DNA from: a virus
Reading direction: 5' to 3' (one strand)
IMG/VR virus record: IMGVR_UViG_3300012348_000111
Location: 41,102-105,101 of that record
DNA: 64,000 nt
Within the stretch, counting starts at the first letter, position 1. Each line of letters starts with the position of its first letter. The notes under the pieces are model-generated. The model ran no database searches and had not been told where the DNA came from. It worked only from the letters and a program-made list of their open reading frames with translations. Positions 1 to 64,000 of the stretch are shown here, in pieces. The position numbers were made by a program, and so were the translations under genes.

Positions 1-2395
1 AAACTTTTATTTTCCTAAGTTCATTTTCTTCTACGTAAAAATAATCTACTTCTCTAGTAACAAAGGAGTACATCTTATGCCTGTCTATAACAGCTCCAAA
101 TGTTTCTCCGTTTTCTTTATTAATTCTTTCTTGAATTTTTTGAAGACGATTATTCATATTTTGTAGTTCAGGAATAACACCTTGCATTCCTTTTAGAATA
201 TAATCGGCTACAATTCTTACTGTAGGAGTATCTGTTAAGAAAGCACTATCAAAAGATTGTTTAAACCAATTGTTCTTGCTTTTTGGATCTAGAAGTAAAT
301 TTTTTATGTCTTCAGGACCTTTAGGTAATTCGTTTAACCTTTTATTAATTTCTTTTATTTTTTGAGTTTTTGCTTGAGCAGGTATATTTTCTTTTTCAAT
401 TTGTTTAATTTGATTTTTTAATTCAAAAGTCAACTCATCTATACCATTTTTAATACCAGCATAAAGTTCTTCACTTAAAGGTATTAGAGTACCTCTATTT
501 GATTCTTCTTTAATAATATTAATCGTATCTTGAATTACTTTAATATTATAGAATACTAAATTGTTGTTTCGTTTCTGTCTGTCTTCAGTGGTAATTGCAT
601 CTATAGTTTCCCTTACTCTTTCAGGAAACATATTTTTTAAGGCATTTATTTGTTTTTCAAAAGCTTCAGCTTGTTGATTTGCAAAATAAAGTGCTGATAA
701 TTTAATTTGAGAAGGTAGTTCATCGTTTTCTTTATTTTCTCTTATCCTATGAACGACATTTCTTAAATGAAGATTCGATGTTGTTAGATAGTTAGCAAGC
801 TCGTAGTAAGCTTCTGCTACGTCTTCTTTAGTTACAAGATTTTTAATTTTCTCTAAAGACTTTGCAGATTCATCTAGAAGTTTACTTTCTCCTTTTAATC
901 TTAATTTTTTAGTAGAGAAACGAATAGCATTTAAATCTTTGTCTGTTATTTTATCAGCTAATGTTTTTACTTTTTCTCCAAAAGACTGTTGTTCGTTAGT
1001 AGGTAAAAGTTCTATAGCTTCTTTAAACATTCTTCCTTTATCTTCAGAAGTAAAACGAGAAAACATATATTCAGCAAACTCTGGACTATATTGTTTTTCT
1101 ATTAAATCTACTTCTTCTTTACTTAAAAGACTGTCTACTAAGTTACCAATGTTTGTTTTTTCACTTACTTCAAATGAAAAAAGATTTTTAAAATAGTCGT
1201 ATATTTTTTGCCAGATAGTTTTAGAATCTCTATTTCTATACTCTACATCAGCTTGTTTTCCTAATTCTGTTGTTATTACCTCTTCCCAGAATGAATCACT
1301 CAATCCATATTCAGGATATAAGGCCTTTACAATAGCATAGGACGAACTTATTGGATTGTCCTTATGTAAGTCTTCAATTTCTTTTTTAAGTTCGTTAAAT
1401 AGCTCAGGATTGTTTTGTCTAATACTTCTTACTAAGATGTGACCAAATTCATGCCAAGGTGTTTCACTTGTTATAAGGTTCGGATTAAACATTATTTCTC
1501 CAGTAGTTAGATTGATTTTAGCTACTTGATCTAAATAAGGATTATAAGACCAAGTTGTTCCTTTAAATTTAGTGCTTAGGAAATTTATTACTTTACTAAA
1601 CTTTTCAAATTGAGGATTATTTACAGCAAGTCCTGTATGGAATCTAGAATCAAACCATTGACCATCGAAAGGTAATACTTCACCATCAACAACAATAGTA
1701 TTAGATTCTTTCATTAAATTTAAGAAGTCAGCATCTTGATTAGCTAATGCTTCAAGAGCCTGCATTGCTTCTATTTCTGCATATAATGATTCTTCTTGAA
1801 CTTCATCTATAACTTCAATTAGTTTTTCATAATATCTATTGTTAACTGTAAGAACAAGTTCGTAACCACCATCTTCCAAACTTTCTAGTTTTGCTACTAC
1901 TGGTTCGTGAGTAAACCCATAGGTTTTATTTAGATTTGTTGCAATAGCATATGCATACCCTCTAAAGTTTTTATATGATTTATTTTTAGTGTCACCTCTA
2001 AATGTTTTATCAGTAGGTTTTATAAATACTCTATATCCATCTATTGTAACTGATTCTCTAGATTCTAATGGTCTTATTTCCCTATCAAAAATTAATCTTT
2101 GAATATATTTAGATTTTTGTGCAAGACTAAGCTCATTGTACTCTATATTGTTTGATAATTCTAAAATTAAATCTTTTACTTTTTCTTGCTGTAAATATTT
2201 AGAAATGATTTGTTCTTCTACTTGTTTAGAGTACATAGTAGAACGCATTTGTTGAGAAACAAAGTTCTTAAATCCTTCTATATCTTGTTTATTACCTAAA
2301 AAATTACCAGCAAACTCAAAAAAATGAGATTTAAAGTATTCATTAAACTCTGATTGAGAGTATTTTTTATTATTATATGTTATTATGCAAGCCAT
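1..2395 (-). CDS. Large virion cargo/polyvalent protein with zincin metallopeptidase domain (3'-truncated by window edge)
   Basis: Absent from the ORF track. Hand translation from ATG 2395 gives MACIITYNNKKYSQSEFNEYF..., open to position 1. Contains TPWHEFGH (~1440) and a downstream EEVITT, an HExxH...E zincin signature. Confidence 0.85.
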   Translation of the reverse strand, partial: MACIITYNNKKYSQSEFNEYFKSHFFEFAGNFLGNKQDIEGFKNFVSQQMRSTMYSKQVEEQIISKYLQQEKVKDLILELSNNIEYNELSLAQKSKYIQRLIFDREIRPLESRESVTIDGYRVFIKPTDKTFRGDTKNKSYKNFRGYAYAIATNLNKTYGFTHEPVVAKLESLEDGGYELVLTVNNRYYEKLIEVIDEVQEESLYAEIEAMQALEALANQDADFLNLMKESNTIVVDGEVLPFDGQWFDSRFHTGLAVNNPQFEKFSKVINFLSTKFKGTTWSYNPYLDQVAKINLTTGEIMFNPNLITSETPWHEFGHILVRSIRQNNPELFNELKKEIEDLHKDNPISSSYAIVKALYPEYGLSDSFWEEVITTELGKQADVEYRNRDSKTIWQKIYDYFKNLFSFEVSEKTNIGNLVDSLLSKEEVDLIEKQYSPEFAEYMFSRFTSEDKGRMFKEAIELLPTNEQQSFGEKVKTLADKITDKDLNAIRFSTKKLRLKGESKLLDESAKSLEKIKNLVTKEDVAEAYYELANYLTTSNLHLRNVVHRIRENKENDELPSQIKLSALYFANQQAEAFEKQINALKNMFPERVRETIDAITTEDRQKRNNNLVFYNIKVIQDTINIIKEESNRGTLIPLSEELYAGIKNGIDELTFELKNQIKQIEKENIPAQAKTQKIKEINKRLNELPKGPEDIKNLLLDPKSKNNWFKQSFDSAFLTDTPTVRIVADYILKGMQGVIPELQNMNNRLQKIQERINKENGETFGAVIDRHKMYSFVTREVDYFYVEENELRKIKV

Positions 2396-3027
2396 ATTTG
2401 ATTATTTTTTATTTTATAAATTGTTGTAGTTGAAACATTAAACTTATTGGCTAACTCTTTTACTGGTTTATTAGAACTTCTAATAAAAGAAACTTTATTC
2501 CAATTCAATTTAGCAGAATTATTATTTTCTCCTTTTTTAGATTCTGATAAATCTTTGGCTCTCTTTTGAGCAGCTAATTTAAGGTTTAATTTATGTTCTT
2601 CTGAAAATATTTTTCTCTTACCAGATTCAGACATTTTATTTTTAGTTTCTTCTGAAACTGTAAATCCATAACCTCTTACAGCTTTACCTTTTCTTTTTTC
2701 TGACATCTTTTGTTTAGTTTCATCTGATGCTTTTAAACCATAATTACTTTCTGCAATTAATCTAATATTAAACTTATTACTATACTGGTCTAAAAACCAC
2801 TGTTCTAATTTGATACAATATTCAGAAGGACAAGTAGCTAACACTTTAAAATCTATATTCTCAATTCCATATTTGTTTACAAAGTTTTGTAAGAGTTTGT
2901 TTACATGAAAATTAGACCTTAATTTATCAAAATGTGTTTTCTTTCTTAAAGAAAGATTAGTTGCAGAGCCTATATAAACTCTATCATCTATTTTAGAAAA
3001 TATTCCGTAAACTCCTGAATTTAACAT
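2383..3027 (-). CDS. GIY-YIG homing endonuclease with NUMOD3 repeats and C-terminal HTH
   Basis: GVYGI...VYIGS motif; SDETKQKMS and SEETKNKMS NUMOD3 repeats; LANKFNVSTTTIYKIK HTH. Confidence 0.9.
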   Translation of the reverse strand: MLNSGVYGIFSKIDDRVYIGSATNLSLRKKTHFDKLRSNFHVNKLLQNFVNKYGIENIDFKVLATCPSEYCIKLEQWFLDQYSNKFNIRLIAESNYGLKASDETKQKMSEKRKGKAVRGYGFTVSEETKNKMSESGKRKIFSEEHKLNLKLAAQKRAKDLSESKKGENNNSAKLNWNKVSFIRSSNKPVKELANKFNVSTTTIYKIKNNQIWLA

Positions 3028-3812
3028 ACTCTATCGATTTTACCAGTTTCTATTAATCTGTTTTCTATTTGCATAGAAGACTTACTTATAATAAATTGTC
3101 TAAATTGCTCATAAGTTCCATATTTAGCAAATTCACTATTTTGAAAAGCCATATAATCTTTGAAACCTTGAATATCAGCTTTAGATGAAAGTATGTAGAT
3201 TTGTTCTGGTTCAAATACTATATATTGATGAGCAAAATCTATATCCCCTACTATTCCATTATCAGCAAGTTTATCTATAGTTCTCAGTACCGCATCTCCT
3301 TGTCTATCCTGAGCCTGGGGATTATCAACTAGTTTTAAATTTTTAGCATTTAAAATCGCAGAAAAAACCTTTGCTGTTTTAACTGCATTGTATTCTTCTA
3401 AAGATTCAAACTGACTAAAGTCTATAGAACCTTCTGCATAAAAATCTGCAGTTTTTTTACTATCAGTAAAGTAAATTCCTTGGGTAGATTGTTTTGTATT
3501 TTTACCAGCTTGGTTAATATCAAAACTATCAAAGCGACCATCAGGTGTTCCATGATAAACTATTTCTTTTACTTGGCTGGTTTTAAAAATAGTAGAAAGA
3601 TATTGCATGTATTGAGCTTTAGTACCAATAGCTGCAAGGTCTGGTGACTCTTTAAATACACTATCAATAGCTTCCATTTTCCTTTTAAATGAATCTATAA
3701 CATCTTTATTTTTACTAATAGATGTAGCAAATTCATTTTTATTATTAATAAAGTATTCTTTAAATTTTTCTTCAGAATACTGTTTCCCTTTATATGTTAT
3801 TATACAACTCAT
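3021..3812 (-). CDS. ADP-ribosyltransferase-like protein (ART-PolyVal type), probable virion cargo
   Basis: VYHGT...FDSFD...GIYFTDS...A.FY...QYIVFEPEQI motif series typical of phage polyvalent ART domains. Confidence 0.75.
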   Translation of the reverse strand: MSCIITYKGKQYSEEKFKEYFINNKNEFATSISKNKDVIDSFKRKMEAIDSVFKESPDLAAIGTKAQYMQYLSTIFKTSQVKEIVYHGTPDGRFDSFDINQAGKNTKQSTQGIYFTDSKKTADFYAEGSIDFSQFESLEEYNAVKTAKVFSAILNAKNLKLVDNPQAQDRQGDAVLRTIDKLADNGIVGDIDFAHQYIVFEPEQIYILSSKADIQGFKDYMAFQNSEFAKYGTYEQFRQFIISKSSMQIENRLIETGKIDRVC

Positions 3813-4474
3813 GCTTTTTTCCAGATTTTATTATTTTTAATTTGGTTTATGGTAGCTCTTGAACAACTAAATAATTCTGCTATTTCTTTATCTGTTTTAC
3901 TACCCACTAAAGATTTAATTTTTTTAACTTGTTCTATTGTAAGTTTAGAATATTTACCACCATTGGCTTTGGCTTCTTTCATTTTTTGTTTAGTTTCTTC
4001 ACTTATTATTCTACCAGTTAATGCTTTACTCATTTTATCAAGAGTTTCTTGTGAATGAGTGTAATTACTTCTATCTACTTTCTGTCCAGTTTTAGCTTTG
4101 CTAATATTTAACTTAGCTTTTTCTGACATTTTATAACCTCTTTTTCTGTTTGCAGGAGGTCTTCCTACTGTTTGAGCTAAGTTTAATTCAGGTTTTAGTT
4201 TATCTACAAACCATTGTTCAGCTTTTAATAAATACTCTTGTGGGCATTTAATTAGTATTTCAAATTTAAGATTTTCTATTCCTAATTTTAAACAAAGTCT
4301 TTGAAAGTATCTATTAAAATGTTTTTGTTTTAGTATAGCTCTGTTGTGAGCTTGTAATCTTTCTTGTAAATTATTAGTAGAACCAATATAAAATCTGCTA
4401 TCATTATCAAAGTAAAGTTTATAAATAGCACAAACTCCTGTATATTGCCCTCTTTGTAAATCTTTTACGAACAT
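3809..4474 (-). CDS. GIY-YIG homing endonuclease with NUMOD3 repeats and HTH
   Basis: AIYKL...FYIGS motif; HSQETLDKMS and SEETKQKM repeats; IAELFSCSRATINQIK HTH. Paralogous to 2383-3027. Confidence 0.9.
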   Translation of the reverse strand: MFVKDLQRGQYTGVCAIYKLYFDNDSRFYIGSTNNLQERLQAHNRAILKQKHFNRYFQRLCLKLGIENLKFEILIKCPQEYLLKAEQWFVDKLKPELNLAQTVGRPPANRKRGYKMSEKAKLNISKAKTGQKVDRSNYTHSQETLDKMSKALTGRIISEETKQKMKEAKANGGKYSKLTIEQVKKIKSLVGSKTDKEIAELFSCSRATINQIKNNKIWKKA

Positions 4475-5238
4475 TGTTTATCAATTATTTTTTGAGATTT
4501 TAAATCATTTAACATACTATTATACAAATTGTCATCTATTTCTTCAACTTTACTATCAGGAAAGATAGTATCTAAATATGCAGAGTATTGTTGTATAGCT
4601 TGTTGTTTCTGTTGGGGGCTTATTTGTTGAATTTCATCAGAAGTTTTAATTCTAAAAGCTCTTTCTTCTGTACTATATCTACCATCTTTTTCAACTCCAT
4701 AATCTCCAATTTTTTCAGCAAATCCTTTTTTAGTTAATGCCAATAAAGTATTTATTTCAGCTTTTGAGTTATCAAAATCAGAATACAGTGTATCTCCAAA
4801 TTCATTTTTAGCCCAATCTGCAACAAGAGTATGAACTATTTGCCCATAACCTTGATTTTGGAACTCTTCATTTAATTTAATAGATAAACCTACTTCTTTA
4901 CTTCTTCTATCATTTTTTACAAGTTTTACTTCACCTATATTTTTTCCATTAAGTTTTATCCATTTCCAACCATCTCTTTCTTTAGTATCTAAAGATATAC
5001 CTTTAGTATTAAAACTTTTAAATCCTGAAGCTTCATACACAGCATTAGCTAACTCAGGATTAGATTCAAATAGTTCTACAATACCTTCTTTAATAACTGC
5101 GTTAGATAAATTATAATACTTAGCGGGAACTTCTCCTTCGTATTTATCCCATAGATAATATGCTAGATCAGGATGAACTTGTTCTAGTTTAGTAAATTGT
5201 TCTTTTATTTTAGGATCAGATAGATTTGGACAAAACAT
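4465..5238 (-). CDS. GNAT-family acetyltransferase-domain protein, probable virion cargo
   Basis: IKLNEEFQNQGYGQ matches the acetyl-CoA-binding Q/RxxGxG motif. Flanks are shared with the neighbouring ART protein. Confidence 0.65.
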   Translation of the reverse strand: MFCPNLSDPKIKEQFTKLEQVHPDLAYYLWDKYEGEVPAKYYNLSNAVIKEGIVELFESNPELANAVYEASGFKSFNTKGISLDTKERDGWKWIKLNGKNIGEVKLVKNDRRSKEVGLSIKLNEEFQNQGYGQIVHTLVADWAKNEFGDTLYSDFDNSKAEINTLLALTKKGFAEKIGDYGVEKDGRYSTEERAFRIKTSDEIQQISPQQKQQAIQQYSAYLDTIFPDSKVEEIDDNLYNSMLNDLKSQKIIDKQCS

Positions 5239-5258
5239 TTTTATTTAAATTAATATTA

Positions 5259-5289
5259 CAAATATAGTTACGAAGTAAACTTTTAGCAA
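5259..5289 (-). promoter_or_regulatory. Bacteroidota-type -33/-7 promoter
   Basis: TTG-N20-TATATTTG upstream of 5238. Confidence 0.7.
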
Positions 5290-8200
5290 TTATCCTTATT
5301 CTTTTTGTTTTTATTTCTAATAGACATGAATGAATCTTGAGCTGCTTGATTGTATTCGGCAGATAGATCTAGTTGTTCAGAAACAATAGAAATAGGTGTA
5401 GTAGATTGTGTTTCAGTAGTAGCGGTATCTACTTCTTCATCTACTTTAGTTATTGTTTCACCATTAGATTTAGAAGGAGTAATATTTGGCCTACTTAATA
5501 CGTAGTCTTTATAGAAGTTTAAGTCAGGATTAATATCTTTAACTTTTGCAAACTCTGGGTGATTTTCTCTAAAACGTTTAGTAAACTCACTTAACTTAGC
5601 TCTTTGTTCTTCTTCTGAAAGATTTGCAAAGTTTTCCAAGACAGTACTCATTGGATAAGTATAGATCTGTTCTGGGATAAGTGGTAAGTAAGAGTCAAAC
5701 TTTTTGTTTAATTGAGAACCCAATATACCAGCATAAGCAAAGTTCTTAAAGAATGTTTGCATATTTTCTATAAGTTGAGTATCTACTACTGGATCTAATT
5801 GGGGGTGTGAATAATTAAACCCTTGATTAAACTGTTCTCTATAGAAATCTACACTGTAATCAAAAGAGTTTTGCTTTAGTCCTGTTCTTAAGAAGTTAGA
5901 TTTTTCATCTGTGTTAAAACGAACTAAATCAAAGATTCTATTTTGAGAAGTAATTTTCTTTTCAGCTAATTTCTTCTTAAGATATTCATATTGAGCTTTT
6001 AGATTTTTAGAATTTCTTTTATCTAGTAAAGATTCATATTGAATAATATTTGGAACTTCATTGATGTACATTGAATACAAGAAGTCATTCTTAAATACTC
6101 TAGATAAAGTTTCGTATTGTAAAAATTTATTTTTCTTCGCATATTGCTGATGTAGCTTAACAATACCATCTGTTACTGTTTTACTAGCTGATACAGGGAA
6201 TATCTCAACAAACTTATCTAAAACAGATGTTTGTACTTGGAATGGAGATACTACAGATTCAAAAATAACTTTATCGAATGCTTCTTCTTCAAAGAACTTT
6301 TCTTCTTTTAACTTTAATAGTTCACCGTCATTGGCTCTAAGTGATTCAAAGTTTTGAGGAGACAAAGTATCAAAGTCTGTGTTGGCAGAAAGTCTACGAA
6401 CTTTATCAGCTTGATTTTTCATTTCAAGGAAAAGACCTAATCTGTAAACATCAGAAATAACGTTTTCTTTAAATAGTCCTTTTAGAATAGTTTCAGTATC
6501 GTACTTTTCTACAAGACCTCCTATTGTTAGGTTGATAAATTTCTTTTCTGAATATCCAAATTTACTTCTTGACTTTTGAACTATGTTTTTAATTGTTGGA
6601 TCTTGAATTTGTTCAACAATATTCATTATAGAACCAAAGTCATTTAACTTACTGTATTGAGCAATAAGAGAATCTTTACCTTTTTCTGAACTCATGTTAA
6701 CCAAGTTAACCATTGCTTCAAAAGGTGTTCCCAACATAGTAGCATAGTTGACAATAGGTGTTACTACGTTATTAAAGTTGATTAACGCAATTCTATCGTC
6801 TTTCTCAATATCTACGTGAGCACTAATCATTTGACCCTGTACAAGAGAAATAGGTTTACCTTTAGTATCTTTAGTTCCTTCAAATGTTAAGTTACCTTCT
6901 ACTCTATTTGCAGGAAGAACATAGCGACTATTAGCTTGTTTGTCTACAATAGTCAATTTAGCTTTCTGTAAGATAGAATGAAGTACGTTGTTTTTAGCAT
7001 CTGTACCTAAAGCTTTCTTATATGTGTTAAGAGAGAATACATAAAGCTGATAGTTAGGATTAACTATGTTTGTGTAGTTTGCTTCGTTTGTAGGATTTTT
7101 AGTTAAACCATCAGCAGCTTTTTCTATTTCAGAAATAGAGTTAGGTGTAATTAAGTCTTCAAATATCTCTTCGTTAGTTAAACGATCAGACATATTAAAT
7201 AGAATGTTATTAGAAAATCTATTTCTTATTGCTTTTAATTCGTTTTTACTATCTGTTAACTCTTGATAGATTTCAGCCAAAGCGTCATTAGCTTCTTGAA
7301 GTCTAAAACTAAGTTTGGTTTCAGAATAATCTTGAAGAATAGAAGAAAGATTTTTAAGTTTAGCTTTTCTTTCAGCAAGTTTAGCTTTTTGATCTTTAGA
7401 TAAGTTCTTTTCAAGAATTTCTTTTCTTGATAAACCATTCTTAAACTTATCTAAAAGCATTTGCTTAGCATCCATCTCTTCATCTACTTCTACATCACCT
7501 TCAAACTTTTCAGCTCTAAGTTGTTTAAGTTGTTTGTAAACTTCGCTTACGCTTGAAATATTTTTAGATTTTAAAAACTCTTCTATTTCATTAAGAGTGT
7601 TTTGTTTTTCTTCTAAGTACTCTTTTACAATTTCTTTATTTGTTTGAATATCTAAAGCTAATTGTTTTTTGCGAGCAAACGCTTCTTTAGGTGTAAGATT
7701 GTTTGTCATTACGCTTCCATCAGCTTCGATGAAAGGATCGTAACAGAACAACTTATCAATATCATAGTCAGAACCAGACTTAACAACCATCTCATCAGGA
7801 ACTAAAATAATATCTCCTGTTTCTTCAGGTAAGAATTCTACTATTTCAAAACTTTCAATAGAGTTATATCCTTGTCCTGGAATACGAATAGCTACAATGT
7901 TTAATTGTCTTTCGTATTGTTTTCTAAAAGCAGGATCATTTAAAGCCTCATTAAGACGTTTTAAAGCAGTATGAGGATTGATGGGTTCACCTTTAGCGTT
8001 TAGTTCGCCTATAGGGCTTCCATTGTACTCTAAATTAAAAAGAGGATAGTAAAGCTTAGAGAAAGAAATCATTATTTCTGCTTTTGTTACCTTTCCGTCT
8101 TTTAAGTCATAGTACTTAAGTTTACGATCACTCATTAAAGATACAGGAAACTGTACTCTTTGAGCACCATTTACTTTTTGTCTAATAACTTTGTTTTTAA

Positions 8201-11200
8201 CAGAAGATACAATCGCACTTTCCATTACTGTTCTGTCTACTAAAGCGTCTAATAAGTATTGTAGTTTACCATCTTCTTTTATTTGAATTAAATCTTTTGT
8301 TGCTTGTGCAGCACCTTTACGGGATAATTCACCTACGATAAATTCTACAAGCTTTTCTTTATTGTCAAGTTTTTCTAAGAATTCGTTTGAATCGTATTCT
8401 ACTAAGTTCTTAACGTAGTTTCTATAAAGTTCATATGCTTCTAATTCAGCATTTGTAGTTGCATCTTTGTAGATAAGTTTTCTTAACTGAGAAGAGAATA
8501 TATTTTGGAAAGATTCTTTGTTTTCAACTATTACTTGTTCTTTAAGATATTTGATTTCAATAATACCTGGAGCACTTGGTGCAGTATCTACTTGACCATC
8601 TTTAAATAAATCAATAGCTGGAACTGTTTCAGCAATCTTAGTTCCACTACTAAACACACCATAGTCTGCTCCTGAAGCATAAAGCTTAAATAAAATATCA
8701 GCTGCTCTAGGATTAGTTACTGCCTCTGAAGGAAGTAAAGGTTTAACTGAGTACTTATGGAAGATAGGAATAGAAGGACCAAATATAGACTGATTGTTTC
8801 CTGCATACTGAAGTTTCTTTACACTAAACTTAAATTTAGGTTTTTGGTTTAAAAGATTATCTAATTGTCTTTGAAGCATAACTGCTTCATACTGATTAGC
8901 ATTCTTTAGTTGAAGATAAGTGCTCCAAATATTATTTTGGCGAGTAAACTCTTCTTCCATATCTAAAGTAATACCTGTAGACGTTGCATAGAATCTTCTA
9001 AAGAAATCCATAGTAGCTACAGACGCAGCGTCTTGTGCTTTAGAATCTTTATCTTTAGTGTAAGCGTCTCTTACTTTATCGTAAGCTGATGATTGAGCTG
9101 TTTCAGATACTACTGGATTATCATTAAATACTAAGTAAGAAAGTTTAGTAGGATCTTTAGGCAATACATTAATAGGAAGATTATTTTCTATTGCGTATTG
9201 TTGAAATGCTTTTTCTTGAGCATAAGAATCGTTTTCTACATTGTTTAAAGCAGCTACAGTAGTTCTATCCATATTGGTATATGTACCATAAGCATTCCAT
9301 GCAGACAAACGTTTCTCGATATCTTTAGCGTTTTTATAGTAGTAAGGATGATTAAAGAATAGTTTGTGTTGCTCTACACGCATTACAAAAGAATAGAAAT
9401 GATACTTAGCAAGTTGTTCGTTTGACAGATTGTATCCAGCTAAAGTGTCTTGACTTACTTCTACGTTGTTATTAAGATACTCGTTAAACTTAGAATAAAC
9501 TTCTTGAGCATAACTAAGTTTTAAGAAAGCATCTTCAAGTGTTGTGTTAGCAGGAAGTTCTTTAAGATCATTTATAAGACTTTGTTTTAAATCAGGACTG
9601 TCGATAATTTTTTCAAAGTAAGCAAGTTTTACATTTTCAAGTTTAGATTTAAATAAATTTTGATTAACCTTGCTATTTTGAGTGTCTATTTCTGATTTAA
9701 GAATAGGAAGAATGAATTGTGAAAATAAACGGAAGTCTATTCTTACTTCATTTTCTTTAGTAAAAGTGTATTCAATGTTGTCTGATTTAGCAAGACCTAA
9801 GAACTTTCTAGCTGATAGATCTAAACCAATACCTCTTGTTGTACTTTTACCTGATAGACGATTTAATTCTTCCACACCACCATTAAGTAATCCTACTATG
9901 TCAGCATAGTGTTTCATGCTTGACAGAGAGTCAATGGTTTTTTCTCCATCAAATCCGTCTTCAATACCTAATAAGTTAACGATTTCAACTTTTCTAGGTT
10001 TACCGTTTTCAACTATTCTATTACCAGCTACATTAAAAAGATATTTTAATACCCAAGATCCTCTAGCGTTGGTATTCATTGCTTGATTCAAATGTGGTAT
10101 TTCTTTTTCTACATCTTCTAAAGTTTTATAGTTGGTACTATCATTCAAGATAGATAGAACTTTAGTCATGTAAGTATGTTGGTTAACACTCCATATTTGC
10201 TTTCCTACAGCATTATAACGCATGTCATTAGCGTATGTAGGGTTAGCATCTATTTCAAGATTTAAAAAGTAATTAACAGCACTTACTTCGGATTTAATTT
10301 TACCTGTTTCAGTTTTGTGTTCTTTACTTATTAAACCTAAAGGAGTAAGCATAGGTGTTCCTACATCAGAAAGAGATTTAAGTTTAGTTCTAATTAAATT
10401 TAAGTTTTGAATTACTGTTTCTGGTTTTTCAGTTCTTAATGACTCCAGACCTAAAGAAGTATAGTTTAAACCTAAAGCTTGTAATTGTAAATAAACTTGA
10501 TCATAAAATCCTCTTAACGCATCAGGATCTCCTGTAGGAATGGATGGTGTCTTTTCAAACATACTAAAGAACTCTTCAGTATTTAATGCATAAGAACCAT
10601 TAGTAGTCAATACTTTAAATGGACCAGCCTCTGTATAGAAATCAGAATCTAACTGACTTCTTAATTGTACAGCATCTAATGAAAGTGCTTTAAGAACTTT
10701 AGTTTCTGTAATATTACCTTTGTCGTCTCTTTCTATTTTTACAGTAGAACCGTCTATGTAAGGCATAGTAAAGAGATTAAAGAATTGTACTTTAAATGCT
10801 AAATCTGTAATTCTTGTTATTGTATTATCAGCTTTAGGTAAGTAATCTAAGAAGGTATTAAATTGAGGAAACTTAACAGCAACTTCTTTGATTTTATTGT
10901 ACATTTCATTGTACGTATTTAGTCCTGTTAATTCTCTTTGTAGAATAGTCCAGTTGCTTTCAAAATCACCAAGTAATGCAAAACCTAATACGGGATCAGT
11001 TACTTTTTCAGTTCCTTCATATCTAGGTAGTGTTCGTATAGCATTAATGATTACATCACTAGCCATATCTTTTTGAGACATTTCCTCTATAGATTTTTCA
11101 AACTCACCTATACCTTCATTCTCAGGTTCGTTAAGTACTTCATCTATAGCATTAAGAATGTTTGTAGACTTAATTTTATTGTCAAAAAGAGTAGAGTTAT

Positions 11201-14200
11201 TTTTATGAAAGTCTAAGATAGTTGCAATATTAACTATCTTTAGAGCTAAGTGATCTACTTTTTCAGCTTGATTAAAGTCATCTGGGTTCTGCTCAAGTAT
11301 TTCATATTCTTCTTGATATACAGTATCTAGATATTTTACTACGTTTTGATAGACTGTCTTTACTTGTTTAGGATTAAGAAGTACGTTTACTACACTTGCG
11401 TTGTAAGGCTTAAGGATAGCATTTGCAATATCTACAAATAAGCCATCAAACTCTTCTATTGTTTTTTGTGTTTCTGTATAAGAAAGAGCAAGAGGTTGAT
11501 CATTCTCATCTAAGATAACTAGTTTAGAAGAGTAAAGCTTTTTAAAGTAAGCGTTTTGTTCGTTACGTTTATAACGAGTAATGTTTCCTTTGTAAAGCTG
11601 ATCAAAGTATTTATCTACTGTTTTTTTATCAGAGATTAAGTTAGTAATGAAGTCCCAAATCTTTTGAAAGATAGATTTAGTCTCTTTGTATTTTGCAATC
11701 TCAGAAGGTATTGTTTGTCCTCCTGTTAAAGCATATTGACGGAAAGACTCAGCAATCTTTTCTTCAAGTTCCACAAAAGGTAAATCTCCCCATATCTTAC
11801 GTGCTTCAGAATAAAGTTTTTCTTTCTGATCACCATTAAGATATAATTGAGAAAACTCATGCCATGCTTCGTGATAAGCTTCTGCATAGTTAGCACCTTC
11901 AAATAATTGAATACCTGCTTTAGACCATATAGCATATGCTTCTGGATGAGCAATGGTAGTATCAAATATAAAAGGTGTATTCTTAAATATAGGATGACTT
12001 TCTACCCAAGCTTTAGCTGCTTCGTTTTCTTGTTTGGTTATTTTGTTAGAAAGTGTTCTAGCTCTTTTTAATGAATTAGGATCTATACCTGCGTCTTCAC
12101 CTCTACCTTTTATTTGAGAATTTGCACGTTCTATTAAACTTCTTCTTTTAGATACTGGTTTATTTTCTACTACAGGTTGAGTAGATTGTTCTAAAGCAGC
12201 TAGTTCTGCGTCGTACTTATCGTCTATCTGCTGACTTGTTAGGAACTCATTAAAACCCTGGTCAATAAATTCCGTAAACTGAATAAAACTTCCTTTAGTA
12301 AATCTTAATACTTTATTATTATTTACTTTAGTAATAATTGCTTTTCCTATCTGTGCATTACTCATACCTTTAATACGAGCTAGTTTGATAAAGTCATTAA
12401 TAGCCTTTAATCCTTTTTCATACTCTTCTTGTATTTCAGAATCAGACCAATCCTTGAATACAGAATTGGGATCTGTTTCTCTATCAATTTTAGCACTATT
12501 AACGGTTACAATTACTCTAAGTCTTACACTGTTTGATTGTTCTTTTTGTCTTCTTGTTTCTATCTCAGCTTTAGCGTCTATAGATTGAGTAGATTCTTCT
12601 TTAGCTAAAGGATCTACAATGTTTTCTTCTACATCTTGAACAGACTTAGATGTTTCTGGTTGAGTAGGAACCATAGGTAAAGGTTGTTCAGCCTTTAAGG
12701 TTTTTTGCCAATCTTTTTTAACAGTGGCTCCAAAGTCAGAACTTAATACAAATTCTTTATATGTTTTGAACTCTTTAATAGTAGGTTGACCATTTACAAA
12801 CATAATTGCTTTGAATGGTTGTTCACTATTAAGTCTATTTGCAAATAAAGGTTTACGTATTTCTGTTTTAGATAAAAGTTCTTTTTGAGTAGACTTACCT
12901 ATTACTTTAGCTTTTCCTTCTGGAGTAACAGCTTTAATATTAAGTTTATCACTATCTCTATTTTTACCAATAAAGAATTGACCTTGAGGAAAGTATCTTA
13001 ATGTTTTATTTTTTCTTTCACTAAAGAAATTGTCAGCTATAAGTTCTAAAAACTCCTGCGGATCTGTAGGAAATTCTTTAGGAAGAGTTCCATTATTAAA
13101 TGCTTCAACTAGGTTAAAAAGATTACTACCCTCTACTTGAGGTAAGTCTATACGACTATAAGGATAGATAGCACCTTCTCTTTCTAGATAAACTGCTCCC
13201 TTTTCAAGAGTATATTTATTTCCAAATGGTGATTCTCTTTCTATAGTATCTGCTATATGAACATATACTTTTGATTTATCGTTTACTAAGCCAGCTAAAG
13301 GTACCGCTTTAGTCGTAGATGTTCCTTCTGTGCCAGTAATTGTAGCTAACACAGGAGTGTTGTTATTAGTAATTGCTGTTACTTGGTCTTTAGCAGGACC
13401 TGATTTTAAAGGTGTAATTAACGGTGCTCCTGTTTCAGATGTACCTATATAACCTTCAGGAGTAAAGTAAATTACTTCTCCTTCTTTATTTGTAATTATA
13501 GTTAGAGCTGCTCCTTGATTATTTACAGCTGCAGGGTTTTTAGCAAAAAAGTCAATAAAAGCTTGATCTACTATTTTGATACCATTAAAAGTAAATATAC
13601 TTTCTAGTTCTTTTTTCTGTTCTGCATTAAGTGGTTTCTTTTCGTTAATAAAAGATTCTACTCTTCCAAATCTTTCTTTAGATAGAATAGTTTTTAAAGT
13701 ATTTAAAGGTAATTGAATTAGAATAGCAACATCAGCATTTGCACCACCTCTTATTTTATTATCTATTACTTGAACAATATTTAATGCTCTTAAATTGAAT
13801 GGGTTTTCTGTTAGTCTATCCTGTCTATCTAATTCAACAATGTTTAACTGTAAAGTATTTTTATTTACAGCTTGGGTTTTATTGTCTTCTTGTTGATTAA
13901 GTTCGTTTTTATGATTAACGTTATTCTCTTCTATTTCAGATTCTGTAGGTTTACTGTCTGAAATAGTATCTCCTTCTTCTTCTTGTTTATCAACTTTTTC
14001 TTGTTCTTTAGGTGTTAGGTTATTTTTCAAACCCATCATACGAGTTTGAAAGTCTTCTAGCATTACTACAGGAAGAAAAGAAGTTCCTTCTAAACTAAAG
14101 TTAGGCTCATTAGAATAAAGAGAATCAAAAAACTTTGTAATTGCTTTCTCTTCACCTGGAAAGAATCCTAACATTGCTGCTTCAGCTTCAGCTAAAGATT

Positions 14201-17200
14201 CTATTTCGGGATTATTTATTAGGTAATCAAAGAAGTCTATTCTTACACCACTATTGAATTTACTAGTTTCTACTTTTCTATCTTCTTCAGATTCTAAAGG
14301 TACTAACTGATCTTCTAAAGATTCCTGAGTTCTTAATCTTTCGTTTCTAAATTGATTATAAATATCTTCATTTAATGGTCTTTCAGAAACTACTACAGTT
14401 TTTTCTTCTTTGGGTTCTTTACTTGATGCAGGAGTAAATCCTCTTTCAAAAGGTTTTTCTTCTTCAGTTGGTTTTGATTTTTCTTCTTTAGGTTCTTCTT
14501 TAGGTTCTTCTTTCTTCTCTTCTTTTTTACTTTCTTCAGTTTTAGAAAGTTCTTCTTTAATTTCTTTATCTGTAACAGGTTTGATATTAGCTTTATCTAG
14601 AATAGATTTATTAATATCTTTTATTACTGTTAAAGATTCTTCTGGAGTAAGACCTTTAGTAGAAAGTTCATAAAAATTATTAGCATATTCTCTATATGCT
14701 TCTAGTTGTGTTTTTTTGTTAGGGTCTGTTTCTTTTGATGCAGCATGTCTTTCTAACATATTACCTAACAATAAACGTTGAGCATCTGTTAAATGTTGAT
14801 GTGCATCTGCTTCTAACTGACCAGATTCTAATTCAGCTTGAGATAATTCAGCCGATGTCATTACAGCAACCTGTGCATCTTTAGTTTCTGGATTAGTTAA
14901 GTTAAATGAACCTTCAGCTATAGATTGATCTCTATCTAATTTCTTTCTTGTTTCTATTTCACTATTTATAAGATCAATTAAATCTTGTTCATAAAAATTT
15001 TGAAGTTGTGGTCCTGATGTTGGTACAAAAGGTGCGTTAATAGCTTCTTGTCTTTTAGATCCTTTATATTGTTGTAAGAAAGGTATAAAGTTTGTTTTTG
15101 CTAATTCGAGTTCAAGAAGTGTTAATTTTTCAGGAGACTCTTCTAGTAGTTGTTGAAAACCATCTAACCTATCTGCAACTGTAGCCTCTACTTCTGTTAT
15201 AAACTTATCATATTCAGCACTTATAAAGTCTTGTCTTTCATCTTCTGGAGATACTAGAACTCTATTTACAGCTGTTTGATTTAATGTGTTTACAAGCGTT
15301 GTTAGGCTATTATCTGAACTAGTGGCCGTCTTAGCTTGTTTAGCAAACATATTAGAGATAATGCCTTTCTTTTCTTGTTCAGTAAGACCTACGTATTTTT
15401 CAATTCTTTTTTTAGAATTAAGAACAACATCGCTAGCATCTGAAAGTTGTTTTTCGTAAGCTGCTATTTGTTCAGGTGTAAAAGTAGAAGTATCAATAGA
15501 AAGTAAATCTTCTATGTCTTCTACACTATTAAAGTAATTGAACTGTGCGTCTCTATCGTCTAATAGTGTAGAAATATTCTTTAAAGAGTTTATATCTGTA
15601 ATAGAGTCTAATCTTGTTTTTAATCCGTTTACAGCTGCTGTTCTTTCTACAGCCTGTTCTTTGGTTAATTTACCGTTTTGAACTTGTTTGTTAATAAACG
15701 AAAGATATTGTTCAGGATTATTAGCTATATCCCATCTGGCTTGACTTCTTCTAGAACGAGAATCAAATGCTGCTGGAACACCAGAAATAAACAATGAAGG
15801 AATAAATCCACTTACAAATGTTTCTAATCCATTCTGTAAAGTAAGATCGTTTGATTCTTCTACTGTAAAGTCTTTACTTGCAGCATACTTATCTACAAAG
15901 TAATTACCTAGTAATGAAAATTCTTCTTCTAATGATTCCTGAACTGCACCAGATAAGGTTTTTCTAATAGCTGATGGTGCTACAAGTAAAGCAGCTTTAG
16001 TTGGTGATATTGCGTTTTTGGGCAATAGTCCTAATAATACATCACGATTGTAAGTCATTCGTGAAAAGTTAGTAGGATCTAATTTACCAGCTTTCTTAAG
16101 TAACCCGTCTAAAGGACCTAAACTTCTATCGGCTTTAAAGAAATCAGTATCGGGAATTATAGTTTCTGATAAAGCTTCTACACCAGATCTAAGCAAAGCT
16201 ACATTACGAGCATCTCCATCATTTTTAAAGTTGTTTCTTTCTTCTGCATAAAATCTAGGAAATGTAGTAGCGAATGTATTACCAAAAGTAGATATCCTTG
16301 GAGCTACTTCTTTTAAAAATGTTTTTTGAGCAGTAGTAGATAGTCCAGCTGACTTACTTATATTAGACCAAGAAAGATTCATTCCTCTACCTGCAGCACC
16401 TACACCTCTACTTAACAGAATTGTTTGAGCCACATCAATAGCTATAGGAAGTGTTTGTTCAGTTGCTGCTGATAAGTTCCAATGACCTTCTCCTTTTTCA
16501 TCTACCCAATGTACATTAGATACATATATAGGATTGTCTTGAGAATCTTTAATTACTTCATTAGATTCTATTAATGAGTTTTTATTTAAATCATTTACTC
16601 TACGATACTGTGGAGGAGCAAACGATTTAGCACCTAAGTTAAATCCAAATGCACCTACTTTATCTCCTGTTAAAGCTGCTATACCTGCTACTTGATTTGT
16701 AGCATTAGAAAGCATTTGTTCACCACCTCTATATGCAATACTTTTAGCTTTTCTAAGAGGGTGTTGATACCAGCTACTTGTCGCTAAATCATTATAAAGA
16801 ATTTCTGATTTTTCTTTCTTTACTTCTTCTCTATATAGTTCAGGATAAGATAGCTTGTAAAATTCTTTTTTGTCCTGAAGTGGTTCAAGCTTTTTACTTA
16901 GATCTTTAGTGAAGAGTAGGTTTTCTTCAAGCTGTTTCTTTTGGTTTAAAACATTTTGATTATTAGGATCTTTTTCAAGTTGTTGATTTACTTCAATTAA
17001 AGATTGAGATAGTTCTTGTTCTTTATTTTTAGCAGCTACACCCATTAAATTAGTGTAGTTGTAGTTTATGTTTGCTAATTCAGTAACATATTCTTTTTGA
17101 GACTGTACACCTATCTTACCTCCTATACTTTGAGTAATAGGATTTACAGACATAAATTTTGCAAAAGTACTAGAACTAAATATAGGAGAAAGTTCTAAAG

Positions 17201-18020
17201 AACTATTTTTAACAGCATTAAGATTTTCAGTATTATATACAAATGACCCTGGCACATAAGACTGAACATCTAACATATCAGTTAAAAGTTTTTGTTTACT
17301 TTCAGTATCGTTAGGATCTATACCTATATTGTAGGCAAAGTTGTACGCATTACTGGTAGCATTAGCTTGATTAATTTGATTAAGAAAACTTTGTTTTTGG
17401 TTTTTATCAGTACTTTCTAAAAACTTATTAAAGTTTTGTTCAGCAAAACCATAAACTTTTTTATCATTATAATATCTAGTTAAATCAGTATATTCTTTTT
17501 GAAGTTTTTCTCTTGCTTCATCAGATAATAGTCCTGAACCATATGCTTTTTGAAAATAAGTTTTTAGTTCTGTTAATGCGTTTAGATCACCTTCTTCTAA
17601 CTTACGACTTAATACACCAGCTACTGTTCCAAAAGAAGATTTAGTTTTAGGATCTAAAGATATTTTATCAAGATTGATAGTTTCAAAGTTTCTATCTTGA
17701 GTACCCATAAGTAAACCAGACCCTCCTATAGAACCACTTAAACTTTCAGTTCTTGTAGCAATTTTTTTATTATTAGGATTAGATAGTAACCCTTGTTGAT
17801 TGTCTACTAAATAATTTTTTTCTAATATATCAGATATACTTGAAACATAATCATTTTGTTTTATGGGCTGTTGTAGTGATTGTCTATTGTATTCTGAAAT
17901 TTGATTTATTTCATTGATTCCGCTAACAAGTCCTAATCTAGATTGTTCAGCTGTTTTACCTGTTTCAGCAATTGATAGGGCATCAATTTTTTGTAGAAAT
18001 AAACTTTTATCGCTTGGCAT
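5283..18020 (-). CDS. Giant virion-packaged RNA polymerase (crAss-type) with zincin domain
   Basis: 4245 aa. RIPGQ and GSDYDIDKLF (~7750-7775) match the crAss vRNAP catalytic DxDxD motif. YHEAWH...EEKIAE zincin at ~11860. Confidence 0.9.
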   Translation of the reverse strand: MPSDKSLFLQKIDALSIAETGKTAEQSRLGLVSGINEINQISEYNRQSLQQPIKQNDYVSSISDILEKNYLVDNQQGLLSNPNNKKIATRTESLSGSIGGSGLLMGTQDRNFETINLDKISLDPKTKSSFGTVAGVLSRKLEEGDLNALTELKTYFQKAYGSGLLSDEAREKLQKEYTDLTRYYNDKKVYGFAEQNFNKFLESTDKNQKQSFLNQINQANATSNAYNFAYNIGIDPNDTESKQKLLTDMLDVQSYVPGSFVYNTENLNAVKNSSLELSPIFSSSTFAKFMSVNPITQSIGGKIGVQSQKEYVTELANINYNYTNLMGVAAKNKEQELSQSLIEVNQQLEKDPNNQNVLNQKKQLEENLLFTKDLSKKLEPLQDKKEFYKLSYPELYREEVKKEKSEILYNDLATSSWYQHPLRKAKSIAYRGGEQMLSNATNQVAGIAALTGDKVGAFGFNLGAKSFAPPQYRRVNDLNKNSLIESNEVIKDSQDNPIYVSNVHWVDEKGEGHWNLSAATEQTLPIAIDVAQTILLSRGVGAAGRGMNLSWSNISKSAGLSTTAQKTFLKEVAPRISTFGNTFATTFPRFYAEERNNFKNDGDARNVALLRSGVEALSETIIPDTDFFKADRSLGPLDGLLKKAGKLDPTNFSRMTYNRDVLLGLLPKNAISPTKAALLVAPSAIRKTLSGAVQESLEEEFSLLGNYFVDKYAASKDFTVEESNDLTLQNGLETFVSGFIPSLFISGVPAAFDSRSRRSQARWDIANNPEQYLSFINKQVQNGKLTKEQAVERTAAVNGLKTRLDSITDINSLKNISTLLDDRDAQFNYFNSVEDIEDLLSIDTSTFTPEQIAAYEKQLSDASDVVLNSKKRIEKYVGLTEQEKKGIISNMFAKQAKTATSSDNSLTTLVNTLNQTAVNRVLVSPEDERQDFISAEYDKFITEVEATVADRLDGFQQLLEESPEKLTLLELELAKTNFIPFLQQYKGSKRQEAINAPFVPTSGPQLQNFYEQDLIDLINSEIETRKKLDRDQSIAEGSFNLTNPETKDAQVAVMTSAELSQAELESGQLEADAHQHLTDAQRLLLGNMLERHAASKETDPNKKTQLEAYREYANNFYELSTKGLTPEESLTVIKDINKSILDKANIKPVTDKEIKEELSKTEESKKEEKKEEPKEEPKEEKSKPTEEEKPFERGFTPASSKEPKEEKTVVVSERPLNEDIYNQFRNERLRTQESLEDQLVPLESEEDRKVETSKFNSGVRIDFFDYLINNPEIESLAEAEAAMLGFFPGEEKAITKFFDSLYSNEPNFSLEGTSFLPVVMLEDFQTRMMGLKNNLTPKEQEKVDKQEEEGDTISDSKPTESEIEENNVNHKNELNQQEDNKTQAVNKNTLQLNIVELDRQDRLTENPFNLRALNIVQVIDNKIRGGANADVAILIQLPLNTLKTILSKERFGRVESFINEKKPLNAEQKKELESIFTFNGIKIVDQAFIDFFAKNPAAVNNQGAALTIITNKEGEVIYFTPEGYIGTSETGAPLITPLKSGPAKDQVTAITNNNTPVLATITGTEGTSTTKAVPLAGLVNDKSKVYVHIADTIERESPFGNKYTLEKGAVYLEREGAIYPYSRIDLPQVEGSNLFNLVEAFNNGTLPKEFPTDPQEFLELIADNFFSERKNKTLRYFPQGQFFIGKNRDSDKLNIKAVTPEGKAKVIGKSTQKELLSKTEIRKPLFANRLNSEQPFKAIMFVNGQPTIKEFKTYKEFVLSSDFGATVKKDWQKTLKAEQPLPMVPTQPETSKSVQDVEENIVDPLAKEESTQSIDAKAEIETRRQKEQSNSVRLRVIVTVNSAKIDRETDPNSVFKDWSDSEIQEEYEKGLKAINDFIKLARIKGMSNAQIGKAIITKVNNNKVLRFTKGSFIQFTEFIDQGFNEFLTSQQIDDKYDAELAALEQSTQPVVENKPVSKRRSLIERANSQIKGRGEDAGIDPNSLKRARTLSNKITKQENEAAKAWVESHPIFKNTPFIFDTTIAHPEAYAIWSKAGIQLFEGANYAEAYHEAWHEFSQLYLNGDQKEKLYSEARKIWGDLPFVELEEKIAESFRQYALTGGQTIPSEIAKYKETKSIFQKIWDFITNLISDKKTVDKYFDQLYKGNITRYKRNEQNAYFKKLYSSKLVILDENDQPLALSYTETQKTIEEFDGLFVDIANAILKPYNASVVNVLLNPKQVKTVYQNVVKYLDTVYQEEYEILEQNPDDFNQAEKVDHLALKIVNIATILDFHKNNSTLFDNKIKSTNILNAIDEVLNEPENEGIGEFEKSIEEMSQKDMASDVIINAIRTLPRYEGTEKVTDPVLGFALLGDFESNWTILQRELTGLNTYNEMYNKIKEVAVKFPQFNTFLDYLPKADNTITRITDLAFKVQFFNLFTMPYIDGSTVKIERDDKGNITETKVLKALSLDAVQLRSQLDSDFYTEAGPFKVLTTNGSYALNTEEFFSMFEKTPSIPTGDPDALRGFYDQVYLQLQALGLNYTSLGLESLRTEKPETVIQNLNLIRTKLKSLSDVGTPMLTPLGLISKEHKTETGKIKSEVSAVNYFLNLEIDANPTYANDMRYNAVGKQIWSVNQHTYMTKVLSILNDSTNYKTLEDVEKEIPHLNQAMNTNARGSWVLKYLFNVAGNRIVENGKPRKVEIVNLLGIEDGFDGEKTIDSLSSMKHYADIVGLLNGGVEELNRLSGKSTTRGIGLDLSARKFLGLAKSDNIEYTFTKENEVRIDFRLFSQFILPILKSEIDTQNSKVNQNLFKSKLENVKLAYFEKIIDSPDLKQSLINDLKELPANTTLEDAFLKLSYAQEVYSKFNEYLNNNVEVSQDTLAGYNLSNEQLAKYHFYSFVMRVEQHKLFFNHPYYYKNAKDIEKRLSAWNAYGTYTNMDRTTVAALNNVENDSYAQEKAFQQYAIENNLPINVLPKDPTKLSYLVFNDNPVVSETAQSSAYDKVRDAYTKDKDSKAQDAASVATMDFFRRFYATSTGITLDMEEEFTRQNNIWSTYLQLKNANQYEAVMLQRQLDNLLNQKPKFKFSVKKLQYAGNNQSIFGPSIPIFHKYSVKPLLPSEAVTNPRAADILFKLYASGADYGVFSSGTKIAETVPAIDLFKDGQVDTAPSAPGIIEIKYLKEQVIVENKESFQNIFSSQLRKLIYKDATTNAELEAYELYRNYVKNLVEYDSNEFLEKLDNKEKLVEFIVGELSRKGAAQATKDLIQIKEDGKLQYLLDALVDRTVMESAIVSSVKNKVIRQKVNGAQRVQFPVSLMSDRKLKYYDLKDGKVTKAEIMISFSKLYYPLFNLEYNGSPIGELNAKGEPINPHTALKRLNEALNDPAFRKQYERQLNIVAIRIPGQGYNSIESFEIVEFLPEETGDIILVPDEMVVKSGSDYDIDKLFCYDPFIEADGSVMTNNLTPKEAFARKKQLALDIQTNKEIVKEYLEEKQNTLNEIEEFLKSKNISSVSEVYKQLKQLRAEKFEGDVEVDEEMDAKQMLLDKFKNGLSRKEILEKNLSKDQKAKLAERKAKLKNLSSILQDYSETKLSFRLQEANDALAEIYQELTDSKNELKAIRNRFSNNILFNMSDRLTNEEIFEDLITPNSISEIEKAADGLTKNPTNEANYTNIVNPNYQLYVFSLNTYKKALGTDAKNNVLHSILQKAKLTIVDKQANSRYVLPANRVEGNLTFEGTKDTKGKPISLVQGQMISAHVDIEKDDRIALINFNNVVTPIVNYATMLGTPFEAMVNLVNMSSEKGKDSLIAQYSKLNDFGSIMNIVEQIQDPTIKNIVQKSRSKFGYSEKKFINLTIGGLVEKYDTETILKGLFKENVISDVYRLGLFLEMKNQADKVRRLSANTDFDTLSPQNFESLRANDGELLKLKEEKFFEEEAFDKVIFESVVSPFQVQTSVLDKFVEIFPVSASKTVTDGIVKLHQQYAKKNKFLQYETLSRVFKNDFLYSMYINEVPNIIQYESLLDKRNSKNLKAQYEYLKKKLAEKKITSQNRIFDLVRFNTDEKSNFLRTGLKQNSFDYSVDFYREQFNQGFNYSHPQLDPVVDTQLIENMQTFFKNFAYAGILGSQLNKKFDSYLPLIPEQIYTYPMSTVLENFANLSEEEQRAKLSEFTKRFRENHPEFAKVKDINPDLNFYKDYVLSRPNITPSKSNGETITKVDEEVDTATTETQSTTPISIVSEQLDLSAEYNQAAQDSFMSIRNKNKKNKDNC

Positions 18021-18053
18021 ATGTAAATGTAAATATAACTTTAAATTTTGATT

Positions 18054-19709
18054 TTAAGATTCGTCAGATTTTCTTTTTCTTCCTGAGAATGTTTCTATTG
18101 TGTTTGTTTGAGCTAAAGATTCTATATTTTTTAAACTAGATATAGGAATTGAAAGTAAATCATTTCCTGTTGCCATTTGAGTATCACCGTCTTTAAAGTT
18201 AACTACAAATGTTCTATTAGCTAATTGACTTGTATATTGATTTAAAGTTTTTTCATAATCTTTAATTTGAACAGAAGTTAAATCAGATTTATTTTGTAAA
18301 GCATCAATTGCTTCTTCAACATCCTCATTTATTATACCTTTATTTAAAAACTTAAAGAATTGAACAACAGCTTGTTTTTGATTTGTTGGAGCAACTCTAG
18401 TTGCTTCTTTACCCGCAATAACATCACCTAATACAAATTTGTCTATATCCATGTTAACTGTAGGATCTGAAAGAACCTGAGGAATTACAATTAGATCTTG
18501 AGTAGAAACATTACCCATGTTCCAAAGGGTTTCTTTTTTCTTTAGTAAGTTTTCAGGTTTAGCTGATTCTAATCTAGCTTTTACTTTTTCTTTTTCAATA
18601 TCTAAGTTATTTTTCAAAACTTCAAGATTTTGTTTTTGAACTACATCCCAAACTTTATCATCTTTAAGATCTCTAGATACTTTTTGAGTAGTGTAAAGGT
18701 TAGCTAAATTAGTTACAAATTGATTTTGATATGTTTCAAAATAATCATTTGGATTGAATTCTTCAAACTTTTTAGATGAATTTTGTTTAGCTCCTAAATA
18801 GTATTGAGATAGAACTTGAACGTTTTGTTTAGCGGCATCGATTTCTTTTTGTACAGAAGGTGATTTAACTCTAGCATTAGATGCTTCTAATATCGCAAGT
18901 TGCTCTTTTGCATTAGTAAGACTTTCATCAATAGCAACCATTTTAGTTGTTTGATCTTCTATGTACGACTGATATGCTCTCTGTGGTCCTAAAGCATTAT
19001 AATAATACTCTGTGTCTATTTGAAGTTGTCTAGCTGCTTTTGGATCAGTTGAAAGCATACCTTTGACTTTATTTGCTAACTGTGTTGTATTAAAACCCTG
19101 TTGAGTTATTTTTTCTATGTATCCAGTAGGTGTTCCTTCACCAACAGTATAGAATTCGTTTTGTTCTTCTTTAGATAATGTTTTAACAAAATCAAAAACC
19201 TTTTCAGAAATATCATAAAACTCATCGTATTCTTTGTCTTGCAAAGATATACCTAATTTATTAGCACTTAAATAATCATTAACATCTTTAGTATAAAACC
19301 AATCGTTAGTAGCAGATCTTTTAGAAGAATCTAACTCAGATAATGTTTTTTGTCTTTTCTGAATTATTCTACCATTTTTTACAGCATTGATAATGTTTCT
19401 GTCTTTTTCTAAAGGTTTACCTATACCAAGAACCGATTGAACATTTGCTTTTTTTGAAAAATCTAAACCAGCACTATCGTTAACAGCTTTAACCATGCTA
19501 GTCATGGTTTCATCAAAGTACTGTTGTTCAATAGGAGTATAGATTTGATTTCTTAACTCACTGTAAGCATCTATTTGTGACTGTACTTGAGTTACTCCTT
19601 CATCAAACATTTGTTGCTTATATAAAGCAACTTTAATTAAGTCTTCAGCTGGTAGTGGAGATATATAATCTGGGTATTCGAATTTCGTATGATTTGCAGA
19701 AATTGCCAT
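18054..19709 (-). CDS. Virion cargo/ejection protein
   Basis: 551 aa, helical/coiled-coil; lies between the cargo-1-like gene and the vRNAP, as in Crassvirales. Confidence 0.6.
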   Translation of the reverse strand: MAISANHTKFEYPDYISPLPAEDLIKVALYKQQMFDEGVTQVQSQIDAYSELRNQIYTPIEQQYFDETMTSMVKAVNDSAGLDFSKKANVQSVLGIGKPLEKDRNIINAVKNGRIIQKRQKTLSELDSSKRSATNDWFYTKDVNDYLSANKLGISLQDKEYDEFYDISEKVFDFVKTLSKEEQNEFYTVGEGTPTGYIEKITQQGFNTTQLANKVKGMLSTDPKAARQLQIDTEYYYNALGPQRAYQSYIEDQTTKMVAIDESLTNAKEQLAILEASNARVKSPSVQKEIDAAKQNVQVLSQYYLGAKQNSSKKFEEFNPNDYFETYQNQFVTNLANLYTTQKVSRDLKDDKVWDVVQKQNLEVLKNNLDIEKEKVKARLESAKPENLLKKKETLWNMGNVSTQDLIVIPQVLSDPTVNMDIDKFVLGDVIAGKEATRVAPTNQKQAVVQFFKFLNKGIINEDVEEAIDALQNKSDLTSVQIKDYEKTLNQYTSQLANRTFVVNFKDGDTQMATGNDLLSIPISSLKNIESLAQTNTIETFSGRKRKSDES

Positions 19710-19716
19710 AGGTTGT

Positions 19717-22230
19717 TTATTTAGTTTTTCTTGTTGTTACTTTTTCTTCAGGAATAACATCTGTAGTTTTAGTCGATTTTGCATCAGTTTTTTTATTCTT
19801 TTTCAATAACTGATCTTCTTCTTTAGGAACTATTCCAAAATTAAATACAGGTCTTCCTTCAGGATCTACCGTCATAGAATAAGGCTTGTCTTTTCCTATT
19901 TCAAAAGCTGACTGAAGATTATCTAAATAAAGAGATTTAAGATTTTCATCTTGATCGTATTTAGCTTTATTTTTAATAATACTAGTTATAGCTGCTTGTT
20001 GTTCTGCAGTAGCAGCATCTCTTGCTTCAGCTATTAAATTATTATATGTACGATCAAACAATTGCGCATTCATCATATCTGCACGTTGTTGTGATTGTGC
20101 ATTAAACATGTCTGCTTGCATTCTACCTTGAGCATCAAAGTTTTGTTTAGATTGGAATGCTTTTTCTTTTCCACCAATACCTGCAATATAAGCTGATAGG
20201 GGATCTGCTCCTGCTCTTATTGATGCTTGACCCATATTATCTATGTCTTGTAATTGAGATTGAATATTAAGGGTTTGAGGACGTAAATAAGGACTATCTA
20301 TTTCAGGTATAGCATATGGAAAAGTTTCTTGAGCATTTGCTAATCCCATTATACCAGGTATAGCTTGTTCTAAAGGAAAAGCTTGTCTATAATACTTGCC
20401 TGAGTTTTTACCTTCTGCTTTTTCAAACTTTGGTGTTTGATATGTTTGATTTTCAACTTTAGTTTCTTCTGCTTTATTTTCCGTTGCTTTAGCTGGTTCA
20501 GTAGCTTCAGGTGTTGCTTCAACTGGTGTTTCTTCCTGTTTAGGCATTAGTGTTCTTGTACCTAATTTACCATCAACGTATGCTTTTTTAAGTTTAGCTA
20601 AATTTTCATTAGTAAGAGCACTTGGATCAAACTTACCATCTTTAGTTAATTTAACTAAAGTAGAATCTTTCTTTCCTTCGTTAGTAAGTCCATATTCTAA
20701 CCACATTTGCTTAATAGACTCTGGATTATTTTTTAATGCATAATCATATATTGATGATTGAAAATCACCTTCTGTCATATTTTCAGCATTAGGAATAATG
20801 TTTTTCCAAGGAGCAATGTATTCTTCTACTTTTTTAGTACGTGCAAAACTAGATTTACCTGTTGGTGTTTTAGCACCTTGAGCTGTTAAAGATTCTAGAT
20901 ATAATTTTAATTTAGCTTTATCTTTAGGATCATTAGATTTAGAAAGATCGTTTATAATCTTAGCTGATTGCGGATCTATATTTTGATTATTATTTAATAC
21001 TAATTCTGGTCCAGACATAGGTAATGCTGGAGTTGTATTAGTGTTTCCCATAACATCAGGAACCTGCATTGTAGAAAACAAAGATTGTCCCATTGGAAGT
21101 CCTGGTGTTGTATTTGTAGATCCCATTAAATCAGGAACAGTCATTACACCATTTTGACTATTATTCCAGTCTTGTTCCGTATACCAATTATCACCGTCTT
21201 GAAGTTTAGGAAGACTATATCCTCCATACTCCATATTAGAGATGATTTTATTTTGTACTGCCTTAGGGAGTGCTCTAAATCCAGGATTGTTAATTGATGC
21301 TCCGTATTTAGCCATTGGCTCTCCATTGGAGTTACCGTTCATTAACTGTTGATCCATGAATAGTTTATCAAGAACCTTTTGATTCTTTTGTTTCATGATC
21401 ATTGCGGTATCTTTATCTACTTGTTTAGAAAACTTATTATTTAGTATTTCGTCGTATTTAGTATTGTCATACTTTTTAGCCATTTGGGCAAATGTCTTTT
21501 TTGAACCCATTGGTTTCATATGATTAGAAAATACTTTTGTACCATCAGGGAGAGATGTTTGTATTCCTCCATTACTATGAGATGGTCCATATGCCATTTC
21601 TGTTGACATATCTGGAAGTTGTAAGTATTCTCCACCTTCTATCTCTACATTATTAATAGAGTTTGGTGTATTGTATCTTTTGTTTATTTGTGCTCCCATT
21701 TGTGCTTTTACTATAGGTTGATATTCTGTACCCCCATCTGTAGTTCTACCATACATGTAGTTGTAGTCGTATTGAGGTTGAGATTGTCTATCTTGTATAG
21801 AACTATAAAGGTCTTGTCTGTTTTGTAATTCTTGGTTTCTATTTAAACCCATACTAGTTAAACCCATACCTAAAGTTAAAAGAGAATATGGATCTACTGC
21901 TCTTTTACTTGTTTCAGTTTCTTCTTCTTCTTTTGGTTGTTCATTTTCAATATCTCTTTCATTATATTGACCTTGTGTAAGTGGTCCTAGATCTAATTGA
22001 GAGTTATTTAGATTAACATCATAAATATTTAAAGGAGATAAGAAAGGAGTATATGTGTTTTCTGCTTGTTTGTTACTAAATACACCAGGAGCAAAAGAAG
22101 CATCTTGTGTAGTAATAGTTCCTTCAGGTTGATCAGTTGTGGTATAATTACCAAAAGGAGCTGGTTTTTTAAACGCTCCATTTTGATATTTTTTTAACTT
22201 ATTGTTTTTGTTCTGTTTAGATGATTTCAT
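19717..22230 (-). CDS. Cargo protein 1-like internal virion protein
   Basis: NVEIEGGE...GPSHSNGG...VFSN block typical of crAss-like cargo protein; repeated xxG[GA] motifs. Confidence 0.7.
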   Translation of the reverse strand: MKSSKQNKNNKLKKYQNGAFKKPAPFGNYTTTDQPEGTITTQDASFAPGVFSNKQAENTYTPFLSPLNIYDVNLNNSQLDLGPLTQGQYNERDIENEQPKEEEETETSKRAVDPYSLLTLGMGLTSMGLNRNQELQNRQDLYSSIQDRQSQPQYDYNYMYGRTTDGGTEYQPIVKAQMGAQINKRYNTPNSINNVEIEGGEYLQLPDMSTEMAYGPSHSNGGIQTSLPDGTKVFSNHMKPMGSKKTFAQMAKKYDNTKYDEILNNKFSKQVDKDTAMIMKQKNQKVLDKLFMDQQLMNGNSNGEPMAKYGASINNPGFRALPKAVQNKIISNMEYGGYSLPKLQDGDNWYTEQDWNNSQNGVMTVPDLMGSTNTTPGLPMGQSLFSTMQVPDVMGNTNTTPALPMSGPELVLNNNQNIDPQSAKIINDLSKSNDPKDKAKLKLYLESLTAQGAKTPTGKSSFARTKKVEEYIAPWKNIIPNAENMTEGDFQSSIYDYALKNNPESIKQMWLEYGLTNEGKKDSTLVKLTKDGKFDPSALTNENLAKLKKAYVDGKLGTRTLMPKQEETPVEATPEATEPAKATENKAEETKVENQTYQTPKFEKAEGKNSGKYYRQAFPLEQAIPGIMGLANAQETFPYAIPEIDSPYLRPQTLNIQSQLQDIDNMGQASIRAGADPLSAYIAGIGGKEKAFQSKQNFDAQGRMQADMFNAQSQQRADMMNAQLFDRTYNNLIAEARDAATAEQQAAITSIIKNKAKYDQDENLKSLYLDNLQSAFEIGKDKPYSMTVDPEGRPVFNFGIVPKEEDQLLKKNKKTDAKSTKTTDVIPEEKVTTRKTK

Positions 22231-22287
22231 AACTTTAAAAGTTATAACATAATAAGTTATTAACTTATTAGTTTATAGATAGATATA

Positions 22288-22317
22288 CAAATATACAAGA
22301 TTATGTAAAAAAAGCAA
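22288..22317 (-). promoter_or_regulatory. Bacteroidota-type -33/-7 promoter
   Basis: TTG-N19-TATATTTG upstream of 22230. Confidence 0.75.
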
Positions 22318-22322
22318 GATAA

Positions 22323-22466
22323 TTATCTACCTTGCCCTTTGTACGTTTTCTTATAGTTTTTGCTTTGTTTTAGTCCACTGGTTTTAGTTTTAGCATGTAC
22401 ACCAGGTCTGTTAACTTTTGGTTTTTCTTTATGTAAAGAAGAGGTTTGGGTTTTTACTTTTGCCAT
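22323..22466 (-). CDS. Small basic protein (47 aa)
   Basis: Hand translation MAKVKTQTSSLHKEKPKVNRPGVHAKTKTSGLKQSKNYKKTYKGQGR; fills the intergenic gap in operon orientation. Confidence 0.7.
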   Translation of the reverse strand: MAKVKTQTSSLHKEKPKVNRPGVHAKTKTSGLKQSKNYKKTYKGQGR

Positions 22467-22474
22467 TATATTAG

Positions 22475-24499
22475 TTATTTAAATTTTTTTGTTTTTAAGT
22501 AGGATCTCTGTAATCCACCATATTTCTTTTTTTCTAATTGAGATGCTCCTAAAGCTGTAGCTGCTGGTGCTCCCCACAATCTATTAAATAAAGCTGCTAA
22601 TTTTTTAGGATCTTTATCTATAACATTAAGAAATTTTGGATCTACAAATTTTGCATTTTCTGGAATTTCAATTTTTCTTATTATGTCTTTAGCCATTTCT
22701 GGAGTAACCATAGTAGATTGTTCTGGAGTCATTCCTAAAAGGTTTCTTAACTGCATAATTCTAGCATGCATTTCAGTTGGTTTAGCTAGATATTCTAAAT
22801 GAAAGGCTTCGGGTGAATAATCATATGTACCACTAGACATACTTTTCTTTAAATTATCAGAGTATAGATCTTTTATAAAATCGGTTTGTCCAGATTCTCT
22901 TAATAAGTAATTAGAAGTCCAATCATGAGTTCCTTCATGTATAGTAGTAGAGCGTCTTTGTGCTGAAGACCTAGAAGGAATTCTACTAATAAAACTACCC
23001 ATTTTAGGATTATTTAATGTTTCTGGCATTAATCTTTCATAAGGATCTTTTCTATGGAGGTAACTTACACCAGTATTACCAGAATGCATATGAGTATCAC
23101 CAGAAAAAAGATCTTTTAATTGTTGTGAAAAAGGATATTCTTTAGAAATAGGTGTAAATGATTTAGCTTGCTGATAACCTAATCCATATTGATCATTTCT
23201 TTGAGAGGCCCAAGCTAAATCATTTTCTATTTTATTTTGAGTTATTGGATCAGCTATCCAATTCTTTAACCAGGTATTTCCTTCTTCAATAGCTTTTCTA
23301 TTTTTACCACCTTTAATTATTTCTCCTTTTAATTCACTACCTATACTTTTAATATTTGCTACTCTATCTGGTATACCAAATATATCTAAAAGATCAGTAA
23401 TTGTACTCTCTGCTTCTCCTAAATTAGAAATACTTGCTGGATTACGTTTATAAATATTCTTTATGGGTTGTTTTAATAATCCTGCTCCAAGTAAATTAGT
23501 TGGATCTAATACCGCATCAACTGCAAATGCTCCGTAAGGATTTTGAATATTCATTGCCTCAGAAGGGGTTTGTACTTTACCAGTAACAGCATAAGTTGCT
23601 GCATACTGAGGGGCATTCATAGATTCAAATGCAAGGTTCATAAATGGATTAGGTTGTTTATACCATTCAGATCCTCCTGTTGCATCACTTATTCTTTTAG
23701 CATAAGATCTTCCAAATTTTCTTAAAGGTCTTTGTATATAGTTATCAAACCATCCTTTATCTTTAGCACGTACATGTACTTGTCCTATTGTTTCTGGGTT
23801 TTGTTCTGTTGATACTTCTCCAGCATCTTGATAAGATTTTAACCAACCACCGCCTTGCATTCTAGGTTTAATCATAGGAGCTAATCTAGTATTGTCTTGA
23901 TAACCTCCAAATTGAGTTTGCTGATAAGGATTTGAATTTAGAATAGTTCTTGCTCTATCTACTGGTTGAGTAAAACTATTACCTATTTTAGATGCTCTAT
24001 TTAAATTGTGTGAGCTAGATGCCAATCCTCTTGCTAGGTTACGAGTTCCTGCATTATTAGCAACTCTTGCTGCAGCCATAAAGCCTTTAGCAGCACCTCC
24101 AGTCAAAATATTTGCAGTATTTAATCCTGCACCTAACCAATCACCTTGATACAAATCATAAGCTAATCCTAATCCTGATGCAGTCATGCCAACTGGTCCT
24201 GGTATCATAGAAGTAACATCTAATGCTACTTCTGCACCATTCTGCATTTTACGTTCATAAACAGAATTATCATTAGGAAAAGAATACTCTCTTCCTGGTT
24301 GCATAATTTGTTTTTGTCCTGATTGCATACCTATGCCCATAATAGGAGAGTCAAAGTAATCTGATTCTCCATTAGGACCTTTCATCGTAATCCTATTAGA
24401 AGGAACTACTACAGGATCGTTTTGATACCACATACCCGTATTACTTACAGGTGTTTTAGTAAATCTTTTTTTAGCTTGATATGTATTTTTTAATCCCAT
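22475..24499 (-). CDS. Modular virion protein with pre-toxin-TG-like segment and C-terminal zincin metallopeptidase
   Basis: ALDVTSMIPGPVG...YQGDWLGAGL segment; TIHEGTH...EMHAR zincin; domains separated by xxG[GA] motifs. Confidence 0.6.
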   Translation of the reverse strand: MGLKNTYQAKKRFTKTPVSNTGMWYQNDPVVVPSNRITMKGPNGESDYFDSPIMGIGMQSGQKQIMQPGREYSFPNDNSVYERKMQNGAEVALDVTSMIPGPVGMTASGLGLAYDLYQGDWLGAGLNTANILTGGAAKGFMAAARVANNAGTRNLARGLASSSHNLNRASKIGNSFTQPVDRARTILNSNPYQQTQFGGYQDNTRLAPMIKPRMQGGGWLKSYQDAGEVSTEQNPETIGQVHVRAKDKGWFDNYIQRPLRKFGRSYAKRISDATGGSEWYKQPNPFMNLAFESMNAPQYAATYAVTGKVQTPSEAMNIQNPYGAFAVDAVLDPTNLLGAGLLKQPIKNIYKRNPASISNLGEAESTITDLLDIFGIPDRVANIKSIGSELKGEIIKGGKNRKAIEEGNTWLKNWIADPITQNKIENDLAWASQRNDQYGLGYQQAKSFTPISKEYPFSQQLKDLFSGDTHMHSGNTGVSYLHRKDPYERLMPETLNNPKMGSFISRIPSRSSAQRRSTTIHEGTHDWTSNYLLRESGQTDFIKDLYSDNLKKSMSSGTYDYSPEAFHLEYLAKPTEMHARIMQLRNLLGMTPEQSTMVTPEMAKDIIRKIEIPENAKFVDPKFLNVIDKDPKKLAALFNRLWGAPAATALGASQLEKKKYGGLQRSYLKTKKFK

Positions 24500-24509
24500 G
24501 TATTATGGA

Positions 24510-24974
24510 TTAGCATTTCCAACGTCTACGTGCTTGTCTAATTCTTGAGTTAGGATCGTTCTGTGTTTTTTGAGAAGAACGTTTTAATTGACCTAATGAT
24601 CTTGCACAATATGACTTTCTACGGTTAGCAGCTTTTGAGCCAGGCTTTACTTTACCTGTTACAGCTGTTTTAAGCTTAGATCCAGGATTAGCACGTCTAT
24701 ATGCCATTACTCCCTTTTGAGTCATTCCTGCACCAGATTTAGTGGGTCTATAGTTAGCTCCAGGTCCTTTAGTTGTTTTAGGTATAGTTCCACCTTTAGC
24801 CATGTATGCTTGTTTAAGACGACCACCCATACCCATAGATTTAGATTTAATTTTTTTCTCTTGAGCTAGCATTTCTTTTGTAGGCTTTTTACCAGAACCT
24901 TTATTAGCTCTAATATTATCCCACAAACCGCGTTGAGAGTAAGATCCATCTTTACGTTTAAGCATTTGTTTCAT
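24510..24974 (-). CDS. Small basic phage protein (RRKSYCAR type, DUF6321-like)
   Basis: K/R-rich; GMTQKGV...NPGSKLK...RRKSYCAR...RWKC. Confidence 0.6.
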   Translation of the reverse strand: MKQMLKRKDGSYSQRGLWDNIRANKGSGKKPTKEMLAQEKKIKSKSMGMGGRLKQAYMAKGGTIPKTTKGPGANYRPTKSGAGMTQKGVMAYRRANPGSKLKTAVTGKVKPGSKAANRRKSYCARSLGQLKRSSQKTQNDPNSRIRQARRRWKC

Positions 24975-24977
24975 GAC

Positions 24978-25364
24978 TTATTTTTTTAATTTGGCTTTGT
25001 TCTTTAAGCTAGATCCTTTACCAGCATTTCTTGCTGCAAAAGATTGACCGCTTTTACTCATAGGAGTAGAAGCTACAACTGTACCTTGAACACGAGGAAC
25101 CATCATTCCCATCTGACCTTTATTCATTTTAGAAAGAGTCTTAGCAAGATTAGCTCTCTTTACTGTAGTAGAAGAAAACTTTTCTTTGTTTGCTAATACT
25201 TTGTCTCTGAATGCAGGTACAGACATTCCTGCTTTTTTAGCCTGTGCAGTAAATGATCCTGGGTTTTTAGAAACTGCTTTTTTTATCCAATTACCTCCAC
25301 TTTTCATTTTTACTTTACCGCCACAAGACATACAAGACTTGTAAGCATTTTTTAATTTATTCAT
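24978..25364 (-). CDS. Small basic protein
   Basis: Lys-rich; WIKKAVSKNPGSF...KRANLAKTL; xxGG motifs. Confidence 0.65.
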   Translation of the reverse strand: MNKLKNAYKSCMSCGGKVKMKSGGNWIKKAVSKNPGSFTAQAKKAGMSVPAFRDKVLANKEKFSSTTVKRANLAKTLSKMNKGQMGMMVPRVQGTVVASTPMSKSGQSFAARNAGKGSSLKNKAKLKK

Positions 25365-25369
25365 ATCTT

Positions 25370-25954
25370 TTATCTATTTAAAAATTCAATTAATTGTTCT
25401 TTTGTATTGTTTCTAGTACCATATATATTATGGAAACTTCCTTTAATAGATGGATTATGACACTTATTACAAAGAGTTATACCATTATCTACACAATATC
25501 TTAAATCCTCGTGATTAGAGTAGTTTAATATATGGTGTGCATGTAAATTACTTCCAGTAGAATCTTTACATTTTTTACAAGTATAACAATCTCTAGAATA
25601 TACAGCATCTCTCCATTCTTTATATTCTTTTGTTCTTTTGTCTATAGAACGAATATCAGATATTCCCCCTTTCCAATTTGGAGATTTATTTCCTATATAC
25701 GTTTTAGCCCACAATGTCTGTCTACAAATATTACTACATGCAATTGCAGTATGTTCTCTATACTTTTTTACTTTAAAAATAACACCACAATTTTTACAAG
25801 AAATATCTACATGTTTATTTTTAGGTTTAGCTTTTCCTTTAGCTGAACATATTTTAGAACAAAATTTACCAGCTCCTTTTCTATGCCATGCTGCTTTAGT
25901 AGTAAATTCTTTACTACATAATTGACAAACACATAAAACATCAGAAGAAGACAT
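25370..25954 (-). CDS. HNH endonuclease with N-terminal zinc ribbons
   Basis: CxxC/FCSxxC repeats, NWKGG, and HAHHI...NGITLCNKCH. Confidence 0.85.
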   Translation of the reverse strand: MSSSDVLCVCQLCSKEFTTKAAWHRKGAGKFCSKICSAKGKAKPKNKHVDISCKNCGVIFKVKKYREHTAIACSNICRQTLWAKTYIGNKSPNWKGGISDIRSIDKRTKEYKEWRDAVYSRDCYTCKKCKDSTGSNLHAHHILNYSNHEDLRYCVDNGITLCNKCHNPSIKGSFHNIYGTRNNTKEQLIEFLNR

Positions 25955-25957
25955 ATT

Positions 25958-26338
25958 TTATGTTAGACTTAATAGATATTGAGTCTTAGAATAAAGAGCA
26001 ATAATCTCATCAATAATATTTTGAAGATGTGTATTGTCTTTACCAAAAACTTCTCTGTGTTTCATTAAATATTCTTTAATGTATTTAATGTGAGCTTGAG
26101 CATTCATATATTCAGATGCTGGGATCTTAATATTTAATCTTTTACCTATTGTTCCATAATAGGATTCAATTAAATCGTCAACAAGATCTAATAAAGAATC
26201 ATAAAGACCATTTAATGCTTTGTGTTCAGCATACGATGTTGTTGCTAAATGAGTCAAATGAATGATGTCTCTTGACTGAAAAAGTTGACCTAAAACTAAT
26301 TCAGGTTTAATTGTGGTGAAAAGTTCTTTTTCTTTCAT
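25958..26338 (-). CDS. Ferritin-like/Dps-like protein (DUF5856-like)
   Basis: HLTHL..TSYAEHKALNGLYD...DDLIESYYG...NIIDEI..L.SKT.YLL.L four-helix pattern. Confidence 0.75.
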   Translation of the reverse strand: MKEKELFTTIKPELVLGQLFQSRDIIHLTHLATTSYAEHKALNGLYDSLLDLVDDLIESYYGTIGKRLNIKIPASEYMNAQAHIKYIKEYLMKHREVFGKDNTHLQNIIDEIIALYSKTQYLLSLT

Positions 26339-26344
26339 GGTATT

Positions 26345-29300
26345 TTAGTTGGTTTGTGTTATTTGTAAATGATTAATAAATCTGTAACGTGAATACTTAT
26401 CTTGAATTAATCTTACTTTACATAAATCAGATTTGATTTTTTGTTTCTGATAAGATACAGAAGAAGGTATTACAGTTTTAGTATTTGGTACTTTATCTAT
26501 TGGGTGTTGTAATTTCTTATCATCCCATTTAGTTGACCATAACGGTTGCCCATTAGATTGATTCACAATGCTCCAAAATCCATTAAACGTATATATGTTC
26601 TCTCTACGTGAGATAATCGTTTCTATGCCGTTTAAAGTGGTTCTAGGGTACATTATCTTTTGGCGAGTATTACCAAACTCTTCAGGAATAAGATTAATTA
26701 TTCCAGATGACTGCTCTCTATTGTAAATAATAGCTTTGGTAAAGTTTGCCAAGTTTTTATTATTTGCTGTTGCAATAGAGTAGTATTCGTAATCAGAATA
26801 GTATTCTTGAATATCTTGAATTAAACTGATTGAGTTTGTTGTTGCTGTTTTAGGAAAAGAGTTTACATTGTATTCAAGAATGTAAGGATACAACTTATTG
26901 TAGTAAGTTTGATATGTAAGATTATTTAAGTTATGATTCCAAGTAGACGATCCTAATGGTGTGTTTATTATTGTTTGGAAGTTACCTAACAATGAAACAT
27001 AGTAGTTAGGAGTAAATGAATAGAAAGAAATAAAGTTTTTAAGTTTAGGTGAATACCCTATAGTCCAAGAATGATTTTCCCAAATATCTTCATTTGAAAA
27101 TAATGCTTCTGTTTGAGTTCCTGTTATAACAAACTTTTTAGTTTCGTCATTATAAGTAACACTTGTTTTACCAGTTAACTTATAATCGAGTTTAGTTATA
27201 AATACTCTTTCAAATCTCTCATCCCATCCCATAGAAATACCAATTCCTTTTGCTGGATTATCTATATCCGCATTAGGGAAATCTTTTAGTATTCTAAATG
27301 GAAGGTTTTGTTTAAACCAGTTAAAGTTTGTATCTGATTTAATTTCACTAAATCCTTGTTTAGAAATTTGATAAATATGTCCTCTTTTAGCATCTACCCA
27401 GAATGTTCCGAATTCAGTTCTTATTTGAGCTTTATGTTGTGAACCTACATAACCAATATCTGATTTAGATATGTCTATAGGTTTTTGTTTAAACATACTA
27501 GCATCTCCTATTTCTAGTTGAACAGGTGATGTAGATTCTATTTGTACTCTTGCACCATATACTTTAGTTGTGTTTTCAAAACGAGCATAAACTAATTCGT
27601 TTTCTCCACCAGTAAGGTTAATAAGTCTTCCTCCTTCTTTAGGGAAATCAAAGAAGTTACCTCTCTTAAATGTTTGCCACCCATCACTAAAATATTTAGT
27701 AGTATTTGCTTTTTCAGAATAAATAACTCTATTCGGATGTACTACTACACATGTTCTATTTGGATTATCTACTGTGTATGGTAAGTTAGGGCTTATATTT
27801 TGAGCAGAGTATGTTGCGTTATAGTGATAGAAGTTATCAAACTTAATTGGTACGTTTACTTCTTTTAACCACTCGTCAGGAATTTCATCACTTACGTTAG
27901 GATAGAAGTTTTCTTCTCTATCGTTTCTACCGTGTCTAAAGTCTACGTTAACATCTGACTCTACAAAGAAAATAGGAATACCATAAGAAGCTGTATAGAA
28001 CTGTCCTTTCTTATAAAGAGAAACTGAGCTATTAGCTGAATCTAAATTTATCTTAGGTTTCTTTATATCGTAAAGTGAAGCTAGTGCTAATTGTATGGCT
28101 CCTATTTGTAATACTTGAGCAGCATTAGTTGCTCCAGCAGGAATAGGAGTCGGTAATATATTATTAGCTGATATTACAGAAGCAGTTGCTACTCCTATAG
28201 CTGTTGCGGCAGCACCAACCAATATACCCAAAGATACCCAATCAATTTCATCTGAAGAAGTTCCTATGAAGTAAGTAGGATAAGCTAAGTTAGGAAATAA
28301 CCAGTAATCAAAAGGCATGTCTTTTGTTTTAGCTGGAAGATTTGCTAAGTTTCTAGTAAAGAAAGAATGCTTGCGTTTAAGAGCAAATTTATTAATATAA
28401 GTATCTCCTCCAAATGCAGGATAATACTTAGGTTTTAATACTGCTTTATCTGCAACAAAATTATCTTCTAAATCTACTATGTAACCAGTTGATACGTACC
28501 TTATGTTTTCTATTTGGCCGTATTGATTTTCAAATGTTCTTTTAACTGAAGTATAGTAAGCTCTAGTTCTTTTAGAACTATCTACAAGTATTGGATTTTT
28601 CTTTATTGTAGGATCTTGAATTTCAGAAATAGTATATCTAGATGTATCGTAGTTATCATCAACTATAGGGCCAGTATGATGAATAAAAGTATCATTTGTT
28701 TTTAAATATACACTTGATTCTCTTAATCTATTATGTACTGGAATATCGTCTTCAACACTAGATATTTTAGAATCTAAATATTTTCCTATGTCTAGAAATC
28801 TTCTTTTGTTTCCTGTGTTACCAATAGGAGAATAATTGTTGTATGCAGCTACTGAGTTATATTGCCAAGCAAAGTTTATGTAAGGTACTAACTTTTCTAT
28901 AATATCGTAAAGAAGTTGTGTTTGAGCAACTTGATTTGCAATATTGGTTGTTAGTTCAGAACCTAGTGGTTCGGTTGCTGAAGCTTTTACAGAACCCGTA
29001 AGTATATAAGCAGCTCCCGCACCTAGTACAAAAATTAAAGAATCGGATACTAGATTTAAAAACTTATATTCAGGATGTTCTTCTACTGGTACAAAGTGAC
29101 CTAATACTTGACCATACTCAATTGTTTCAAGTTTAAGTTCAGTTCCTATCTTAGGATATTGAAAAGTAGTGTCTGGTGAATAGAAAGTAAAACGATTTTG
29201 TAATCTAGGAGTTCCTTGATAGTTAAAAGGATTTTGCTGAAAAGAAGTACTTAATGATTCACCCCTATCTCCTTCTTCATACCATTCAGCTTTGTTTGCC

Positions 29301-31315
29301 AAATAAGGATCAGCACTTAAATCATTATAAGGATAGTTAGAATAATAGTATTTTTTTATAATATCACCATCTTCGTTTTCTTCTTCGTATCTAGCTACAT
29401 CATAAACTAATCCTTTTGCAATAACAGACTTATTGTTTACACGATTACCTCTTACTAATTCAAAACCACATATAAGATCCCTAATAGGTATGTTTTTATC
29501 TTGAATAGGATCGTATACAGTAAATGGTCCATTATCATCAGATCCACCATTTAATAAATTTTCAAAAATAAATCTATCTAATCTTACACCAATAGGATGC
29601 ATAATAGACTCACCTTCAAATCCTCTTTCTTCATTTATACCGTCGTGTATGTGATTAACTAAAGAGTCAGGAAACTTATGATGTCTTATAGGTTGATCTG
29701 CAAGTTCTCCCCATATTCTAGCATCACATGGATATTTTTCAGTAGATTCCCAATATGCAAATTCACCATATTTATGGCTAGTTACTTTACAGTTGAACTG
29801 CTTTTCTACATATTCTGATAAATCAGGATCGTTTAAAGCATCTCCTATTTGACTACCTGTATTATATACTTTCCATTTAGGCAAAGTTGATGGTACTTGA
29901 ATACAATCATTATCTGATAAGAAAAGATCTTTGTTTGTATCTAAAATAGGTGTTAAGTCATCTGATTTAATAGATCTACCAGGAATATGAAATACGTCTG
30001 TATATTTTCCGTTCTTTAATCTGAATTTAATTCCAAATGGATAAACTTCATCACGTTGATATGTGCGGAAGAAATATGCTACTTCTGGATTACTATAATC
30101 AAATTCACCATCTGCTGGCATATTGACTGTTTCCCAAAGTAACTTTATTTTATTTGCAAAAGGCTGAAAGTTATATTTAGGTGTTTCTTCTAAATCAGCA
30201 AGCATAAGTATATCGTTCTGTTTTTCGATAATACCTGCTGTATCATAATGAGGTGTACGTAGAAGAGGAACTATACCAGAAAATGTAGATTTATAATCTC
30301 CAGTATATACTATTTCATTTACTCCGTTTGTACTTACTCTATATGTACCTACTAAGTGATAAGTAGTTGTTTCGTTTATGTTTTCAGCTACAACTAAATT
30401 AAAGTGATAGAATTGAGGAGTATCGTGTTCAATTCTTACTTTAATTGATTGTGATGTTACATATTCGGTTTGTTCTGTAATCTTTCTTTCAAAGATTGGA
30501 ATAGGGTTAGATAAATCATGGTAGTCTGTAATTTCACCACCATCATCATCTGTATAACCTATTGCAAAAGAATATACTCCTGCTTTAAGTGTTCCTCCAC
30601 TTTCTACAGCAACAGGATGTATTTTAGGGTGACAGTAGCTAGGAAAAATATCTAGATTTGCACAAGCTTTATCTAAACATGGAATAGCATTACCGCAATT
30701 ATCAGTTCCTAAAGGTCTTTCAAGAATAAATTTTCTAGGGGGATTATTTTTAGATATAAAGAAAATCTTTGTTTCACATTCATCTATACGATATACAGCT
30801 TCTACTGGATACTCTATTGACAAGTTAAGACAACAATTTTCTTTGTTAAATCCTATTACAGCACAATCAGAAGTATCACAGTTATCTGTAATAAGTGGTG
30901 CATAAGTACAGCAAGAATTTAAACTATTTGAAGCTGGATAAGTAGTAACTACTTGACTTTCAATTAGTTTACCATCTGGACAATTACAATCTTTTTCTAT
31001 AGAAACAACTGATTGACAATCATCATTAAGATTTGTAAGTACTCCTATTTCAGATCTACCATCTTCATGAGCTAACCAAACTATAAGTTTACTTTGTTCT
31101 ATGATCGGAAGTCTACCTACAATTTTAAATCCTGGTTTATTTGTTTCAAAATCATAGCAGTATTGATTAGATGGTTCATTAGTATATGTAAATGAATCAC
31201 CATCTATTCCTTGAACATTAGCGTTAAGAGCATATGTAACTAAACCGTCTTTAATCTGCCAATTGACAGAATCAAGGTTTAGTCCAGCTACATTCTGATT
31301 TACTTTATTCTCCAT
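26345..31315 (-). CDS. Tail stabilisation/muzzle protein
   Basis: 1656 aa; GLNLD...YALNA start, YQRDEVYPFGI, IRHHKFPD, GGDTYI and SWTIGY motifs; crAss synteny after ring genes. Confidence 0.85.
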   Translation of the reverse strand: MENKVNQNVAGLNLDSVNWQIKDGLVTYALNANVQGIDGDSFTYTNEPSNQYCYDFETNKPGFKIVGRLPIIEQSKLIVWLAHEDGRSEIGVLTNLNDDCQSVVSIEKDCNCPDGKLIESQVVTTYPASNSLNSCCTYAPLITDNCDTSDCAVIGFNKENCCLNLSIEYPVEAVYRIDECETKIFFISKNNPPRKFILERPLGTDNCGNAIPCLDKACANLDIFPSYCHPKIHPVAVESGGTLKAGVYSFAIGYTDDDGGEITDYHDLSNPIPIFERKITEQTEYVTSQSIKVRIEHDTPQFYHFNLVVAENINETTTYHLVGTYRVSTNGVNEIVYTGDYKSTFSGIVPLLRTPHYDTAGIIEKQNDILMLADLEETPKYNFQPFANKIKLLWETVNMPADGEFDYSNPEVAYFFRTYQRDEVYPFGIKFRLKNGKYTDVFHIPGRSIKSDDLTPILDTNKDLFLSDNDCIQVPSTLPKWKVYNTGSQIGDALNDPDLSEYVEKQFNCKVTSHKYGEFAYWESTEKYPCDARIWGELADQPIRHHKFPDSLVNHIHDGINEERGFEGESIMHPIGVRLDRFIFENLLNGGSDDNGPFTVYDPIQDKNIPIRDLICGFELVRGNRVNNKSVIAKGLVYDVARYEEENEDGDIIKKYYYSNYPYNDLSADPYLANKAEWYEEGDRGESLSTSFQQNPFNYQGTPRLQNRFTFYSPDTTFQYPKIGTELKLETIEYGQVLGHFVPVEEHPEYKFLNLVSDSLIFVLGAGAAYILTGSVKASATEPLGSELTTNIANQVAQTQLLYDIIEKLVPYINFAWQYNSVAAYNNYSPIGNTGNKRRFLDIGKYLDSKISSVEDDIPVHNRLRESSVYLKTNDTFIHHTGPIVDDNYDTSRYTISEIQDPTIKKNPILVDSSKRTRAYYTSVKRTFENQYGQIENIRYVSTGYIVDLEDNFVADKAVLKPKYYPAFGGDTYINKFALKRKHSFFTRNLANLPAKTKDMPFDYWLFPNLAYPTYFIGTSSDEIDWVSLGILVGAAATAIGVATASVISANNILPTPIPAGATNAAQVLQIGAIQLALASLYDIKKPKINLDSANSSVSLYKKGQFYTASYGIPIFFVESDVNVDFRHGRNDREENFYPNVSDEIPDEWLKEVNVPIKFDNFYHYNATYSAQNISPNLPYTVDNPNRTCVVVHPNRVIYSEKANTTKYFSDGWQTFKRGNFFDFPKEGGRLINLTGGENELVYARFENTTKVYGARVQIESTSPVQLEIGDASMFKQKPIDISKSDIGYVGSQHKAQIRTEFGTFWVDAKRGHIYQISKQGFSEIKSDTNFNWFKQNLPFRILKDFPNADIDNPAKGIGISMGWDERFERVFITKLDYKLTGKTSVTYNDETKKFVITGTQTEALFSNEDIWENHSWTIGYSPKLKNFISFYSFTPNYYVSLLGNFQTIINTPLGSSTWNHNLNNLTYQTYYNKLYPYILEYNVNSFPKTATTNSISLIQDIQEYYSDYEYYSIATANNKNLANFTKAIIYNREQSSGIINLIPEEFGNTRQKIMYPRTTLNGIETIISRRENIYTFNGFWSIVNQSNGQPLWSTKWDDKKLQHPIDKVPNTKTVIPSSVSYQKQKIKSDLCKVRLIQDKYSRYRFINHLQITQTN

Positions 31316-31316
31316 T

Positions 31317-32150
31317 TTACTTTATGTGATATCTGAAGAATGGTTTCTTTTGTCTTACTACGTTATCTGCCATCTGTTGTCTAGATGGTGTCATTAGATA
31401 TGCTAAAGCTGCTTGTAGCTTAGAGTATTGATCGTTCTTATAGTATTGTAGTTTTGATACAATTTGATTTACTGATTCATCCATTATAGAATGCCACAAT
31501 ACTTCAAAAAATTTAAACTTTAGGTACGCTTTTACGTACTCTTCTACTTCAAGTATTTCTGGAATGAGAGGTATCCCATCATCATCAACAGGCCTAGCAA
31601 AATATCTAATATAAACACAGCCAGTTTCAAAAGTAGAAGAAACCTTTGAGTTCTCGAAGATTTGTAGTACGTCAGACGAAGATACCGATAGATTTTCACA
31701 ACCCTCTGTGCAATATTGTTTGGAAGCATGATAAACTCTAATCCACTGTGGTTGTTTCATTATTAGTTTAAATCCTACACCTGGAACGGTAATAGTTTCA
31801 TATATTTCTTCTTTATTGTCACAATCATTACAGTTTGTACATGTTAATGATTTGTACCAATATCCTTGCATTGAATTAACTCCAGCAGACCATTCTACTT
31901 GATTGTCATACATCATTGCTCTATCTAATAAAACAAAATCACAAGGTAATTCTGATTTATAGTTTACAAAGTGTAAAACGGCTTCTTCTGGTTTGAGTGC
32001 AAGTGCTCTAAGTTTTCTTAAGGCTTGATCAATAAAAGTAGGAATAAGTACTTCAGATATTGCACCCGATTCAAAATAAGTTTTGAGTTCCTGTTTAACC
32101 TCAGCTATTAGTGAGTTAGCAGAAATGTAATTTATATTCTCGTAGTGCAT
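31317..32150 (-). CDS. Tail ring (tubular) protein
   Basis: ELPCDF and DDDGIPLIP motifs; directly upstream of the muzzle gene. Confidence 0.75.
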   Translation of the reverse strand: MHYENINYISANSLIAEVKQELKTYFESGAISEVLIPTFIDQALRKLRALALKPEEAVLHFVNYKSELPCDFVLLDRAMMYDNQVEWSAGVNSMQGYWYKSLTCTNCNDCDNKEEIYETITVPGVGFKLIMKQPQWIRVYHASKQYCTEGCENLSVSSSDVLQIFENSKVSSTFETGCVYIRYFARPVDDDGIPLIPEILEVEEYVKAYLKFKFFEVLWHSIMDESVNQIVSKLQYYKNDQYSKLQAALAYLMTPSRQQMADNVVRQKKPFFRYHIK

Positions 32151-32158
32151 ACTGTTTG

Positions 32159-32614
32159 TTATTTTACTTTGTTGTTAAAAATCAATTTTCCTAAATTTCT
32201 TTTGTTTGTTCTATTCAACATAAAGTTGAAACATGAAAGTATAGGATTCCTTTTATAATTAAGATAAAGATGTACTTTAAACATGTATCCATTAGTATGA
32301 GAGTTTCTATTTAGAACTCTTTCTCCTGTTTTTCTAAAGTGATTCCAATCAACTCTAGAAGCATTTTTACTAAATGGTTTTATCTTAATTAATTTTAGAA
32401 CTCCTAACTCAGGTATTTTAATGTAATAGCTTTGAGAGTACAGTTTGTTTATCATCTTTTCGTGTACTAAAACAGGTATCGATGAAAACATTTCGTAGCT
32501 AATATCTTTTCTACCAGTGTCTTTTAAGAATCTTCTGTATGCAGACATGTTTAACATGTTCACATCTGATTCTAAGTTTTTTCTTTGTTTAGGGTTGGTT
32601 TGGTTTTCTGACAT
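32159..32614 (-). CDS. IHF/HU-like DNA-binding protein
   Basis: IKIPELGVLKL...VDWN...NSHTNGY; occupies the position of the crAss IHF-like gene between ring genes. Confidence 0.7.
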   Translation of the reverse strand: MSENQTNPKQRKNLESDVNMLNMSAYRRFLKDTGRKDISYEMFSSIPVLVHEKMINKLYSQSYYIKIPELGVLKLIKIKPFSKNASRVDWNHFRKTGERVLNRNSHTNGYMFKVHLYLNYKRNPILSCFNFMLNRTNKRNLGKLIFNNKVK

Positions 32615-32616
32615 TA

Positions 32617-33258
32617 TTATAATTGTTCGTCTCTATTATTATCTTGTTCTTCTGGGGCAAGTTTATGATAATTAATTAAAGACTGATTGCAAAGTTCTAC
32701 AAGAGGATCAATTAAGTAAGCGGGTATTTTAAATTCTTTATCATACATACTTACGCAATTAACACCATCAATATCTTCTATTGATTCTGTAAAGTATGCG
32801 TATATATTAATCCTTTCAACATCTGGATCCAAAACGTATAAATAACTATCTTTGATAGTGTAGAATTTTTTGGGCGATTTGATCCTAAGCTGGCTATGAT
32901 TAATATAATCTCTTATTGAAGTTGGGTGAATTTCTACAGAATTAGATGGATTAAACACACCTTGAATAAAGTAAGAATATAAACCTTCTTCTATTTTTGG
33001 TAACTTTTTTCTAGTTCTTCTTACTGGACAATTCAAATCACACTCCGTACCATTAACTAAAACAAGATCAACACATTCGTAATTTTGATATAAGTTGTCT
33101 GATGTAAGAAGTTTTCTTTGATTCCCCTCCCTTTTAATAAGAACAGATGCTTTCTGCTTTAAAAGACTATATAAATAACGATCACTGATTAAATCATCAT
33201 CAGCAAGAAACTTGTTTGCATTTTTCAGCCTAGAAATTAAATCAGCGTTAGATACCAT
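32617..33258 (-). CDS. Tail ring (tubular) protein
   Basis: Size, RTRKKLP and YLYV motifs, and crAss synteny. Confidence 0.7.
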   Translation of the reverse strand: MVSNADLISRLKNANKFLADDDLISDRYLYSLLKQKASVLIKREGNQRKLLTSDNLYQNYECVDLVLVNGTECDLNCPVRRTRKKLPKIEEGLYSYFIQGVFNPSNSVEIHPTSIRDYINHSQLRIKSPKKFYTIKDSYLYVLDPDVERINIYAYFTESIEDIDGVNCVSMYDKEFKIPAYLIDPLVELCNQSLINYHKLAPEEQDNNRDEQL

Positions 33259-33286
33259 TATTTTTTAAATAAAGTTTGGGGTGATA

Positions 33287-33317
33287 CAAATATAATATAA
33301 TTTATAAGTTTTGTCAA
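33287..33317 (-). promoter_or_regulatory. Bacteroidota-type -33/-7 promoter
   Basis: TTG-N20-TATATTTG upstream of 33258. Confidence 0.75.
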
Positions 33318-33339
33318 TAAATAGAAATTAGTTTAAACT

Positions 33340-33363
33340 AAAAGAGCCTGAATTAACAGGCCC
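33340..33363 (-). terminator. Intrinsic terminator
   Basis: Minus strand GGGCCTG-TTAATT-CAGGCTC-TTTT. Confidence 0.7.
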
Positions 33364-33402
33364 ATTCTAGCGACAGGAAAACCAACCAAAAATACCCGTC
33401 AA
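33340..33402 (-). ncRNA. Candidate 3'-UTR small RNA with exposed seed loop
   Basis: Stem GACGGG/CCTGTC closes the loop TATTTTTGGTTGGTTTT and is followed by a terminator. The loop is complementary to several gene starts. Confidence 0.5.
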
Positions 33403-33408
33403 TATTTT

Positions 33409-35391
33409 TTATTCAACTGCCCAGGTAATTCCACCTAAAGTTACGATTAAATAATCTCCAGTGTTCATACCTATAGTTGAACCAGTATAGTTAAATAAAG
33501 ATAAGAATGGTGAGCCAGAAGAAGTTTCTATTCTTAAAATAAGCATATATACTCCTTGTAATGTTCCACCACTACTATAGTGTTGTACTGGAAGAATACA
33601 CTCAGTATCACCTCCAAAAGAAAGACCTATTGAACTTGCTTGGAAACAATCAATACCTGTGTTGTTTGGCATAGATTGAGCTGATCCAGGATTAGTTACT
33701 TTAAATCCAGCAGTACCTCCTTTAAAAGTTGCAAGTCCACTTGATTCAAAATGTTTAATTGTAGGATAAACAGTACAGTTTCTTCCCAAATCTACGCTAA
33801 ATGGTCCACCACTTATTGGGAATGTAGGACTAGCAATCGGAACAAGAGTGTAATCTTGAAGGATTGGTAAAGAAACAACTCCTTCTAAATAACCAGAAGA
33901 TCCATTATATTGATATGCTGAACTCCATTGTGTTTGTTGAGTTGATCCCGCTACTTTTCTATATACACCTGTTCTAATAAGTTTAGGTTGCCAGCTAGAA
34001 GATCCTATACCAGTAAGAATATGATGAGTTAAGTTTGTTACCGAACCATAAGACACATCACCCATATTAGATAAAACGCAAGATTCTAAAGAAGAACAAC
34101 TAAATGTTGATCCTCCAACAAGACTAATAGTGGGTCCACAAGATGTATTTGTTACAACAAAGTCAGAACTAAATTTAAGATTAAGTGCTGAAAGTGCAGT
34201 AGCAATTTGATTTAAGTGTGTTTGAAGAGTTGTTGTGTTTGTAAAACTACCTAATGCTTGAACATTAAATACAGAATTAGGTGTATATGGTGCAGTAAAA
34301 CAACCCCAGTTAACTGTATAGTTAGAAGAAGGTGTTGCTCCTACTGCTGCAATTGTAGAACAAAGTTGAGATACAAGTAAGTTTACAGCATCTTTTAAAG
34401 AAGATGTAGTTGATCCACCAGTTAAGCAAGAAGTATTTACAGATGTTGGAAGTGGTGCTGAAGGAGATCCTGTGATATACTGATTTATGTTAGAAACAAC
34501 AAGATTAGTAGAAGATAAAGAATTACTTAAAACTGAGTGTATACCACACATGTTATTAGTAACCCAGTTGATGTATTCATATACATTGCTAGATGTGGGT
34601 TTAGATGTAAATGCGTATCCTATGCAAGGGTTAGCATTTACACTTGTCATTGTTAGATTTGTATCGTGAGTACAAATTTTAGATCCGTAAGAATCTAAAA
34701 TATTGACAAGAGTAGATGTTCCACTTGTAAGAACTCCTGTAAGGCAAGAAGGTACTACAATTGCTGGTTTTTCTAATGCTTTAACTCTAGTGTTAATTGA
34801 ACATAATGCAGCAGCAGTAGCTTCTACAAATCCTTCAGCATTGGTAATAGGTGTACCTACTGATTCTAAGTTACCTCCTACTCTTAAACAACCATAGTTA
34901 AATCCTGTATAGTCTAATCCACTAGGGCTAGTAGATGCGATTAAACAAAGTCTGTTGTTAAAGTTTTGAATTACTGAATCTAAGTCAGCACCATTTGCAA
35001 TAACTGCAGCTAAAGTAGATATGGTAATTGTAATATTGTTTGTTGGTGATGTCCCACCTAATAAAGTACCTGCAATAGTTAATGTGTCGGATACTTCATA
35101 ACTAGATCCACTATTATTTAAAGTTACTTCGTATGTAGTAGATCCTGCTCTACGAATAACAGTAAATGTTGCTGATGTTCCATTACCTCCTGTTGCAGAT
35201 GCTACAACTGTAGTATCAACAGATGGTGCTACAGCAGTTCCAGTGAAACCAAATGTAGCAATAGCTCCTGATTGACAGAATAGGTTTGAACCACTATATG
35301 TGATACATTTAGCATAGTTTGTAGAAAGACAACCTACTGATCCACAAGGTTGTGCTGTATTGGTTCCGTAGCAATCGTTACAAGTAGACAT
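33409..35391 (-). CDS. Cys/Ser/Thr-rich tail fibre or appendage protein
   Basis: 660 aa; KCITYSG motif, repeated xxLC helices, beta-rich C-terminus; follows the tail hub genes. Confidence 0.6.
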   Translation of the reverse strand: MSTCNDCYGTNTAQPCGSVGCLSTNYAKCITYSGSNLFCQSGAIATFGFTGTAVAPSVDTTVVASATGGNGTSATFTVIRRAGSTTYEVTLNNSGSSYEVSDTLTIAGTLLGGTSPTNNITITISTLAAVIANGADLDSVIQNFNNRLCLIASTSPSGLDYTGFNYGCLRVGGNLESVGTPITNAEGFVEATAAALCSINTRVKALEKPAIVVPSCLTGVLTSGTSTLVNILDSYGSKICTHDTNLTMTSVNANPCIGYAFTSKPTSSNVYEYINWVTNNMCGIHSVLSNSLSSTNLVVSNINQYITGSPSAPLPTSVNTSCLTGGSTTSSLKDAVNLLVSQLCSTIAAVGATPSSNYTVNWGCFTAPYTPNSVFNVQALGSFTNTTTLQTHLNQIATALSALNLKFSSDFVVTNTSCGPTISLVGGSTFSCSSLESCVLSNMGDVSYGSVTNLTHHILTGIGSSSWQPKLIRTGVYRKVAGSTQQTQWSSAYQYNGSSGYLEGVVSLPILQDYTLVPIASPTFPISGGPFSVDLGRNCTVYPTIKHFESSGLATFKGGTAGFKVTNPGSAQSMPNNTGIDCFQASSIGLSFGGDTECILPVQHYSSGGTLQGVYMLILRIETSSGSPFLSLFNYTGSTIGMNTGDYLIVTLGGITWAVE

Positions 35392-35405
35392 TTTATTTTA
35401 TTTTA

Positions 35406-35918
35406 TTATGCACAGCAAGAGCAAATTTTACCTATTAGTGCTTGAAGTAAATCTTTTAATGTAATAATTTCACCAGTATCACAATAAGATCTTAAACAAT
35501 CTAAATCAAAGTGATTACCAAGAGGTAGATCTACCCAGTGTAAATTACCAGAATTAATATTTATATTTTCAGAAGTAAGATAATTTAATCTAGAACGTAA
35601 TTCACAAATAACTCCTACTAAAGATTGAACTACTTCAGAAGAGTAGTATTTACCATCTTTAACTGTTAAAGAAGATGTGTTAATTACAGGAACTAAACCA
35701 CAAGCTACATTTTGATTATCGAAAGCTATTTTATCTAGACCTACTCTTTTATCTAAGTCAGCTAAAGTAATATCGAATAGATTAACAATATCGTTTAGAT
35801 ATGGATCACAGTAGTTTTGTTTTACTATTAATCCTGCAGGTGCAATAGCACCAGTATATCTAACGCATCCAGAAGGTACGATCTCAACACAGTTATTTGT
35901 TACGCAGCAATTACTCAT
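35406..35918 (-). CDS. Cys-rich tail-associated protein
   Basis: GCVRYTG resembles KCITYSG of the next gene; CC at both ends. Confidence 0.55.
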   Translation of the reverse strand: MSNCCVTNNCVEIVPSGCVRYTGAIAPAGLIVKQNYCDPYLNDIVNLFDITLADLDKRVGLDKIAFDNQNVACGLVPVINTSSLTVKDGKYYSSEVVQSLVGVICELRSRLNYLTSENININSGNLHWVDLPLGNHFDLDCLRSYCDTGEIITLKDLLQALIGKICSCCA

Positions 35919-35926
35919 TGTAATAG

Positions 35927-36130
35927 TTATTTGGTAAATTTCTTAATTTTAATTTTTAAAGTAGAATTAGTATCACAATCTAAACAGTCCATATACTTAA
36001 GGTAACGCATAAGATGTTTACCTTTTTTATAAGTCTTTTTAGTAAGATACTTTATACTTTGAAGTTCTTTATAAGCTGAGAGGGCTAGATCTTTTTTAAC
36101 AGAGTCCCTCAATTCGTCTAAGTAAGTCAT
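35927..36130 (-). CDS. Small protein, possible tail hub B
   Basis: 67-aa ORF overlapping the upstream gene; assignment by synteny only. Confidence 0.45.
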   Translation of the reverse strand: MTYLDELRDSVKKDLALSAYKELQSIKYLTKKTYKKGKHLMRYLKYMDCLDCDTNSTLKIKIKKFTK

Positions 36131-36602
36131 CAGCTTTTATGTAAAGTTCAGTTGCTTTGTTTGGATTACATAGATCAGCGTGAGCTTCTGCACCTTTTAG
36201 TAGAAATTCAATTCTATCTAAATCTTGCAAAGTTTTCTCATCATCGCAACAATCTACATATTGTGCCCATTGTTCTGCTAGGCGACAGTTAATTTTACAC
36301 GTTCTAAGGTGATATCTTTTACATTCACCTGTGTCAGGACATGTTGTAAGGTTTAAAGTGTATACACCGTCTGGAAGTGGTGCAAAATCACTTGTTGATG
36401 AAGTAGTAAACCCAAAACTATAAGAGTTAAAGATATTTACTTCACCTAGTATAAATTCAAATTCGAATGGTGTTGAATAACCAGGAACAGCTATTGTAAG
36501 ATTAGCAGAATCTATTGGTGATGGATAAAATGATGTATCCAATACAGATAGATATGCACAATCTTTTGCTGTTAATACTTCTAAGTTACGTTGAACATTC
36601 AT
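36096..36602 (-). CDS. Tail hub A-like structural protein
   Basis: DTSFY...LPDGVYTL beta domain plus helical C-terminus; synteny after the auxiliary capsid genes. Confidence 0.55.
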   Translation of the reverse strand: MNVQRNLEVLTAKDCAYLSVLDTSFYPSPIDSANLTIAVPGYSTPFEFEFILGEVNIFNSYSFGFTTSSTSDFAPLPDGVYTLNLTTCPDTGECKRYHLRTCKINCRLAEQWAQYVDCCDDEKTLQDLDRIEFLLKGAEAHADLCNPNKATELYIKADDLLRRIEGLC

Positions 36603-36664
36603 TTCGTTTGAATTAATACAAAAATATAGTTTTTAAAAAATTTGTAAAGGGATCTTTTTAATTG

Positions 36665-36695
36665 AAAAAAAATATTGGGGAGATTTCTCTCCCCA
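36665..36695 (-). terminator. Intrinsic terminator ending the capsid operon
   Basis: Minus strand TGGGGAGA-GAAA-TCTCCCCA-ATATTTTTTTT. Confidence 0.75.
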
Positions 36696-36702
36696 TATAA
36701 AA

Positions 36703-37164
36703 TTAAAGAATTGCAAAAGCAATTTTTACAGCAGAATCAAGTACTCCTGAACCACCATTACCAACAACAACTTTAAATGAACCAGCAGTAATATCATCAA
36801 TATATACTAAAGGTAAATCATTTGTAGCAATAGTAGGATCATAATCTACAATGTTAGCTAGTACAATAGAGTCAGCTTTCACATAAGAGTTAGTTACAAT
36901 AAAAGGCAATTCAGCTGCATTAGCAGCTGTAGTTAAAGCTACAGTAGTAATAACACCTGAAGGTGAATTAATAGTTACTCCTGTAGTAATACTTGTAGCT
37001 TGAGTTACAGTTGACTTTGATAAAGTCACGTGTTTAGCACAACATGTTGGACTTTTTAACAACTCAACTACGTAGTCTTCCAAAGATTGTCCTGGAATAT
37101 TACTTGAAGTTGAAGTTTTTACTGTTTTGTAAAAAGTTCCTGGTTTTAATATGATATCTTTCAT
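36703..37164 (-). CDS. Head fibre/decoration-like protein
   Basis: VTQATSITTGVTINSPSGVITT and beta-rich C-terminus; last gene of the capsid operon. Confidence 0.55.
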   Translation of the reverse strand: MKDIILKPGTFYKTVKTSTSSNIPGQSLEDYVVELLKSPTCCAKHVTLSKSTVTQATSITTGVTINSPSGVITTVALTTAANAAELPFIVTNSYVKADSIVLANIVDYDPTIATNDLPLVYIDDITAGSFKVVVGNGGSGVLDSAVKIAFAIL

Positions 37165-37226
37165 TTATTTTTTTTTAAATTATTAGGGGGAGGGTTTAGC
37201 TCCCCCTAGGATTAAACTTAGATTAA

Positions 37227-38264
37227 TTAGTCAACAAAAGTCTTACCAGTCAAAGCATTTACAAATGCACGAACAGCAGCTTCGTTAGCACCACCTTCTT
37301 CAGATAAGATGATAACTGAATGAACGTTACGAGTCTTCTTTTCGAATCCTACAGGAGAATCTTCTAAGTAAGTGATTTCGTACATTTCAAATCCGTTAGC
37401 AGCAGTGAATGAAGGTACATACAAGAACTCATCAGAGTCATTGTTGTAGATAGGGTTCCAGTAACGACGAGCTTCATGGGTTGCAGGTAAGTTATTTCCG
37501 AAGAAATGACGTTCCATTTCAGCCATAGCAGCTTTAGCACCAATAGGATATTTGATTTCTTGAGTGTTGGTAATAGTCCAAGCAGAACAGAAATCTTCAA
37601 TATCAAAATCTTGAGTGTTGTAAGGACCAGCGTGAACGATTGCCTTAAAACGAACCAAGTTGAATACGTAAGGAACTGCATCAGGAACACAAGCATTACC
37701 GAATTCATCCAAAACTTTACCTTCAATAAGAATTTCTTCTTGTTCTCCATTGTAACTAGCTGTTACATATTTACTCAACAAAGGATTCTCATTGATTTTG
37801 TCTACCAACTCTTCTAAGTAAGTAGCAACTGGCAAAGAATCGCATCCACCAGAACAAGTATCGCAACATGCAGTTTTAACACGTACTGATTCTTGGATCA
37901 TTGGTTGAAAAATACCTTTAGACCAGTATTCGTCAATTTTCAAAGTCAATACGTACTCTTCATCGCAAGAGAAAGTACCAGTTGGCTTAACACTTGTTTC
38001 TTGTTGTGTAATAGACAAATCAGCATTAGTCTTAGTTACAGACAAAATGTTGCTTTGTTTAATAGTGCTTGATTTGAAAGTACCGAATTTAGAACTTCCA
38101 GAACCAAATACTAATTTAAATTCAGCAGGAGCTGAAGGAGTACCACCCAAGTTGGTAGCCAAGTCAGGGGTAAAAGCAGCTAATTCTTTTTCAAGAACTG
38201 CAGTAGTAGCACCAGTAGTACGCAACGCACTTACTGGAAAAATTTGTGTGATTTTGTGATTCAT
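37227..38264 (-). CDS. Auxiliary capsid protein-like structural protein
   Basis: 345 aa; codon style resembles the major capsid gene; crAss synteny. Confidence 0.65.
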   Translation of the reverse strand: MNHKITQIFPVSALRTTGATTAVLEKELAAFTPDLATNLGGTPSAPAEFKLVFGSGSSKFGTFKSSTIKQSNILSVTKTNADLSITQQETSVKPTGTFSCDEEYVLTLKIDEYWSKGIFQPMIQESVRVKTACCDTCSGGCDSLPVATYLEELVDKINENPLLSKYVTASYNGEQEEILIEGKVLDEFGNACVPDAVPYVFNLVRFKAIVHAGPYNTQDFDIEDFCSAWTITNTQEIKYPIGAKAAMAEMERHFFGNNLPATHEARRYWNPIYNNDSDEFLYVPSFTAANGFEMYEITYLEDSPVGFEKKTRNVHSVIILSEEGGANEAAVRAFVNALTGKTFVD

Positions 38265-38278
38265 AGTAGTATGATATT

Positions 38279-38995
38279 TTATTCAGAATTTTTAGTTAAA
38301 CGATCATCTGCGTAAACAGATTGAGATTGATTGTCATTTGCTTGTGCGGCAAACTTAACAGCTAGATCAACAATGTCATCTTTAGAGTACTCTGGTAGTT
38401 CACAATCATTATTAGTAGAAGAAGTACCATCAAACTTTGTATAACCTTGGATGTCTATTTTTTGCGGATAGCGAAGGTAGTTGATGAAAACTTTATCTAT
38501 CTGAAATGTGTCGTCGGTATATACTGTTAATTCATCATTCCCTAACGTTACTAACGTGGTTCTCCATTCAAAAGAGGGGGAAAAGTTAACATCTAGATAC
38601 CTAGTAGTTAAATCACCAGACTTAACTAAATCATTTGTTAAAATTGCTTCGCAGTTATTTTTGTTTGCTACAGTATATGAACTAATATAGAACATATAAT
38701 CTTTAGCATCTGACAGAGAGCAACTATATCCTTTACGTAACAGATCGTTTGTTTTTACGGGTTTAAGCTCAATATCACCTACTTTAAGTATCTGAACATC
38801 ATCTATTCTTTTACGGATAGATTCAAATCCAGATCTATAAATATTATTTGGGTTAATTTTTGTTTTAACCCAAGACATCTGAGCTTTATTTAAATAGACA
38901 ATGATATCTTCGATAGGAACGTTTACATTGTCCTGTCTATTAACTTTATTTAAAGCTAACTTAAATTCGTAAACTAATTCTTCTACTGATATCAT
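38279..38995 (-). CDS. Ring/head-tail adaptor protein
   Basis: LNKAQ, GFESIRKRIDD, YLRYP and CELPE...IVDLAV motifs typical of crAss ring proteins. Confidence 0.75.
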   Translation of the reverse strand: MISVEELVYEFKLALNKVNRQDNVNVPIEDIIVYLNKAQMSWVKTKINPNNIYRSGFESIRKRIDDVQILKVGDIELKPVKTNDLLRKGYSCSLSDAKDYMFYISSYTVANKNNCEAILTNDLVKSGDLTTRYLDVNFSPSFEWRTTLVTLGNDELTVYTDDTFQIDKVFINYLRYPQKIDIQGYTKFDGTSSTNNDCELPEYSKDDIVDLAVKFAAQANDNQSQSVYADDRLTKNSE

Positions 38996-39014
38996 TGTCT
39001 ATTATTATTTAGTC

Positions 39015-39956
39015 TTAAAGACTATTCATTCTATACTTGTTAATTAACTTTTCTTTGAAGGCTTCGTATTCTTCTGTATGTTTTGGATCAGCCAAGAATA
39101 ATTCAAATTCTTCAATTGATTTAGACCATACAAATTCTCCTTCATATACAATACCACTTTTAACTCTCACTACGTTTTCACTAACAAGGTCTTTAACCAA
39201 AGCTTTAACGTCTAACAAGTCATCTGAGTAAGCTGTAATTGTATTAAACTTCTCAATAGGATCATAACCTAGTCCTGAAGTAGAAGTACGCAAGAACTCA
39301 TCAATTGCATTATATACTTCTTCTTCTGTAGCTAAGTTAGATAATCCCAAACCGATAAGTTTTTGGATTTTCTTACGTTTCAAAGAACTAATAGTATCAA
39401 GAGTAGCAATTGCACTATTGATGCGTTTCTTACGTTCAAAAGTAGATTTAGTTTCAATTTCTCCATCGTAAACATAAAATCTTACAATGTTAGTATCAAC
39501 TCTCTTACTTTCTACTTCATCTAGAGATTTTGCAATCATTTCGGTTTCCATCAACCAGTAATAGTTTACTGCGTCTCTTGGATTATCCATATTGAAAAGA
39601 TTATCTGTATCTTCTAGATTGTATCCATTTTCTTTTATTTCATCATAGAACGTACTGTTTGGTTCTAAAGATTCGTCAAGGATTGATTCGTAATAAAGTC
39701 TTAAACTTTTTACTCTTTCGAATTCTTGATCTCTAGCAGTAGAACTTTCGATTGCTCTAATTCTAATAGAGTTTTCATCAAGTCCAGTTCTAATTACACC
39801 ACGTGAATCAACACGAGGGAAAAATTTCTTAATTGTTCCAGGTACAAAATTGTAACCTTCTTTGTACAACGACCCTTCTAATGTTCTCATATTAGAGGGT
39901 TCTCTTCTGATTGGGCGAATTACTTTTACGCCTTTTGATTGATTGGTTTCTGACAT
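39015..39956 (-). CDS. Conserved crAss-like protein downstream of the major capsid gene
   Basis: Likely true start is ATG 39956 (MSETNQ); the track used an upstream TTG. TGLDEN motif; synteny. Confidence 0.7.
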   Translation of the reverse strand: MSETNQSKGVKVIRPIRREPSNMRTLEGSLYKEGYNFVPGTIKKFFPRVDSRGVIRTGLDENSIRIRAIESSTARDQEFERVKSLRLYYESILDESLEPNSTFYDEIKENGYNLEDTDNLFNMDNPRDAVNYYWLMETEMIAKSLDEVESKRVDTNIVRFYVYDGEIETKSTFERKKRINSAIATLDTISSLKRKKIQKLIGLGLSNLATEEEVYNAIDEFLRTSTSGLGYDPIEKFNTITAYSDDLLDVKALVKDLVSENVVRVKSGIVYEGEFVWSKSIEEFELFLADPKHTEEYEAFKEKLINKYRMNSL

Positions 39957-40029
39957 ATTTGTTGGTTTATTTTTTAAAGCCAATTGGGAGGGCTTTTATA
40001 CCCTCCCTTTTTGACCTAGATTTTATTTA

Positions 40030-41559
40030 TTAGAGACGTGGGAATTCTTTGATGATCACTGTTTTGGTAGGATCTTCCAAGAAAATACCACAGAAGTCTT
40101 TCATGATGTAAGTAGAGTAAGGATCTTTACTTGCTACTACAGTCTGTGATTGACCGAATCCAGTAGTACCAGGGATATAGTGATACTGCATGTTAGGACG
40201 AGTAGACAATTTTACCTCACGGATACCAGCACCTTCTTGACCAGATACATCCAAGATAATGAAAATTGGAGGAGTCTTCTTGTTAGGACCTAATTCCAAG
40301 AAAGTAGCATGCATGTTCAATTGTTCTAGTTCTACGAACTCAACTGGACCAGTTTCTACAGTCATGAAGTGATCGAATTGGAAAGCATAACCTTGCTTCA
40401 AGCGATCTTTACCATCCAAGAATTTCTCAGCGTCAACCATAAAGTTTTGACCATTGAAGTCTTTGCGAATAGCAGTAGATGCCAATTCCATACCTGAACG
40501 GTTAGTGTAAATTTTAACACGACGATCAGCCAATTTAACACGGTTATAGAACAAGTCTCCGATAGCTGCACGAATCAAGTTCAAAGAGAATTGACCTTTA
40601 TCGTAGTAGATAACGTTACCTAAGTGAAGTTGTTGCCACAAACCAGCTTTTAAACGGGTAGGACGACCTTTTTCATCTACGGTGTTACCTTGACGACCCC
40701 ACATCAACATGTTTGCTTTCATACGCATCATTTCCATACGTAACAAACGAGATACTGTAGGTTCCCAACCAACGATCTTAGTTTTTTCAGCAGTAGCGTT
40801 AGGATCAGTTACAGAGTAGTAGGTGATATCCATAGGATTACCAGTAGCATCTGTAGGCATACCAAGTTTGGTTGCATCAGCCCAGTCAGTAAGAGTGTGC
40901 TCTACACCATATTGGTTAAGAACATCAGCCATAACTTCCAAGTTACCATCAAACAAACCAAGTCCAGAGAATGAAGTGGTGTACTCACCCAATACGTTAC
41001 CAATTTTGAAGTATTCAGTACCTACTGTCAAGAAACGAGCAGGAACAGCATCAGCAGCAGTTGCACCAGCAGCACGACATTTAAATTTGTAACCATTTTG
41101 ATGACGCTCACCTTCAGATACGATTTGAACCTGAACTTCTTGCTCATAACGATGTGCAGTGATGATATCGTTTACAGCAAATGCATTCTTATCGAATACC
41201 AATTCAAATTCAGCTCCATCAGCACCTTTAGCTGAATCGCTAGCACCAAAGCCTACAATAACTTTAGGAAGTTCTGCACGCTTCTTAATTTTGTAGGTAA
41301 AGATACCATTAGGATCATTTACCATGAAGGGTTTCTCAGACTTCATTACTGTATCCAACAAATCGTTAGAATACAATTGAGTGTCTGTGAAAAGACGCAA
41401 CATCATTTTGTCATACTGATCAGGCTTTGTACGCAACATAGTTTCTACAAAGTTCTTTTCAGTGAATTTACCCAAGGCGTTCTTACTATAGAACGAGCTA
41501 GTCATGTGGGCATTGGCTATCACACGACCATTAACTCTTGGAATGTTTTGATTAGGCAT
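40030..41559 (-). CDS. Major capsid protein
   Basis: 509 aa; LMWG...AGLWQQL and GIFLEDPTK motifs; biased codon usage; position after portal and scaffold. Confidence 0.9.
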   Translation of the reverse strand: MPNQNIPRVNGRVIANAHMTSSFYSKNALGKFTEKNFVETMLRTKPDQYDKMMLRLFTDTQLYSNDLLDTVMKSEKPFMVNDPNGIFTYKIKKRAELPKVIVGFGASDSAKGADGAEFELVFDKNAFAVNDIITAHRYEQEVQVQIVSEGERHQNGYKFKCRAAGATAADAVPARFLTVGTEYFKIGNVLGEYTTSFSGLGLFDGNLEVMADVLNQYGVEHTLTDWADATKLGMPTDATGNPMDITYYSVTDPNATAEKTKIVGWEPTVSRLLRMEMMRMKANMLMWGRQGNTVDEKGRPTRLKAGLWQQLHLGNVIYYDKGQFSLNLIRAAIGDLFYNRVKLADRRVKIYTNRSGMELASTAIRKDFNGQNFMVDAEKFLDGKDRLKQGYAFQFDHFMTVETGPVEFVELEQLNMHATFLELGPNKKTPPIFIILDVSGQEGAGIREVKLSTRPNMQYHYIPGTTGFGQSQTVVASKDPYSTYIMKDFCGIFLEDPTKTVIIKEFPRL

Positions 41560-41586
41560 AATTATTTATGTGTATTAGTGTTTGTG

Positions 41587-42750
41587 TTATCTAAAATATT
41601 TTGCAAATAAATCATCTTGTTTACCTGATTTACTTGATGTTTTTGTTTTTGTTTTTAGACCTTTGAAAATTGTATTTGTTTCTTCACTTACTGCTTTCTT
41701 TTTAACAGGACTTAGATCCAAATCTTTTTGAACTAATCTTGCTACAGCTAAAAACTTTTTAGGGTCTTCTTGACGCATTGTAGCTAGACGATATTCAAAA
41801 TCAGATATTCTTTGACCGTTAGGAAGAACGTGTGGTTTATCTAAAACAAAAGAAAATAGTTCTTCAGCATCGGAGTTATTAATAGGATATCCTTGAATAT
41901 CTCCAGCCTTTACTGATTCTTCTAACGTTTTAGCATAAAGTTCTTCTCTTTCTTGCTCACGTTTTTGAATATCTTGCATTCTTACTTCTGCTTCTTGAGC
42001 TAAACGTAGACGTTCTTCTTGCATTTTTTCTACCAATTTACCTTGATATTTTCCTGCATAAGCTTCTAGTCTTCCGTTATCTCTAGCATAAGCTAACTGA
42101 TCCTCGATTTCATCATCGTCCATTCCAGTCTTTGCTAAGTAAAGTCTAAAGATTCTTTCCTGATTTATTTCTTCAGAAAGATCTACATTCTCTACTGTTT
42201 GTTCATTACTGAACATTTGCAAATACTGAGGAACTGGAACCTTATTAATAAAGATGTCTTCGATTAACTTTACTCCAGCTTCACCGTATGTTTCCATTGC
42301 TAATTCTTCCATCTTAGCCCACATACGATTGTCTACAGTTTTTTCCATCACGTTAATGAATGATTTTTCATTCCATTCTTCAACTTGATTATCTTCATCT
42401 TCAAGATCTAGAATTCCTGCTTGAGCAAGACCCTTTGCAAATACTTCGAAGGTGTTGTCTGATTCATCATCATCATCATCATCTGATGTAGTATCTTCTT
42501 CCTCTTCTTCTTCTTCCTCTTCTTTAGGAGTTGGAGGTGTTGGTGTTATTTCTTTCTTAGGTAGAGGTAAATCATCTTCAGAATCATCTGAATCAGTATC
42601 CTCTAAAGGATCAAAATCTTCACCGTTTAAAATATCTGGTTTGATATTTTCGTTAGGGTCTGGAGTAAGTCCATCTGAATCATCCAGAGGATCGTTATCC
42701 ATAAAACTTTCAAAGAACTCTAAACTTTCGAGTTTGTTATCGGTACTCAT
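41587..42750 (-). CDS. Acidic scaffold-like protein
   Basis: Very acidic low-complexity N-terminus plus coiled coil; lies between portal and capsid genes. Confidence 0.7.
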   Translation of the reverse strand: MSTDNKLESLEFFESFMDNDPLDDSDGLTPDPNENIKPDILNGEDFDPLEDTDSDDSEDDLPLPKKEITPTPPTPKEEEEEEEEEDTTSDDDDDDESDNTFEVFAKGLAQAGILDLEDEDNQVEEWNEKSFINVMEKTVDNRMWAKMEELAMETYGEAGVKLIEDIFINKVPVPQYLQMFSNEQTVENVDLSEEINQERIFRLYLAKTGMDDDEIEDQLAYARDNGRLEAYAGKYQGKLVEKMQEERLRLAQEAEVRMQDIQKREQEREELYAKTLEESVKAGDIQGYPINNSDAEELFSFVLDKPHVLPNGQRISDFEYRLATMRQEDPKKFLAVARLVQKDLDLSPVKKKAVSEETNTIFKGLKTKTKTSSKSGKQDDLFAKYFR

Positions 42751-42772
42751 AATGGTTGGTTTTAGTTTAATT

Positions 42773-42802
42773 CAAAAATAGTATTTTAAAAAAATAACAC
42801 AA
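42773..42802 (-). promoter_or_regulatory. Bacteroidota-type -33/-7 promoter
   Basis: TTG-N19-TATTTTTG upstream of the scaffold/capsid operon. Confidence 0.7.
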
Positions 42803-42834
42803 GATGTTAATAATTTCGGGTAGTACTATAGCTA

Positions 42835-45288
42835 TTACTTCTTACCTTTAGGTTTATCGTATTGATTTTTGTTAATAGTAGCTATCTTTAACTTATTATC
42901 AATATCCTTTTCCTTAAGTTGTAACTCTTTCTCTTTCAATGACATCTCTTTAGATTTTACTGCTTTTTCAAAGTTTTGCTTAGAAATATCTTGAGAAAGT
43001 TTAGTTTGTTTAATAAGAAGATCTGTGGTATCTACTGTAGGACTGAATGAACCCTCATTAGCAATACCTCTTAGTTTTTCTACCTCTAATCGGTTTTGTC
43101 TATCTAGTTCTTTATTCATGTCTTCTCTTTGAGCATCTTCCATTCTACGCTGTTCTTCAACCTGCAACTTCATTTGGAATTGTTCTTGTTGTTGCTGCAT
43201 TTGCTGTTGTTGCATAGCGTTTTGTTGATCAAGGATAGCTTGCTTACGTTTTTGTACATCTTGAAGAGTTCTACGTAATGAACGTTCTGAATCAGCAGTA
43301 AACAAATCTAACATCTCAGAAAGTTCTGCTCCATTCTGCATAGCAGGTTGAGCTAACTGTTTAAGTTGTTCAAGAGTTTGTTTATCTTCAGCATAAGAAG
43401 TTACAAATACAAATAGTTCGTGAAGAAGTTCGTTATTATTGATTCTTAAGAAAACATTCTCTAAATCTGTATTTAAGTAGTTTAGAGTAGATGTAGGTTT
43501 TTGTAATTCTACATATTGAGAAATTTCAAGTATAGTTTGGTACACATCTCTTAATACTGAATCGTGGAAAGCAAACCAGTTTTCTGTTTGAGCAAATGAT
43601 TGTTGTAAAGCATTGTTGTTTACAGTTGCTGCTTCAGATGCTTGTGCTGATCCCAAACGTTGTGGAGTAATACCAATAAGTTGATAAGCTTCTACTCTTA
43701 ATTGTTGTGCTAATTGAATACGTACTTGGATTTCAGCAGAACGAGTTAAATCTAAACGAGAGAACTGATTAAATTGTACTGCTCCTCCTGTATTTTCAAT
43801 AGAAGTATCGATAAGCAATGTGCCTCTATTCTTTGCGTTCCAAAGCATTGTTTCAATTGGATCTTGAGAATCTTTACGAGGAACTACTTTCATGTCTCCC
43901 AAGAACACTACACCTATTTCTTTTTCAAGAAGTTCCCATAACTGATTCATACAGATATTATAAAGAACTTGATAAGGTTTAATAAGATCTAGAAGTGATT
44001 TACCTTGAGTGTTTCTAGAAGTATTGATAATACCTACAATAGGTGCTCTATCGATAAACTCCAAAGGTTCTACATCAATATAAATATCTGCTCCAATCTT
44101 TACTCCTTTCCACCACTCATTAATCCAAAGTTCTTCTAATGAGATATCGCCAGCTTCTTTGTCAAAACCATAATCTTCAGACACAAACATTTCTTGTTGG
44201 TATCCTTCTTCATCCATGTATGTACGTTTGAAGATTTTCTTTTTTGATTGCCAGTAAGAAGTAACAACAGTAAATGCGTGTTGAGAGTTAAATGAGAATA
44301 CGTTAGTATCTATACCACCATTAGCAAAGTCACCTACGTTTTCAAAAGTAAGTTGCCATAATGGATCTTGAGGATCTGGAAGAGCTGGAGCTAATGGAGA
44401 GTATTCGTTATTACGTAAGTTTTGTAAAGCCCTTTCATTTAAGTGTTCTACTTCTTCTCCTGTTAGAGTATAACGATCAATAATTTCACTCATTGAAAGT
44501 ACTTCGATAGTTCCTAGTGCCCAACAATCATCTGTTGTTTGAGCATTACGATTTGCCAAATACCACACGTTAGATGGGTTCTCTACTTTATAGTTAAAAC
44601 CGATACGTGAGTTGTCTGGATAGAAGTGGTGAAACTCTTTACCTGTAATTAGAAAGTCTAAGAAAGCTTGTTGAGATTTATCTTTAAAATTAAAAGTATA
44701 TTTTAAAGCTGTTAGAAGCTTATTACCCCATTCTTCAGCAGTAGATGTGTAGTCAAGAATTTGGTTTTGAACTTGTTGTTCCATTTGCATTCTTTGCTCT
44801 GGATCTATCTCTTGACCTTCTAGTGAAGCATATAGATTTTGAAGAAAGAAATCTTTAATAAGATTTGTTCTATAATCTATAGTTTCGTTAATTGCTTCAT
44901 CGTCTATAGCTTTAACTTTATATTTATGGGGTCTATTGTTTAGTTCTCCTTTTAATTGATTAATAGGAGGAGTTACAATAGAATAGTGTTTTAAGTGTTG
45001 TGGAATTTCAGGATCTTGTTCAGGTACATCTGACAAGTACTGAACCATTTCTTGAATCTCTGCAGAATTGTTATAGTCTTCAAAGTTAAATTCACCATTG
45101 AACAATCTGTAGTTTTTACGAAATGTTACATTTTGTTTGTATTGAGCAAAAGCAATATTTGCAAAATAATCAAGGGTAGATTTAATCCAATGTTCAGTTT
45201 CTTTCTCTTTCTTAGAAATAAATTGTTTTGGATAGAAGTACGCGTGATTTACTGGATCAGTGTACTCTTTTAATGCTTCAATTATCAT
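42835..45288 (-). CDS. Portal protein
   Basis: 817 aa; INQLKGE, WINEWWKG, KPYQVLYN and GITPQRLG motifs; Q-rich C-terminal coil. Confidence 0.9.
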   Translation of the reverse strand: MIIEALKEYTDPVNHAYFYPKQFISKKEKETEHWIKSTLDYFANIAFAQYKQNVTFRKNYRLFNGEFNFEDYNNSAEIQEMVQYLSDVPEQDPEIPQHLKHYSIVTPPINQLKGELNNRPHKYKVKAIDDEAINETIDYRTNLIKDFFLQNLYASLEGQEIDPEQRMQMEQQVQNQILDYTSTAEEWGNKLLTALKYTFNFKDKSQQAFLDFLITGKEFHHFYPDNSRIGFNYKVENPSNVWYLANRNAQTTDDCWALGTIEVLSMSEIIDRYTLTGEEVEHLNERALQNLRNNEYSPLAPALPDPQDPLWQLTFENVGDFANGGIDTNVFSFNSQHAFTVVTSYWQSKKKIFKRTYMDEEGYQQEMFVSEDYGFDKEAGDISLEELWINEWWKGVKIGADIYIDVEPLEFIDRAPIVGIINTSRNTQGKSLLDLIKPYQVLYNICMNQLWELLEKEIGVVFLGDMKVVPRKDSQDPIETMLWNAKNRGTLLIDTSIENTGGAVQFNQFSRLDLTRSAEIQVRIQLAQQLRVEAYQLIGITPQRLGSAQASEAATVNNNALQQSFAQTENWFAFHDSVLRDVYQTILEISQYVELQKPTSTLNYLNTDLENVFLRINNNELLHELFVFVTSYAEDKQTLEQLKQLAQPAMQNGAELSEMLDLFTADSERSLRRTLQDVQKRKQAILDQQNAMQQQQMQQQQEQFQMKLQVEEQRRMEDAQREDMNKELDRQNRLEVEKLRGIANEGSFSPTVDTTDLLIKQTKLSQDISKQNFEKAVKSKEMSLKEKELQLKEKDIDNKLKIATINKNQYDKPKGKK

Positions 45289-45299
45289 TTGTGTGTTGT

Positions 45300-47306
45300 T
45301 TAAAGTCTAAATGGGGAACGTGTTTGTCTAAAAAGAGATGGTTTTTTTGTAGATCTAAAATACTCTTTCATACGAGTATCATCATCATTGTTTCTAATTA
45401 CTACTTGAGTATTTAGTGATTTTGCCATAGCAAGTGTTAAGCCGAAAGAAACTACTCGGTCAACGTTAAGTTTAGGGGTAAATTTAATAAGTTCTTTAAG
45501 TAAGAGTGGGTCTAATATTCTAGACACACCTAATCTTTCTCTTGTTGTATTTCCTTGTTCGTCTCTTTCTATATCAATTACTTCTGTTAGATATTCTATG
45601 ATTAAGGAAAGGATATAGTTTTTTATATCTTTAGTCATGTGTATTCCATAATCACGATTAACAGTAGAGTTAGGATGTATATCGTTAAGAAAAGTAGGTG
45701 TTCTTTCGAGAAGTCTTTGTCCTTCATTTTTATCTACGCAATGCTGTATAAAACCATAGTCCATGTTTTCGACTAATGATTTAGCGTTATAGTATTTAAG
45801 TAATAGTTTGGTTGTTTCATACCAGGTATCTATCTTTTTAGGACGACCCGTATAAGAAGCTACTACTATGTTTTGCCAACCTTCACCAGCTAATCCGTGT
45901 ACTCTTTTGTATATGTAGGTTGAACCTAAAGATGTAGAGTAATGAGCTTGAGATTGTTTGTATGGGTCAGTTCCAGCTGTGTAAAGACCATAGGGTGCGT
46001 CCATTAAAGGATATTCCCATATTTGAATACATCCTTCTAGATTATCTGAAGGTTTGGTTGGAAAGTTTTCTACAGGTTTTTTATCTGTAAATTTATGTCT
46101 CACTTTACCTTCAACATCTAAGTATAATTCTACGTTATCAGCTTTAATGTCTTGATTGATAAGTTTACTTAGTTGTTCTTGAAGTAAGTCTACTGGAAAA
46201 ATGTTTTGAGATAATTCTAAGAAACACTCTTCATGTGTTAGAGGATAATACATTACCTCTTTAAGGTAAGCCTCTAGACCACTAGATTTCTTTGTTTGTT
46301 CTCTAGTCTTTAGGATCTGTTCTTTACCTTTTTCTTCATCTGCTATCCAAATAGTTATATTGTCTAATTCAGATGCTTCTTTTACTTCTAAATGTAATCC
46401 TAATGGTACTGGGGTTTTAGGTACTTTAAGAGATTTTGTTCCTGGTACAAACAAACCATATGACTTTCCTGTTTCATTTGTTTCAACTGAAAGAAAGTTA
46501 TAAGCTTCTGGATTATTGAAGAGTTCTTCAAGATCTCCTGCTTTAGTCATGTCTCCAGAAGTTCCAATAACAATAGGAGAACAACGCCATCCATAAGGTG
46601 AGTCAAAACAAGGAATGGTCGCAGCAAGACAAGCTAACATATCTCCTTTACCTGCTTCTTCTAACATAAAAGAAGAAAGTGTAAGACCTGCTGCTGCTTC
46701 CGTATTGTTTCCTTCATTGAAGTTTCTTACGTGAATCTTTGACCATTCATGTCTTTGGTTGGTTTTTTTGTCTTTATATCCAAGAGTTACTTGTCTTTTC
46801 CAATCGTCTTCTATACGAGGAAATCTAAAATACTCTGGTAAGTTTCTAAGAGTTAAATCTACGGCTTGAGTAGTATTGTTTAAGTCAGGTTGATTTAGAG
46901 CTGAGATAAGGTGATCTCCACCTTTAAGAGTAATTGCTTTATGTGCAATATAAGACGATGTGAGCATAGTCTTTGAAATACGACGACTACCTACAATAAC
47001 AACACCTTTCTTTCCATCTTCATGTGTTTCTGCTCTTGTGATAGCATTATCGATTTCAAAGTAAGTATCCCATAGCTGAGGTCTACCTAATTGACGAACT
47101 ACTCTTTTACCTTGTTGTATATCTAAGTAAAGAGAAGCATAGTTTAAATGCCAATAAATAAAAGGAGAAAAATAAAAACCATTGATTGTTATACCTTCAG
47201 TAATTTTTTTATCTTCATTTTCCCAAAATGCAGTATACTCCCTTGATTCTGGATCAGGGATTGATTTAACATTTATTAGAAATTCCGAACTATTAAAATT
47301 ACTCAT
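45300..47306 (-). CDS. terL: Terminase large subunit
   Basis: GSRRISKT Walker A, MLEEAGK Walker B, AGTDPY nuclease motif, NVDRV. Confidence 0.92.
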   Translation of the reverse strand: MSNFNSSEFLINVKSIPDPESREYTAFWENEDKKITEGITINGFYFSPFIYWHLNYASLYLDIQQGKRVVRQLGRPQLWDTYFEIDNAITRAETHEDGKKGVVIVGSRRISKTMLTSSYIAHKAITLKGGDHLISALNQPDLNNTTQAVDLTLRNLPEYFRFPRIEDDWKRQVTLGYKDKKTNQRHEWSKIHVRNFNEGNNTEAAAGLTLSSFMLEEAGKGDMLACLAATIPCFDSPYGWRCSPIVIGTSGDMTKAGDLEELFNNPEAYNFLSVETNETGKSYGLFVPGTKSLKVPKTPVPLGLHLEVKEASELDNITIWIADEEKGKEQILKTREQTKKSSGLEAYLKEVMYYPLTHEECFLELSQNIFPVDLLQEQLSKLINQDIKADNVELYLDVEGKVRHKFTDKKPVENFPTKPSDNLEGCIQIWEYPLMDAPYGLYTAGTDPYKQSQAHYSTSLGSTYIYKRVHGLAGEGWQNIVVASYTGRPKKIDTWYETTKLLLKYYNAKSLVENMDYGFIQHCVDKNEGQRLLERTPTFLNDIHPNSTVNRDYGIHMTKDIKNYILSLIIEYLTEVIDIERDEQGNTTRERLGVSRILDPLLLKELIKFTPKLNVDRVVSFGLTLAMAKSLNTQVVIRNNDDDTRMKEYFRSTKKPSLFRQTRSPFRL

Positions 47307-47311
47307 TAGTA

Positions 47312-47629
47312 TTATTCAAATCGTTTCATTTTACCATTTATCTCTTGAGAGCCTCTAGCTTCAGCTTTCTGCTCTTCTTTTTCTCTTAGCTTATCTACCA
47401 CTTCAAGTAAGGCAAGATATTCCTTCATAGTGTCTCTAAGAGACTTAATTTGAGATTCTATAGAAGCAATTACCATAGGCATGGTTCCACCTTTAGATGT
47501 TGGCTTCCATTCTATTCTGTCCTTTAGAGTATTGATGGGGTTAGCATCAATATAATCTCTCCATTCTGTTAACTTAGATTCAGCCCAATCTAGTTCTGCA
47601 GATACGTATGTTTGTTTTTTAGTTGCCAT
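47312..47629 (-). CDS. Helical protein, candidate terminase small subunit
   Basis: Immediately upstream of terL; coiled coil ending ARG. Confidence 0.45.
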   Translation of the reverse strand: MATKKQTYVSAELDWAESKLTEWRDYIDANPINTLKDRIEWKPTSKGGTMPMVIASIESQIKSLRDTMKEYLALLEVVDKLREKEEQKAEARGSQEINGKMKRFE

Positions 47630-47828
47630 ACTTTTCTAAAAATTCTTCTAAGTCTAAATTGGATAAATCTTCAAGGACAGTAGTGTAGAAATCTTCTTGT
47701 TTACCTGTGTGATGATAAGCATAACCTGCTTTCCAAAATATCTTCCATGTTGCATAGAGTTTATCTTGAAGAGTTGGGTTTAGATTTAAAGGTTTCTTTT
47801 TTAATTGATTGGTTGGTTGGTTTTCCAT
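47619..47828 (-). CDS. Hypothetical protein
   Basis: 69-aa ORF overlapping the next gene. Confidence 0.65.
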   Translation of the reverse strand: MENQPTNQLKKKPLNLNPTLQDKLYATWKIFWKAGYAYHHTGKQEDFYTTVLEDLSNLDLEEFLEKYGN

Positions 47829-47838
47829 AGTACGCTAA

Positions 47839-47964
47839 TTAGGCAGCTTTTAATTTCATGTAAGGCATAATGTAGACTTCTACACCACACTTAGTTCCTT
47901 TTTTACCACCACATCCATTGGTGACATTGAAACGTTTAACTTTAGGTTTTAAATTATTTTTCAT
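47839..47964 (-). CDS. Small basic protein (41 aa)
   Basis: Hand translation MKNNLKPKVKRFNVTNGCGGKKGTKCGVEVYIMPYMKLKAA; fills the gap and overlaps the upstream stop. Confidence 0.55.
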   Translation of the reverse strand: MKNNLKPKVKRFNVTNGCGGKKGTKCGVEVYIMPYMKLKAA

Positions 47965-48331
47965 ATTTTGTCCATTTAAGGTCTTGTTGTTTATCAGGAT
48001 TTTTCTTATTCCAATATTCTATTCCGCAATTGGAATCGAGAGATGATACTTTGTACTGTATGACACATCCACATAGTGAACAATGAAATTCAGATCTGCT
48101 AGTCTCGTAGTTGTTACCTTTGAGGGATCTATATTCATCGGATACTTGTGCATTTCTGGAATTGTAGGGACAGTTGTTACATATGTCCATTCGCTCTGAG
48201 ATAACTCTTTGCTTGTCTTCAGATAAAAGTTTAAATTGGTTTGCGACATCATTCTTTACTCCTTCTAATACTTTATCTATATTTTTCAACCCATTCTTCG
48301 TGAGTTGTAGATATTCTTTGAATTGATTCAT
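47954..48331 (-). CDS. Zinc-binding protein
   Basis: RMDICNNCP...CSLCGC...K...C pattern. Confidence 0.7.
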   Translation of the reverse strand: MNQFKEYLQLTKNGLKNIDKVLEGVKNDVANQFKLLSEDKQRVISERMDICNNCPYNSRNAQVSDEYRSLKGNNYETSRSEFHCSLCGCVIQYKVSSLDSNCGIEYWNKKNPDKQQDLKWTKYEK

Positions 48332-48842
48332 ATATTTCTTTGGTTTTTTGTGAAAGTAAAATATGTCTATTTATATTGTATTCGTATTGATCTTTCGATA
48401 TAGCTCCTTTACTGTTCATTTTATGTAAACGAATTATATATGTGTCTAGTGTTTTTACAATCTTATCATAACGATTTAAAATAAGATTATATACTCCAGT
48501 TAGTTTTTTTACTGACTCTTCGCCTGCAGCAACTCTATCTTTGAGTACATTGTAATATTCCATTATGGAAGTTATCTTTTCAATATAGACTCTAGTTGCA
48601 CTCATTCCTTTTTTAGGATTAAATCTAATTTTACCTAATCCTTTTAACATTGCTTGAATAGAATCTCCTTCCAATAGTTCTTTAACTGTATTTTTAATGT
48701 ACCAAGAATAGACTGAATCTATTTGGTCTATAGTTAAAGGTTGTTGAGTTGTTTTTGAAGCAGCCGCAACTTCAGAATATAAACCGTAAGATTTAAATTC
48801 TACACCTCTGTCTTTGTGGTTAGGAGTATCGTATTTAAACAT
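48273..48842 (-). CDS. Hypothetical protein with HU/IHF-like N-terminus
   Basis: LLEGDSIQAMLKGLGKIRF resembles the HU beta-hairpin. Confidence 0.5.
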   Translation of the reverse strand: MFKYDTPNHKDRGVEFKSYGLYSEVAAASKTTQQPLTIDQIDSVYSWYIKNTVKELLEGDSIQAMLKGLGKIRFNPKKGMSATRVYIEKITSIMEYYNVLKDRVAAGEESVKKLTGVYNLILNRYDKIVKTLDTYIIRLHKMNSKGAISKDQYEYNINRHILLSQKTKEIYESIQRISTTHEEWVEKYR

Positions 48843-49186
48843 TAGTCCTTTTTAGTTTCTACACCTAAAAGTAAAACTAAACTAATTGCTTCTTTATCTG
48901 CAGGAACTAGTTTTCTGTTTACTTGATTTTTTTCAAGAACACCTAGTTTTCTAAGTCTTGTGATTCCATTAGAAATTACTTGTACAGATGTGTTGTTTTT
49001 TTCAGCAAGAATCTGTTTTACATTTTTGTCTAGTTTTCCATAATAAGATACATTGGCTAAAATATTAGTGTATAAGTCAGATAGTCTGTATCCAGCAAGT
49101 CTTAGAATAATATCTATATATGCTTGTTGGAATGCGACTCCGTCATCATACTTTCTAGCTATTTTAGCTGATTTAACGGCTTTCAT
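48842..49186 (-). CDS. HTH DNA-binding protein
   Basis: LAEKNNTSVQVISNGITRLRKLGVL wHTH pattern. Start moved to ATG 49186 because the promoter overlaps the track's start. Confidence 0.65.
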   Translation of the reverse strand: MKAVKSAKIARKYDDGVAFQQAYIDIILRLAGYRLSDLYTNILANVSYYGKLDKNVKQILAEKNNTSVQVISNGITRLRKLGVLEKNQVNRKLVPADKEAISLVLLLGVETKKD

Positions 49187-49214
49187 TTTGATTGGTTTAT
49201 TTTTAAAATTAAAC

Positions 49215-49244
49215 CAAATATACAATCGTAATAAAAAAAGTCAA
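49215..49244 (-). promoter_or_regulatory. Bacteroidota-type -33/-7 promoter
   Basis: TTG-N19-TATATTTG upstream of the packaging operon. Confidence 0.75.
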
Positions 49245-49367
49245 GTATTATGTTATAAAACTTTAATATTATTTATTATAAAATGAAAGGTAATTTAAAA
49301 GATTAACAAATATTGTTATGTTGAAATCTACAAAAAAGATGAGTTTTCCACAAACGAACGTATTATC

Positions 49368-49398
49368 TTGAACTCGGTAGACCATTGTTGTATATTTG
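49368..49398 (+). promoter_or_regulatory. Bacteroidota-type promoter for the ncRNA
   Basis: TTG-N20-TATATTTG. Confidence 0.65.
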
Positions 49399-49399
49399 G

Positions 49400-49710
49400 A
49401 CCGACACCGTTACTCAACGATCATCTGTGAGGGCCAAAAGGTAGTTAGCAGATCAGAAGTCGGATAGTAATCTACAGAACTGAAATAATGTTCAACCATA
49501 GTGGATGAGGTTTCTCCGATAGTGTCGAAAAAAGTGTTCATTGAAAGTTACAGTATTGCGACCTACAACTAATAGACCGTAGGCAATGAGTGGACAAAAC
49601 GCAAATTCAAAGAGTAATCTTTGTCTGGTAGAACGACGACTGTAATATAAGATGAATGTTAAAATAGAAATATCTCCTTAATAGGGGGAAAATCTTCTAT
49701 TTTCTTTTTT
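49400..49710 (+). ncRNA. Structured non-coding RNA of unknown family
   Basis: Promoter (TTG 49368, TATATTTG 49391-49398); nested helices CGACAC/GTGTCG, TCGGA/TCCGA, TTACAGT/ACTGTAA, CCTAC/GTAGG, GACAAA/TTTGTC; 3' hairpin plus U-tract; no ORF. Confidence 0.65.
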
Positions 49711-49765
49711 CACAATCTCGAGGAGGGCTACATTAAGCCATATCATTAATCTAATATATAAAACA

Positions 49766-49903
49766 ATGTTAAGTATTAAACTACATTTTCCACATGATAG
49801 ATTTGCTATTGGTTGGGAAATATTCTATCCAGACGAAGAATATAATTCTACAGTAATCATATTGTTTTTAACAGTAGTTACATTAGAATTTGAATTTAAC
49901 TAA
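49766..49903 (+). CDS. Small hydrophobic protein (45 aa)
   Basis: MLSIKLHFPHDRFAIGWEIFYPDEEYNSTVIILFLTVVTLEFEFN; A-rich leader; followed by a terminator. Confidence 0.6.
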   Translation: MLSIKLHFPHDRFAIGWEIFYPDEEYNSTVIILFLTVVTLEFEFN

Positions 49904-49907
49904 AATA

Positions 49908-49940
49908 AAAAAAGCTATGACAATTAAATCATAGCTTTTT
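49908..49940. terminator. Bidirectional terminator
   Basis: AAAAAAGCTATGA-CAATTAAA-TCATAGCTTTTT between convergent units. Confidence 0.7.
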
Positions 49941-50034
49941 ATTCTTTTACTACCCCACTGCTGTTGGAGAAGTAGACTAAGACCTATAGACAATGTTTTT
50001 AGACTATGTTGGATCGCTAATAGTTACGTCTAAT

Positions 50035-50691
50035 TTAGATTAAGTCTTTTAATGACTTTAACATTTCAATTAATTTAGGATGTGGATACACATCTACTTT
50101 ATCTGTTCTAACAGAGTTATGAGTAAATATTCCATTTTCTCCTTTTAATGCTCTAGTAGATAATTCCCATATATCTTCATTATATTCTACTGAAATACCA
50201 TATACTTCTGACCAATATAATAAAAGTTTTTTTACACTTTCAATTTGTGCATCAGTATAGTTCTCATAATATTTAAATCCTCTGTGTGGAGTTTCTAATT
50301 CACATACATCAGAAGCAGGAACTTCTTTATTTAAATAATTATAGAACTTACCATTCTTCAATGTAAGTTGTCCCCAGTTTGTTATCTCAATACCTATAGA
50401 TGTTTTATCTAAGTTTTTGTATTTGAGATCTTGGATACCAAAATGTTTATTTCCAAGGCCCAAATGATAAGCCCAGAATTTCGATGGAAAACCTTGTACA
50501 ATTTCACCTTTTTTATCTATTACAACGCAAGTACCTACAGTAACGTTATCTGCTTTCCACCAATTCCAAACACTATCTGCACTAGGTCCAGATGCTGTAT
50601 GGTGAAGATAGATTTGAGTTTTCTTAACTGCTTCTTTATTAAAGTCTGAAAATTCCACCATTCTTAATGGAGGTAACTGATGTTTAGGCAT
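50035..50691 (-). CDS. N-acetylmuramoyl-L-alanine amidase (endolysin)
   Basis: LHHTAS...WAYH...SIGIEI...YTDAQ...TH...K.D amidase_2 motifs. Confidence 0.88.
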   Translation of the reverse strand: MPKHQLPPLRMVEFSDFNKEAVKKTQIYLHHTASGPSADSVWNWWKADNVTVGTCVVIDKKGEIVQGFPSKFWAYHLGLGNKHFGIQDLKYKNLDKTSIGIEITNWGQLTLKNGKFYNYLNKEVPASDVCELETPHRGFKYYENYTDAQIESVKKLLLYWSEVYGISVEYNEDIWELSTRALKGENGIFTHNSVRTDKVDVYPHPKLIEMLKSLKDLI

Positions 50692-50693
50692 AA

Positions 50694-50900
50694 TTATTTT
50701 CTATTAGTAAATTTTTCAACTACGGTTCCAAATACTGTAGCAATAGTCATATATTCTACTGCTGATATAACCTCATCTTTGTGGTTTTCATCTGCAATAA
50801 AAAGAAGAACTACTAAAGATATAAATCCAATTGTTCCTAATACTCTTTTATGTGATGTGCCTTCTGCATTTGAAAACATTGTTCTAATAAACTCTCTCAT
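50694..50900 (-). CDS. Putative holin
   Basis: 68 aa, two hydrophobic segments, SHKR motif, adjacent to the endolysin. Confidence 0.6.
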   Translation of the reverse strand: MREFIRTMFSNAEGTSHKRVLGTIGFISLVVLLFIADENHKDEVISAVEYMTIATVFGTVVEKFTNRK

Positions 50901-50920
50901 ATTGTTTGTTTTGTTTTATA

Positions 50921-50950
50921 CAAAAATATCCATATATAAAAAAAAGTCAA
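50921..50950 (-). promoter_or_regulatory. Promoter of the lysis cassette
   Basis: TTG-N19-TATTTTTG, overlapping an upstream terminator-like hairpin (50942-50969). Confidence 0.7.
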
Positions 50951-50991
50951 GGAGTTACCCCTGACTTTTAGTTAACGTAGTTTTTACGTTA

Positions 50992-51255
50992 TTAGAAGTT
51001 TTCTAATAGTTGAGCTTTAGCAAGAACTGTAAGTTGTTCGTTACCTTCAATAAAGCTTTTTAAAATAGATGTGTCACTAGGATCTAAATCTAGTTCTTCA
51101 CCTGCGTACAATTTGGTTGCCCAATAGTACATTTTAATAGCGTTTTCTTTTGTGGAAGCAGAAGCAAGCATTTGTGCAAGCAATTGTCCTAAGTCAGAAT
51201 TTTCAATTTCTTTTCCTGACAAATCAATAATTGGTTTTTTTAAATTCAATTTCAT
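50992..51255 (-). CDS. Hypothetical protein (possible fibre assembly factor)
   Basis: 87-aa ORF after the fibre genes. Confidence 0.55.
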   Translation of the reverse strand: MKLNLKKPIIDLSGKEIENSDLGQLLAQMLASASTKENAIKMYYWATKLYAGEELDLDPSDTSILKSFIEGNEQLTVLAKAQLLENF

Positions 51256-51258
51256 ATA

Positions 51259-51552
51259 TTATTCGGTTACTTTGATAAATCCTAATTCGTTTAATGCCCA
51301 ATCAATTACATACTCATCATCAGTTCCCCAATTGTTATAGGTTTCTTGATTCATAGTAATGTTTCCTTCTAAGATTAACTTACCAGGACCCATTGTAGGA
51401 GTTCCTTCTTCAGTTTGTCCGTTTTGCGTTTCTTCGAACACAGACCAGTAAAAACTTACTGATGTAGGATTAGGGGGAAAGTTCAACGCAAGAAGGTTAA
51501 AATATTTTCCAGTTCCTTTGGTTGGAACCATAACGTCTTGAATCTTAATCAT
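51259..51552 (-). CDS. Tail-fibre-associated small protein
   Basis: YNNWGTDDEYVIDW motif; has its own promoter. Confidence 0.55.
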   Translation of the reverse strand: MIKIQDVMVPTKGTGKYFNLLALNFPPNPTSVSFYWSVFEETQNGQTEEGTPTMGPGKLILEGNITMNQETYNNWGTDDEYVIDWALNELGFIKVTE

Positions 51553-51556
51553 ATTG

Positions 51557-51587
51557 CAAATATAATATAATATAAAAAATAAATCAA
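51557..51587 (-). promoter_or_regulatory. Bacteroidota-type -33/-7 promoter
   Basis: TTG-N20-TATATTTG only 4 nt before ATG 51552. Confidence 0.55.
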
Positions 51588-52384
51588 TTGATTTCTGTAG
51601 CTATAAATTTTATTTGATACTGATTGCTGTTTGGATTATCAACATAAACGACTGGAAACTGTGAACCTAACATTCCTACTGAAAAATTTAAATTCATTCC
51701 AGAACCAATTTGAGTATTTCCAATTAAAGAAAAAGAAGAATCTGGAGTAGAAGAACTATTAAAAGTTGCAGTAATAATTCCCATTTGTTGAGTATCTTGA
51801 TTTACAGTATCTACTGCCCAATATTCTATTTTTAGAAAACCTAAAAAATAAGCTGTAGAAGATTGATATAGAGTAGTTCCATTAGCGTTACCATTAACGT
51901 TAATTACTATTGGTGAGGGTGAACTACCTCCACTACCATTTGAAGCCGCTGTAAGCCTTCCCTGAGCGTCTACAGTAATATTAGCGTTAGTGTAAGAACC
52001 AGGAGTAACAGCAGTATTAGCTAAACTGATTGTTCCACTAGATGTAATTGTTCCTCCAGATAATCCAGTACCAGTAGAAATTGAAGTTACTGTTCCTAAA
52101 TATGTTTCTCCACTTATAGGTGTAAAACCTAAAGCATTGACAACATCAGTTCCAGACAGAGTAACCGCACCCTGTCTGGAATTGAAACTTGTAACTAAAT
52201 TAGCAGTATTTAAAGAAAGAGTAACATCTCCAGTACCAGAATCTACTCCAGTAAATAGCATGTTTAATCCGCCTCCAACAATTAGTTTGGTGATTAATGC
52301 TTGTCCTGGAGTAGTAGTATTAATGTCAGGTCTTCCTACTGAATAATCTTCAATTAATCTTCCTGATATTTGTGTTCTAGCCAT
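51584..52384 (-). CDS. Tail fibre protein
   Basis: [19 protein letters not shown] and [15 protein letters not shown] fibre repeats. Confidence 0.75.
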
Positions 52385-54381
52385 TATGGTTTAAGATAAG
52401 AAATTCTGATTTTATCTGTTGAAGTAGGAGTAAATGTCATTTGAATAGTAAGAGGATTCAAAGCAGTAACTGTGTAGTCATTACCTGCACCAGGTTCCAT
52501 CAATACACCATTCAAATATACGTGTTCGCTATTAGGAACAGCTTCTCCACTACAAGTAAAAGTAGTAGCACTATTATCTGGTAATGGTCCAGGAGTTTCT
52601 CTAGTAACAACATCTGCAATATTTACAGTACCTCCAGGTAAATCAAGAATTGAAAGTGAACTACCTGAAGTCACACGACCTTTAGCATCAACAGTAACTT
52701 TAGTATAAGTACCTGCAGTTACTCCAGAATTAGCTAAAGTTAAACTAATAGCTGTAGTTCCTGATCCACTAGCATCTCCACTTACTGTAATGTTTTGGTT
52801 GCCTGTAATAAAATTTGGTGTCCAGTTAACCCATTTATTTGTTCCTCCACCAGAATAACGAAGTATTTGACCATCAGCAGGAGTTGTGATAGTAACATCA
52901 CCTAATCCACTTAAGTTACTAATCAAGTTAATTGGGGTATTGGTAACACCTGTTACACGACCTTTAGAGTCTACAGTAAATACAGGTACTTGAGTAGCAC
53001 TACCATATGTTCCAGAAGTTACACCTGAGTTAGCCAAAGAAACAGTAATACCTGTTGCACCACTACCTGTTACGTCACCAGAAAGTGTAATTGTTTGGTT
53101 ACTAGTTAAATACGTGTTTGTATCTAAAGCCCAAGTATTAGCTGCAGTTTTCTTTAGAAATCCAATAGTTCCAGCTAAAGCAGCAATTGCAGATAAGTCA
53201 GCATCATATGCTTGAACATCAGTACCAATAACTAACTCTAAAGCTGTTCTAGCTGTACTTGCGGAAGCAGCCCCAACTAATGATCTACCAAATGTTGTAA
53301 AAGCAGTAGTTGCTGCAACATCAACACCAGTAAAATAAATTAAGGTATCTGCTGCAGTAGTTACTCCAGCAATAGCTGTTAATGTAGAATCTAAGTTTTG
53401 TTTAGCATTTAGTTGTGCTTGAATAGGACTCGTAGTTCCAGTTAAGTATCCTAATTCAACAGAAGTTACTGTACTCGCACTTACTTTACCAGATCCATCA
53501 GAAATTAATGCTCTAGAAGCAGTAAGGTTAGCACTAACAATAGAAGAAGCACCTCCAATAATTGCAGCTCTTGCTCTAGAGTCTTGAAAATAAAGATTTG
53601 TACCTTCAGCAATATCAGTAGTAGTTGCTTGTGTTGCACTAGTGGCTCTACCATAAACGTCTAAAGTTACTTTGGTGTATGATCCAGCACTTACTCCAGT
53701 AGTTGCCAAATCAATGCTATCAGCATTAACTACAATTCTAGAAGAAGAAGCACTTACTACATCAAAAGTTAACCCTGTTTTTGTTAAACCAGCCCCAGCT
53801 GTATAGTCAGCTGCACCAGAAAACTGAGAAAATACAATAGAAGTAGAACCTATAGTAATAGGTCCTGGAGTACTTTGTACCCAACCAGTTGCTTGTAATG
53901 TATTACCACTTTGAACAAAGTAAAAAGCATTTACTAATTCTGTTCCTGCATCTGAATCACTTGATCTAGTCCAAGATCCAGCAGATACATCATATACACC
54001 ATTTTCAGAAGATATTGACTGGTTTTTAACAAGAACTCTATCACCAGCAATAACTGATACGCCATCTATGGTTTGTGTACCACTTAAAACAATATTAGCA
54101 GTTGTTGCTGCTTTAACAGCTGTTTTTGTACTTAAACCCTGAGCTACAGAATCTACATAAGCTTTAGTTGCAGCATCTGTATTTGCTGTAGGTGTACCTA
54201 AGTTAGTAGCTTTAAATCCACCAAATGATTGATCAGCTGTAAATGCTATTGAACCATCTTTTTTAAGAAAGTTTGCCCCATCTGCTAATTTTGATGTAGC
54301 AATTGCTGCGTTACTAGCAATGTCATTGTTGACTATTGTTAACGCATCAAGTTGGGATTTTTTAATTTTAGTTAGTGCCAT
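52384..54381 (-). CDS. Tail fibre protein
   Basis: [18 protein letters not shown]...DRVLVKNQ...NGVY, and three TxDxxGR repeats. Confidence 0.8.
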
Positions 54382-54398
54382 TTTATTTTTGTTTTATT

Positions 54399-54899
54399 TT
54401 ATAATTGTTCATATTCAATGATTAGTCTATCCGAAGGTACAGGACTGTAAAATAGACTTATTTGATTTGTAAATGCTTCAATATAATCGTATTCAGATCC
54501 TGGAGTTAACCTTTGACCATTTAAATATACTCTTGTTGTTCCTATTTTAAAATGTTGAGATGTACTAAAATTTGTATTTGAACCATCTTTAATACCTGTT
54601 ATATTATAATCGTAATCAATTTTTAAATTAGCAGAACCACCCCCACCTCCAGATATAGAAATATCTCCAGACCCAAGTAGTGAGTAACCATTAATTGTTT
54701 TTATATTTTGACCACTGATAAGTACGGCTTGCTTCGCATTTAAAGCTTGTACTACAGAATCGGGTAATGGAAGATTTCTTAACTTAGAAAAACCATTAAT
54801 ATTCTGTTCAGTAACTACAATTAAAAGTATATCATCTAACGAAGGATTTAATATCTCATCAAAATCTGTTATTTGTTTATATTCTTGTTCTTGGTTCAT
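54399..54899 (-). CDS. Fibre-associated protein
   Basis: NIKTING..LLGSGDI; VYLNG...DY domain shared with the C-terminus of 52384-54381. Confidence 0.65.
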   Translation of the reverse strand: MNQEQEYKQITDFDEILNPSLDDILLIVVTEQNINGFSKLRNLPLPDSVVQALNAKQAVLISGQNIKTINGYSLLGSGDISISGGGGGSANLKIDYDYNITGIKDGSNTNFSTSQHFKIGTTRVYLNGQRLTPGSEYDYIEAFTNQISLFYSPVPSDRLIIEYEQL

Positions 54900-55351
54900 T
54901 AGACTTTATAAATTCTATTATATGACTGAACAATCAAACCCCTACCGACTATAGGTTTTGAATTAGGTTTTTGTGTGACAATCAAAGCACCTTGTTGTGA
55001 AATGAGATATACTAATGATACTTTTTTAGTAGATTCTTCTATATAGCTTGAATAAGGATGTGTTTCTTTAATTATAATTTCTCCAGGTAAAAGTTTCGAA
55101 TTCTTTATAAGTTTGGTCTCTATAAACGTATCTATAAATTTTTCAAACTTTTTAGGATTTCTTATTTTATTTCCTGTTTTAATTTTAATAATATCCCTAG
55201 TCTTATCTAGGGTCATAGGATACTTATTAAAATTAATTCTTATGTCTAATATATTAAATTCACTCACTTCTATAATCTTATATCTATTATTAGATATTAA
55301 AGAAAGAAGAGTGGGAACAAATGTTGTAGGATTACAATATATTTTAGACAC
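54899..55351 (-). CDS. Hypothetical protein
   Basis: 150-aa AT-rich ORF behind the promoter at 55377-55406. Confidence 0.5.
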   Translation of the reverse strand: MSKIYCNPTTFVPTLLSLISNNRYKIIEVSEFNILDIRINFNKYPMTLDKTRDIIKIKTGNKIRNPKKFEKFIDTFIETKLIKNSKLLPGEIIIKETHPYSSYIEESTKKVSLVYLISQQGALIVTQKPNSKPIVGRGLIVQSYNRIYKV

Positions 55352-55376
55352 ATTTATCCAATTAATTTATTAATTA

Positions 55377-55406
55377 CAAATATAGTATTTATGAAACATT
55401 TGTCAA
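55377..55406 (-). promoter_or_regulatory. Bacteroidota-type -33/-7 promoter
   Basis: TTG-N19-TATATTTG upstream of 55351. Confidence 0.7.
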
Positions 55407-58400
55407 GATGCCGCCCTCAAAGTGTAAAGTCTGTCCTGCTCCTGTAGGAATATCTATAGTTAATCCTAGTTGACCAGCTGCTTTAAATGCTTGAGCTGAT
55501 ACAACTCCTTCAACATGTAATCTACTTGTTGGAGTAATAGTACCTATTCCCACATCTCCTGTGTTTGTTATTCTCATACGCTCTATATTGTTTGTTCCAA
55601 ACATCATAGGAGCATCTTCATACATCCAAGTAACAAATCCATCACTACGTAAGATACCGACCATAGCACCATCTGTAGATGTCATTCCGTATGAGTCATG
55701 TGTGAATCTTACTAAAGAACTCCAGTTATAGGGAGAATGCATGTGGAGACCATACGCCTCAACTGCTGGAAAACTAGGAGTTTTATGTCCCATAGTAACA
55801 GTAGAAGTTAATTTAGTAGAACCTCCCCCACCAAAAAACTCAAACTGCTTACCTCCGTCTTGTTCTATAAAGAACGACCCGTTAGAGTCTACGTTTACAC
55901 CAATTTTTATTCTGTAATAAGGATCACCTGCTGTTGGTCTAGGGTCTAAAACAATATTAGCTTGGTTTGTTGTAGTGTGTATTATAAGTCTAGTATGAGC
56001 ATCTGCTGCAGGAGATACAACATCGCCTATCAACATTCTATTTGCACCTGAAATATGTAATTTTTCTAGGGGATTAATAGTTCCAATACCTAAACTTCCT
56101 GTACCACTTAAAGTCATTAGGTGTACAGCATTTGTAGCTGTAGTTGCTTGATACCACCTATGATTATCTCCTGAGTAATATGTTACAGCTCCATTCTGTA
56201 CACCAAATCCTGCCAACCAGCTACTATCAAAAAGAGTTATTTTATTTGGGCCTCTTGAAGAGTCGTTATAATCATTGTCAAAAATTAAACGATTAGCAGA
56301 ACTATAAGGAGAACTATTGTTGGCCCCTAAACCTCCTGTAATATATCCACTTCCACCTACTAAATGTAATCTATACGAAGGAGAAGTTGTTCCTATACCT
56401 ACATTACCATTTGGAGCTATTTGGACTTTTTCAGTAAGTGTTGTTGAATTATTACCTGTGTAAAATCTAATTCCTCCATAATCTCCTAATGTTATCCAAT
56501 CTCCTCCGTCTCTTAATTTTATGTAATGATACTCATCAAACCCATATATATTACCTCCCCCTCCGTTGTTAATCATAACATTTCCTCCACTAACGTGTAA
56601 TCTATAAGCTGGAGTTTGAGTGCCAATACCAAAAGCAGAAGAAGTAGCATAGAACATTGTAGCTGCTGATGTATTTCTTATATGATAAGAAGTAAAATGT
56701 CCTGTGTAACCACCACTATTATTGTACTGATACATTCCACCAAAAGGATCTAGTACACGTAAACCTGCTACTCCTGAGGCCAAATCTGATCCTTGTTGTA
56801 GTTCAAATCTAGTAGAGTATACAGTACCTTCTACGTGAAGTTTACCTAAATTAGGATTAGTTGTGCCGATTCCTACCAAACCTCTATCAAAAACTAGTAT
56901 ATCATTGTATGCTGTACCATTATTTACTTGGCTAAAATTCCACCGAACAACTCCTGAAGTTACAGTTTGTTTCAGTATAAGTCGATAAGAGTCAATATCT
57001 GAGTATCTCCATGTAGTTGCAAGAACATTGTCTGCAGTTGATTCAGAAAATATTGTTGGGTTTCTCGCATTAAAAGTTCCATTTACTTGTAACTTATACC
57101 CAGCATCTGTAGTGGTTCCTACAAGTACATTACCTGCTAACCAAGTAGATGTAGTTGATGAGTTGCCTATCCAAGTTCTATTTGACTCACTAGTATTAAC
57201 TCCATTTGTTCCTTTTCCAATAAAAATATTGTTAGAACCTGATAGATTATTTTGCCCTGCTAATTCTCCTATTGCTATGTTGTCGCTCCCTGTTGTGTTT
57301 TGCAATGATTGAGTTCCAATAGCTACATTGTAGTTACCGTTAATTAATCCTGATAGAGCATAGTTTCCTACAGCTACGTTATTAAATCCATTTACTGCTG
57401 AAAGTAGAGTCTGTCGGCCAATTCCCATGTTATCCCACCCAGTCGTATTGCTGTACAAAGCAGATTCTCCAATACCTATATTATGTCTACCTGTAGTATT
57501 GGAGTAAAGAGTATCTCTTCCTATTGCTACTCCTCTTCCTGTAGTATTACTGAATAAAGCGTAATAACCTACCGCAACATTATCACTGCCTGCAATGTTA
57601 TTGTTTAAAGCTTGAAATCCTAGTATAGTGTTACTTGCTACTGCTCCTGGTCCTCTACCAACAGTTAAAGTATCTATACTAGAAAGCCCTACAGTTATTG
57701 AGTTAGTAGTACTATTACCAGCAGTAGTTACAGCATCTAATGTTGGCGTAGCAGGAGTAGGTAATGCTCCATAAGTAAGTTCTCCTGTAGTTGTATTGTA
57801 GTATACTTGACTTGTATGTGTTGCGTTGGTTAATACTGCTGATACTGTTCCTTGTACTCTTAGTTTATGTCCTGTGTCTGTTGTTGTACCTATGAGGACG
57901 TTACCTGTATTACCAGGAGTTATAGTCATTGTTGGCGAAACCCCATAACCTCCAGCATAAAAAAGAATACGACTAGTACCCCCAGAAAGAACACCTCCAT
58001 CTGTCATAAAATACAACGGTATTGCTCCTTGTGTAAAAAATCCTGCTTGCTCTCCAGTTGTATAACTAGGTCCACTTATCTGTGCATTTAATAGTTTTCC
58101 TGCTGAGTTTATTAATGAAAAATTAGCAGCAGAACTACTACTTGTATTACGCACCGCAAAAAATGTTCTGCCATTACTACCAGACCCACTACCATCTACA
58201 AATAACTTTAATGTTCCAGTTATTGTTGGAAAAGTAGTAGTACCAATACCTACTCTATCATTAGCAGCATCTACGTATAGAGTATCAGTATCTACTGTTA
58301 AGTTGCCTGAGACTCTCGCAGTACCATTTACATCTAATTTATATCCTGCATCGGTAGTGGTGTTTATGAGAACATTACCACTTGCTGATACTATACGCAT

Positions 58401-59810
58401 TCTTTCAGTAGCAATGTTTGAGGCACTAAATTTTAAATTACCTAGGCTTACTACTGCTAAATCTACTGATCCGTATAAATAAGCATTCCCAGAGTTAATA
58501 ACCCCATAAGCAGCACGAGTACTTCCCCACATTCCAAACTCATAAGAGTTTCCTAAATCATTATATGCTATATAACTTGAAGCACCACTGTTTGTTGTAG
58601 ATTTTACTCCGATATAGGTTACATTTGTCCCCTCTACATATAATTTTACTAAAGGCGATGTGCTTCCAATACCAACTCTACCATTTACCGTATCAGTATA
58701 AATAAGATTTGTTGCGACAGTCAACCCACCTACAGTAATAGCATTTGTAGTAGTATTTCCTGCTGTAGTAACTTGAGCTAAAGTAGGAACAGTAGTTAAG
58801 AAGTTAGGAGTCCAGTTCTCCCACTTATTAGTGTTGTATCTTAAAAGTTGACCTGTAGTTGGTGAGGTAATAAGTACGTTGTGTAACTCATCTAACTCGT
58901 AGCCATTATCGACCTTTACAAATATCTTACCGTGATTAGCATGGGCATATACAACATATCCCATAACTACTGTATGGTTAGGTGCTTGCGGCTTTACCTT
59001 GGTAAGACCTCCAGGAGTGGTAGGGCTTAGAAATAAAACATCTCCATCTACCCAAGTCTCCCCTTGTAAGGACCCTGTTGTGTTAATTTCGTTTACGTTA
59101 CCAAATACAGTTATAAAACCTTCTTGGTTATTGTTTATGTTTTCAGTAACTATACCTAAAGTAGTCACAGAGTCTGGATCATTATCTCCTTGAGCTAATA
59201 CTACAGCAAGTCTTTGCCCCTGAGCACCTCCTTCTGATGCAATACGAACTCTAACTACTTTATAATCAGACTCTAACAAGTTAGCTCCTGTCTTATTTAC
59301 AACACGAGCAACCGTTTCTTGTCCTACTTGAAGAGTAACATTGCCTCCCTTTAATCTTAAATCGGCAGTTCCGTCTATGTCATTCCAAGCAAACATGCCT
59401 GGCTGAAGTACAGGAGTAGCCAGCGTATCAAGTAAAAAGTAGTCAGATTTTACTCCTCCTACGTCAATAGTATTGGTTGTTGTGTTTCCTAGATCCGTTA
59501 CTTGGTCTAATGTACCAACACCTCCTCCACCTCCTACTGCTTTCCACGTACCGTCATCAGCTAGGTAAAGGTTCCCTGCCCCAGTAGCTCCAGTTCCCAA
59601 ACGGTCTGGGTCAATAACACCCTCAGAAATAAACCCAGCATGAAACTTACGCCAAGCAACAGGACCATTTACATCATAAGGAGTAGACATAAAGTATCCA
59701 GCAGGAAAATATGAAGCTGATCTAAGACCAACTACCTCTACTGGAGGAGTAAGTGTTCTAAGAACACCATAGTCATATAATTCTTGTTCTGTAAGTGGAT
59801 TATTTGGCAT
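55389..59810 (-). CDS. Long modular tail fibre/receptor-binding protein
   Basis: Repeated GxxGIGTxxP..LHV.G knobs, three TLxxVTxxGNxTTN repeats, and N.A.G..AL repeats. Confidence 0.85.
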   Translation of the reverse strand: MPNNPLTEQELYDYGVLRTLTPPVEVVGLRSASYFPAGYFMSTPYDVNGPVAWRKFHAGFISEGVIDPDRLGTGATGAGNLYLADDGTWKAVGGGGGVGTLDQVTDLGNTTTNTIDVGGVKSDYFLLDTLATPVLQPGMFAWNDIDGTADLRLKGGNVTLQVGQETVARVVNKTGANLLESDYKVVRVRIASEGGAQGQRLAVVLAQGDNDPDSVTTLGIVTENINNNQEGFITVFGNVNEINTTGSLQGETWVDGDVLFLSPTTPGGLTKVKPQAPNHTVVMGYVVYAHANHGKIFVKVDNGYELDELHNVLITSPTTGQLLRYNTNKWENWTPNFLTTVPTLAQVTTAGNTTTNAITVGGLTVATNLIYTDTVNGRVGIGSTSPLVKLYVEGTNVTYIGVKSTTNSGASSYIAYNDLGNSYEFGMWGSTRAAYGVINSGNAYLYGSVDLAVVSLGNLKFSASNIATERMRIVSASGNVLINTTTDAGYKLDVNGTARVSGNLTVDTDTLYVDAANDRVGIGTTTFPTITGTLKLFVDGSGSGSNGRTFFAVRNTSSSSAANFSLINSAGKLLNAQISGPSYTTGEQAGFFTQGAIPLYFMTDGGVLSGGTSRILFYAGGYGVSPTMTITPGNTGNVLIGTTTDTGHKLRVQGTVSAVLTNATHTSQVYYNTTTGELTYGALPTPATPTLDAVTTAGNSTTNSITVGLSSIDTLTVGRGPGAVASNTILGFQALNNNIAGSDNVAVGYYALFSNTTGRGVAIGRDTLYSNTTGRHNIGIGESALYSNTTGWDNMGIGRQTLLSAVNGFNNVAVGNYALSGLINGNYNVAIGTQSLQNTTGSDNIAIGELAGQNNLSGSNNIFIGKGTNGVNTSESNRTWIGNSSTTSTWLAGNVLVGTTTDAGYKLQVNGTFNARNPTIFSESTADNVLATTWRYSDIDSYRLILKQTVTSGVVRWNFSQVNNGTAYNDILVFDRGLVGIGTTNPNLGKLHVEGTVYSTRFELQQGSDLASGVAGLRVLDPFGGMYQYNNSGGYTGHFTSYHIRNTSAATMFYATSSAFGIGTQTPAYRLHVSGGNVMINNGGGGNIYGFDEYHYIKLRDGGDWITLGDYGGIRFYTGNNSTTLTEKVQIAPNGNVGIGTTSPSYRLHLVGGSGYITGGLGANNSSPYSSANRLIFDNDYNDSSRGPNKITLFDSSWLAGFGVQNGAVTYYSGDNHRWYQATTATNAVHLMTLSGTGSLGIGTINPLEKLHISGANRMLIGDVVSPAADAHTRLIIHTTTNQANIVLDPRPTAGDPYYRIKIGVNVDSNGSFFIEQDGGKQFEFFGGGGSTKLTSTVTMGHKTPSFPAVEAYGLHMHSPYNWSSLVRFTHDSYGMTSTDGAMVGILRSDGFVTWMYEDAPMMFGTNNIERMRITNTGDVGIGTITPTSRLHVEGVVSAQAFKAAGQLGLTIDIPTGAGQTLHFEGGILTNVS

Positions 59811-59823
59811 ACCTTATTTATAA

Positions 59824-59908
59824 CAAAGATAGCATTTTAACGAAAAAAGTAAAGAAAAACATAAACCCAAACTTAACTTGATCTTTAAGGAAGGGAGTTG
59901 TATCTTTG
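59824..59908. promoter_or_regulatory. Divergent promoter pair
   Basis: TATCTTTG on minus (59824-59831) and TTG-N20-TATCTTTG on plus (59878-59908). Confidence 0.65.
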
Positions 59909-59946
59909 ACTCTAATTCCTACTACTACGATTTAAACAAAGAATAA

Positions 59947-60348
59947 ATGAAAATATACTTAGATGATGTAAGAACACCTATTGATCCAGATTGGATAGTA
60001 GTAAGAAACTATGATGAGTTTATTGAGAAGATTGAAGAGCTAGGATTAGAAAACATAGATCTAATTTCTCTAGACCATGACTTAGGAGATAGTGCTATGA
60101 AAGAATGGCATAACAACGTAGCACATAACTACACTCTAGACTATAACAACATAACTGAAAAAACAGGAATGGATTGCACAAAGTGGTTAGTAGAACAATG
60201 GATAAATGGTAAACCAATATGTAACGTAATGGTTCACTCAGCAAACGCAATAGGAAGTGCAAACATGATGGGATACATAAACAACTATAGACATCTAAAC
60301 AGATTACCACAAAACTGTGAAAGATGGATAGTACCCTTCACAACATAG
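59947..60348 (+). CDS. Cyclic-phosphate-processing receiver-like (cREC) domain protein
   Basis: IYLDDVR.P...ISLDHDLG...TG.D...W...VHSAN..G motifs; own promoter TATCTTTG 59901-59908. Confidence 0.75.
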   Translation: MKIYLDDVRTPIDPDWIVVRNYDEFIEKIEELGLENIDLISLDHDLGDSAMKEWHNNVAHNYTLDYNNITEKTGMDCTKWLVEQWINGKPICNVMVHSANAIGSANMMGYINNYRHLNRLPQNCERWIVPFTT

Positions 60349-60568
60349 AGTAAAACCAATTTTAAAAAATTTTTTCTACCCCCACCCCCTTTCTACCAGA
60401 TTGGGGGTTTTTTTTTTTATTTTATAACCCCCCCCCTTTTTTTTTTATTTTTTGGGACTTTTTATATTTATAAAAATGTTGGTATCACCACATTCAACCT
60501 CCCCTTATGCCTTCGGCACATCGGTTATCCCCCTATTAGGATATCCGAGCATAAACAGACATACAGAT

Positions 60569-60931
60569 ATGAGTACTACAATAAAACAGTTTTCATTTTC
60601 CACTGCGGAAAAGAAAATCGAGCGCACATTCTTCGTAGAAGGTAAAGTAACATTTGCTCAAGACTACGAGACATCCAATGGACTCAAGGGCATTGCTTTC
60701 GAAATAGAGGGTATTCCCTATAAATTGCGAGTCCTTAATGGTTCCATTAAAGGCGGTACTAATGCTTCGCACTTTATTGGTTGCGTCGTTAAATTCACAG
60801 GTGTTGACCGTGAATACGAGGGCAAAAACTACTTCAGCCCAAAGGATGCAACGACTACTGTAGAATCACCTATTGCGATGTTGGCTAAAACATCCAAGAA
60901 CGGTGTTGCTTACGCAGGGTCTCTTATCTAA
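60569..60931 (+). CDS. Hypothetical early protein (120 aa)
   Basis: Start MSTTIK after the ACAGAT leader shared with other early genes; beta-rich. Confidence 0.7.
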   Translation: MSTTIKQFSFSTAEKKIERTFFVEGKVTFAQDYETSNGLKGIAFEIEGIPYKLRVLNGSIKGGTNASHFIGCVVKFTGVDREYEGKNYFSPKDATTTVESPIAMLAKTSKNGVAYAGSLI

Positions 60932-61187
60932 GAGAGACTCTGTTGCCTATTTTGTTGCAGGATTGTTTGCTTGTTAGCAGACTCTCCTGTAACAGGATTG
61001 GGGAGTTAACAATTTATTGTGCAATTCATGCAAATATTTGTTAATTTTTCTATAAAATAGGCAATACTAAAGAAATCTATAACTGTTTTTAGTAAATAAA
61101 AGTGTTTTCTCGGTAATTTTCGAGACCAAATACTGTTTTACTAACAAACACTAAAGAAAACTTTAGTCTTTTTGTGTATTTATATGG

Positions 61188-61218
61188 GTTAAAAAGTGTT
61201 AAAAAGTGTTAAAAAGTG
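61188..61218. repeat. Tandem repeat (GTTAAAAAGT)x3
   Basis: Three perfect 10-bp copies read directly. Confidence 0.9.
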
Positions 61219-61299
61219 GGAATTTTACCCTCTTTTATCTTTATCAACTCATTAAAAATCACCAATTAGAAAAAATCAAAGCGATAATATAGCTAATTA

Positions 61300-61346
61300 A
61301 CTCTTCTGTGAGAGTATAAACAGCCATTTAGGCACAGAGCGTTACT
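61300..61346 (+). ncRNA. Pistol-ribozyme-like motif (5' portion)
   Basis: P1 ACTCT/AGAGT; loop TCTGTG pairing with CACAGA; ATAAACA linker, TTAGG and GCG, in pistol order. 3' substrate strand not convincingly found. Confidence 0.55.
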
Positions 61347-61442
61347 ATTAAAGTTACAGGTATATGTCGTAGAACTATACAATATTCTTTAAAGAATAAT
61401 AAACAAAGACAAAGACATCCATTTATTTGGAAGTATTTATAA
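61347..61442 (+). pseudogene. Remnant resembling a homing endonuclease NUMOD1/HTH C-terminus
   Basis: Frame reads IKVTGICRRTIQYSLKNNKQRQRHPFIWKYL* with no ATG start. Confidence 0.4.
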
Positions 61443-61449
61443 AAATATT

Positions 61450-61738
61450 CATTCTGCGTAACCTACTTTACAAGGGTAGGCAATCTTCTAACTATATCAG
61501 TTATTATAAGAAGCGAAGCTTCACGAGTAGTATACTAAAGAGTACCCTGGTGGGAATGGTATACACATTATTATAATGTGGATAGTCTATATCATATGGA
61601 TATAGTAGTTAGGAGATTGAACGCAGAGTGGAGTTAACAAGGGTCGCAACCTTGGGGTATGGTTGAGAGCTAATAAGATGATATAGTGTCCATTTATGGA
61701 AGATACAACTCTTGTTAGGTAAAACTCTCAACCAATAC
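61450..61738 (+). ncRNA. Large structured RNA or leader upstream of the uS10-like gene
   Basis: CATTCTGCGT/ACGCAGAGTG (10 bp), CAATCTTCTAACTA/TAGTTAGGAGATTG (14 bp), TGGTTGAGAG/CTCTCAACCA. G-U pairs favour the + strand. Confidence 0.6.
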
Positions 61739-61752
61739 TTTATAAATAGACT

Positions 61753-62019
61753 ATGAAGTATTTGAAATTTATACTCGAAAGTAACTCTAATAAGGAATTA
61801 GATTTACTAAGCAGAAAGATAGTAAAAATCGCTAAAGAAACAGGTGCTGTAAAAGCAGGACCTATTCCTTCTAAAGGTAAGCGAATTATCTTTGTGTACA
61901 ATCCTAACATTGGTACTATTAATAGACTTCTTTTATTAAAATTAAGTAAGAAGGTCTCTACTAATGTAACAGAGTTAGAAAGAAAGTTTGATGAACAGTT
62001 CTATTTAGATTGGAACTAA
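61753..62019 (+). CDS. rpsJ: Ribosomal protein uS10/NusE homologue lacking the ribosome-binding loop
   Basis: LD..SRKIVKIAKETGAVKAGPIP and KRIIFVYNPNIGTINRLLLLKL align with S10 KIVKT.K.TGA.V.GPIP and KRLIDI...T...T.DALM.L.L. The intervening loop is replaced by SKG. Confidence 0.75.
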   Translation: MKYLKFILESNSNKELDLLSRKIVKIAKETGAVKAGPIPSKGKRIIFVYNPNIGTINRLLLLKLSKKVSTNVTELERKFDEQFYLDWN

Positions 62020-62080
62020 TCCTACACCTAAGCCAAGTGTATAAACTGGCTTTTTTAAATTGAACTAATTAAATACAGAT

Positions 62081-62332
62081 ATGAATACAGTTTATTGGAC
62101 TACTAAAGACGGAAGAGTTATGGACGTAGATTCTATGTCAGATACTCATGTACGCAATGCTTTTAAAATGCTTCTTAGAAACATTGAAAGACTTTCTAAA
62201 AAGCCAAAACCTTTAAGCAAGTTTACTCTTGCAGGAGATATGGCTCAAGAGTTTAACGATACCTACTTTGCAGATGAGAATGATGAAAAGCTTGACGAAG
62301 TATGGGGAAATCCTATTTTTTTTAACCATTAA
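62081..62332 (+). CDS. Hypothetical early protein
   Basis: WTTKDG....VDSMSDTHVRN motif; ACAGATATG leader. Confidence 0.7.
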   Translation: MNTVYWTTKDGRVMDVDSMSDTHVRNAFKMLLRNIERLSKKPKPLSKFTLAGDMAQEFNDTYFADENDEKLDEVWGNPIFFNH

Positions 62333-62347
62333 TTTAATTAAACAGAT

Positions 62348-62656
62348 ATGGAAAGTATGAAAACAACATTTAAGAAACTACTTAGTAATCTAATAGTAGG
62401 TAAACAAGTCTTAATACATAAGTACCATTCTAATTCATTTAATCATACTGTATACTCTTCTCTTCGGGAAGAAAAACAAGTATTAGACTATTCTTATCAA
62501 GGTAGTGAGTATGCGACTATTGTAGGGGTAGGTTTAGGTATGGGAGATGTGGAACAAATAGTATTAGACTTAGATGAAAACTCTCCAGTTGAATGGATAA
62601 GTTCTTACTTTGAAGATGTAATAGAGTTTAAAAAGGAGGACACTACTTGTTTTTAA
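62348..62656 (+). CDS. Hypothetical early protein
   Basis: ORF with ACAGATATG leader. Confidence 0.65.
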   Translation: MESMKTTFKKLLSNLIVGKQVLIHKYHSNSFNHTVYSSLREEKQVLDYSYQGSEYATIVGVGLGMGDVEQIVLDLDENSPVEWISSYFEDVIEFKKEDTTCF

Positions 62657-62676
62657 ATTAAACTAATTAAACAGAT

Positions 62677-62883
62677 ATGAATAAAACTAAAATTATGGTA
62701 GCAGTAATCGGAATGTTTATTGTTACATGGATCTTCTTTGGTCTTGGATGTATGGCACTATCAGGTTATGATACTCTTAGAGATGCTATGATGAATGGAC
62801 TTGTTCTTTTCTTTATGGTTGTTCTTGGTTGGATACCATCTCTTATTGTTGGTATTGATTTAAATGAAAAACTTAATAACTAA
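62677..62883 (+). CDS. Small two-TM membrane protein
   Basis: Two hydrophobic segments; ACAGATATG leader. Confidence 0.7.
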   Translation: MNKTKIMVAVIGMFIVTWIFFGLGCMALSGYDTLRDAMMNGLVLFFMVVLGWIPSLIVGIDLNEKLNN

Positions 62884-62886
62884 GAT

Positions 62887-63021
62887 ATGTCAAAGCATTT
62901 AAAGATTTCAGGAAGACCAATTCCAAGAGGATTCATTAGAGGTAGACTATACCAAGATGGTATTCTTGTGGCTCTTGTTATGAAAGAAGGATCACAACTT
63001 AAGACGCACTATTTAAGATGA
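62887..63021 (+). CDS. Small hypothetical protein (44 aa)
   Basis: MSKHLKISGRPIPRGFIRGRLYQDG...; ATGA overlap with the next gene. Confidence 0.55.
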   Translation: MSKHLKISGRPIPRGFIRGRLYQDGILVALVMKEGSQLKTHYLR

Positions 63022-63365
63022 GGCGTTTATTATTGCTATTTATTAGTTTGGGCTTTATTTACAACAGTAAAGCCCAAATTAACTCTTGTATTGACACCTA
63101 CGATATAGGATCTAATATTGATTTAACTCTAGAAGATTATAAAGTACTTAATTATCTAGATAGTGAACTTACAGTATTAGATTTTTATGTCGAGGAGTGT
63201 TATGTATTTAAAATGCCTTGTGAGTTAGTCGTTACTTACAGGGTTTATGATGGTGTAGAAAGAACTTATATAATTATGGACAATAAGCCTGTGGCTTTGT
63301 TTGAAACAAAAGATAATAAGTTAACTACAATTTACGACAACAGAAAAAAACTAAATAAAAACTAA
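63018..63365 (+). CDS. Secreted/periplasmic hypothetical protein
   Basis: MRRLLLLFISLGFIYNSKA-Q signal peptide with the +1 Gln typical of Bacteroidota. Confidence 0.65.
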   Translation: MRRLLLLFISLGFIYNSKAQINSCIDTYDIGSNIDLTLEDYKVLNYLDSELTVLDFYVEECYVFKMPCELVVTYRVYDGVERTYIIMDNKPVALFETKDNKLTTIYDNRKKLNKN

Positions 63366-63372
63366 AAAAAAC

Positions 63373-63957
63373 ATGGAAAACAATTTAAAACCAGCAACAG
63401 TAGCAGTAGCTTTTCGTAACAACGGTAAAGTAGCTCCAATCACAGTAAGATTTACTCAAGATAAAGATAATCTTGCTGCTGATTTACATTCAAGAATGAT
63501 TCTCCGCTCTATTGGCATTAATTCTAAAACAACTCAATCTGTATTGATGAGTTATACAGAAGATATGTTTAATGAAGATTTTGCGGAATTTGGTATCACA
63601 GCAGATATGATAGTTAATAGTTACCGTGACTCTGATGGTGTTATCACTGCTCACGAAATCAATCTATCTACAGAGAAAGTTTATGGTCAACCATTATACA
63701 TTGCCCGTTATGAAACTACCAATACTTTGGAAGCTACTAACGAAGATGGCTCTGTTAAAGCTGGTTGGTCTATTAAACAAGTAAATGGACAAGAGTTAAC
63801 TCATGAAGGTGCTCTTATCTATTCTACTTTTGTGTTCACTGAAGATGGTGTAGACCAAAAACTTCAACATGATCAGAATCTTTCAAAAAAGAAAGCAACT
63901 GACATTGAAGAGAATCAGCCTGCTAAGAAGAAAGAAGCAGTAAAAGATCCTTTCTAA
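63373..63957 (+). CDS. Hypothetical early protein with C-terminal DPF
   Basis: 194 aa; LTHEGALIY; flexible tail ending KDPF. Confidence 0.7.
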   Translation: MENNLKPATVAVAFRNNGKVAPITVRFTQDKDNLAADLHSRMILRSIGINSKTTQSVLMSYTEDMFNEDFAEFGITADMIVNSYRDSDGVITAHEINLSTEKVYGQPLYIARYETTNTLEATNEDGSVKAGWSIKQVNGQELTHEGALIYSTFVFTEDGVDQKLQHDQNLSKKKATDIEENQPAKKKEAVKDPF

Positions 63958-64000
63958 TCCAACTGACCTAAGCATGTCATAAAACTGCTTATTTGGCCCT

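What the first reader, a model, noticed from the sequence alone, without database searches (positions are those of the whole stretch)
2380..5290. Head-to-tail terminal cysteines in consecutive virion cargo proteins
Seen: the vRNAP ends ...KDNC*. The next protein is MFC...KQCS*, the next MSC...DRVC*, and the next starts MAC. In the 257-aa and 263-aa proteins these are the only cysteines. By eye the vRNAP has one other Cys in 4245 aa, and the visible ~798 aa of the last ORF has no other. Inference: each C-terminal Cys could join the Cys3 of the next protein (disulfide, metal bridge or ligation). That would make a plug-in chain in which effectors are co-packaged and co-ejected with the polymerase.
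Basis: partly seen in the sequence, partly recalled or inferred. Interest (0 to 1): 0.75.

Follow-up and report, generated by a model that had tools for sequence, protein, structure and literature searches.

The report
Cysteine-tipped junctions chain crAss cargo proteins
In this crAss-like phage the giant virion RNA polymerase protein, two small enzyme "effectors" and a 1962-residue protein are almost free of cysteine except for one at each end that faces the next protein; relatives keep this rule wherever the genes are split, which suggests the injected proteins are tied end to end, most likely by disulfide bonds.

Summary
Four minus-strand proteins hold 9 Cys in 6727 residues, and 6 of them sit at the six termini that face a neighbour. 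These are the 4245-aa zincin+RNAP fusion, p257 (GNAT-like), p263 (ART) and p1962.

They lie exactly in two of the three junctions, and their ATG overlaps the tail Cys codon.

The rule holds in about 130 distinct junctions of IMG/VR relatives, including a TAG-recoded gut clade. It also holds in the cultured phages phi14:2, crAss001 and crAss002. First links have only a tail Cys, middle links have both, and last links have only a head Cys. Fused forms have none at the equivalent sites.

Split points differ between lineages. In crAss001 the first link is encoded on the opposite strand, so this is a protein-level feature.

An unrelated cyanophage, A4, shows the same signature, and cryo-EM has seen the tail-head disulfide there. 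I found no paper describing the rule for Crassvirales.

Best reading (about 0.65): reversible end-to-end disulfide tethers, with GNAT and ART modules as plug-in links. The bond itself is untested.

This scan has already noted the same pattern on other DNA (52 findings in at least 48 genomes).

The parts
5283..18020 (-). First link: a 4245-aa fusion of the first cargo protein (zincin HExxH at residue 2050) with the two-barrel virion RNA polymerase (DYDID at residues 3418-3422). It has no N-terminal Cys. Its tail Cys4245 is the last residue (codon 5286-5288).
   Evidence: for the ORF and Cys positions. BLASTP to the catalytic regions of phi14:2 gp077 and crAss001 gp50, with the aligned DFDxD/DYDID motif and the HExxH motif.
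4465..5238 (-). Second link, p257. Its head is MFCPNLSDP...AYYLWDKYEG (Cys3, codon 5230-5232). The body is GNAT-like. Its tail is ...KIIDKQCS* (Cys256, codon 4471-4473).
   Evidence: The Pfam GNAT hits are just below the cut-off, but family members carry PF00583 or PF08445. In the head alignment Cys is invariant.
3809..4474 (-). Free-standing GIY-YIG homing endonuclease (221 aa) inserted in the junction between p257 and p263. Its ATG (4472-4474) overlaps the tail Cys codon, and its stop overlaps the ATG of p263.
   Evidence: Pfam GIY-YIG and NUMOD3 hits are above the cut-off. The DNA was read. No group I intron was found.
3021..3812 (-). Third link, p263. Its head is MSCIITYKGKQYS (Cys3, codon 3804-3806; beta-hairpin 4-13 in the model). 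The body is an ART-PolyVal ADP-ribosyltransferase domain. Its tail is ...ETGKIDRVC* (Cys263, codon 3024-3026).
   Evidence: Pfam PF18760 scores 38.1 bits against a cut-off of 31.2. The AF2 model has pLDDT 82.5. Foldseek matches tankyrase/PARP ART domains. Of 119 short homologues, 96 have both terminal Cys.
2383..3027 (-). Second GIY-YIG homing endonuclease (214 aa, 35% identical to the first) in the junction between p263 and p1962. Its ATG (3025-3027) overlaps the tail Cys codon, and its 3' end overlaps the start of p1962.
1..2395 (-). Last link, p1962. Only its N-terminal 798 aa lie in the window, and the ORF runs on to genome position 37608. Its head is MACIITYNNKKYS (Cys3, codon 2387-2389). 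It has a zincin HEFGH at residue 315, no Cys near its C-terminus, and an internal C-x12-C pair at 1713/1726.
18054..24499 (-). Context only. Three cargo-like proteins (551, 837 and 674 aa) lie directly upstream and have no Cys at all. They are not part of the cysteine chain.
   Evidence: They have no Pfam or PHROG match. Their cargo role is inferred only from position.

Best explanation
The four proteins are the split pieces of the Crassvirales polymerase-associated cargo block, which is packed in the capsid and injected with the DNA. The block as a whole avoids cysteine, as ejected proteins of other phages do.

At every place where the block is cut into separate polypeptides, the upstream piece ends in a short tail with one Cys. 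The downstream piece begins with a short head (M-x(1-3)-C...) with one Cys. I propose that the tail docks on the next head and the two thiols form a disulfide in the virion. The pieces would then make one ordered thread: zincin+RNAP fusion, then GNAT, then ART, then the 1962-aa protein.

Such a thread would be packaged in fixed stoichiometry and pulled through the tail as a single chain. It would fall apart on reduction in the host cytoplasm. p257 and p263 carry both adaptors, so they behave as plug-in effector links. The two GIY-YIG endonucleases home to the conserved junction DNA and probably spread such modules.

Shown here:
- the Cys distribution;
- its conservation;
- its covariation with gene fission and fusion;
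- its independence of gene order and strand;
- the presence of inter-protein disulfides in crassvirus virions;
- a solved tail-head disulfide in phage A4, which has the identical signature.

Inferred:
- the bond in Crassvirales;
- the docking of tail on head;
- when oxidation happens;
- the roles in packaging and ejection;
- release by reduction.
For: 1. Window: 6 of 9 Cys lie at junction-facing termini, P = 3e-14.
2. Loci found through the head domain gave 41 non-redundant junctions. Of these, 39 have a tail Cys and 40 a head Cys. Cys content is 0.09%. Nineteen upstream giants have the tail Cys as their only Cys, including complete proteins of 2155-2431 aa.
3. Loci found through the ART domain follow the pattern tail-only | head+tail | head-only. 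Fully fused giants of 2345-3309 aa have zero Cys.
4. Of 130 distinct pairs chosen only because the upstream ORF has a tail Cys, about 120 have a Cys in the first 8 residues of the next ORF.
5. In 119 short homologues of p263, 214 of 222 Cys lie within 8 residues of an end. The 67 long homologues mostly have 1-2 Cys, at the termini, and none flanking an internal ART domain.
6. Fission and fusion: the unsplit L070 protein (2375 aa = GNAT+ART+rest) has no Cys at the sites equivalent to the two junctions. The 4245-aa fusion here has none at the two split points used by relatives, near residues 1947 and 2236. Those two split points differ, lying before and after the zincin domain, so the fissions were independent.
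7. Cultured phages:
   - phi14:2: gp078 has Cys only at 1797 of 1797, gp077 at 3 and 2179 of 2180, gp076 only at 3.
   - crAss001: gp47 has Cys only at 2339, gp50 at 5, 1334 and 2404, gp49 only at 5. gp47 is on the opposite strand.
   - crAss002: gp32 has Cys only at 2019.
   - These are virion proteins by mass spectrometry.
8. Inter-subunit disulfides are seen in crAss001 virions.
9. In phage A4, cryo-EM shows a disulfide between gp27 Cys1715 and gp26 Cys5, with the C-terminal helix inserted in a cleft (PMC12002296). These are the only Cys of the 1717-aa and 1114-aa proteins.
10. Cys suppression in ejected proteins is documented for N4-like phages (PMC11445570). The retained terminal Cys are therefore under selection.
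Against: - No experiment shows the bond in any crassvirus. The cargo is unresolved in the crAss001 map.
- The cytoplasm is reducing, and I found no phage-encoded thioredoxin, glutaredoxin or Erv-type oxidase in this genome. Oxidation would have to be spontaneous or happen after lysis.
- Gut crassviruses live in an anoxic habitat.
- Packaging of the small p257 and p263 proteins is untested.
- The heads at junctions 2 and 3 are 49% identical and their tails are alike. Pairing specificity is therefore not obvious, and p263 could in principle cyclise or self-concatenate.
- I could not get model coordinates or run a two-chain prediction, so tail-head docking was not tested structurally.
- Some relatives carry a ~67-aa extension after the tail Cys, so the Cys is not always terminal.
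- One unpaired Cys (3426, next to the catalytic DYDID) does not fit the rule.
Confidence: 0.65

Rival explanations
1. Tails and heads do pair with each other, but not by a disulfide. The two thiols would help bind a metal ion, or only tune a non-covalent docking interface.
For: The junction logic needs partners but not a particular chemistry. The cytoplasm where assembly occurs is reducing, and no phage oxidase was found.
Against: There is only one Cys per terminus, and no conserved His, Asp or Glu next to it in heads or tails. Two ligands do not make a usual Zn site. In A4 the same signature is a disulfide. crAss001 virions contain several inter-protein disulfides.
Confidence: 0.12
2. The terminal Cys act independently of the neighbouring cargo protein. 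They might link to other virion parts such as portal-vertex or capsid proteins, carry a modification, or sense redox state on entry.
For: The cargo is unresolved in crAss001. Other virion proteins there use disulfides.
Against: This does not explain why the first link never has a head Cys and the last link never has a tail Cys. It does not explain why numbers of heads and tails match within a genome, or why a new pair appears at each independent fission and is absent from fusions.
Confidence: 0.1
3. Middle links (p257, p263) close on themselves through an intramolecular head-tail disulfide. Only the first and last proteins would be cross-linked to each other.
For: The Cys count stays even under this scheme. 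p263 carries a tail whose cognate head is 49% identical to its own head.
Against: In two-link systems the bond must be intermolecular. New pairs arise at fission points, where the two ends were adjacent in the ancestor, so they naturally restore the chain.
Confidence: 0.05
4. The pattern is an artefact. The C-terminal Cys codons would be a by-product of the overlapping ATG of the next gene (xxA TGT), or of split inteins or introns around the endonuclease genes.
For: In the window both HEG start codons overlap the tail Cys codon. HEGs between gene halves recall 'fractured genes' with split inteins.
Against: - Junction 1 has a 44-nt spacer and no HEG.
- Junctions without a HEG in relatives have the same Cys pairs, including empty sites of the same head family in L144 and L139.
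- crAss001 gp47 is on the other strand from its partner.
- No Hint or intein domain was found, there is no room for one, and there is no group I intron.
Confidence: 0.01

Closest known systems
Cyanopodophage A4 (Anabaena phage A-4L) pre-ejectosome, with a gp27 Cys1715 to gp26 Cys5 disulfide (PNAS 2025, PMC12002296)
   Same: Two consecutive giant ejection proteins are each otherwise free of Cys. One Cys lies 3 residues from the C-terminus of the upstream protein and one at residue 5 of the downstream protein. The bond was seen by cryo-EM, with the C-terminal helix docked in the partner.
   Different: It belongs to an unrelated family (Saffermanviridae) and has no BLAST similarity to the proteins here. 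It has a single link with no RNA polymerase, no effector modules and no endonucleases. It is part of an ordered pentameric core. The paper does not generalise the rule.
RNA-polymerase-associated cargo block of Crassvirales: phi14:2 gp078-gp077-gp076 (g067-g066-g065 in the vRNAP paper) and crAss001 gp47-gp50-gp49
   Same: These are homologous proteins with the zincin and DFDxD two-barrel RNAP motifs. They are virion proteins by mass spectrometry and are known to be fused in some phages. They obey the same Cys rule.
   Different: Here the first two links are fused (4245 aa), and the third is split into three links with added GNAT and ART modules and two HEGs. The papers I could read do not mention the cysteines.
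Polyvalent proteins of phages and conjugative elements (the origin of the ART-PolyVal domain family)
   Same: Many effector domains (ART, zincin, acetyltransferase) are delivered with the DNA. p263 matches PF18760.
   Different: Classical polyvalent proteins are single polypeptides thought to be cut by proteases. Here the modules are separate gene products that appear to be re-joined through terminal Cys.
Cysteine suppression in ejected proteins of N4-like phages (PMC11445570)
   Same: The injected vRNAP and its partners are nearly free of Cys.
   Different: N4-like proteins have essentially no Cys at all. Crassvirales keep exactly the junction-facing ones.
Genes in pieces made by free-standing homing endonucleases, and 'fractured genes' with split inteins (from my own knowledge, not checked in papers here)
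   Same: An endonuclease gene sits between two halves of a functional unit, and flanking ORFs get their stop and start at the insert.
   Different: No intein domains were found. The junctions exist without HEGs, so the HEGs occupy a pre-existing intergenic spacer rather than creating the split.

Membership tests
Crassvirales polymerase-associated cargo block | Two-barrel RNA polymerase with a DxDxD catalytic motif in a giant protein | tested here: met
   DYDID at residues 3418-3422 aligns with DFDID of phi14:2 gp077 and DFDVD of crAss001 gp50. BLASTP E = 3e-10 and 1e-8.
Crassvirales polymerase-associated cargo block | Zincin-like HExxH domain in a neighbouring or fused giant protein | tested here: met
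   HExxH at residue 2050 of the 4245-aa protein and at residue 315 of p1962. The first aligns to the crAss001 gp47 region 2135-2243.
Crassvirales polymerase-associated cargo block | The proteins are present in virions and are ejected | not testable with these tools
   This phage is uncultured. Orthologues are virion proteins by mass spectrometry in phi14:2 and crAss001.
A4-type tail-head disulfide between ejection proteins | A lone Cys near the C-terminus of the upstream protein and a lone Cys near the N-terminus of the downstream protein, with the proteins otherwise Cys-poor | tested here: met
   for the window. for relatives. for A4.
A4-type tail-head disulfide between ejection proteins | A disulfide bond observed between the two Cys | not testable with these tools
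   This needs non-reducing gels, mass spectrometry or cryo-EM.
A4-type tail-head disulfide between ejection proteins | A C-terminal helix that docks into the partner | tested here: inconclusive
   The AF2 model of p263 has a helix at 246-255 followed by an 8-residue coil ending in Cys263. The head is a beta-hairpin at 4-13 plus helices. No coordinates or two-chain model were available.
A4-type tail-head disulfide between ejection proteins | Sequence homology to A4 gp27 and gp26 | tested here: not met
   BLASTP of A4 gp25-gp29 against the crAss proteins gave no hit at E <= 0.01. The two systems are therefore analogous and not shown to be homologous.
ART-PolyVal (PF18760) | Profile match above the curated cut-off and an ART fold | tested here: met
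   38.1 bits against a cut-off of 31.2. Foldseek matches tankyrase/PARP ART domains at E = 3e-4, with low TM-scores of 0.3-0.4.
GIY-YIG homing endonucleases | GIY-YIG catalytic domain plus NUMOD3 or HTH DNA-binding modules | tested here: met
   Both ORFs score above the cut-offs for PF01541 and PF07460.
Split inteins / fractured genes | Hint-domain halves (IntN, IntC) flanking the endonuclease gene | tested here: not met
   No intein or Hint domain is found by Pfam in any flanking ORF. Only 0-1 residues follow the tail Cys and only 2 precede the head Cys.
Group I intron with an internal HEG | Ribozyme core around the endonuclease ORF | tested here: not met
   The Rfam E-value scan of 1-6500 found no intron. 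The HEG ORFs fill the whole gap.

The most novel reading that the evidence does not exclude
The Cys-tipped tail and head are a general connector system. Any effector domain that carries a compatible head and tail can be spliced at the protein level into the injected thread. Junction types would be partly orthogonal, fixing the order. GIY-YIG endonucleases that home to the junction DNA would move such cassettes between crassviruses. Each phage would thereby tune an injected train of enzymes that is released by reduction inside the host.
Probability: 0.35. Interest if true: 0.85.

Novelty: new variant of a known kind. Interest (0 to 1): 0.75.

Why it matters
Crassvirales are the most abundant phages of the human gut. 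How their very large cargo, including the RNA polymerase that starts infection, is packed and pushed through the tail is an open question.

A covalent but reversible end-to-end tether would explain three things. It would account for fixed stoichiometry. It would account for an ordered exit as one thread. It would also explain why these genes can be fused or split freely in evolution.

The rule gives directly testable predictions in two cultured phages. It corrects gene starts, for example crAss002 gp33. It lets the order of cargo proteins be read from sequence alone, even when the genes are not adjacent. The small GNAT and ART links with both adaptors suggest a natural plug-in format for injected effectors.

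Tried and rejected
- I first took the C-terminal Cys of p257 and p263 to be a by-product of the overlapping HEG start codon (xxA TGT). I rejected this because junctions without a HEG and empty sites carry the same pairs.
- Group I intron: none found by Rfam.
- Split intein: no Hint domains and no room for them.
- The 'phages' collection gave no DNA or protein match for p257, p263 or the polymerase C-terminus.
- A pattern search with the last 500 aa of the polymerase found no relatives. The first head alignment was too gapped to search with.
- A phage-encoded thiol oxidase or reductase was sought in the genome (Erv1/Alr, thioredoxin, glutaredoxin). None was found, and the Erv control rang nowhere, so that result says little.
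- The Cys-rich 194-aa protein near the cargo genes is an HNH endonuclease, not a redox protein.
I used the search for related loci instead.
- p-crAssphage accessions were not in the collection.


Full report
**What is in the window**

The window is part of a 105,101-bp IMG/VR virus record, about 90% complete. On the minus strand the region 1-18020 holds six ORFs, not four:
- a 4245-aa protein at 5283..18020
- p257 at 4465..5238
- a 221-aa ORF at 3809..4474
- p263 at 3021..3812
- a 214-aa ORF at 2383..3027
- an ORF starting at 2395 that runs out of the window and is 1962 aa in the genome

The 4245-aa protein combines two parts. It has a zincin HExxH at residue 2050. It also has a two-barrel RNA polymerase whose catalytic DYDID (3418-3422) aligns with DFDID of phi14:2 gp077 and DFDVD of crAss001 gp50.

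The other identifications are as follows:
- p263 is an ART-PolyVal ADP-ribosyltransferase (Pfam hit above cut-off). Its AF2 model has pLDDT 82.5 and resembles PARP/tankyrase ART domains.
- p257 is GNAT-like. Its own Pfam hits fall just below cut-off, but family members carry GNAT Pfam domains.
- p1962 has a zincin HEFGH at residue 315.

**The observation**

- 4245-aa protein: Cys 3426 and 4245 (the last residue)
- p257: Cys 3 and 256
- p263: Cys 3 and 263
- p1962: Cys 3, 1713 and 1726

Six of the nine Cys therefore occupy the six termini that face a neighbour. The chain has 0.13% Cys against 1.16% in the other ORFs of the genome. The three proteins just upstream (551, 837 and 674 aa) have none. 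The binomial probability of the placement is 3e-14.

**The trivial explanation, and why it fails**

Both HEG start codons overlap the tail Cys codon (..CAA TGT....GTA TGT..). Both HEG ends overlap the ATG of the next gene. In that phase, xxA TGN can only encode Cys, Trp or stop, so I first suspected a by-product. Four results rule this out:
- Junction 1 has a 44-nt spacer and no HEG.
- Relatives have the same Cys pairs at junctions without any HEG. Examples are L001 ..NSCGI*|MNICAKED.. and ..PPSC*|MNCTINDF...
- "Empty" junctions of the same head family exist: L144 ..QIIC* T ATG AGT TGT.. and L139. The HEGs therefore sit in a pre-existing short spacer between the stop and the start, and borrow the A-TGT as their ATG.
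- Rfam finds no group I intron, and Pfam finds no intein domain.

**Comparative evidence**

*Loci fetched through the head domain (AYYLWDKYEG)*. These gave 41 non-redundant junctions:
- 39 have a Cys in the last 8 residues of the upstream giant protein, and 40 have a Cys in the first 8 residues of the next. The exceptions are ORF-calling errors of my script.
- The proteins hold 0.09% Cys.
- In 19 upstream proteins the tail Cys is the only Cys. These include complete proteins of 2155-2431 aa.
- A gut clade that reads TAG as a sense codon keeps the rule.

*Loci fetched through the ART domain*. These follow the pattern tail-only | head+tail | ... | head-only. Fully fused giants of 2345-3309 aa have no Cys at all.

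*Pairs chosen by tail Cys alone.* Starting only from ORFs with a tail Cys, about 120 of 130 distinct next ORFs have a head Cys.

*Homologues of the small links:*
- In 119 short homologues of p263, 96 have both terminal Cys, and 214 of 222 Cys lie within 8 residues of an end.
- In 67 long homologues the ART domain is internal and has no flanking Cys. The proteins have one or two Cys, at the termini.
- The p257 family behaves the same way.

**Fission and fusion**

- The unsplit relative L070 (2375 aa) aligns to p257, p263 and p1962 in order. It has no Cys at the two junction-equivalent sites.
- The 4245-aa protein here is a fusion of the first two links of other phages. It has no Cys near residue 1947, the L074/L080 split point. 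It has none near residue 2236, the crAss001 gp47 end.
- Those two split points lie on opposite sides of the zincin domain. The fissions were therefore independent, and each has its own Cys pair.

**Cultured phages**

- phi14:2: gp078 (1797 aa) has Cys only as its last residue. gp077, the polymerase, has Cys 3 and 2179 of 2180. gp076 has only Cys 3.
- crAss001: gp47 has only Cys 2339 of 2341. gp50 has Cys 5, 1334 and 2404 of 2412. gp49 has only Cys 5.
- In crAss001, gp47 is encoded on the opposite strand from gp50 and gp49. This excludes any explanation at the level of DNA or translation.
- crAss002: gp32 has only Cys 2019 of 2020. The annotated start of gp33 is probably 32 codons too early, because an internal MSCTPSNP fits the head motif.
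- All of these are virion proteins by mass spectrometry.

**Chemistry**

- ΦcrAss001 virions contain several inter-protein disulfides: the gp57 dimer at the portal vertex, and the tail hub and ring proteins. The cargo itself is not resolved.
- A lead from earlier notes of this scan took me to the cryo-EM structure of cyanopodophage A4. [quoted passage not shown]
- I checked the A-4L genome. Cys1715 is the only Cys of the 1717-aa gp27, and Cys5 is the only Cys of the 1114-aa gp26.
- That is the same signature, in proteins with no detectable similarity to the crAss ones.
- Cys suppression in ejected proteins is documented for N4-like phages. This makes the retained terminal Cys stand out.
- I found no paper describing the rule for Crassvirales.

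**What is special here**

The third cargo protein is cut into three links. Two of them are small enzymes, each with a head and a tail.

The MSCIITYKG.KYSE head, a beta-hairpin in the model, occurs on many different payloads. It is almost always preceded by a GIY-YIG gene. Two HEG lineages go with two junction types:
- the 221-226-aa lineage with ..II[DEQ]K[KQ]C[SN]* followed by MSCIITY
- the 214-aa lineage with ..KIDR[VK]C* followed by MACIITY

Both types are present in the window. This fits homing to conserved junction DNA and spread of effector cassettes.

**Limits**

- The bond is untested in any crassvirus.
- No phage redox enzyme was found.
- The heads and tails of junctions 2 and 3 are similar, so pairing specificity is unclear.
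- I could not model two chains or read model coordinates.
- Some relatives have a ~67-aa extension after the tail Cys, followed by an extra ORF. I cannot explain this.

**Verdict**

The most likely mechanism is a reversible end-to-end disulfide tether (about 0.65). It is a new variant of the junction solved in phage A4, extended here to a multi-link chain that includes the virion polymerase and plug-in effectors. The same pattern has already been noted by this scan in at least 48 other genomes.

Noticed in passing
L127:535-4339, L175:1434-5001, L155:3-3570, L123:1-5001, L133:5001-8801; also P0106, P0199, P0265 and others: In some relatives the tail Cys is followed by a conserved extension of about 67 aa (C-GGKLKAEKG...THKEGGVDL...AKHGLVIPKN*). 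Next comes an extra ORF that starts MYKNIKVEAEHNELILEN and has a CxxC at residues 42-45. One of these ORFs has a YkuD L,D-transpeptidase domain. The next Cys head follows that ORF. This may be a nested cell-wall enzyme module with another kind of junction. It is unexplained.
   Followed up: partly
L039:12731-13120, L046:13656-15131, L054:14020-15132 and many other loci: The genes after the chain in relatives start with a fixed N-terminal Cys triad. One is a ~130-aa protein, MRTAAICPTCATYENA (C7, C10, C18). The others are collagen-like fibre proteins, MNxxCxxxxCPxxL (C5, C10, C18). They are possible anchors in the tail hub.
   Followed up: no
L015-L032 and L090-L117: A human-gut clade reads TAG as a sense codon, with 25-35 in-frame TAG in each giant ORF. 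It still keeps the tail and head Cys (..KDKCKN*|MTPFCPNF, ..KFICNL*|MNKYCPNK).
   Followed up: partly
L120:21242-21343 (crAss002 gp33): The annotated start of gp33 is probably 32 codons too early. An internal ATG gives MSCTPSNPKLDKLL, which fits the head motif, and the upstream stretch is AT-rich.
   Followed up: partly
genome 37608-43496 (p1962 residues 1713 and 1726, outside the window); L008, L070, L076-L078: A conserved internal C-x12-C pair lies in the C-terminal part of the last link. It is present in this subclade only and is probably an intramolecular pair.
   Followed up: no
window 24510-25954: A 154-aa DUF6321 protein ends in ...RRRWKC*, but the next gene has no Cys. Next to it are a 128-aa protein with CxxC at residues 11-14 and a 194-aa HNH endonuclease with 15 Cys.
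   Followed up: partly
L073:6171-7496, L150:4342-4833, L179, L194: Small ORFs of about 160 aa (MKLDKKIIDLLNYR...) and other non-GIY-YIG ORFs also sit inside junctions in some relatives. They may be other mobile genes using the same site.
   Followed up: no
window 7743-7745 (Cys3426): The only unpaired internal Cys of the 4245-aa protein lies four residues after the catalytic DYDID motif (DYDIDKLFC). phi14:2 and crAss001 have Y or I at that position.
   Followed up: no

Follow-up and report, generated by a model that had tools for sequence, protein, structure and literature searches.

Results

The Spacer behind the Probable Tail-Fibre Gene Holds a Hairpin, a Terminator, and a Promoter

The stretch of DNA analyzed here (hereafter, the window) comprises 64,000 nucleotides, bases 41102–105101 of a 105,101-bp single-contig virus record. 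The phage is uncultured and has a crAss-like genome layout. Pfam/PHROGs searches located the major capsid protein (Crass_capsid) at 40030–41559 and a P22-like portal at 42835–45288, and the window also has ORFs of 4,245 and 1,962 aa. When the region was compared with named phages by blastn, no match was found, relatives being detected at the protein level only: TerL is 40% identical to that of Leptolyngbya phage Lbo-JY46 and ~30% identical to those of Cellulophaga and gut crAss phages. ARAGORN found no tRNA within the window. Of the named relatives, Lbo-JY46 (L085, PP438436.1) is the closest by TerL. It is listed as a phage of cyanobacteria and carries a large tRNA array; its gene starts have no Shine-Dalgarno (SD) sequence, and several of them lie behind TAnnTTTG-like boxes (tcgtatctttg, tcgtatatttg), as in Bacteroidota phages.

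Gene starts in the window are likewise free of SD sequences, have A at −3 and near −12, and in several cases follow a TAnnTTTG box. TAnnTTTG promoters together with absence of SD make up the pattern described for Bacteroidota (PMC7366714). The late promoters conform to TTG-N19-20-TAnnTTTG, e.g., TATATTTG and TATTTTTG, and are found at 33287–33317(−) as well as upstream of the starts at 42750, 49186, 36602, and 50900, which implies a Bacteroidota host and late transcription by the host RNA polymerase.

The 660-aa gene in the ORF list (33409–35391(−), TAA stop at 33409–33411) probably encodes a tail fibre, since its product weakly resembles (E 5e-6) the protein annotated as tail fibre in Lbo-JY46, whose gene is at the syntenic place. 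The 150-nt spacer behind this gene contains, in order, a hairpin, a strong intrinsic terminator, and a Bacteroidota-type promoter. Hairpin 1 (33372–33400(−)) starts eight nucleotides past the stop of the 660-aa ORF; its arms, GACGGG (33395–33400) and CCUGUC (33372–33377), form 6 bp, one of them G-U, and enclose a G/U-rich loop of 17 nt, UAUUUUUGGUUGGUUUU (33378–33394(−)). The loop core GGUUGGUU (33380–33387(−)), which is conserved in relatives, is the proposed seed. The terminator (33335–33370(−)) has a 13-bp extended stem, a 6-nt loop, and a U-rich tail: GGGCCUG pairs with CAGGCUC at 33344–33363, CUAGAA/UUUUAG extends the pairing to 33338–33370, and the U's come next. For hairpin, loop, and terminator, all coordinates and sequences given by the first-pass annotation of this DNA were correct. 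The promoter of the next operon (33287–33317(−)) is composed of TTGACA, ~17–20 nt, and TATATTTG (11/12 match); read as TTGACA-N17-TATATT(TG), it is near the consensus cited in PMC7366714. Downstream lies a gene for a 213-aa virion structural protein (32617–33258(−); phrog_9863, E 5.5e-17).

When folded as a 68-nt unit (33335–33402), hairpin and terminator form together at −25.2 kcal/mol. Hairpin 1 folded alone gives −7.5 kcal/mol with z = −1.9; its stability is marginal, with z from −0.9 to −2.6, and in an 88-nt context the minimum free energy structure prefers other pairings over the stem originally proposed. No promoter or processing signal that would define a 5′ end is visible upstream of hairpin 1. 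The RNA is therefore best viewed as the fibre-gene message's 3′ UTR, perhaps in processed form, and the element is most likely a 3′-UTR-borne RNA rather than an independent sRNA gene. The predicted 3′ end of this RNA is supported by the terminator. A search for sequencing runs that contain the stretch listed a single run, of unclassified type, with 0.36 of its words, and none of RNA. An Rfam search of the 64-kb window (GcvB, GibS-like, C4, and other families) returned no matches at gathering score.

The Loop Is the Most Conserved Part of the Spacer

To follow the spacer in related phages, we used 48 IMG/VR loci that had been retrieved with the 213-aa protein as anchor (57%–73% identity). Of these 48 loci, 47 retain the loop core GGTTGGTT, as does the window, and TTGGTT is invariant in all of them, including the outlier L041 (UAUUGGUUUU). 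In the adjacent gene, none of the 205 aligned third-codon positions is invariant among 38 distinct sequences. We conclude that strong purifying selection acts on the nucleotide sequence of the loop. It is the loop sequence and not the stem that is most conserved in the spacer. The position of the element is constant, 8–12 nt past the stop codon with the terminator directly behind, and the promoter before the 213-aa gene is kept in all 48 relatives as TTGAC...TAtaTTTGTA. The 3′ coding end of the 660-aa gene is hypervariable among relatives, and the hairpin-terminator-promoter spacer that follows is conserved. The first-pass annotation had cautioned that the loop sequence TATTTTTG also fits a promoter; this reading was rejected because the sequence is not conserved, relatives having GATTTTTTG, GATTTAGG, or TTACTTGG instead, and there is no properly spaced −33 element such as a Bacteroidota sigma-ABfr promoter would have, with a TTG ~19–20 nt upstream of its TAnnTTTG −7 box.

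Per-sequence folds predict an equivalent 6–8 bp stem in each of 30 distinct relatives, with the seed unpaired in the loop every time. The case for hairpin 1 is nonetheless softer than that for the terminator. The arms of hairpin 1 are mostly conserved and stem changes are mostly one-sided; A-to-G changes in the arms fall opposite U, which keeps G-U pairing on the sense RNA only. A single pair in L001 is compensatory. In L041 the stem is entirely different (GUUCA/UGAAC), and an alternative fold competes with it. The terminator covaries: by RNAalifold, 10 of 13 pairs show compensatory double changes, and 98.7% of cells pair. Hairpin 1 was not recovered from the alignments by RNAalifold, and consensus folding yields the terminator only, because in both MAFFT/RNAalifold and covariance-model-based alignments the 3′ arm of hairpin 1 is out of register between classes of different loop length. 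Since consensus folding failed on this arm, hairpin 1 was judged from per-sequence folds.

A covariance model of the element found exactly one copy in each whole genome of the clade that was searched (G000 and G001). In Lbo-JY46 and in Flavobacterium phage FpV4 it gave only marginal matches (E at least 0.03), and the hairpin is absent from both. In L008 (~2938–2951) and in L045, which have the same sequence here, an extra sense-strand AACCAAC is located between the terminator and the downstream promoter.

A C/A-Rich Tag Complementary to the Loop Marks a Subset of Gene Starts

The loop core GGUUGGUU is mirrored by a C/A-rich tag, AACCAACC, at the starts of 7–10 phage genes. The motif AACCAA[CT]CA occurs six times in 7.0 kb of start regions (±30 nt) and once in 95.5 kb of gene interiors, an enrichment at starts that the first-pass annotation had anticipated; enrichment reaches up to ~54-fold. 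Besides the promoter box, words of the AACCAA type are the only C-containing k-mers strongly enriched at starts. Tag positions range from −25 to +25 of the start codon, first codons included. All ~15 near-start copies are on the sense strand, in the plus-strand early/middle block as well as in the minus-strand late block. Tags within codons are read in different frames, giving ENQPTNQ, SENQTNP, and SETNQS. The difference in frame and the restriction to the sense strand indicate that the signal operates at the nucleotide level and is RNA-oriented.

Similar low-complexity N termini, MENQPTNQ, MSENQTNP, and MSETNQS, were seen at 47805–47828(−), 32590–32614(−), and 39936–39956(−). Their similarity arises from the C/A tag being read in different frames; hence, protein sequence is here shaped by an RNA signal. 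One of the very few full copies of the tag in gene interiors is a match within terL, AAAAAACCAACCAAAG (~46751–46766(−)), 542 nt into the gene.

On the strand opposite to the hairpin, class-A relatives read ATGACAGGAAAACCAACC... on the plus strand, and a small ORF was considered there; the candidate was dropped, its ATG being missing in the window and in the D/E classes. The antisense of the class-A hairpin (L002–L025) reads ATGACAGGAAAACCAACCAAAAAA, in which the tag comes after an ATG just as it does at genuine tagged starts. Neither the window (GCGACAGG) nor the D/E classes have this ATG, so the resemblance is probably accidental.

The Loop Is Predicted to Pair with Start Regions

The first-pass annotation had listed six target sites and a 13-nt match inside terL, and all were found at the places given. 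The strongest predicted target is the start of a 69-aa gene, where GGAAAACCAACCAA (47813–47826(−)) is a 14-nt perfect complement of the loop (−21.5 kcal/mol; cofold ddG −19.1). The 387-aa gene after the portal carries AAAACCAACCA (42753–42763(−); −15.0, cofold ddG −13.8) within its short 5′ UTR, just downstream of a TAnnTTTG box, and AAACCAAUCAAAA (49186–49198(−); −14.2) at a 114-aa gene reaches the A of AUG. At a 313-aa gene (39939–39968(−); −13.9), two sites, AAACCAAC at 39961–39968 and AAACCAAUCAA at 39939–39949, flank the AUG. The predicted site in a 151-aa gene, GAAAACCAAACCAACC (32593–32608(−); −15.4, cofold ddG −13.0), covers codons 3–8, and the site AAACCAACUAAAAUA (26341–26355(−); −14.6, cofold ddG −13.1) is upstream of a 126-aa DUF5856/Dps-like gene.

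Plain counts of k-mer complements are uninformative, as A/T-only words dominate them, and duplex energies were used instead. The 17-nt loop forms duplexes with seven start regions at dG ≤ −13 and with five at dG ≤ −14. For 300 composition-preserving shuffles the means were 1.5 and 0.67, and the real values were reached by one and by none of the 300, respectively; in the shuffled-control check suggested with the first-pass annotation, the loop thus beats 299–300 of 300 shuffles. Among 1,387 intergenic 17-mers taken from the transcribed strand, loop windows rank first and second for predicted start-region pairing. When the 68-nt RNA was cofolded with 80-nt targets, a calculation whose ddG includes unfolding costs, ddG ≤ −8 was obtained at 17 of 117 starts versus 21 of 350 interior windows, and the top targets include the genes at 47828, 42750, 26338, and 32614. 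When the seed was lengthened to 20 nt so as to take in stem nucleotides, duplex tests showed no enrichment in several relatives, due to G/C flanks that raise the background. By eye, no convincing complement of the loop was found in the 5′ UTR of the downstream 213-aa gene, and pairing with that leader was discarded.

The first-pass annotation took the targets to be non-virion helper genes embedded in structural operons. This was not supported: equally good sites are present outside the window at starts of plus-strand early/middle genes (e.g., at 23937 in G000, −17.3 kcal/mol), and neither Pfam nor PHROGs confirmed the IHF-like, HTH, and scaffold labels.

Tag and Hairpin Co-occur in the Clade

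We surveyed targets in TerL-centered loci with 10-kb flanks and in further regions of six other genomes. In every relative examined, C/A tags are present at the same orthologous starts, namely those of the ~69-aa gene two genes upstream of terL, the ~390-aa gene after the portal, the ~313-aa gene after the capsid gene, and a ~115–130-aa gene further upstream. In several orthologs the tag fills the short 5′ UTR between the TAnnTTTG box and the ATG; orthologs of the 313-aa gene have AAACCAAACCAA or ACCAACC abutting the ATG. AACCAA is found at 13%–24% of late-gene starts in the clade, with a density of 4–8 per kb at starts versus 0.3–1 per kb in interiors. In the hairpin-less outgroups it is found at 2 of 33 starts (Lbo-JY46) and at 0 of 28 (FpV4). 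Hence, across the one clade and two outgroups compared, tag and hairpin co-occur phyletically.

Covariation between loop and targets is at most suggestive. In a permutation of loops among genomes p was ~0.10, and the energies of cognate versus non-cognate combinations did not differ significantly. The two most divergent loops, those of the D/E class and of G001, are best matched by their own targets. At the 115–130-aa gene, the D/E-class loops, GGUUGGUUGUCUGU, have ACAGACAACCAACC or AGACAACCAACC as counterpart, a match of 12–14 nt that reaches into the 3′ stem arm, and the single-GG loop of G001 faces targets without the second CC, AAAACCAAUA and AAAACCAAA. No compensating target changes were found for the C-class (GGUUGGUUAC) and B-class loops. 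Some class-A genomes have ACAACC targets opposite UUUU, and many class-A targets read CCAAACC or CCACC, so that pairing would need a bulge. Two C-to-U variants that keep pairing by wobble had been offered in support of the first-pass proposal; given that the cognate-versus-non-cognate tests are not significant, we attach no weight to them.

Discussion

A Candidate Base-Pairing RNA in the 3′ UTR of a Late Message

The non-coding element and the start tag described here are real, strongly conserved, and previously undescribed; a literature search found no regulatory RNAs described in crAss-like phages, and we know of none. Our best explanation, which we put forward tentatively, is that the element is a GcvB/GibS-like base-pairing regulatory RNA whose loop pairs with the start tags of phage genes. 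In such a scheme, the last ~70 nt of the tail-fibre transcript would form a two-hairpin module, a hairpin with the loop UUUUGGUUGGUUUU followed by the intrinsic terminator. The RNA would accumulate and act as part of the mRNA 3′ UTR or, once processed, as a ~70-nt RNA, its loop base-pairing in vivo with the C/A-rich start-associated tag AAACCAACCA and variants of it in ~7–10 phage genes. Since Bacteroidota-type mRNAs lack SD sequences and depend on unstructured A-rich leaders, a 10–14 bp duplex inside the 30S footprint would most likely block initiation, and the effect would be repressive. Translation of the tagged genes would thereby be tied to the level of late (fibre) transcription. The first-pass annotation had proposed a trans-acting seed-loop sRNA. 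The exposed, conserved loop, the start-specific sense tag, and the phyletic co-occurrence speak for it; no promoter of its own is visible, so the status of an independent sRNA gene had to be given up, and a trans-acting or 3′UTR-sRNA mechanism appears plausible.

The main rival explanation, which we consider less likely, is that loop and tag are two independent elements whose complementarity has no pairing function. The tag would then be a self-sufficient translation signal recognized by the ribosome, S1, or some protein of the phage or the host, in the manner of start-associated sequences (SAS) or CA-rich enhancers, and the hairpin would be an unrelated 3′-end element serving mRNA stabilization, termination efficiency, or protein binding. 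The tag is indeed degenerate, consisting of A2-4 CC repeats (CCAACC, CCAAACC, CCACC), which fits a signal read by composition or by a protein better than a strict complement, and the lack of significant seed/target covariation points the same way. Behind the TAnnTTTG promoters of genes that are probably highly expressed, the short 5′ UTR often consists of the tag alone, and SAS provide a precedent for start tags without a known RNA partner (PMC3203893). However, independence leaves unexplained why the loop is more conserved than the stem, why the best intergenic complement to the start tag falls in this very loop, and why tag and hairpin are jointly present in the clade and jointly absent from two Bacteroidota-type outgroups.

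An explanation at the DNA level seems improbable. It would make AACCAACC/GGTTGGTT an operator-like site of a phage DNA-binding regulator just downstream of promoters, and the late promoter at 33287–33317 would be preceded by a palindromic operator, the inverted repeat TTGACAG...CTGTCAA around the loop. Several tags are indeed flanked by a TAnnTTTG box and the ATG, the arms of the stem are for the most part conserved in sequence with little covariation, and the 5′ arm resembles a TTGAC −33 element; yet the ~15 near-start copies are sense-oriented in both gene blocks, several sites are inside coding sequence far from promoters (47813–47826, 32593–32608), and the invariant part is the spacer and not the half-sites. 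Moreover, the A-to-G changes in the arms opposite U keep G-U pairs in the sense RNA but break the symmetry of the DNA.

It is just as hard to credit that the hairpin has a cis or structural role only, modulating termination or readthrough into the 213-aa operon or marking a recombination boundary for tail-fibre module exchange, with the tag match due to chance between G/U-rich and C/A-rich composition: a hypervariable gene end beside a conserved spacer is what is seen at module boundaries, alternative folds exist in longer context, and good scores against C/A-rich leaders are reached by other G-rich windows too, but composition-preserving shuffles rarely equal the loop, the 8-nt core is conserved far above neutral expectation, and no conserved alternative (antiterminator) pairing was seen. 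As to the idea of a 16S rRNA mimic, we know of no GGUUGG stretch in accessible 16S regions.

Relation to Known Systems

A base-pairing RNA of the kind we favor would have partial counterparts elsewhere. The C/A elements targeted by GcvB of enterobacteria are themselves translation-enhancing. GcvB reportedly (Sharma et al. in Genes Dev, 2007) uses a G/U-rich single-stranded seed to pair with C/A-rich elements that lie within, or immediately upstream of, the ribosome-binding regions of many mRNAs. The phage element resembles it in setting a G/U-rich seed against C/A-rich elements in or near the initiation regions of many messages. Unlike GcvB, to which it has no sequence or Rfam relation, it is located in a 3′ UTR with no visible promoter, its predicted targets are the phage's own genes, its seed is presented in a hairpin loop, and its host belongs to a type without Hfq and SD.

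In Bacteroides thetaiotaomicron, a conserved single-stranded seed of GibS pairs with initiation regions and represses, and UTR-derived sRNA candidates, including 3′UTR-derived ones that share the mRNA terminator, are recognized in Bacteroides (PMC7366714). With GibS and the B. thetaiotaomicron UTR-derived candidates the phage element shares the Bacteroidota setting, the TAnnTTTG promoters, the absence of SD, and pairing at initiation regions, which is predicted in our case. GibS is a host sRNA from an intergenic region; it has a transcription start site of its own and a 5′ seed and has been experimentally validated, whereas the phage-borne element is a prediction, has its seed in a loop, and shows no homology to it.

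SAS of Cluster K mycobacteriophages are asymmetric repeats found in one orientation near a subset of starts, rare elsewhere, and conserved across related phages; they have a 13-bp consensus, GGGATAGGAGCCC, that contains the SD core and is positioned 3–7 bp upstream of the start (PMC3203893). In several genomes there is one reverse-oriented copy, and the authors left open whether the partner is a phage RNA or a protein (PMC3203893). Like SAS, the tag is asymmetric, present in one orientation at start codons, and conserved among related phages. It differs in being C/A-rich (AAACCAACCA-like) and looser in sequence, in lacking an SD core, and in ranging from −25 to +25; furthermore, its single reverse copy is in the loop of a conserved hairpin that adjoins a terminator. 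The tag is thus analogous to SAS and not a member of that group. In Gram-positive bacteria, the sRNAs RsaE and RNAIII use C-rich UCCC hairpin loops to target the SD sequence of many mRNAs. The phage element would similarly direct a hairpin-loop seed at a ribosome-binding signal common to many mRNAs, although here the pairing is predicted and sets a G/U-rich loop against a C/A tag in an SD-less system.

A broader claim, which we hold with less assurance than the pairing itself, is that this clade of environmental crAss-like phages may run a self-targeting post-transcriptional regulon, in which an RNA freed from the 3′ UTR of the fibre transcript would occupy, by its invariant GGUUGGUU loop, a phage-specific C/A start tag that substitutes for SD on a fixed set of genes, and late transcription would thus re-program the translation of this set. 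How SD-less Bacteroidota messages are selected for translation is poorly understood. Should our reading be true, part of the gene set bears a ribosome-landing signal of the phages' own, and a single RNA from the tail of a late mRNA controls the tagged subset; such an RNA is also a candidate for the type of partner that could account for the long-unexplained SAS phenomenon. If pairing proves irrelevant, the locus is still a well-defined, strongly constrained non-coding element accompanied by a start tag that is clade-specific among the phages compared.

Other Elements of the Window

In Pfam, an 88-aa ORF at 61753–62019(+) matches ribosomal protein S10 below the threshold (E 6e-4; 20.4 bits, cutoff 21.2). 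Perfect G/C-rich hairpins, GGGGGAG...CTCCCCC (~37165–37200(−)) and GGGAGGG...CCCTCCC (~39984–40010(−)), are located just upstream of the 153-aa and 313-aa genes, respectively. Both are found in the same places in relatives and are probably intra-operon terminators or processing/stability elements.

Follow-up and report, generated by a model that had tools for sequence, protein, structure and literature searches.

A conserved two-domain RNA carried by an accessory, moron-like cassette beside the terminase operon of environmental crAss-like phages

One clade of environmental crAss-like phages carries an accessory, moron-like cassette whose product appears to be a new, previously undescribed family of structured RNA. 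The RNA measures roughly 300 nt overall (a core of about 245-320 nt plus a 3' hairpin). It is specified by its own gene unit on a defined strand, keeps its structure across homologues, does not code for protein, is present in some phages and absent from close relatives, and matches no known RNA family. An earlier note on this DNA had suggested a stand-alone, two-domain phage non-coding RNA, a view borne out by covariation, a conserved promoter and the lack of any Rfam, tRNA or tmRNA match.

The gene lies in the window, that is, the whole 64,000-nt stretch of DNA that was analysed, which is the right 64 kb of the 105-kb IMG/VR virus record IMGVR_UViG_3300012348_000111. The source virus has the hallmarks of an uncultured crAss-like phage, the window containing a 4245-aa ORF, the large terminase gene TerL, tail-fibre-like genes and an amidase gene. 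Small ORFs, the amidase gene and TerL are the neighbours of the RNA gene, which occupies the sole large ORF-free gap of the region. GC content is 0.37-0.43 across the RNA (49300-49600) and 0.19-0.30 in the flanks, a difference that the earlier note had remarked upon. Its description of the gene as divergent to the terminase operon is also correct, since the first gene of the TerL operon is on the minus strand and the RNA on the plus strand. The main features of the locus are as follows.

45300-47306, minus strand: TerL, a full-length large terminase matching PHROG 6681
49215-49222, minus strand: -7 box TAnnTTTG of the predicted divergent promoter of the operon leading to TerL (motif scan; context, outside the RNA)
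49226-50034: ORF-free interval bounded by the first gene of the TerL operon (minus) and the amidase gene (minus)
49347-49354, plus strand: conserved element TCCACAAA, located some 40-55 nt upstream of the -7 box
49368-49398, plus strand: predicted promoter, with a -33-like TTGAAC (49368-73) and a Bacteroidetes-type -7 box TATATTTG (49391-98)
49403-49710, plus strand: RNA gene, delimited by the promoter box, two multi-helix domains and the 3' hairpin with its U-run
49661-49710, plus strand: 3' nested hairpin predicted by folding (outer stem 49661-69/49695-703, inner stem 49673-79/49683-89), then CUUUUUU
49766-49903, plus strand: same-strand 45-aa ORF downstream of the RNA in the window
50035-50691, minus strand: amidase gene

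That the RNA has a promoter of its own, as first proposed from the window, is strongly supported by its homologues. Of 56 distinct upstream contexts, 53 have the motif TAnnTT(T/C)G at a fixed distance from the start of the homologue model (0-3 nt before it), and the remaining three read TAATATTG at the position of the -7 box. In the window, a scan for sigma-70-type promoters scores TTGAAC-17-TATATT at 49368-49396, which overlaps the -7 box. Throughout the intergenic DNA of this phage TAnnTTTG is 2.8-fold enriched (29 sites vs 10.4 expected), which points to a Bacteroidota host. Because of this enrichment, the RNA would most likely be transcribed by the host RNA polymerase from its Bacteroidetes-type promoter, the transcript starting at or just before helix P1 and ending at its own hairpin; transcription and the exact ends are read here from sequence. 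A (T/A)TCCACAA(A/T)-like word, corresponding to the upstream element, is found about equally far upstream in most homologues and is inverted (TTTGTGGAT) in some. Elsewhere in the genome it does not recur as a motif (22 scattered matches), and it may be an operator or UP-like site common to both divergent promoters.

As for the 3' end, the nested hairpin at 49661-49703 followed by CUUUUUU agrees with the terminator that had been predicted, and a sequence-variable hairpin is located directly 3' of domain 2 in most homologues. Its loop exceeds the length accepted by a simple terminator scan, which therefore missed it. The hairpin is probably an intrinsic terminator or the 3' end of the RNA. A hairpin and U-run directly after domain 2 would also suit a cis-regulatory leader, such as a riboswitch or attenuator, for a downstream same-strand gene, and small ORFs do occupy that place in some lineages (the 45-aa ORF at 49766-49903 in the window, membrane-like ORFs of 86-100 aa in the groups of L019 and L028). 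However, in the largest groups (L031, L005, L159, L174, L205 and others) a convergent gene end lies directly 3' of the RNA and no same-strand ORF follows, and the downstream ORFs that exist are sporadic and mutually unrelated. We therefore consider a leader function improbable.

The locus does not encode a protein. While the claim that it contains no ORF does not hold literally, since a 43-aa ORF is present on the minus strand of the window (49410-49541), this ORF is not conserved among homologues. These have no conserved reading frame on either strand and no three-base periodicity, which rules out a protein-coding reading.

Conservation of structure was established by collecting homologues. 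Comparison of the interval with 50,697 phage records by blastn gave no match. Retrieval from IMG/VR through TerL yielded 34 loci, with TerL proteins about 80% identical, and the interval is conserved in 29 of them, on the strand opposite TerL and about 2-2.5 kb upstream. Compensatory changes are readily seen in their alignment, with one hairpin alternating between CGUU/AACG, CACU/AGUG, CACA/UGUG and CAUU/AAUG, and RNAalifold finds two-sided changes in 27 of 51 pairs. We built a covariance model (CM) of 245 positions and 55 pairs, and gathered further members with the exact anchored pattern GAAGTYGG-N30-60-CCGATAGTG-N50-75-GTGGACA, which yielded 38 viral, 47 metagenome and 2 bacterial-genome stretches. 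The CM matches comprise 87 homologues, 54 of them distinct, on viral and metagenome contigs, with E values from 1e-84 to 7e-27. The pattern fixes three motifs, whose invariance in the pattern-collected homologues is thus partly ascertainment, but the same invariance is seen in 24 homologues collected through TerL alone, in which GUGGACA too is invariant.

The family is confined to phages in these searches. The anchored exact-pattern scan of 185,579 bacterial species genomes gave only the two stretches mentioned above, neither of them a CM match. These two consist of GC-rich coding DNA, and five metagenome stretches of high GC, which the CM does not match either, are coding DNA too. The CM was also applied to the DNA around TerL in Leptolyngbya phage Lbo-JY46 and Cellulophaga phage phi4:1, and in about 36 IMG/VR relatives whose TerL is 33-62% identical; it detected no copy in any of them.

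Among the 54 distinct sequences, standard pairs fill 96.3% of pair cells and compensatory changes occur in 40 of the 55 pairs. The covariation score is 0.51, compared with 0.22 in shuffled alignments, and was reached by none of 500 shuffles; controls in which partners were slid by 1-3 columns gave at most 12 compensatory pairs and scores of at most 0.096. The earlier note had called for an analysis of covariation in homologues, and also for a comparison of the fold with shuffled sequence. The latter is unremarkable for the single sequence, which reproduces most of the helices first proposed but is no more stable than its shuffles (z = -1.5 on the plus strand, -1.1 on the minus strand), and it is the comparative evidence that is strong. 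Frequent G-U pairs identify the plus strand as the functional one, because they occur on that strand only (in 54 of 54 sequences at the first pair of P4, in 41 at the inner end of P6). Mutual-information analysis of the alignment added one good pair, at the base of P5 (A2 columns 119-143, with four pair types), and revealed no pseudoknot. A further signal, between columns 134 and 203, was discarded as a probable effect of phylogeny, being at odds with a pair that covaries fully.

The resulting architecture is given below, with helix coordinates in the window taken from the CM alignment.

49403-49526, plus strand: domain 1 (CM alignment, covariation)
49403-07/49522-26, plus strand: P1, mostly invariant, few two-sided changes
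49408-11/49416-19, plus strand: P2, many compensatory changes
49423-28/49448-53, plus strand: P3, enclosing a conserved GAGG/(G)GUA internal loop, many compensatory changes
Between P3 and P4, plus strand: invariant joiner AGAA of domain 1
49459-64/49515-20, plus strand: P4, mostly invariant, few two-sided changes
49466-69 opposite 49507-10, plus strand: internal loop of domain 1, AGUA facing GAGG
49470-75/49501-06, plus strand: P5a, AUCUAC/GUGGAU, a subfamily-specific, covarying helix
49477-80/49490-93, plus strand: P5b, GAAC/GUUC, all four pairs compensatory within the window's subfamily
49527-49535, plus strand: A-rich linker GAAAAAAGU between the domains, an AAAA-rich joiner conserved in all homologues
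49536-49657, plus strand: domain 2 (CM alignment, covariation)
49536-37/49656-57, 49541-42/49651-52 and 49548-54/49639-45, plus strand: P6 in three segments, with a conserved internal loop GAA / UAUAAG
49556-60/49600-04, plus strand: P7, UUGCG/CGCAA, compensatory changes in every pair
49562-66/49579-83, plus strand: P8, compensatory changes in every pair
49583-99, plus strand: invariant 17-nt single strand GCAAUGAGUGGACAAAA of domain 2
49608-13/49618-23, plus strand: P9, CAAAGA/UCUUUG, compensatory changes in every pair
Domain 2, plus strand: conserved joiner UGG...A(A/C)(A/G)AC, in its AAAAC form in the window

The RNA would thus fold as two independently closed multi-helix domains, with two AGUA/GAGG internal loops and an invariant unpaired stretch of 17 nt. 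P5, which shows many compensatory changes, is in the window's subfamily a long arm composed of AUCUAC/GUGGAU and GAAC/GUUC that is 100% paired in 10 sequences. The AGUA/GAGG loops may adopt a loop-E or S-turn conformation. This structure strengthens eight of the helices proposed in the earlier note: the homologue alignment supports CGACAC/GTGTCG (P1), CGTT/AACG (P2), ATCTG/CAGAT (P3), TCGGA/TCCGA (P4), GAAC/GTTC (P5b, in which all four pairs covary in the subfamily), GTTCATT/GATGAAT and TTACAGT/ACTGTAA (both P6) and CCTAC/GTAGG (P8). Three other pairings proposed there have to be abandoned. ATTGC/GCAAT is untenable since GCAAU is invariant and unpaired, the covarying helix being UUGCG/CGCAA (49556-60/49600-04). 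GACAAA/TTTGTC gives way to the local hairpin CAAAGA/UCUUUG (P9). As for a pseudoknot between the domains through TCTAC and GTAGA, TCTAC is engaged in the covarying helix AUCUAC/GUGGAU (P5a) and GUAGA is not conserved.

The conserved features are those of a three-dimensional architecture rather than of an antisense stretch. An invariant unpaired strand of 17 nt (GCAAUnAGUGGACAnAA), together with the other conserved joiners, is nevertheless what might be expected of a small regulatory RNA that pairs with phage or host mRNAs. However, the phage genome contains only 9-10-nt words complementary to the conserved single strands, which is chance level, and small RNAs that pair through a seed are typically much shorter and less structured. 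A base-pairing regulator accordingly has little probability in our view.

A search for known families was another check that the earlier note had called for. The 4227 covariance models of Rfam 15, which include pRNA, RNase P (bacterial A and B, archaeal and type T), 6S, tmRNA, SRP, ROOL and GOLLD as well as HEARO, raiA, group I and II introns, riboswitches and small ribozymes, gave no match at gathering score in the whole window. With the threshold relaxed to E<=10 for 49150-50050, the sole match over the core RNA is to a snoRNA model (10.9 bits, chance level), and the GibS sRNA model matches the minus strand at 49661-49776 (20.9 bits, E = 2.6), overlapping the 3' hairpin. A search of 12 diverse homologues at E<=5 left the RNA without a match. 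Retron, OMEGA and bridge-RNA readings can be excluded because the genome contains no reverse transcriptase (PF00078, no match in the 105-kb record), no credible TnpB-type nuclease (PF07282, only a sub-threshold 17-bit match about 58 kb away that contains a stop) and no IS110 recombinase (PF01548).

The earlier note had seen no tRNA, tmRNA or RNase P signature, and we agree, since ARAGORN reports no tRNA or tmRNA gene in the window and the covarying topology is incompatible with an RNase P-like core. Such a core had been considered on account of the words GAAGUC, GGUGAAA and ACAGAA. In the structure, GUCGGA pairs locally with UCCGAU, ACAGAA falls between P8 and P7 of domain 2, and the window's subfamily lacks GGUGAAA; the sole possible RNase P-like contact, AGU/A(C/U)U, shows no two-sided covariation. 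Mimicry of rRNA was also rejected. Alignments of GAAGUCGGA..AGUAAUC with 16S rRNA 1330-1352 and of CUCAGAGGUGAAA..CCGAUAGU with 5S rRNA 46-77 score within or just above the shuffled range, and the rRNA-like segments are covarying stems or subfamily-specific.

The RNA is an accessory element. Among further relatives brought in by a TerL profile search, an entire subclade whose TerL is 75-77% identical proved negative with the CM, as did L232, L269 (62% TerL identity) and all of the relatives with 33-40% identity. The gene order of RNA-minus phages, on one strand, consists of ORFs of roughly 480, 327/400 and 146 aa, a gap of 110-150 nt, and then the operon (126, 186, 124, 67 and 105 aa, then TerL). 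In RNA-plus phages, a unit of 700-830 nt in the opposite orientation is found in that gap between the 146- and 126-aa ORFs. Comparison of L031 with L026, L258, L256 and L264, whose flanks are homologous and which are otherwise collinear in this region, reveals a clean indel of about 680-700 nt with blastn anchors on both sides (775 nt between them in L031 vs 93 in L026). In a maximum-likelihood tree of TerL, 25 of 35 distinct proteins are from RNA-plus phages, and no fewer than two gains or losses have to be assumed. Every member with sufficient flank adjoins the same TerL operon, with the same gene order, and this fixed position suggests inheritance with losses rather than mobility. As a genetic unit with its own promoter and hairpin, inserted between genes that are adjacent in relatives, the cassette has the attributes of a moron.

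The same distribution bears on a role in packaging, which the earlier note had suggested and for which the position of the RNA, always at the divergent start of the operon encoding TerL and the portal, is an obvious argument. An RNA bridging portal and terminase in the manner of the phi29 pRNA should be needed by every phage with this machinery. However, a CM search of whole records found no copy in any of five RNA-minus relatives (one record being 100% and one 92% complete), the positive control being exactly one copy in each of five RNA-plus records. These sister phages have 76-80% identical TerL and the same gene order. The RNA is consequently dispensable for virion production with this packaging machinery, which strongly argues against a pRNA-like role. 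There is, moreover, no match to the Rfam pRNA model, and TerL is a full-length large terminase. We regard a packaging RNA as highly improbable.

No phage-encoded partner emerges that could account for the RNA. When six RNA-plus genomes were compared with five RNA-minus ones for gene content, no protein family tracked its presence, in a test of limited power since the RNA-minus state is concentrated in one clade. A 630-aa ORFan (G000:8141-10033) that had seemed to co-occur was dismissed because diverged homologues lie at the same site in RNA-minus genomes. Another candidate is within the cassette itself, where most RNA-plus lineages have a conserved ORF of 87-90 aa directly upstream of the RNA and in the same orientation (31 variants, the most diverged about 32% identical), gained or lost together with the RNA in the indel. 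Its product, a predicted three-helix bundle plus an acidic, disordered tail (pLDDT 79.6), could form with the RNA a small RNP or an antitoxin- or chaperone-like RNA-protein module. However, this ORF is absent from the window genome and its subclade (L002, L014, L029, L222, L182 and L190), where the RNA is equally conserved and which would have to have lost or replaced the protein. In addition, the promoter box of the RNA sits between the ORF and P1, and the protein has no Pfam or PHROG match and no informative PDB-fold match hinting at RNA binding. A dedicated RNA-protein module is thus rather unlikely, and because the window's subclade does without the protein, the RNA is the only constant cargo of the cassette.

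Genes for tRNAs number 0-3 in each of 11 genomes compared and are unrelated to the presence of the RNA. In more distant relatives (Lbo-JY46, phi4:1, L273, L286 and L304), arrays of 12-17 tRNA genes lie upstream of the TerL operon, roughly at the place of the RNA; we note this as a lead only. ROOL and GOLLD also occur in phages, near tRNAs, and a complex fold with invariant unpaired strands could belong to a catalyst (a new ribozyme) or to an RNA that self-assembles into ROOL/GOLLD-like multimers, perhaps tied to tRNA biology through such arrays. However, the RNA matches no Rfam ribozyme, RNase P, ROOL or GOLLD model and is much smaller than the latter two. It has no palindromic conserved loops, the loops of P8 and P9 being variable; the RNase P-like words GAAGUC and ACAGAA do not fit the covarying topology; and the tRNA counts given above do not follow it. 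A ribozyme or multimer therefore seems to us unlikely.

Since the architecture is conserved, the RNA is dispensable for virions and no phage gene tracks its presence, we favor a folded RNA that acts in trans and binds a host factor, or a phage factor common to all these phages, a reading to which we give nearly an even chance. Such an RNA would most likely work through its fold, binding and sequestering or scaffolding a factor. Infection of particular hosts would thereby be modulated, for instance if the RNA served as a decoy for a protein of defence or RNA metabolism. We infer that its role is in host interaction rather than in virion assembly or packaging. The decoy or counter-defence version of this trans-acting RNA is more tentative, and the protein sponge or anti-defence decoy that the earlier note had imagined is compatible with the accessory, moron-like distribution. 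Bolder, and held with correspondingly more doubt, is the possibility that the RNA founds a class of RNA-only counter-defence or host-takeover morons, in which the fold disables a host protein, or else a new class of natural ribozyme. Under the counter-defence reading, a folded RNA of about 250 nt would disable a host protein by mimicking a structure or by binding it tightly.

Bacterial and phage RNAs of at least 250 nt that have a complex fold, strong covariation and no known family are rare, and earlier examples (OLE, ROOL, GOLLD, raiA and HEARO) each opened new biology. The present one is compact enough for SHAPE, cryo-EM and pull-down, and nature provides an unusually clean experiment in the closely related phages that have or lack it in an otherwise collinear region. 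Study of this RNA could bring to light an RNA-based strategy of crAss-like phages, which are very abundant yet poorly understood.

Several known systems invite comparison. Like the phi29-family pRNA (RF00044), this is a structured, phage-encoded RNA with its own promoter beside the packaging genes. In contrast to pRNA, it has no Rfam match, a different architecture and no conserved intermolecular loop-loop complementarity, and sister phages that share the operon do without it. Should the decoy reading hold, it would resemble RNA anti-CRISPRs and pseudo-ToxI mimics in being an accessory phage RNA that titrates a host protein, although it lacks a repeat structure and any similarity to CRISPR repeats or ToxI. 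With ROOL and GOLLD it shares a phage-borne, stand-alone nature, a complex fold supported by covariation and the lack of an explanatory adjacent protein partner. The tRNA region of phage T4 encodes the stable RNAs C and D, and the RNA may resemble these, as well as ROOL and GOLLD, in that it lies where related phages place tRNA genes. However, ROOL (about 580 nt) and GOLLD (about 800 nt) are larger than the present RNA of about 250-300 nt, which has no Rfam 15 match, consists of two tandem closed domains and is confined to one clade of crAss-like phages. As in phage morons, the cassette is self-contained, in opposite orientation, equipped with its own promoter and predicted terminator, and delimited as a clean indel between homologous flanks. 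It differs from them in that its constant cargo is an RNA rather than a protein and in its fixed location, which suggests vertical inheritance.

The intergenic region upstream of the RNA gene carries a short conserved word and, on its far side, a gene whose listed start is probably wrong:

Window 49347-49354: (T/A)TCCACAA(A/T) word, about 40-55 nt 5' of the -7 box of the RNA, also found in homologue upstream regions
Window 48842-49225, minus strand: first minus-strand gene left of the RNA, with a listed TTG start at 49225

The word occurs at this distance before the -7 box in most homologue upstream regions, in some of them in the inverted form TTTGTGGAT, and lies between the RNA promoter and the divergent promoter. 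A motif search of the phage genome did not recover it as a recurrent motif elsewhere, and it may be an operator. As for the neighboring gene, the listed TTG is probably wrong. Because the minus strand displays a TAnnTTTG box (49215-49222) followed by an ATG at 49188, the true start is probably this ATG, which would place the gene behind its own promoter, approximately 170 nt from that of the RNA. Across the whole 105-kb record, intergenic TAnnTTTG sites are in excess (29 observed vs. 10.4 expected), an indication that many genes of this phage are transcribed with a host sigma factor of the Bacteroidota type. In contrast to this signal, the nearest cultured TerL relative is a phage of a cyanobacterium.

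Small ORFs and a terminator flank the RNA in the window or in its relatives:

L031 (TerL locus of a relative) 3703-3975, minus strand: conserved ORF of 87-90 aa directly 5' of the RNA, present in 30 other loci
Window 49766-49903, plus strand: solitary 45-aa ORF 3' of the RNA
Window 49909-49940: strong bidirectional terminator with a 13-bp stem, after the 45-aa ORF

The 87-90-aa ORF immediately precedes the RNA in most RNA-plus phages and is missing from the window genome. Its product, predicted to form a three-helix bundle with a disordered acidic tail, gave no family or fold match in Pfam, PHROG, or the PDB. The 45-aa ORF shows no conservation among homologues. With the bidirectional terminator in place, a stop signal is available in the window to the amidase gene as well as to the RNA unit. 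In one subgroup (L019, L032, and L098), the RNA is followed by AACCA(A/C)(C/T)AA repeats and then by a small membrane-like ORF (MNTAFISILLL...); this arrangement is reminiscent of the AACCAACC gene-start tags elsewhere in the window's own genome.

Outside the window, the record encodes a fast-evolving ORFan:

G000:C1:8141-10033 (L368:1142-3034): 630-aa ORFan

This protein, which has no Pfam or PHROG match, shares 30-46% identity among the genomes of the clade and only 25-29%, over its C-terminal half, with the RNA-minus clade.

In one RNA-plus relative (IMGVR_UViG_3300008113_004623), ARAGORN called a tmRNA with a 27-residue tag at G009:C1:75544-75890, a call that may be spurious. In distant relatives (TerL identity 30-40%), 12-17 tRNA genes are arrayed 5' of the TerL operon:

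L227 (Lbo-JY46) 209-4174: tRNA array upstream of the TerL operon
L228 (phi4:1) 141-2267: tRNA array upstream of the TerL operon
L273, L286, and L304: tRNA arrays upstream of the TerL operon

The array of phi4:1 is divergent to the TerL operon and occupies roughly the position of the RNA.
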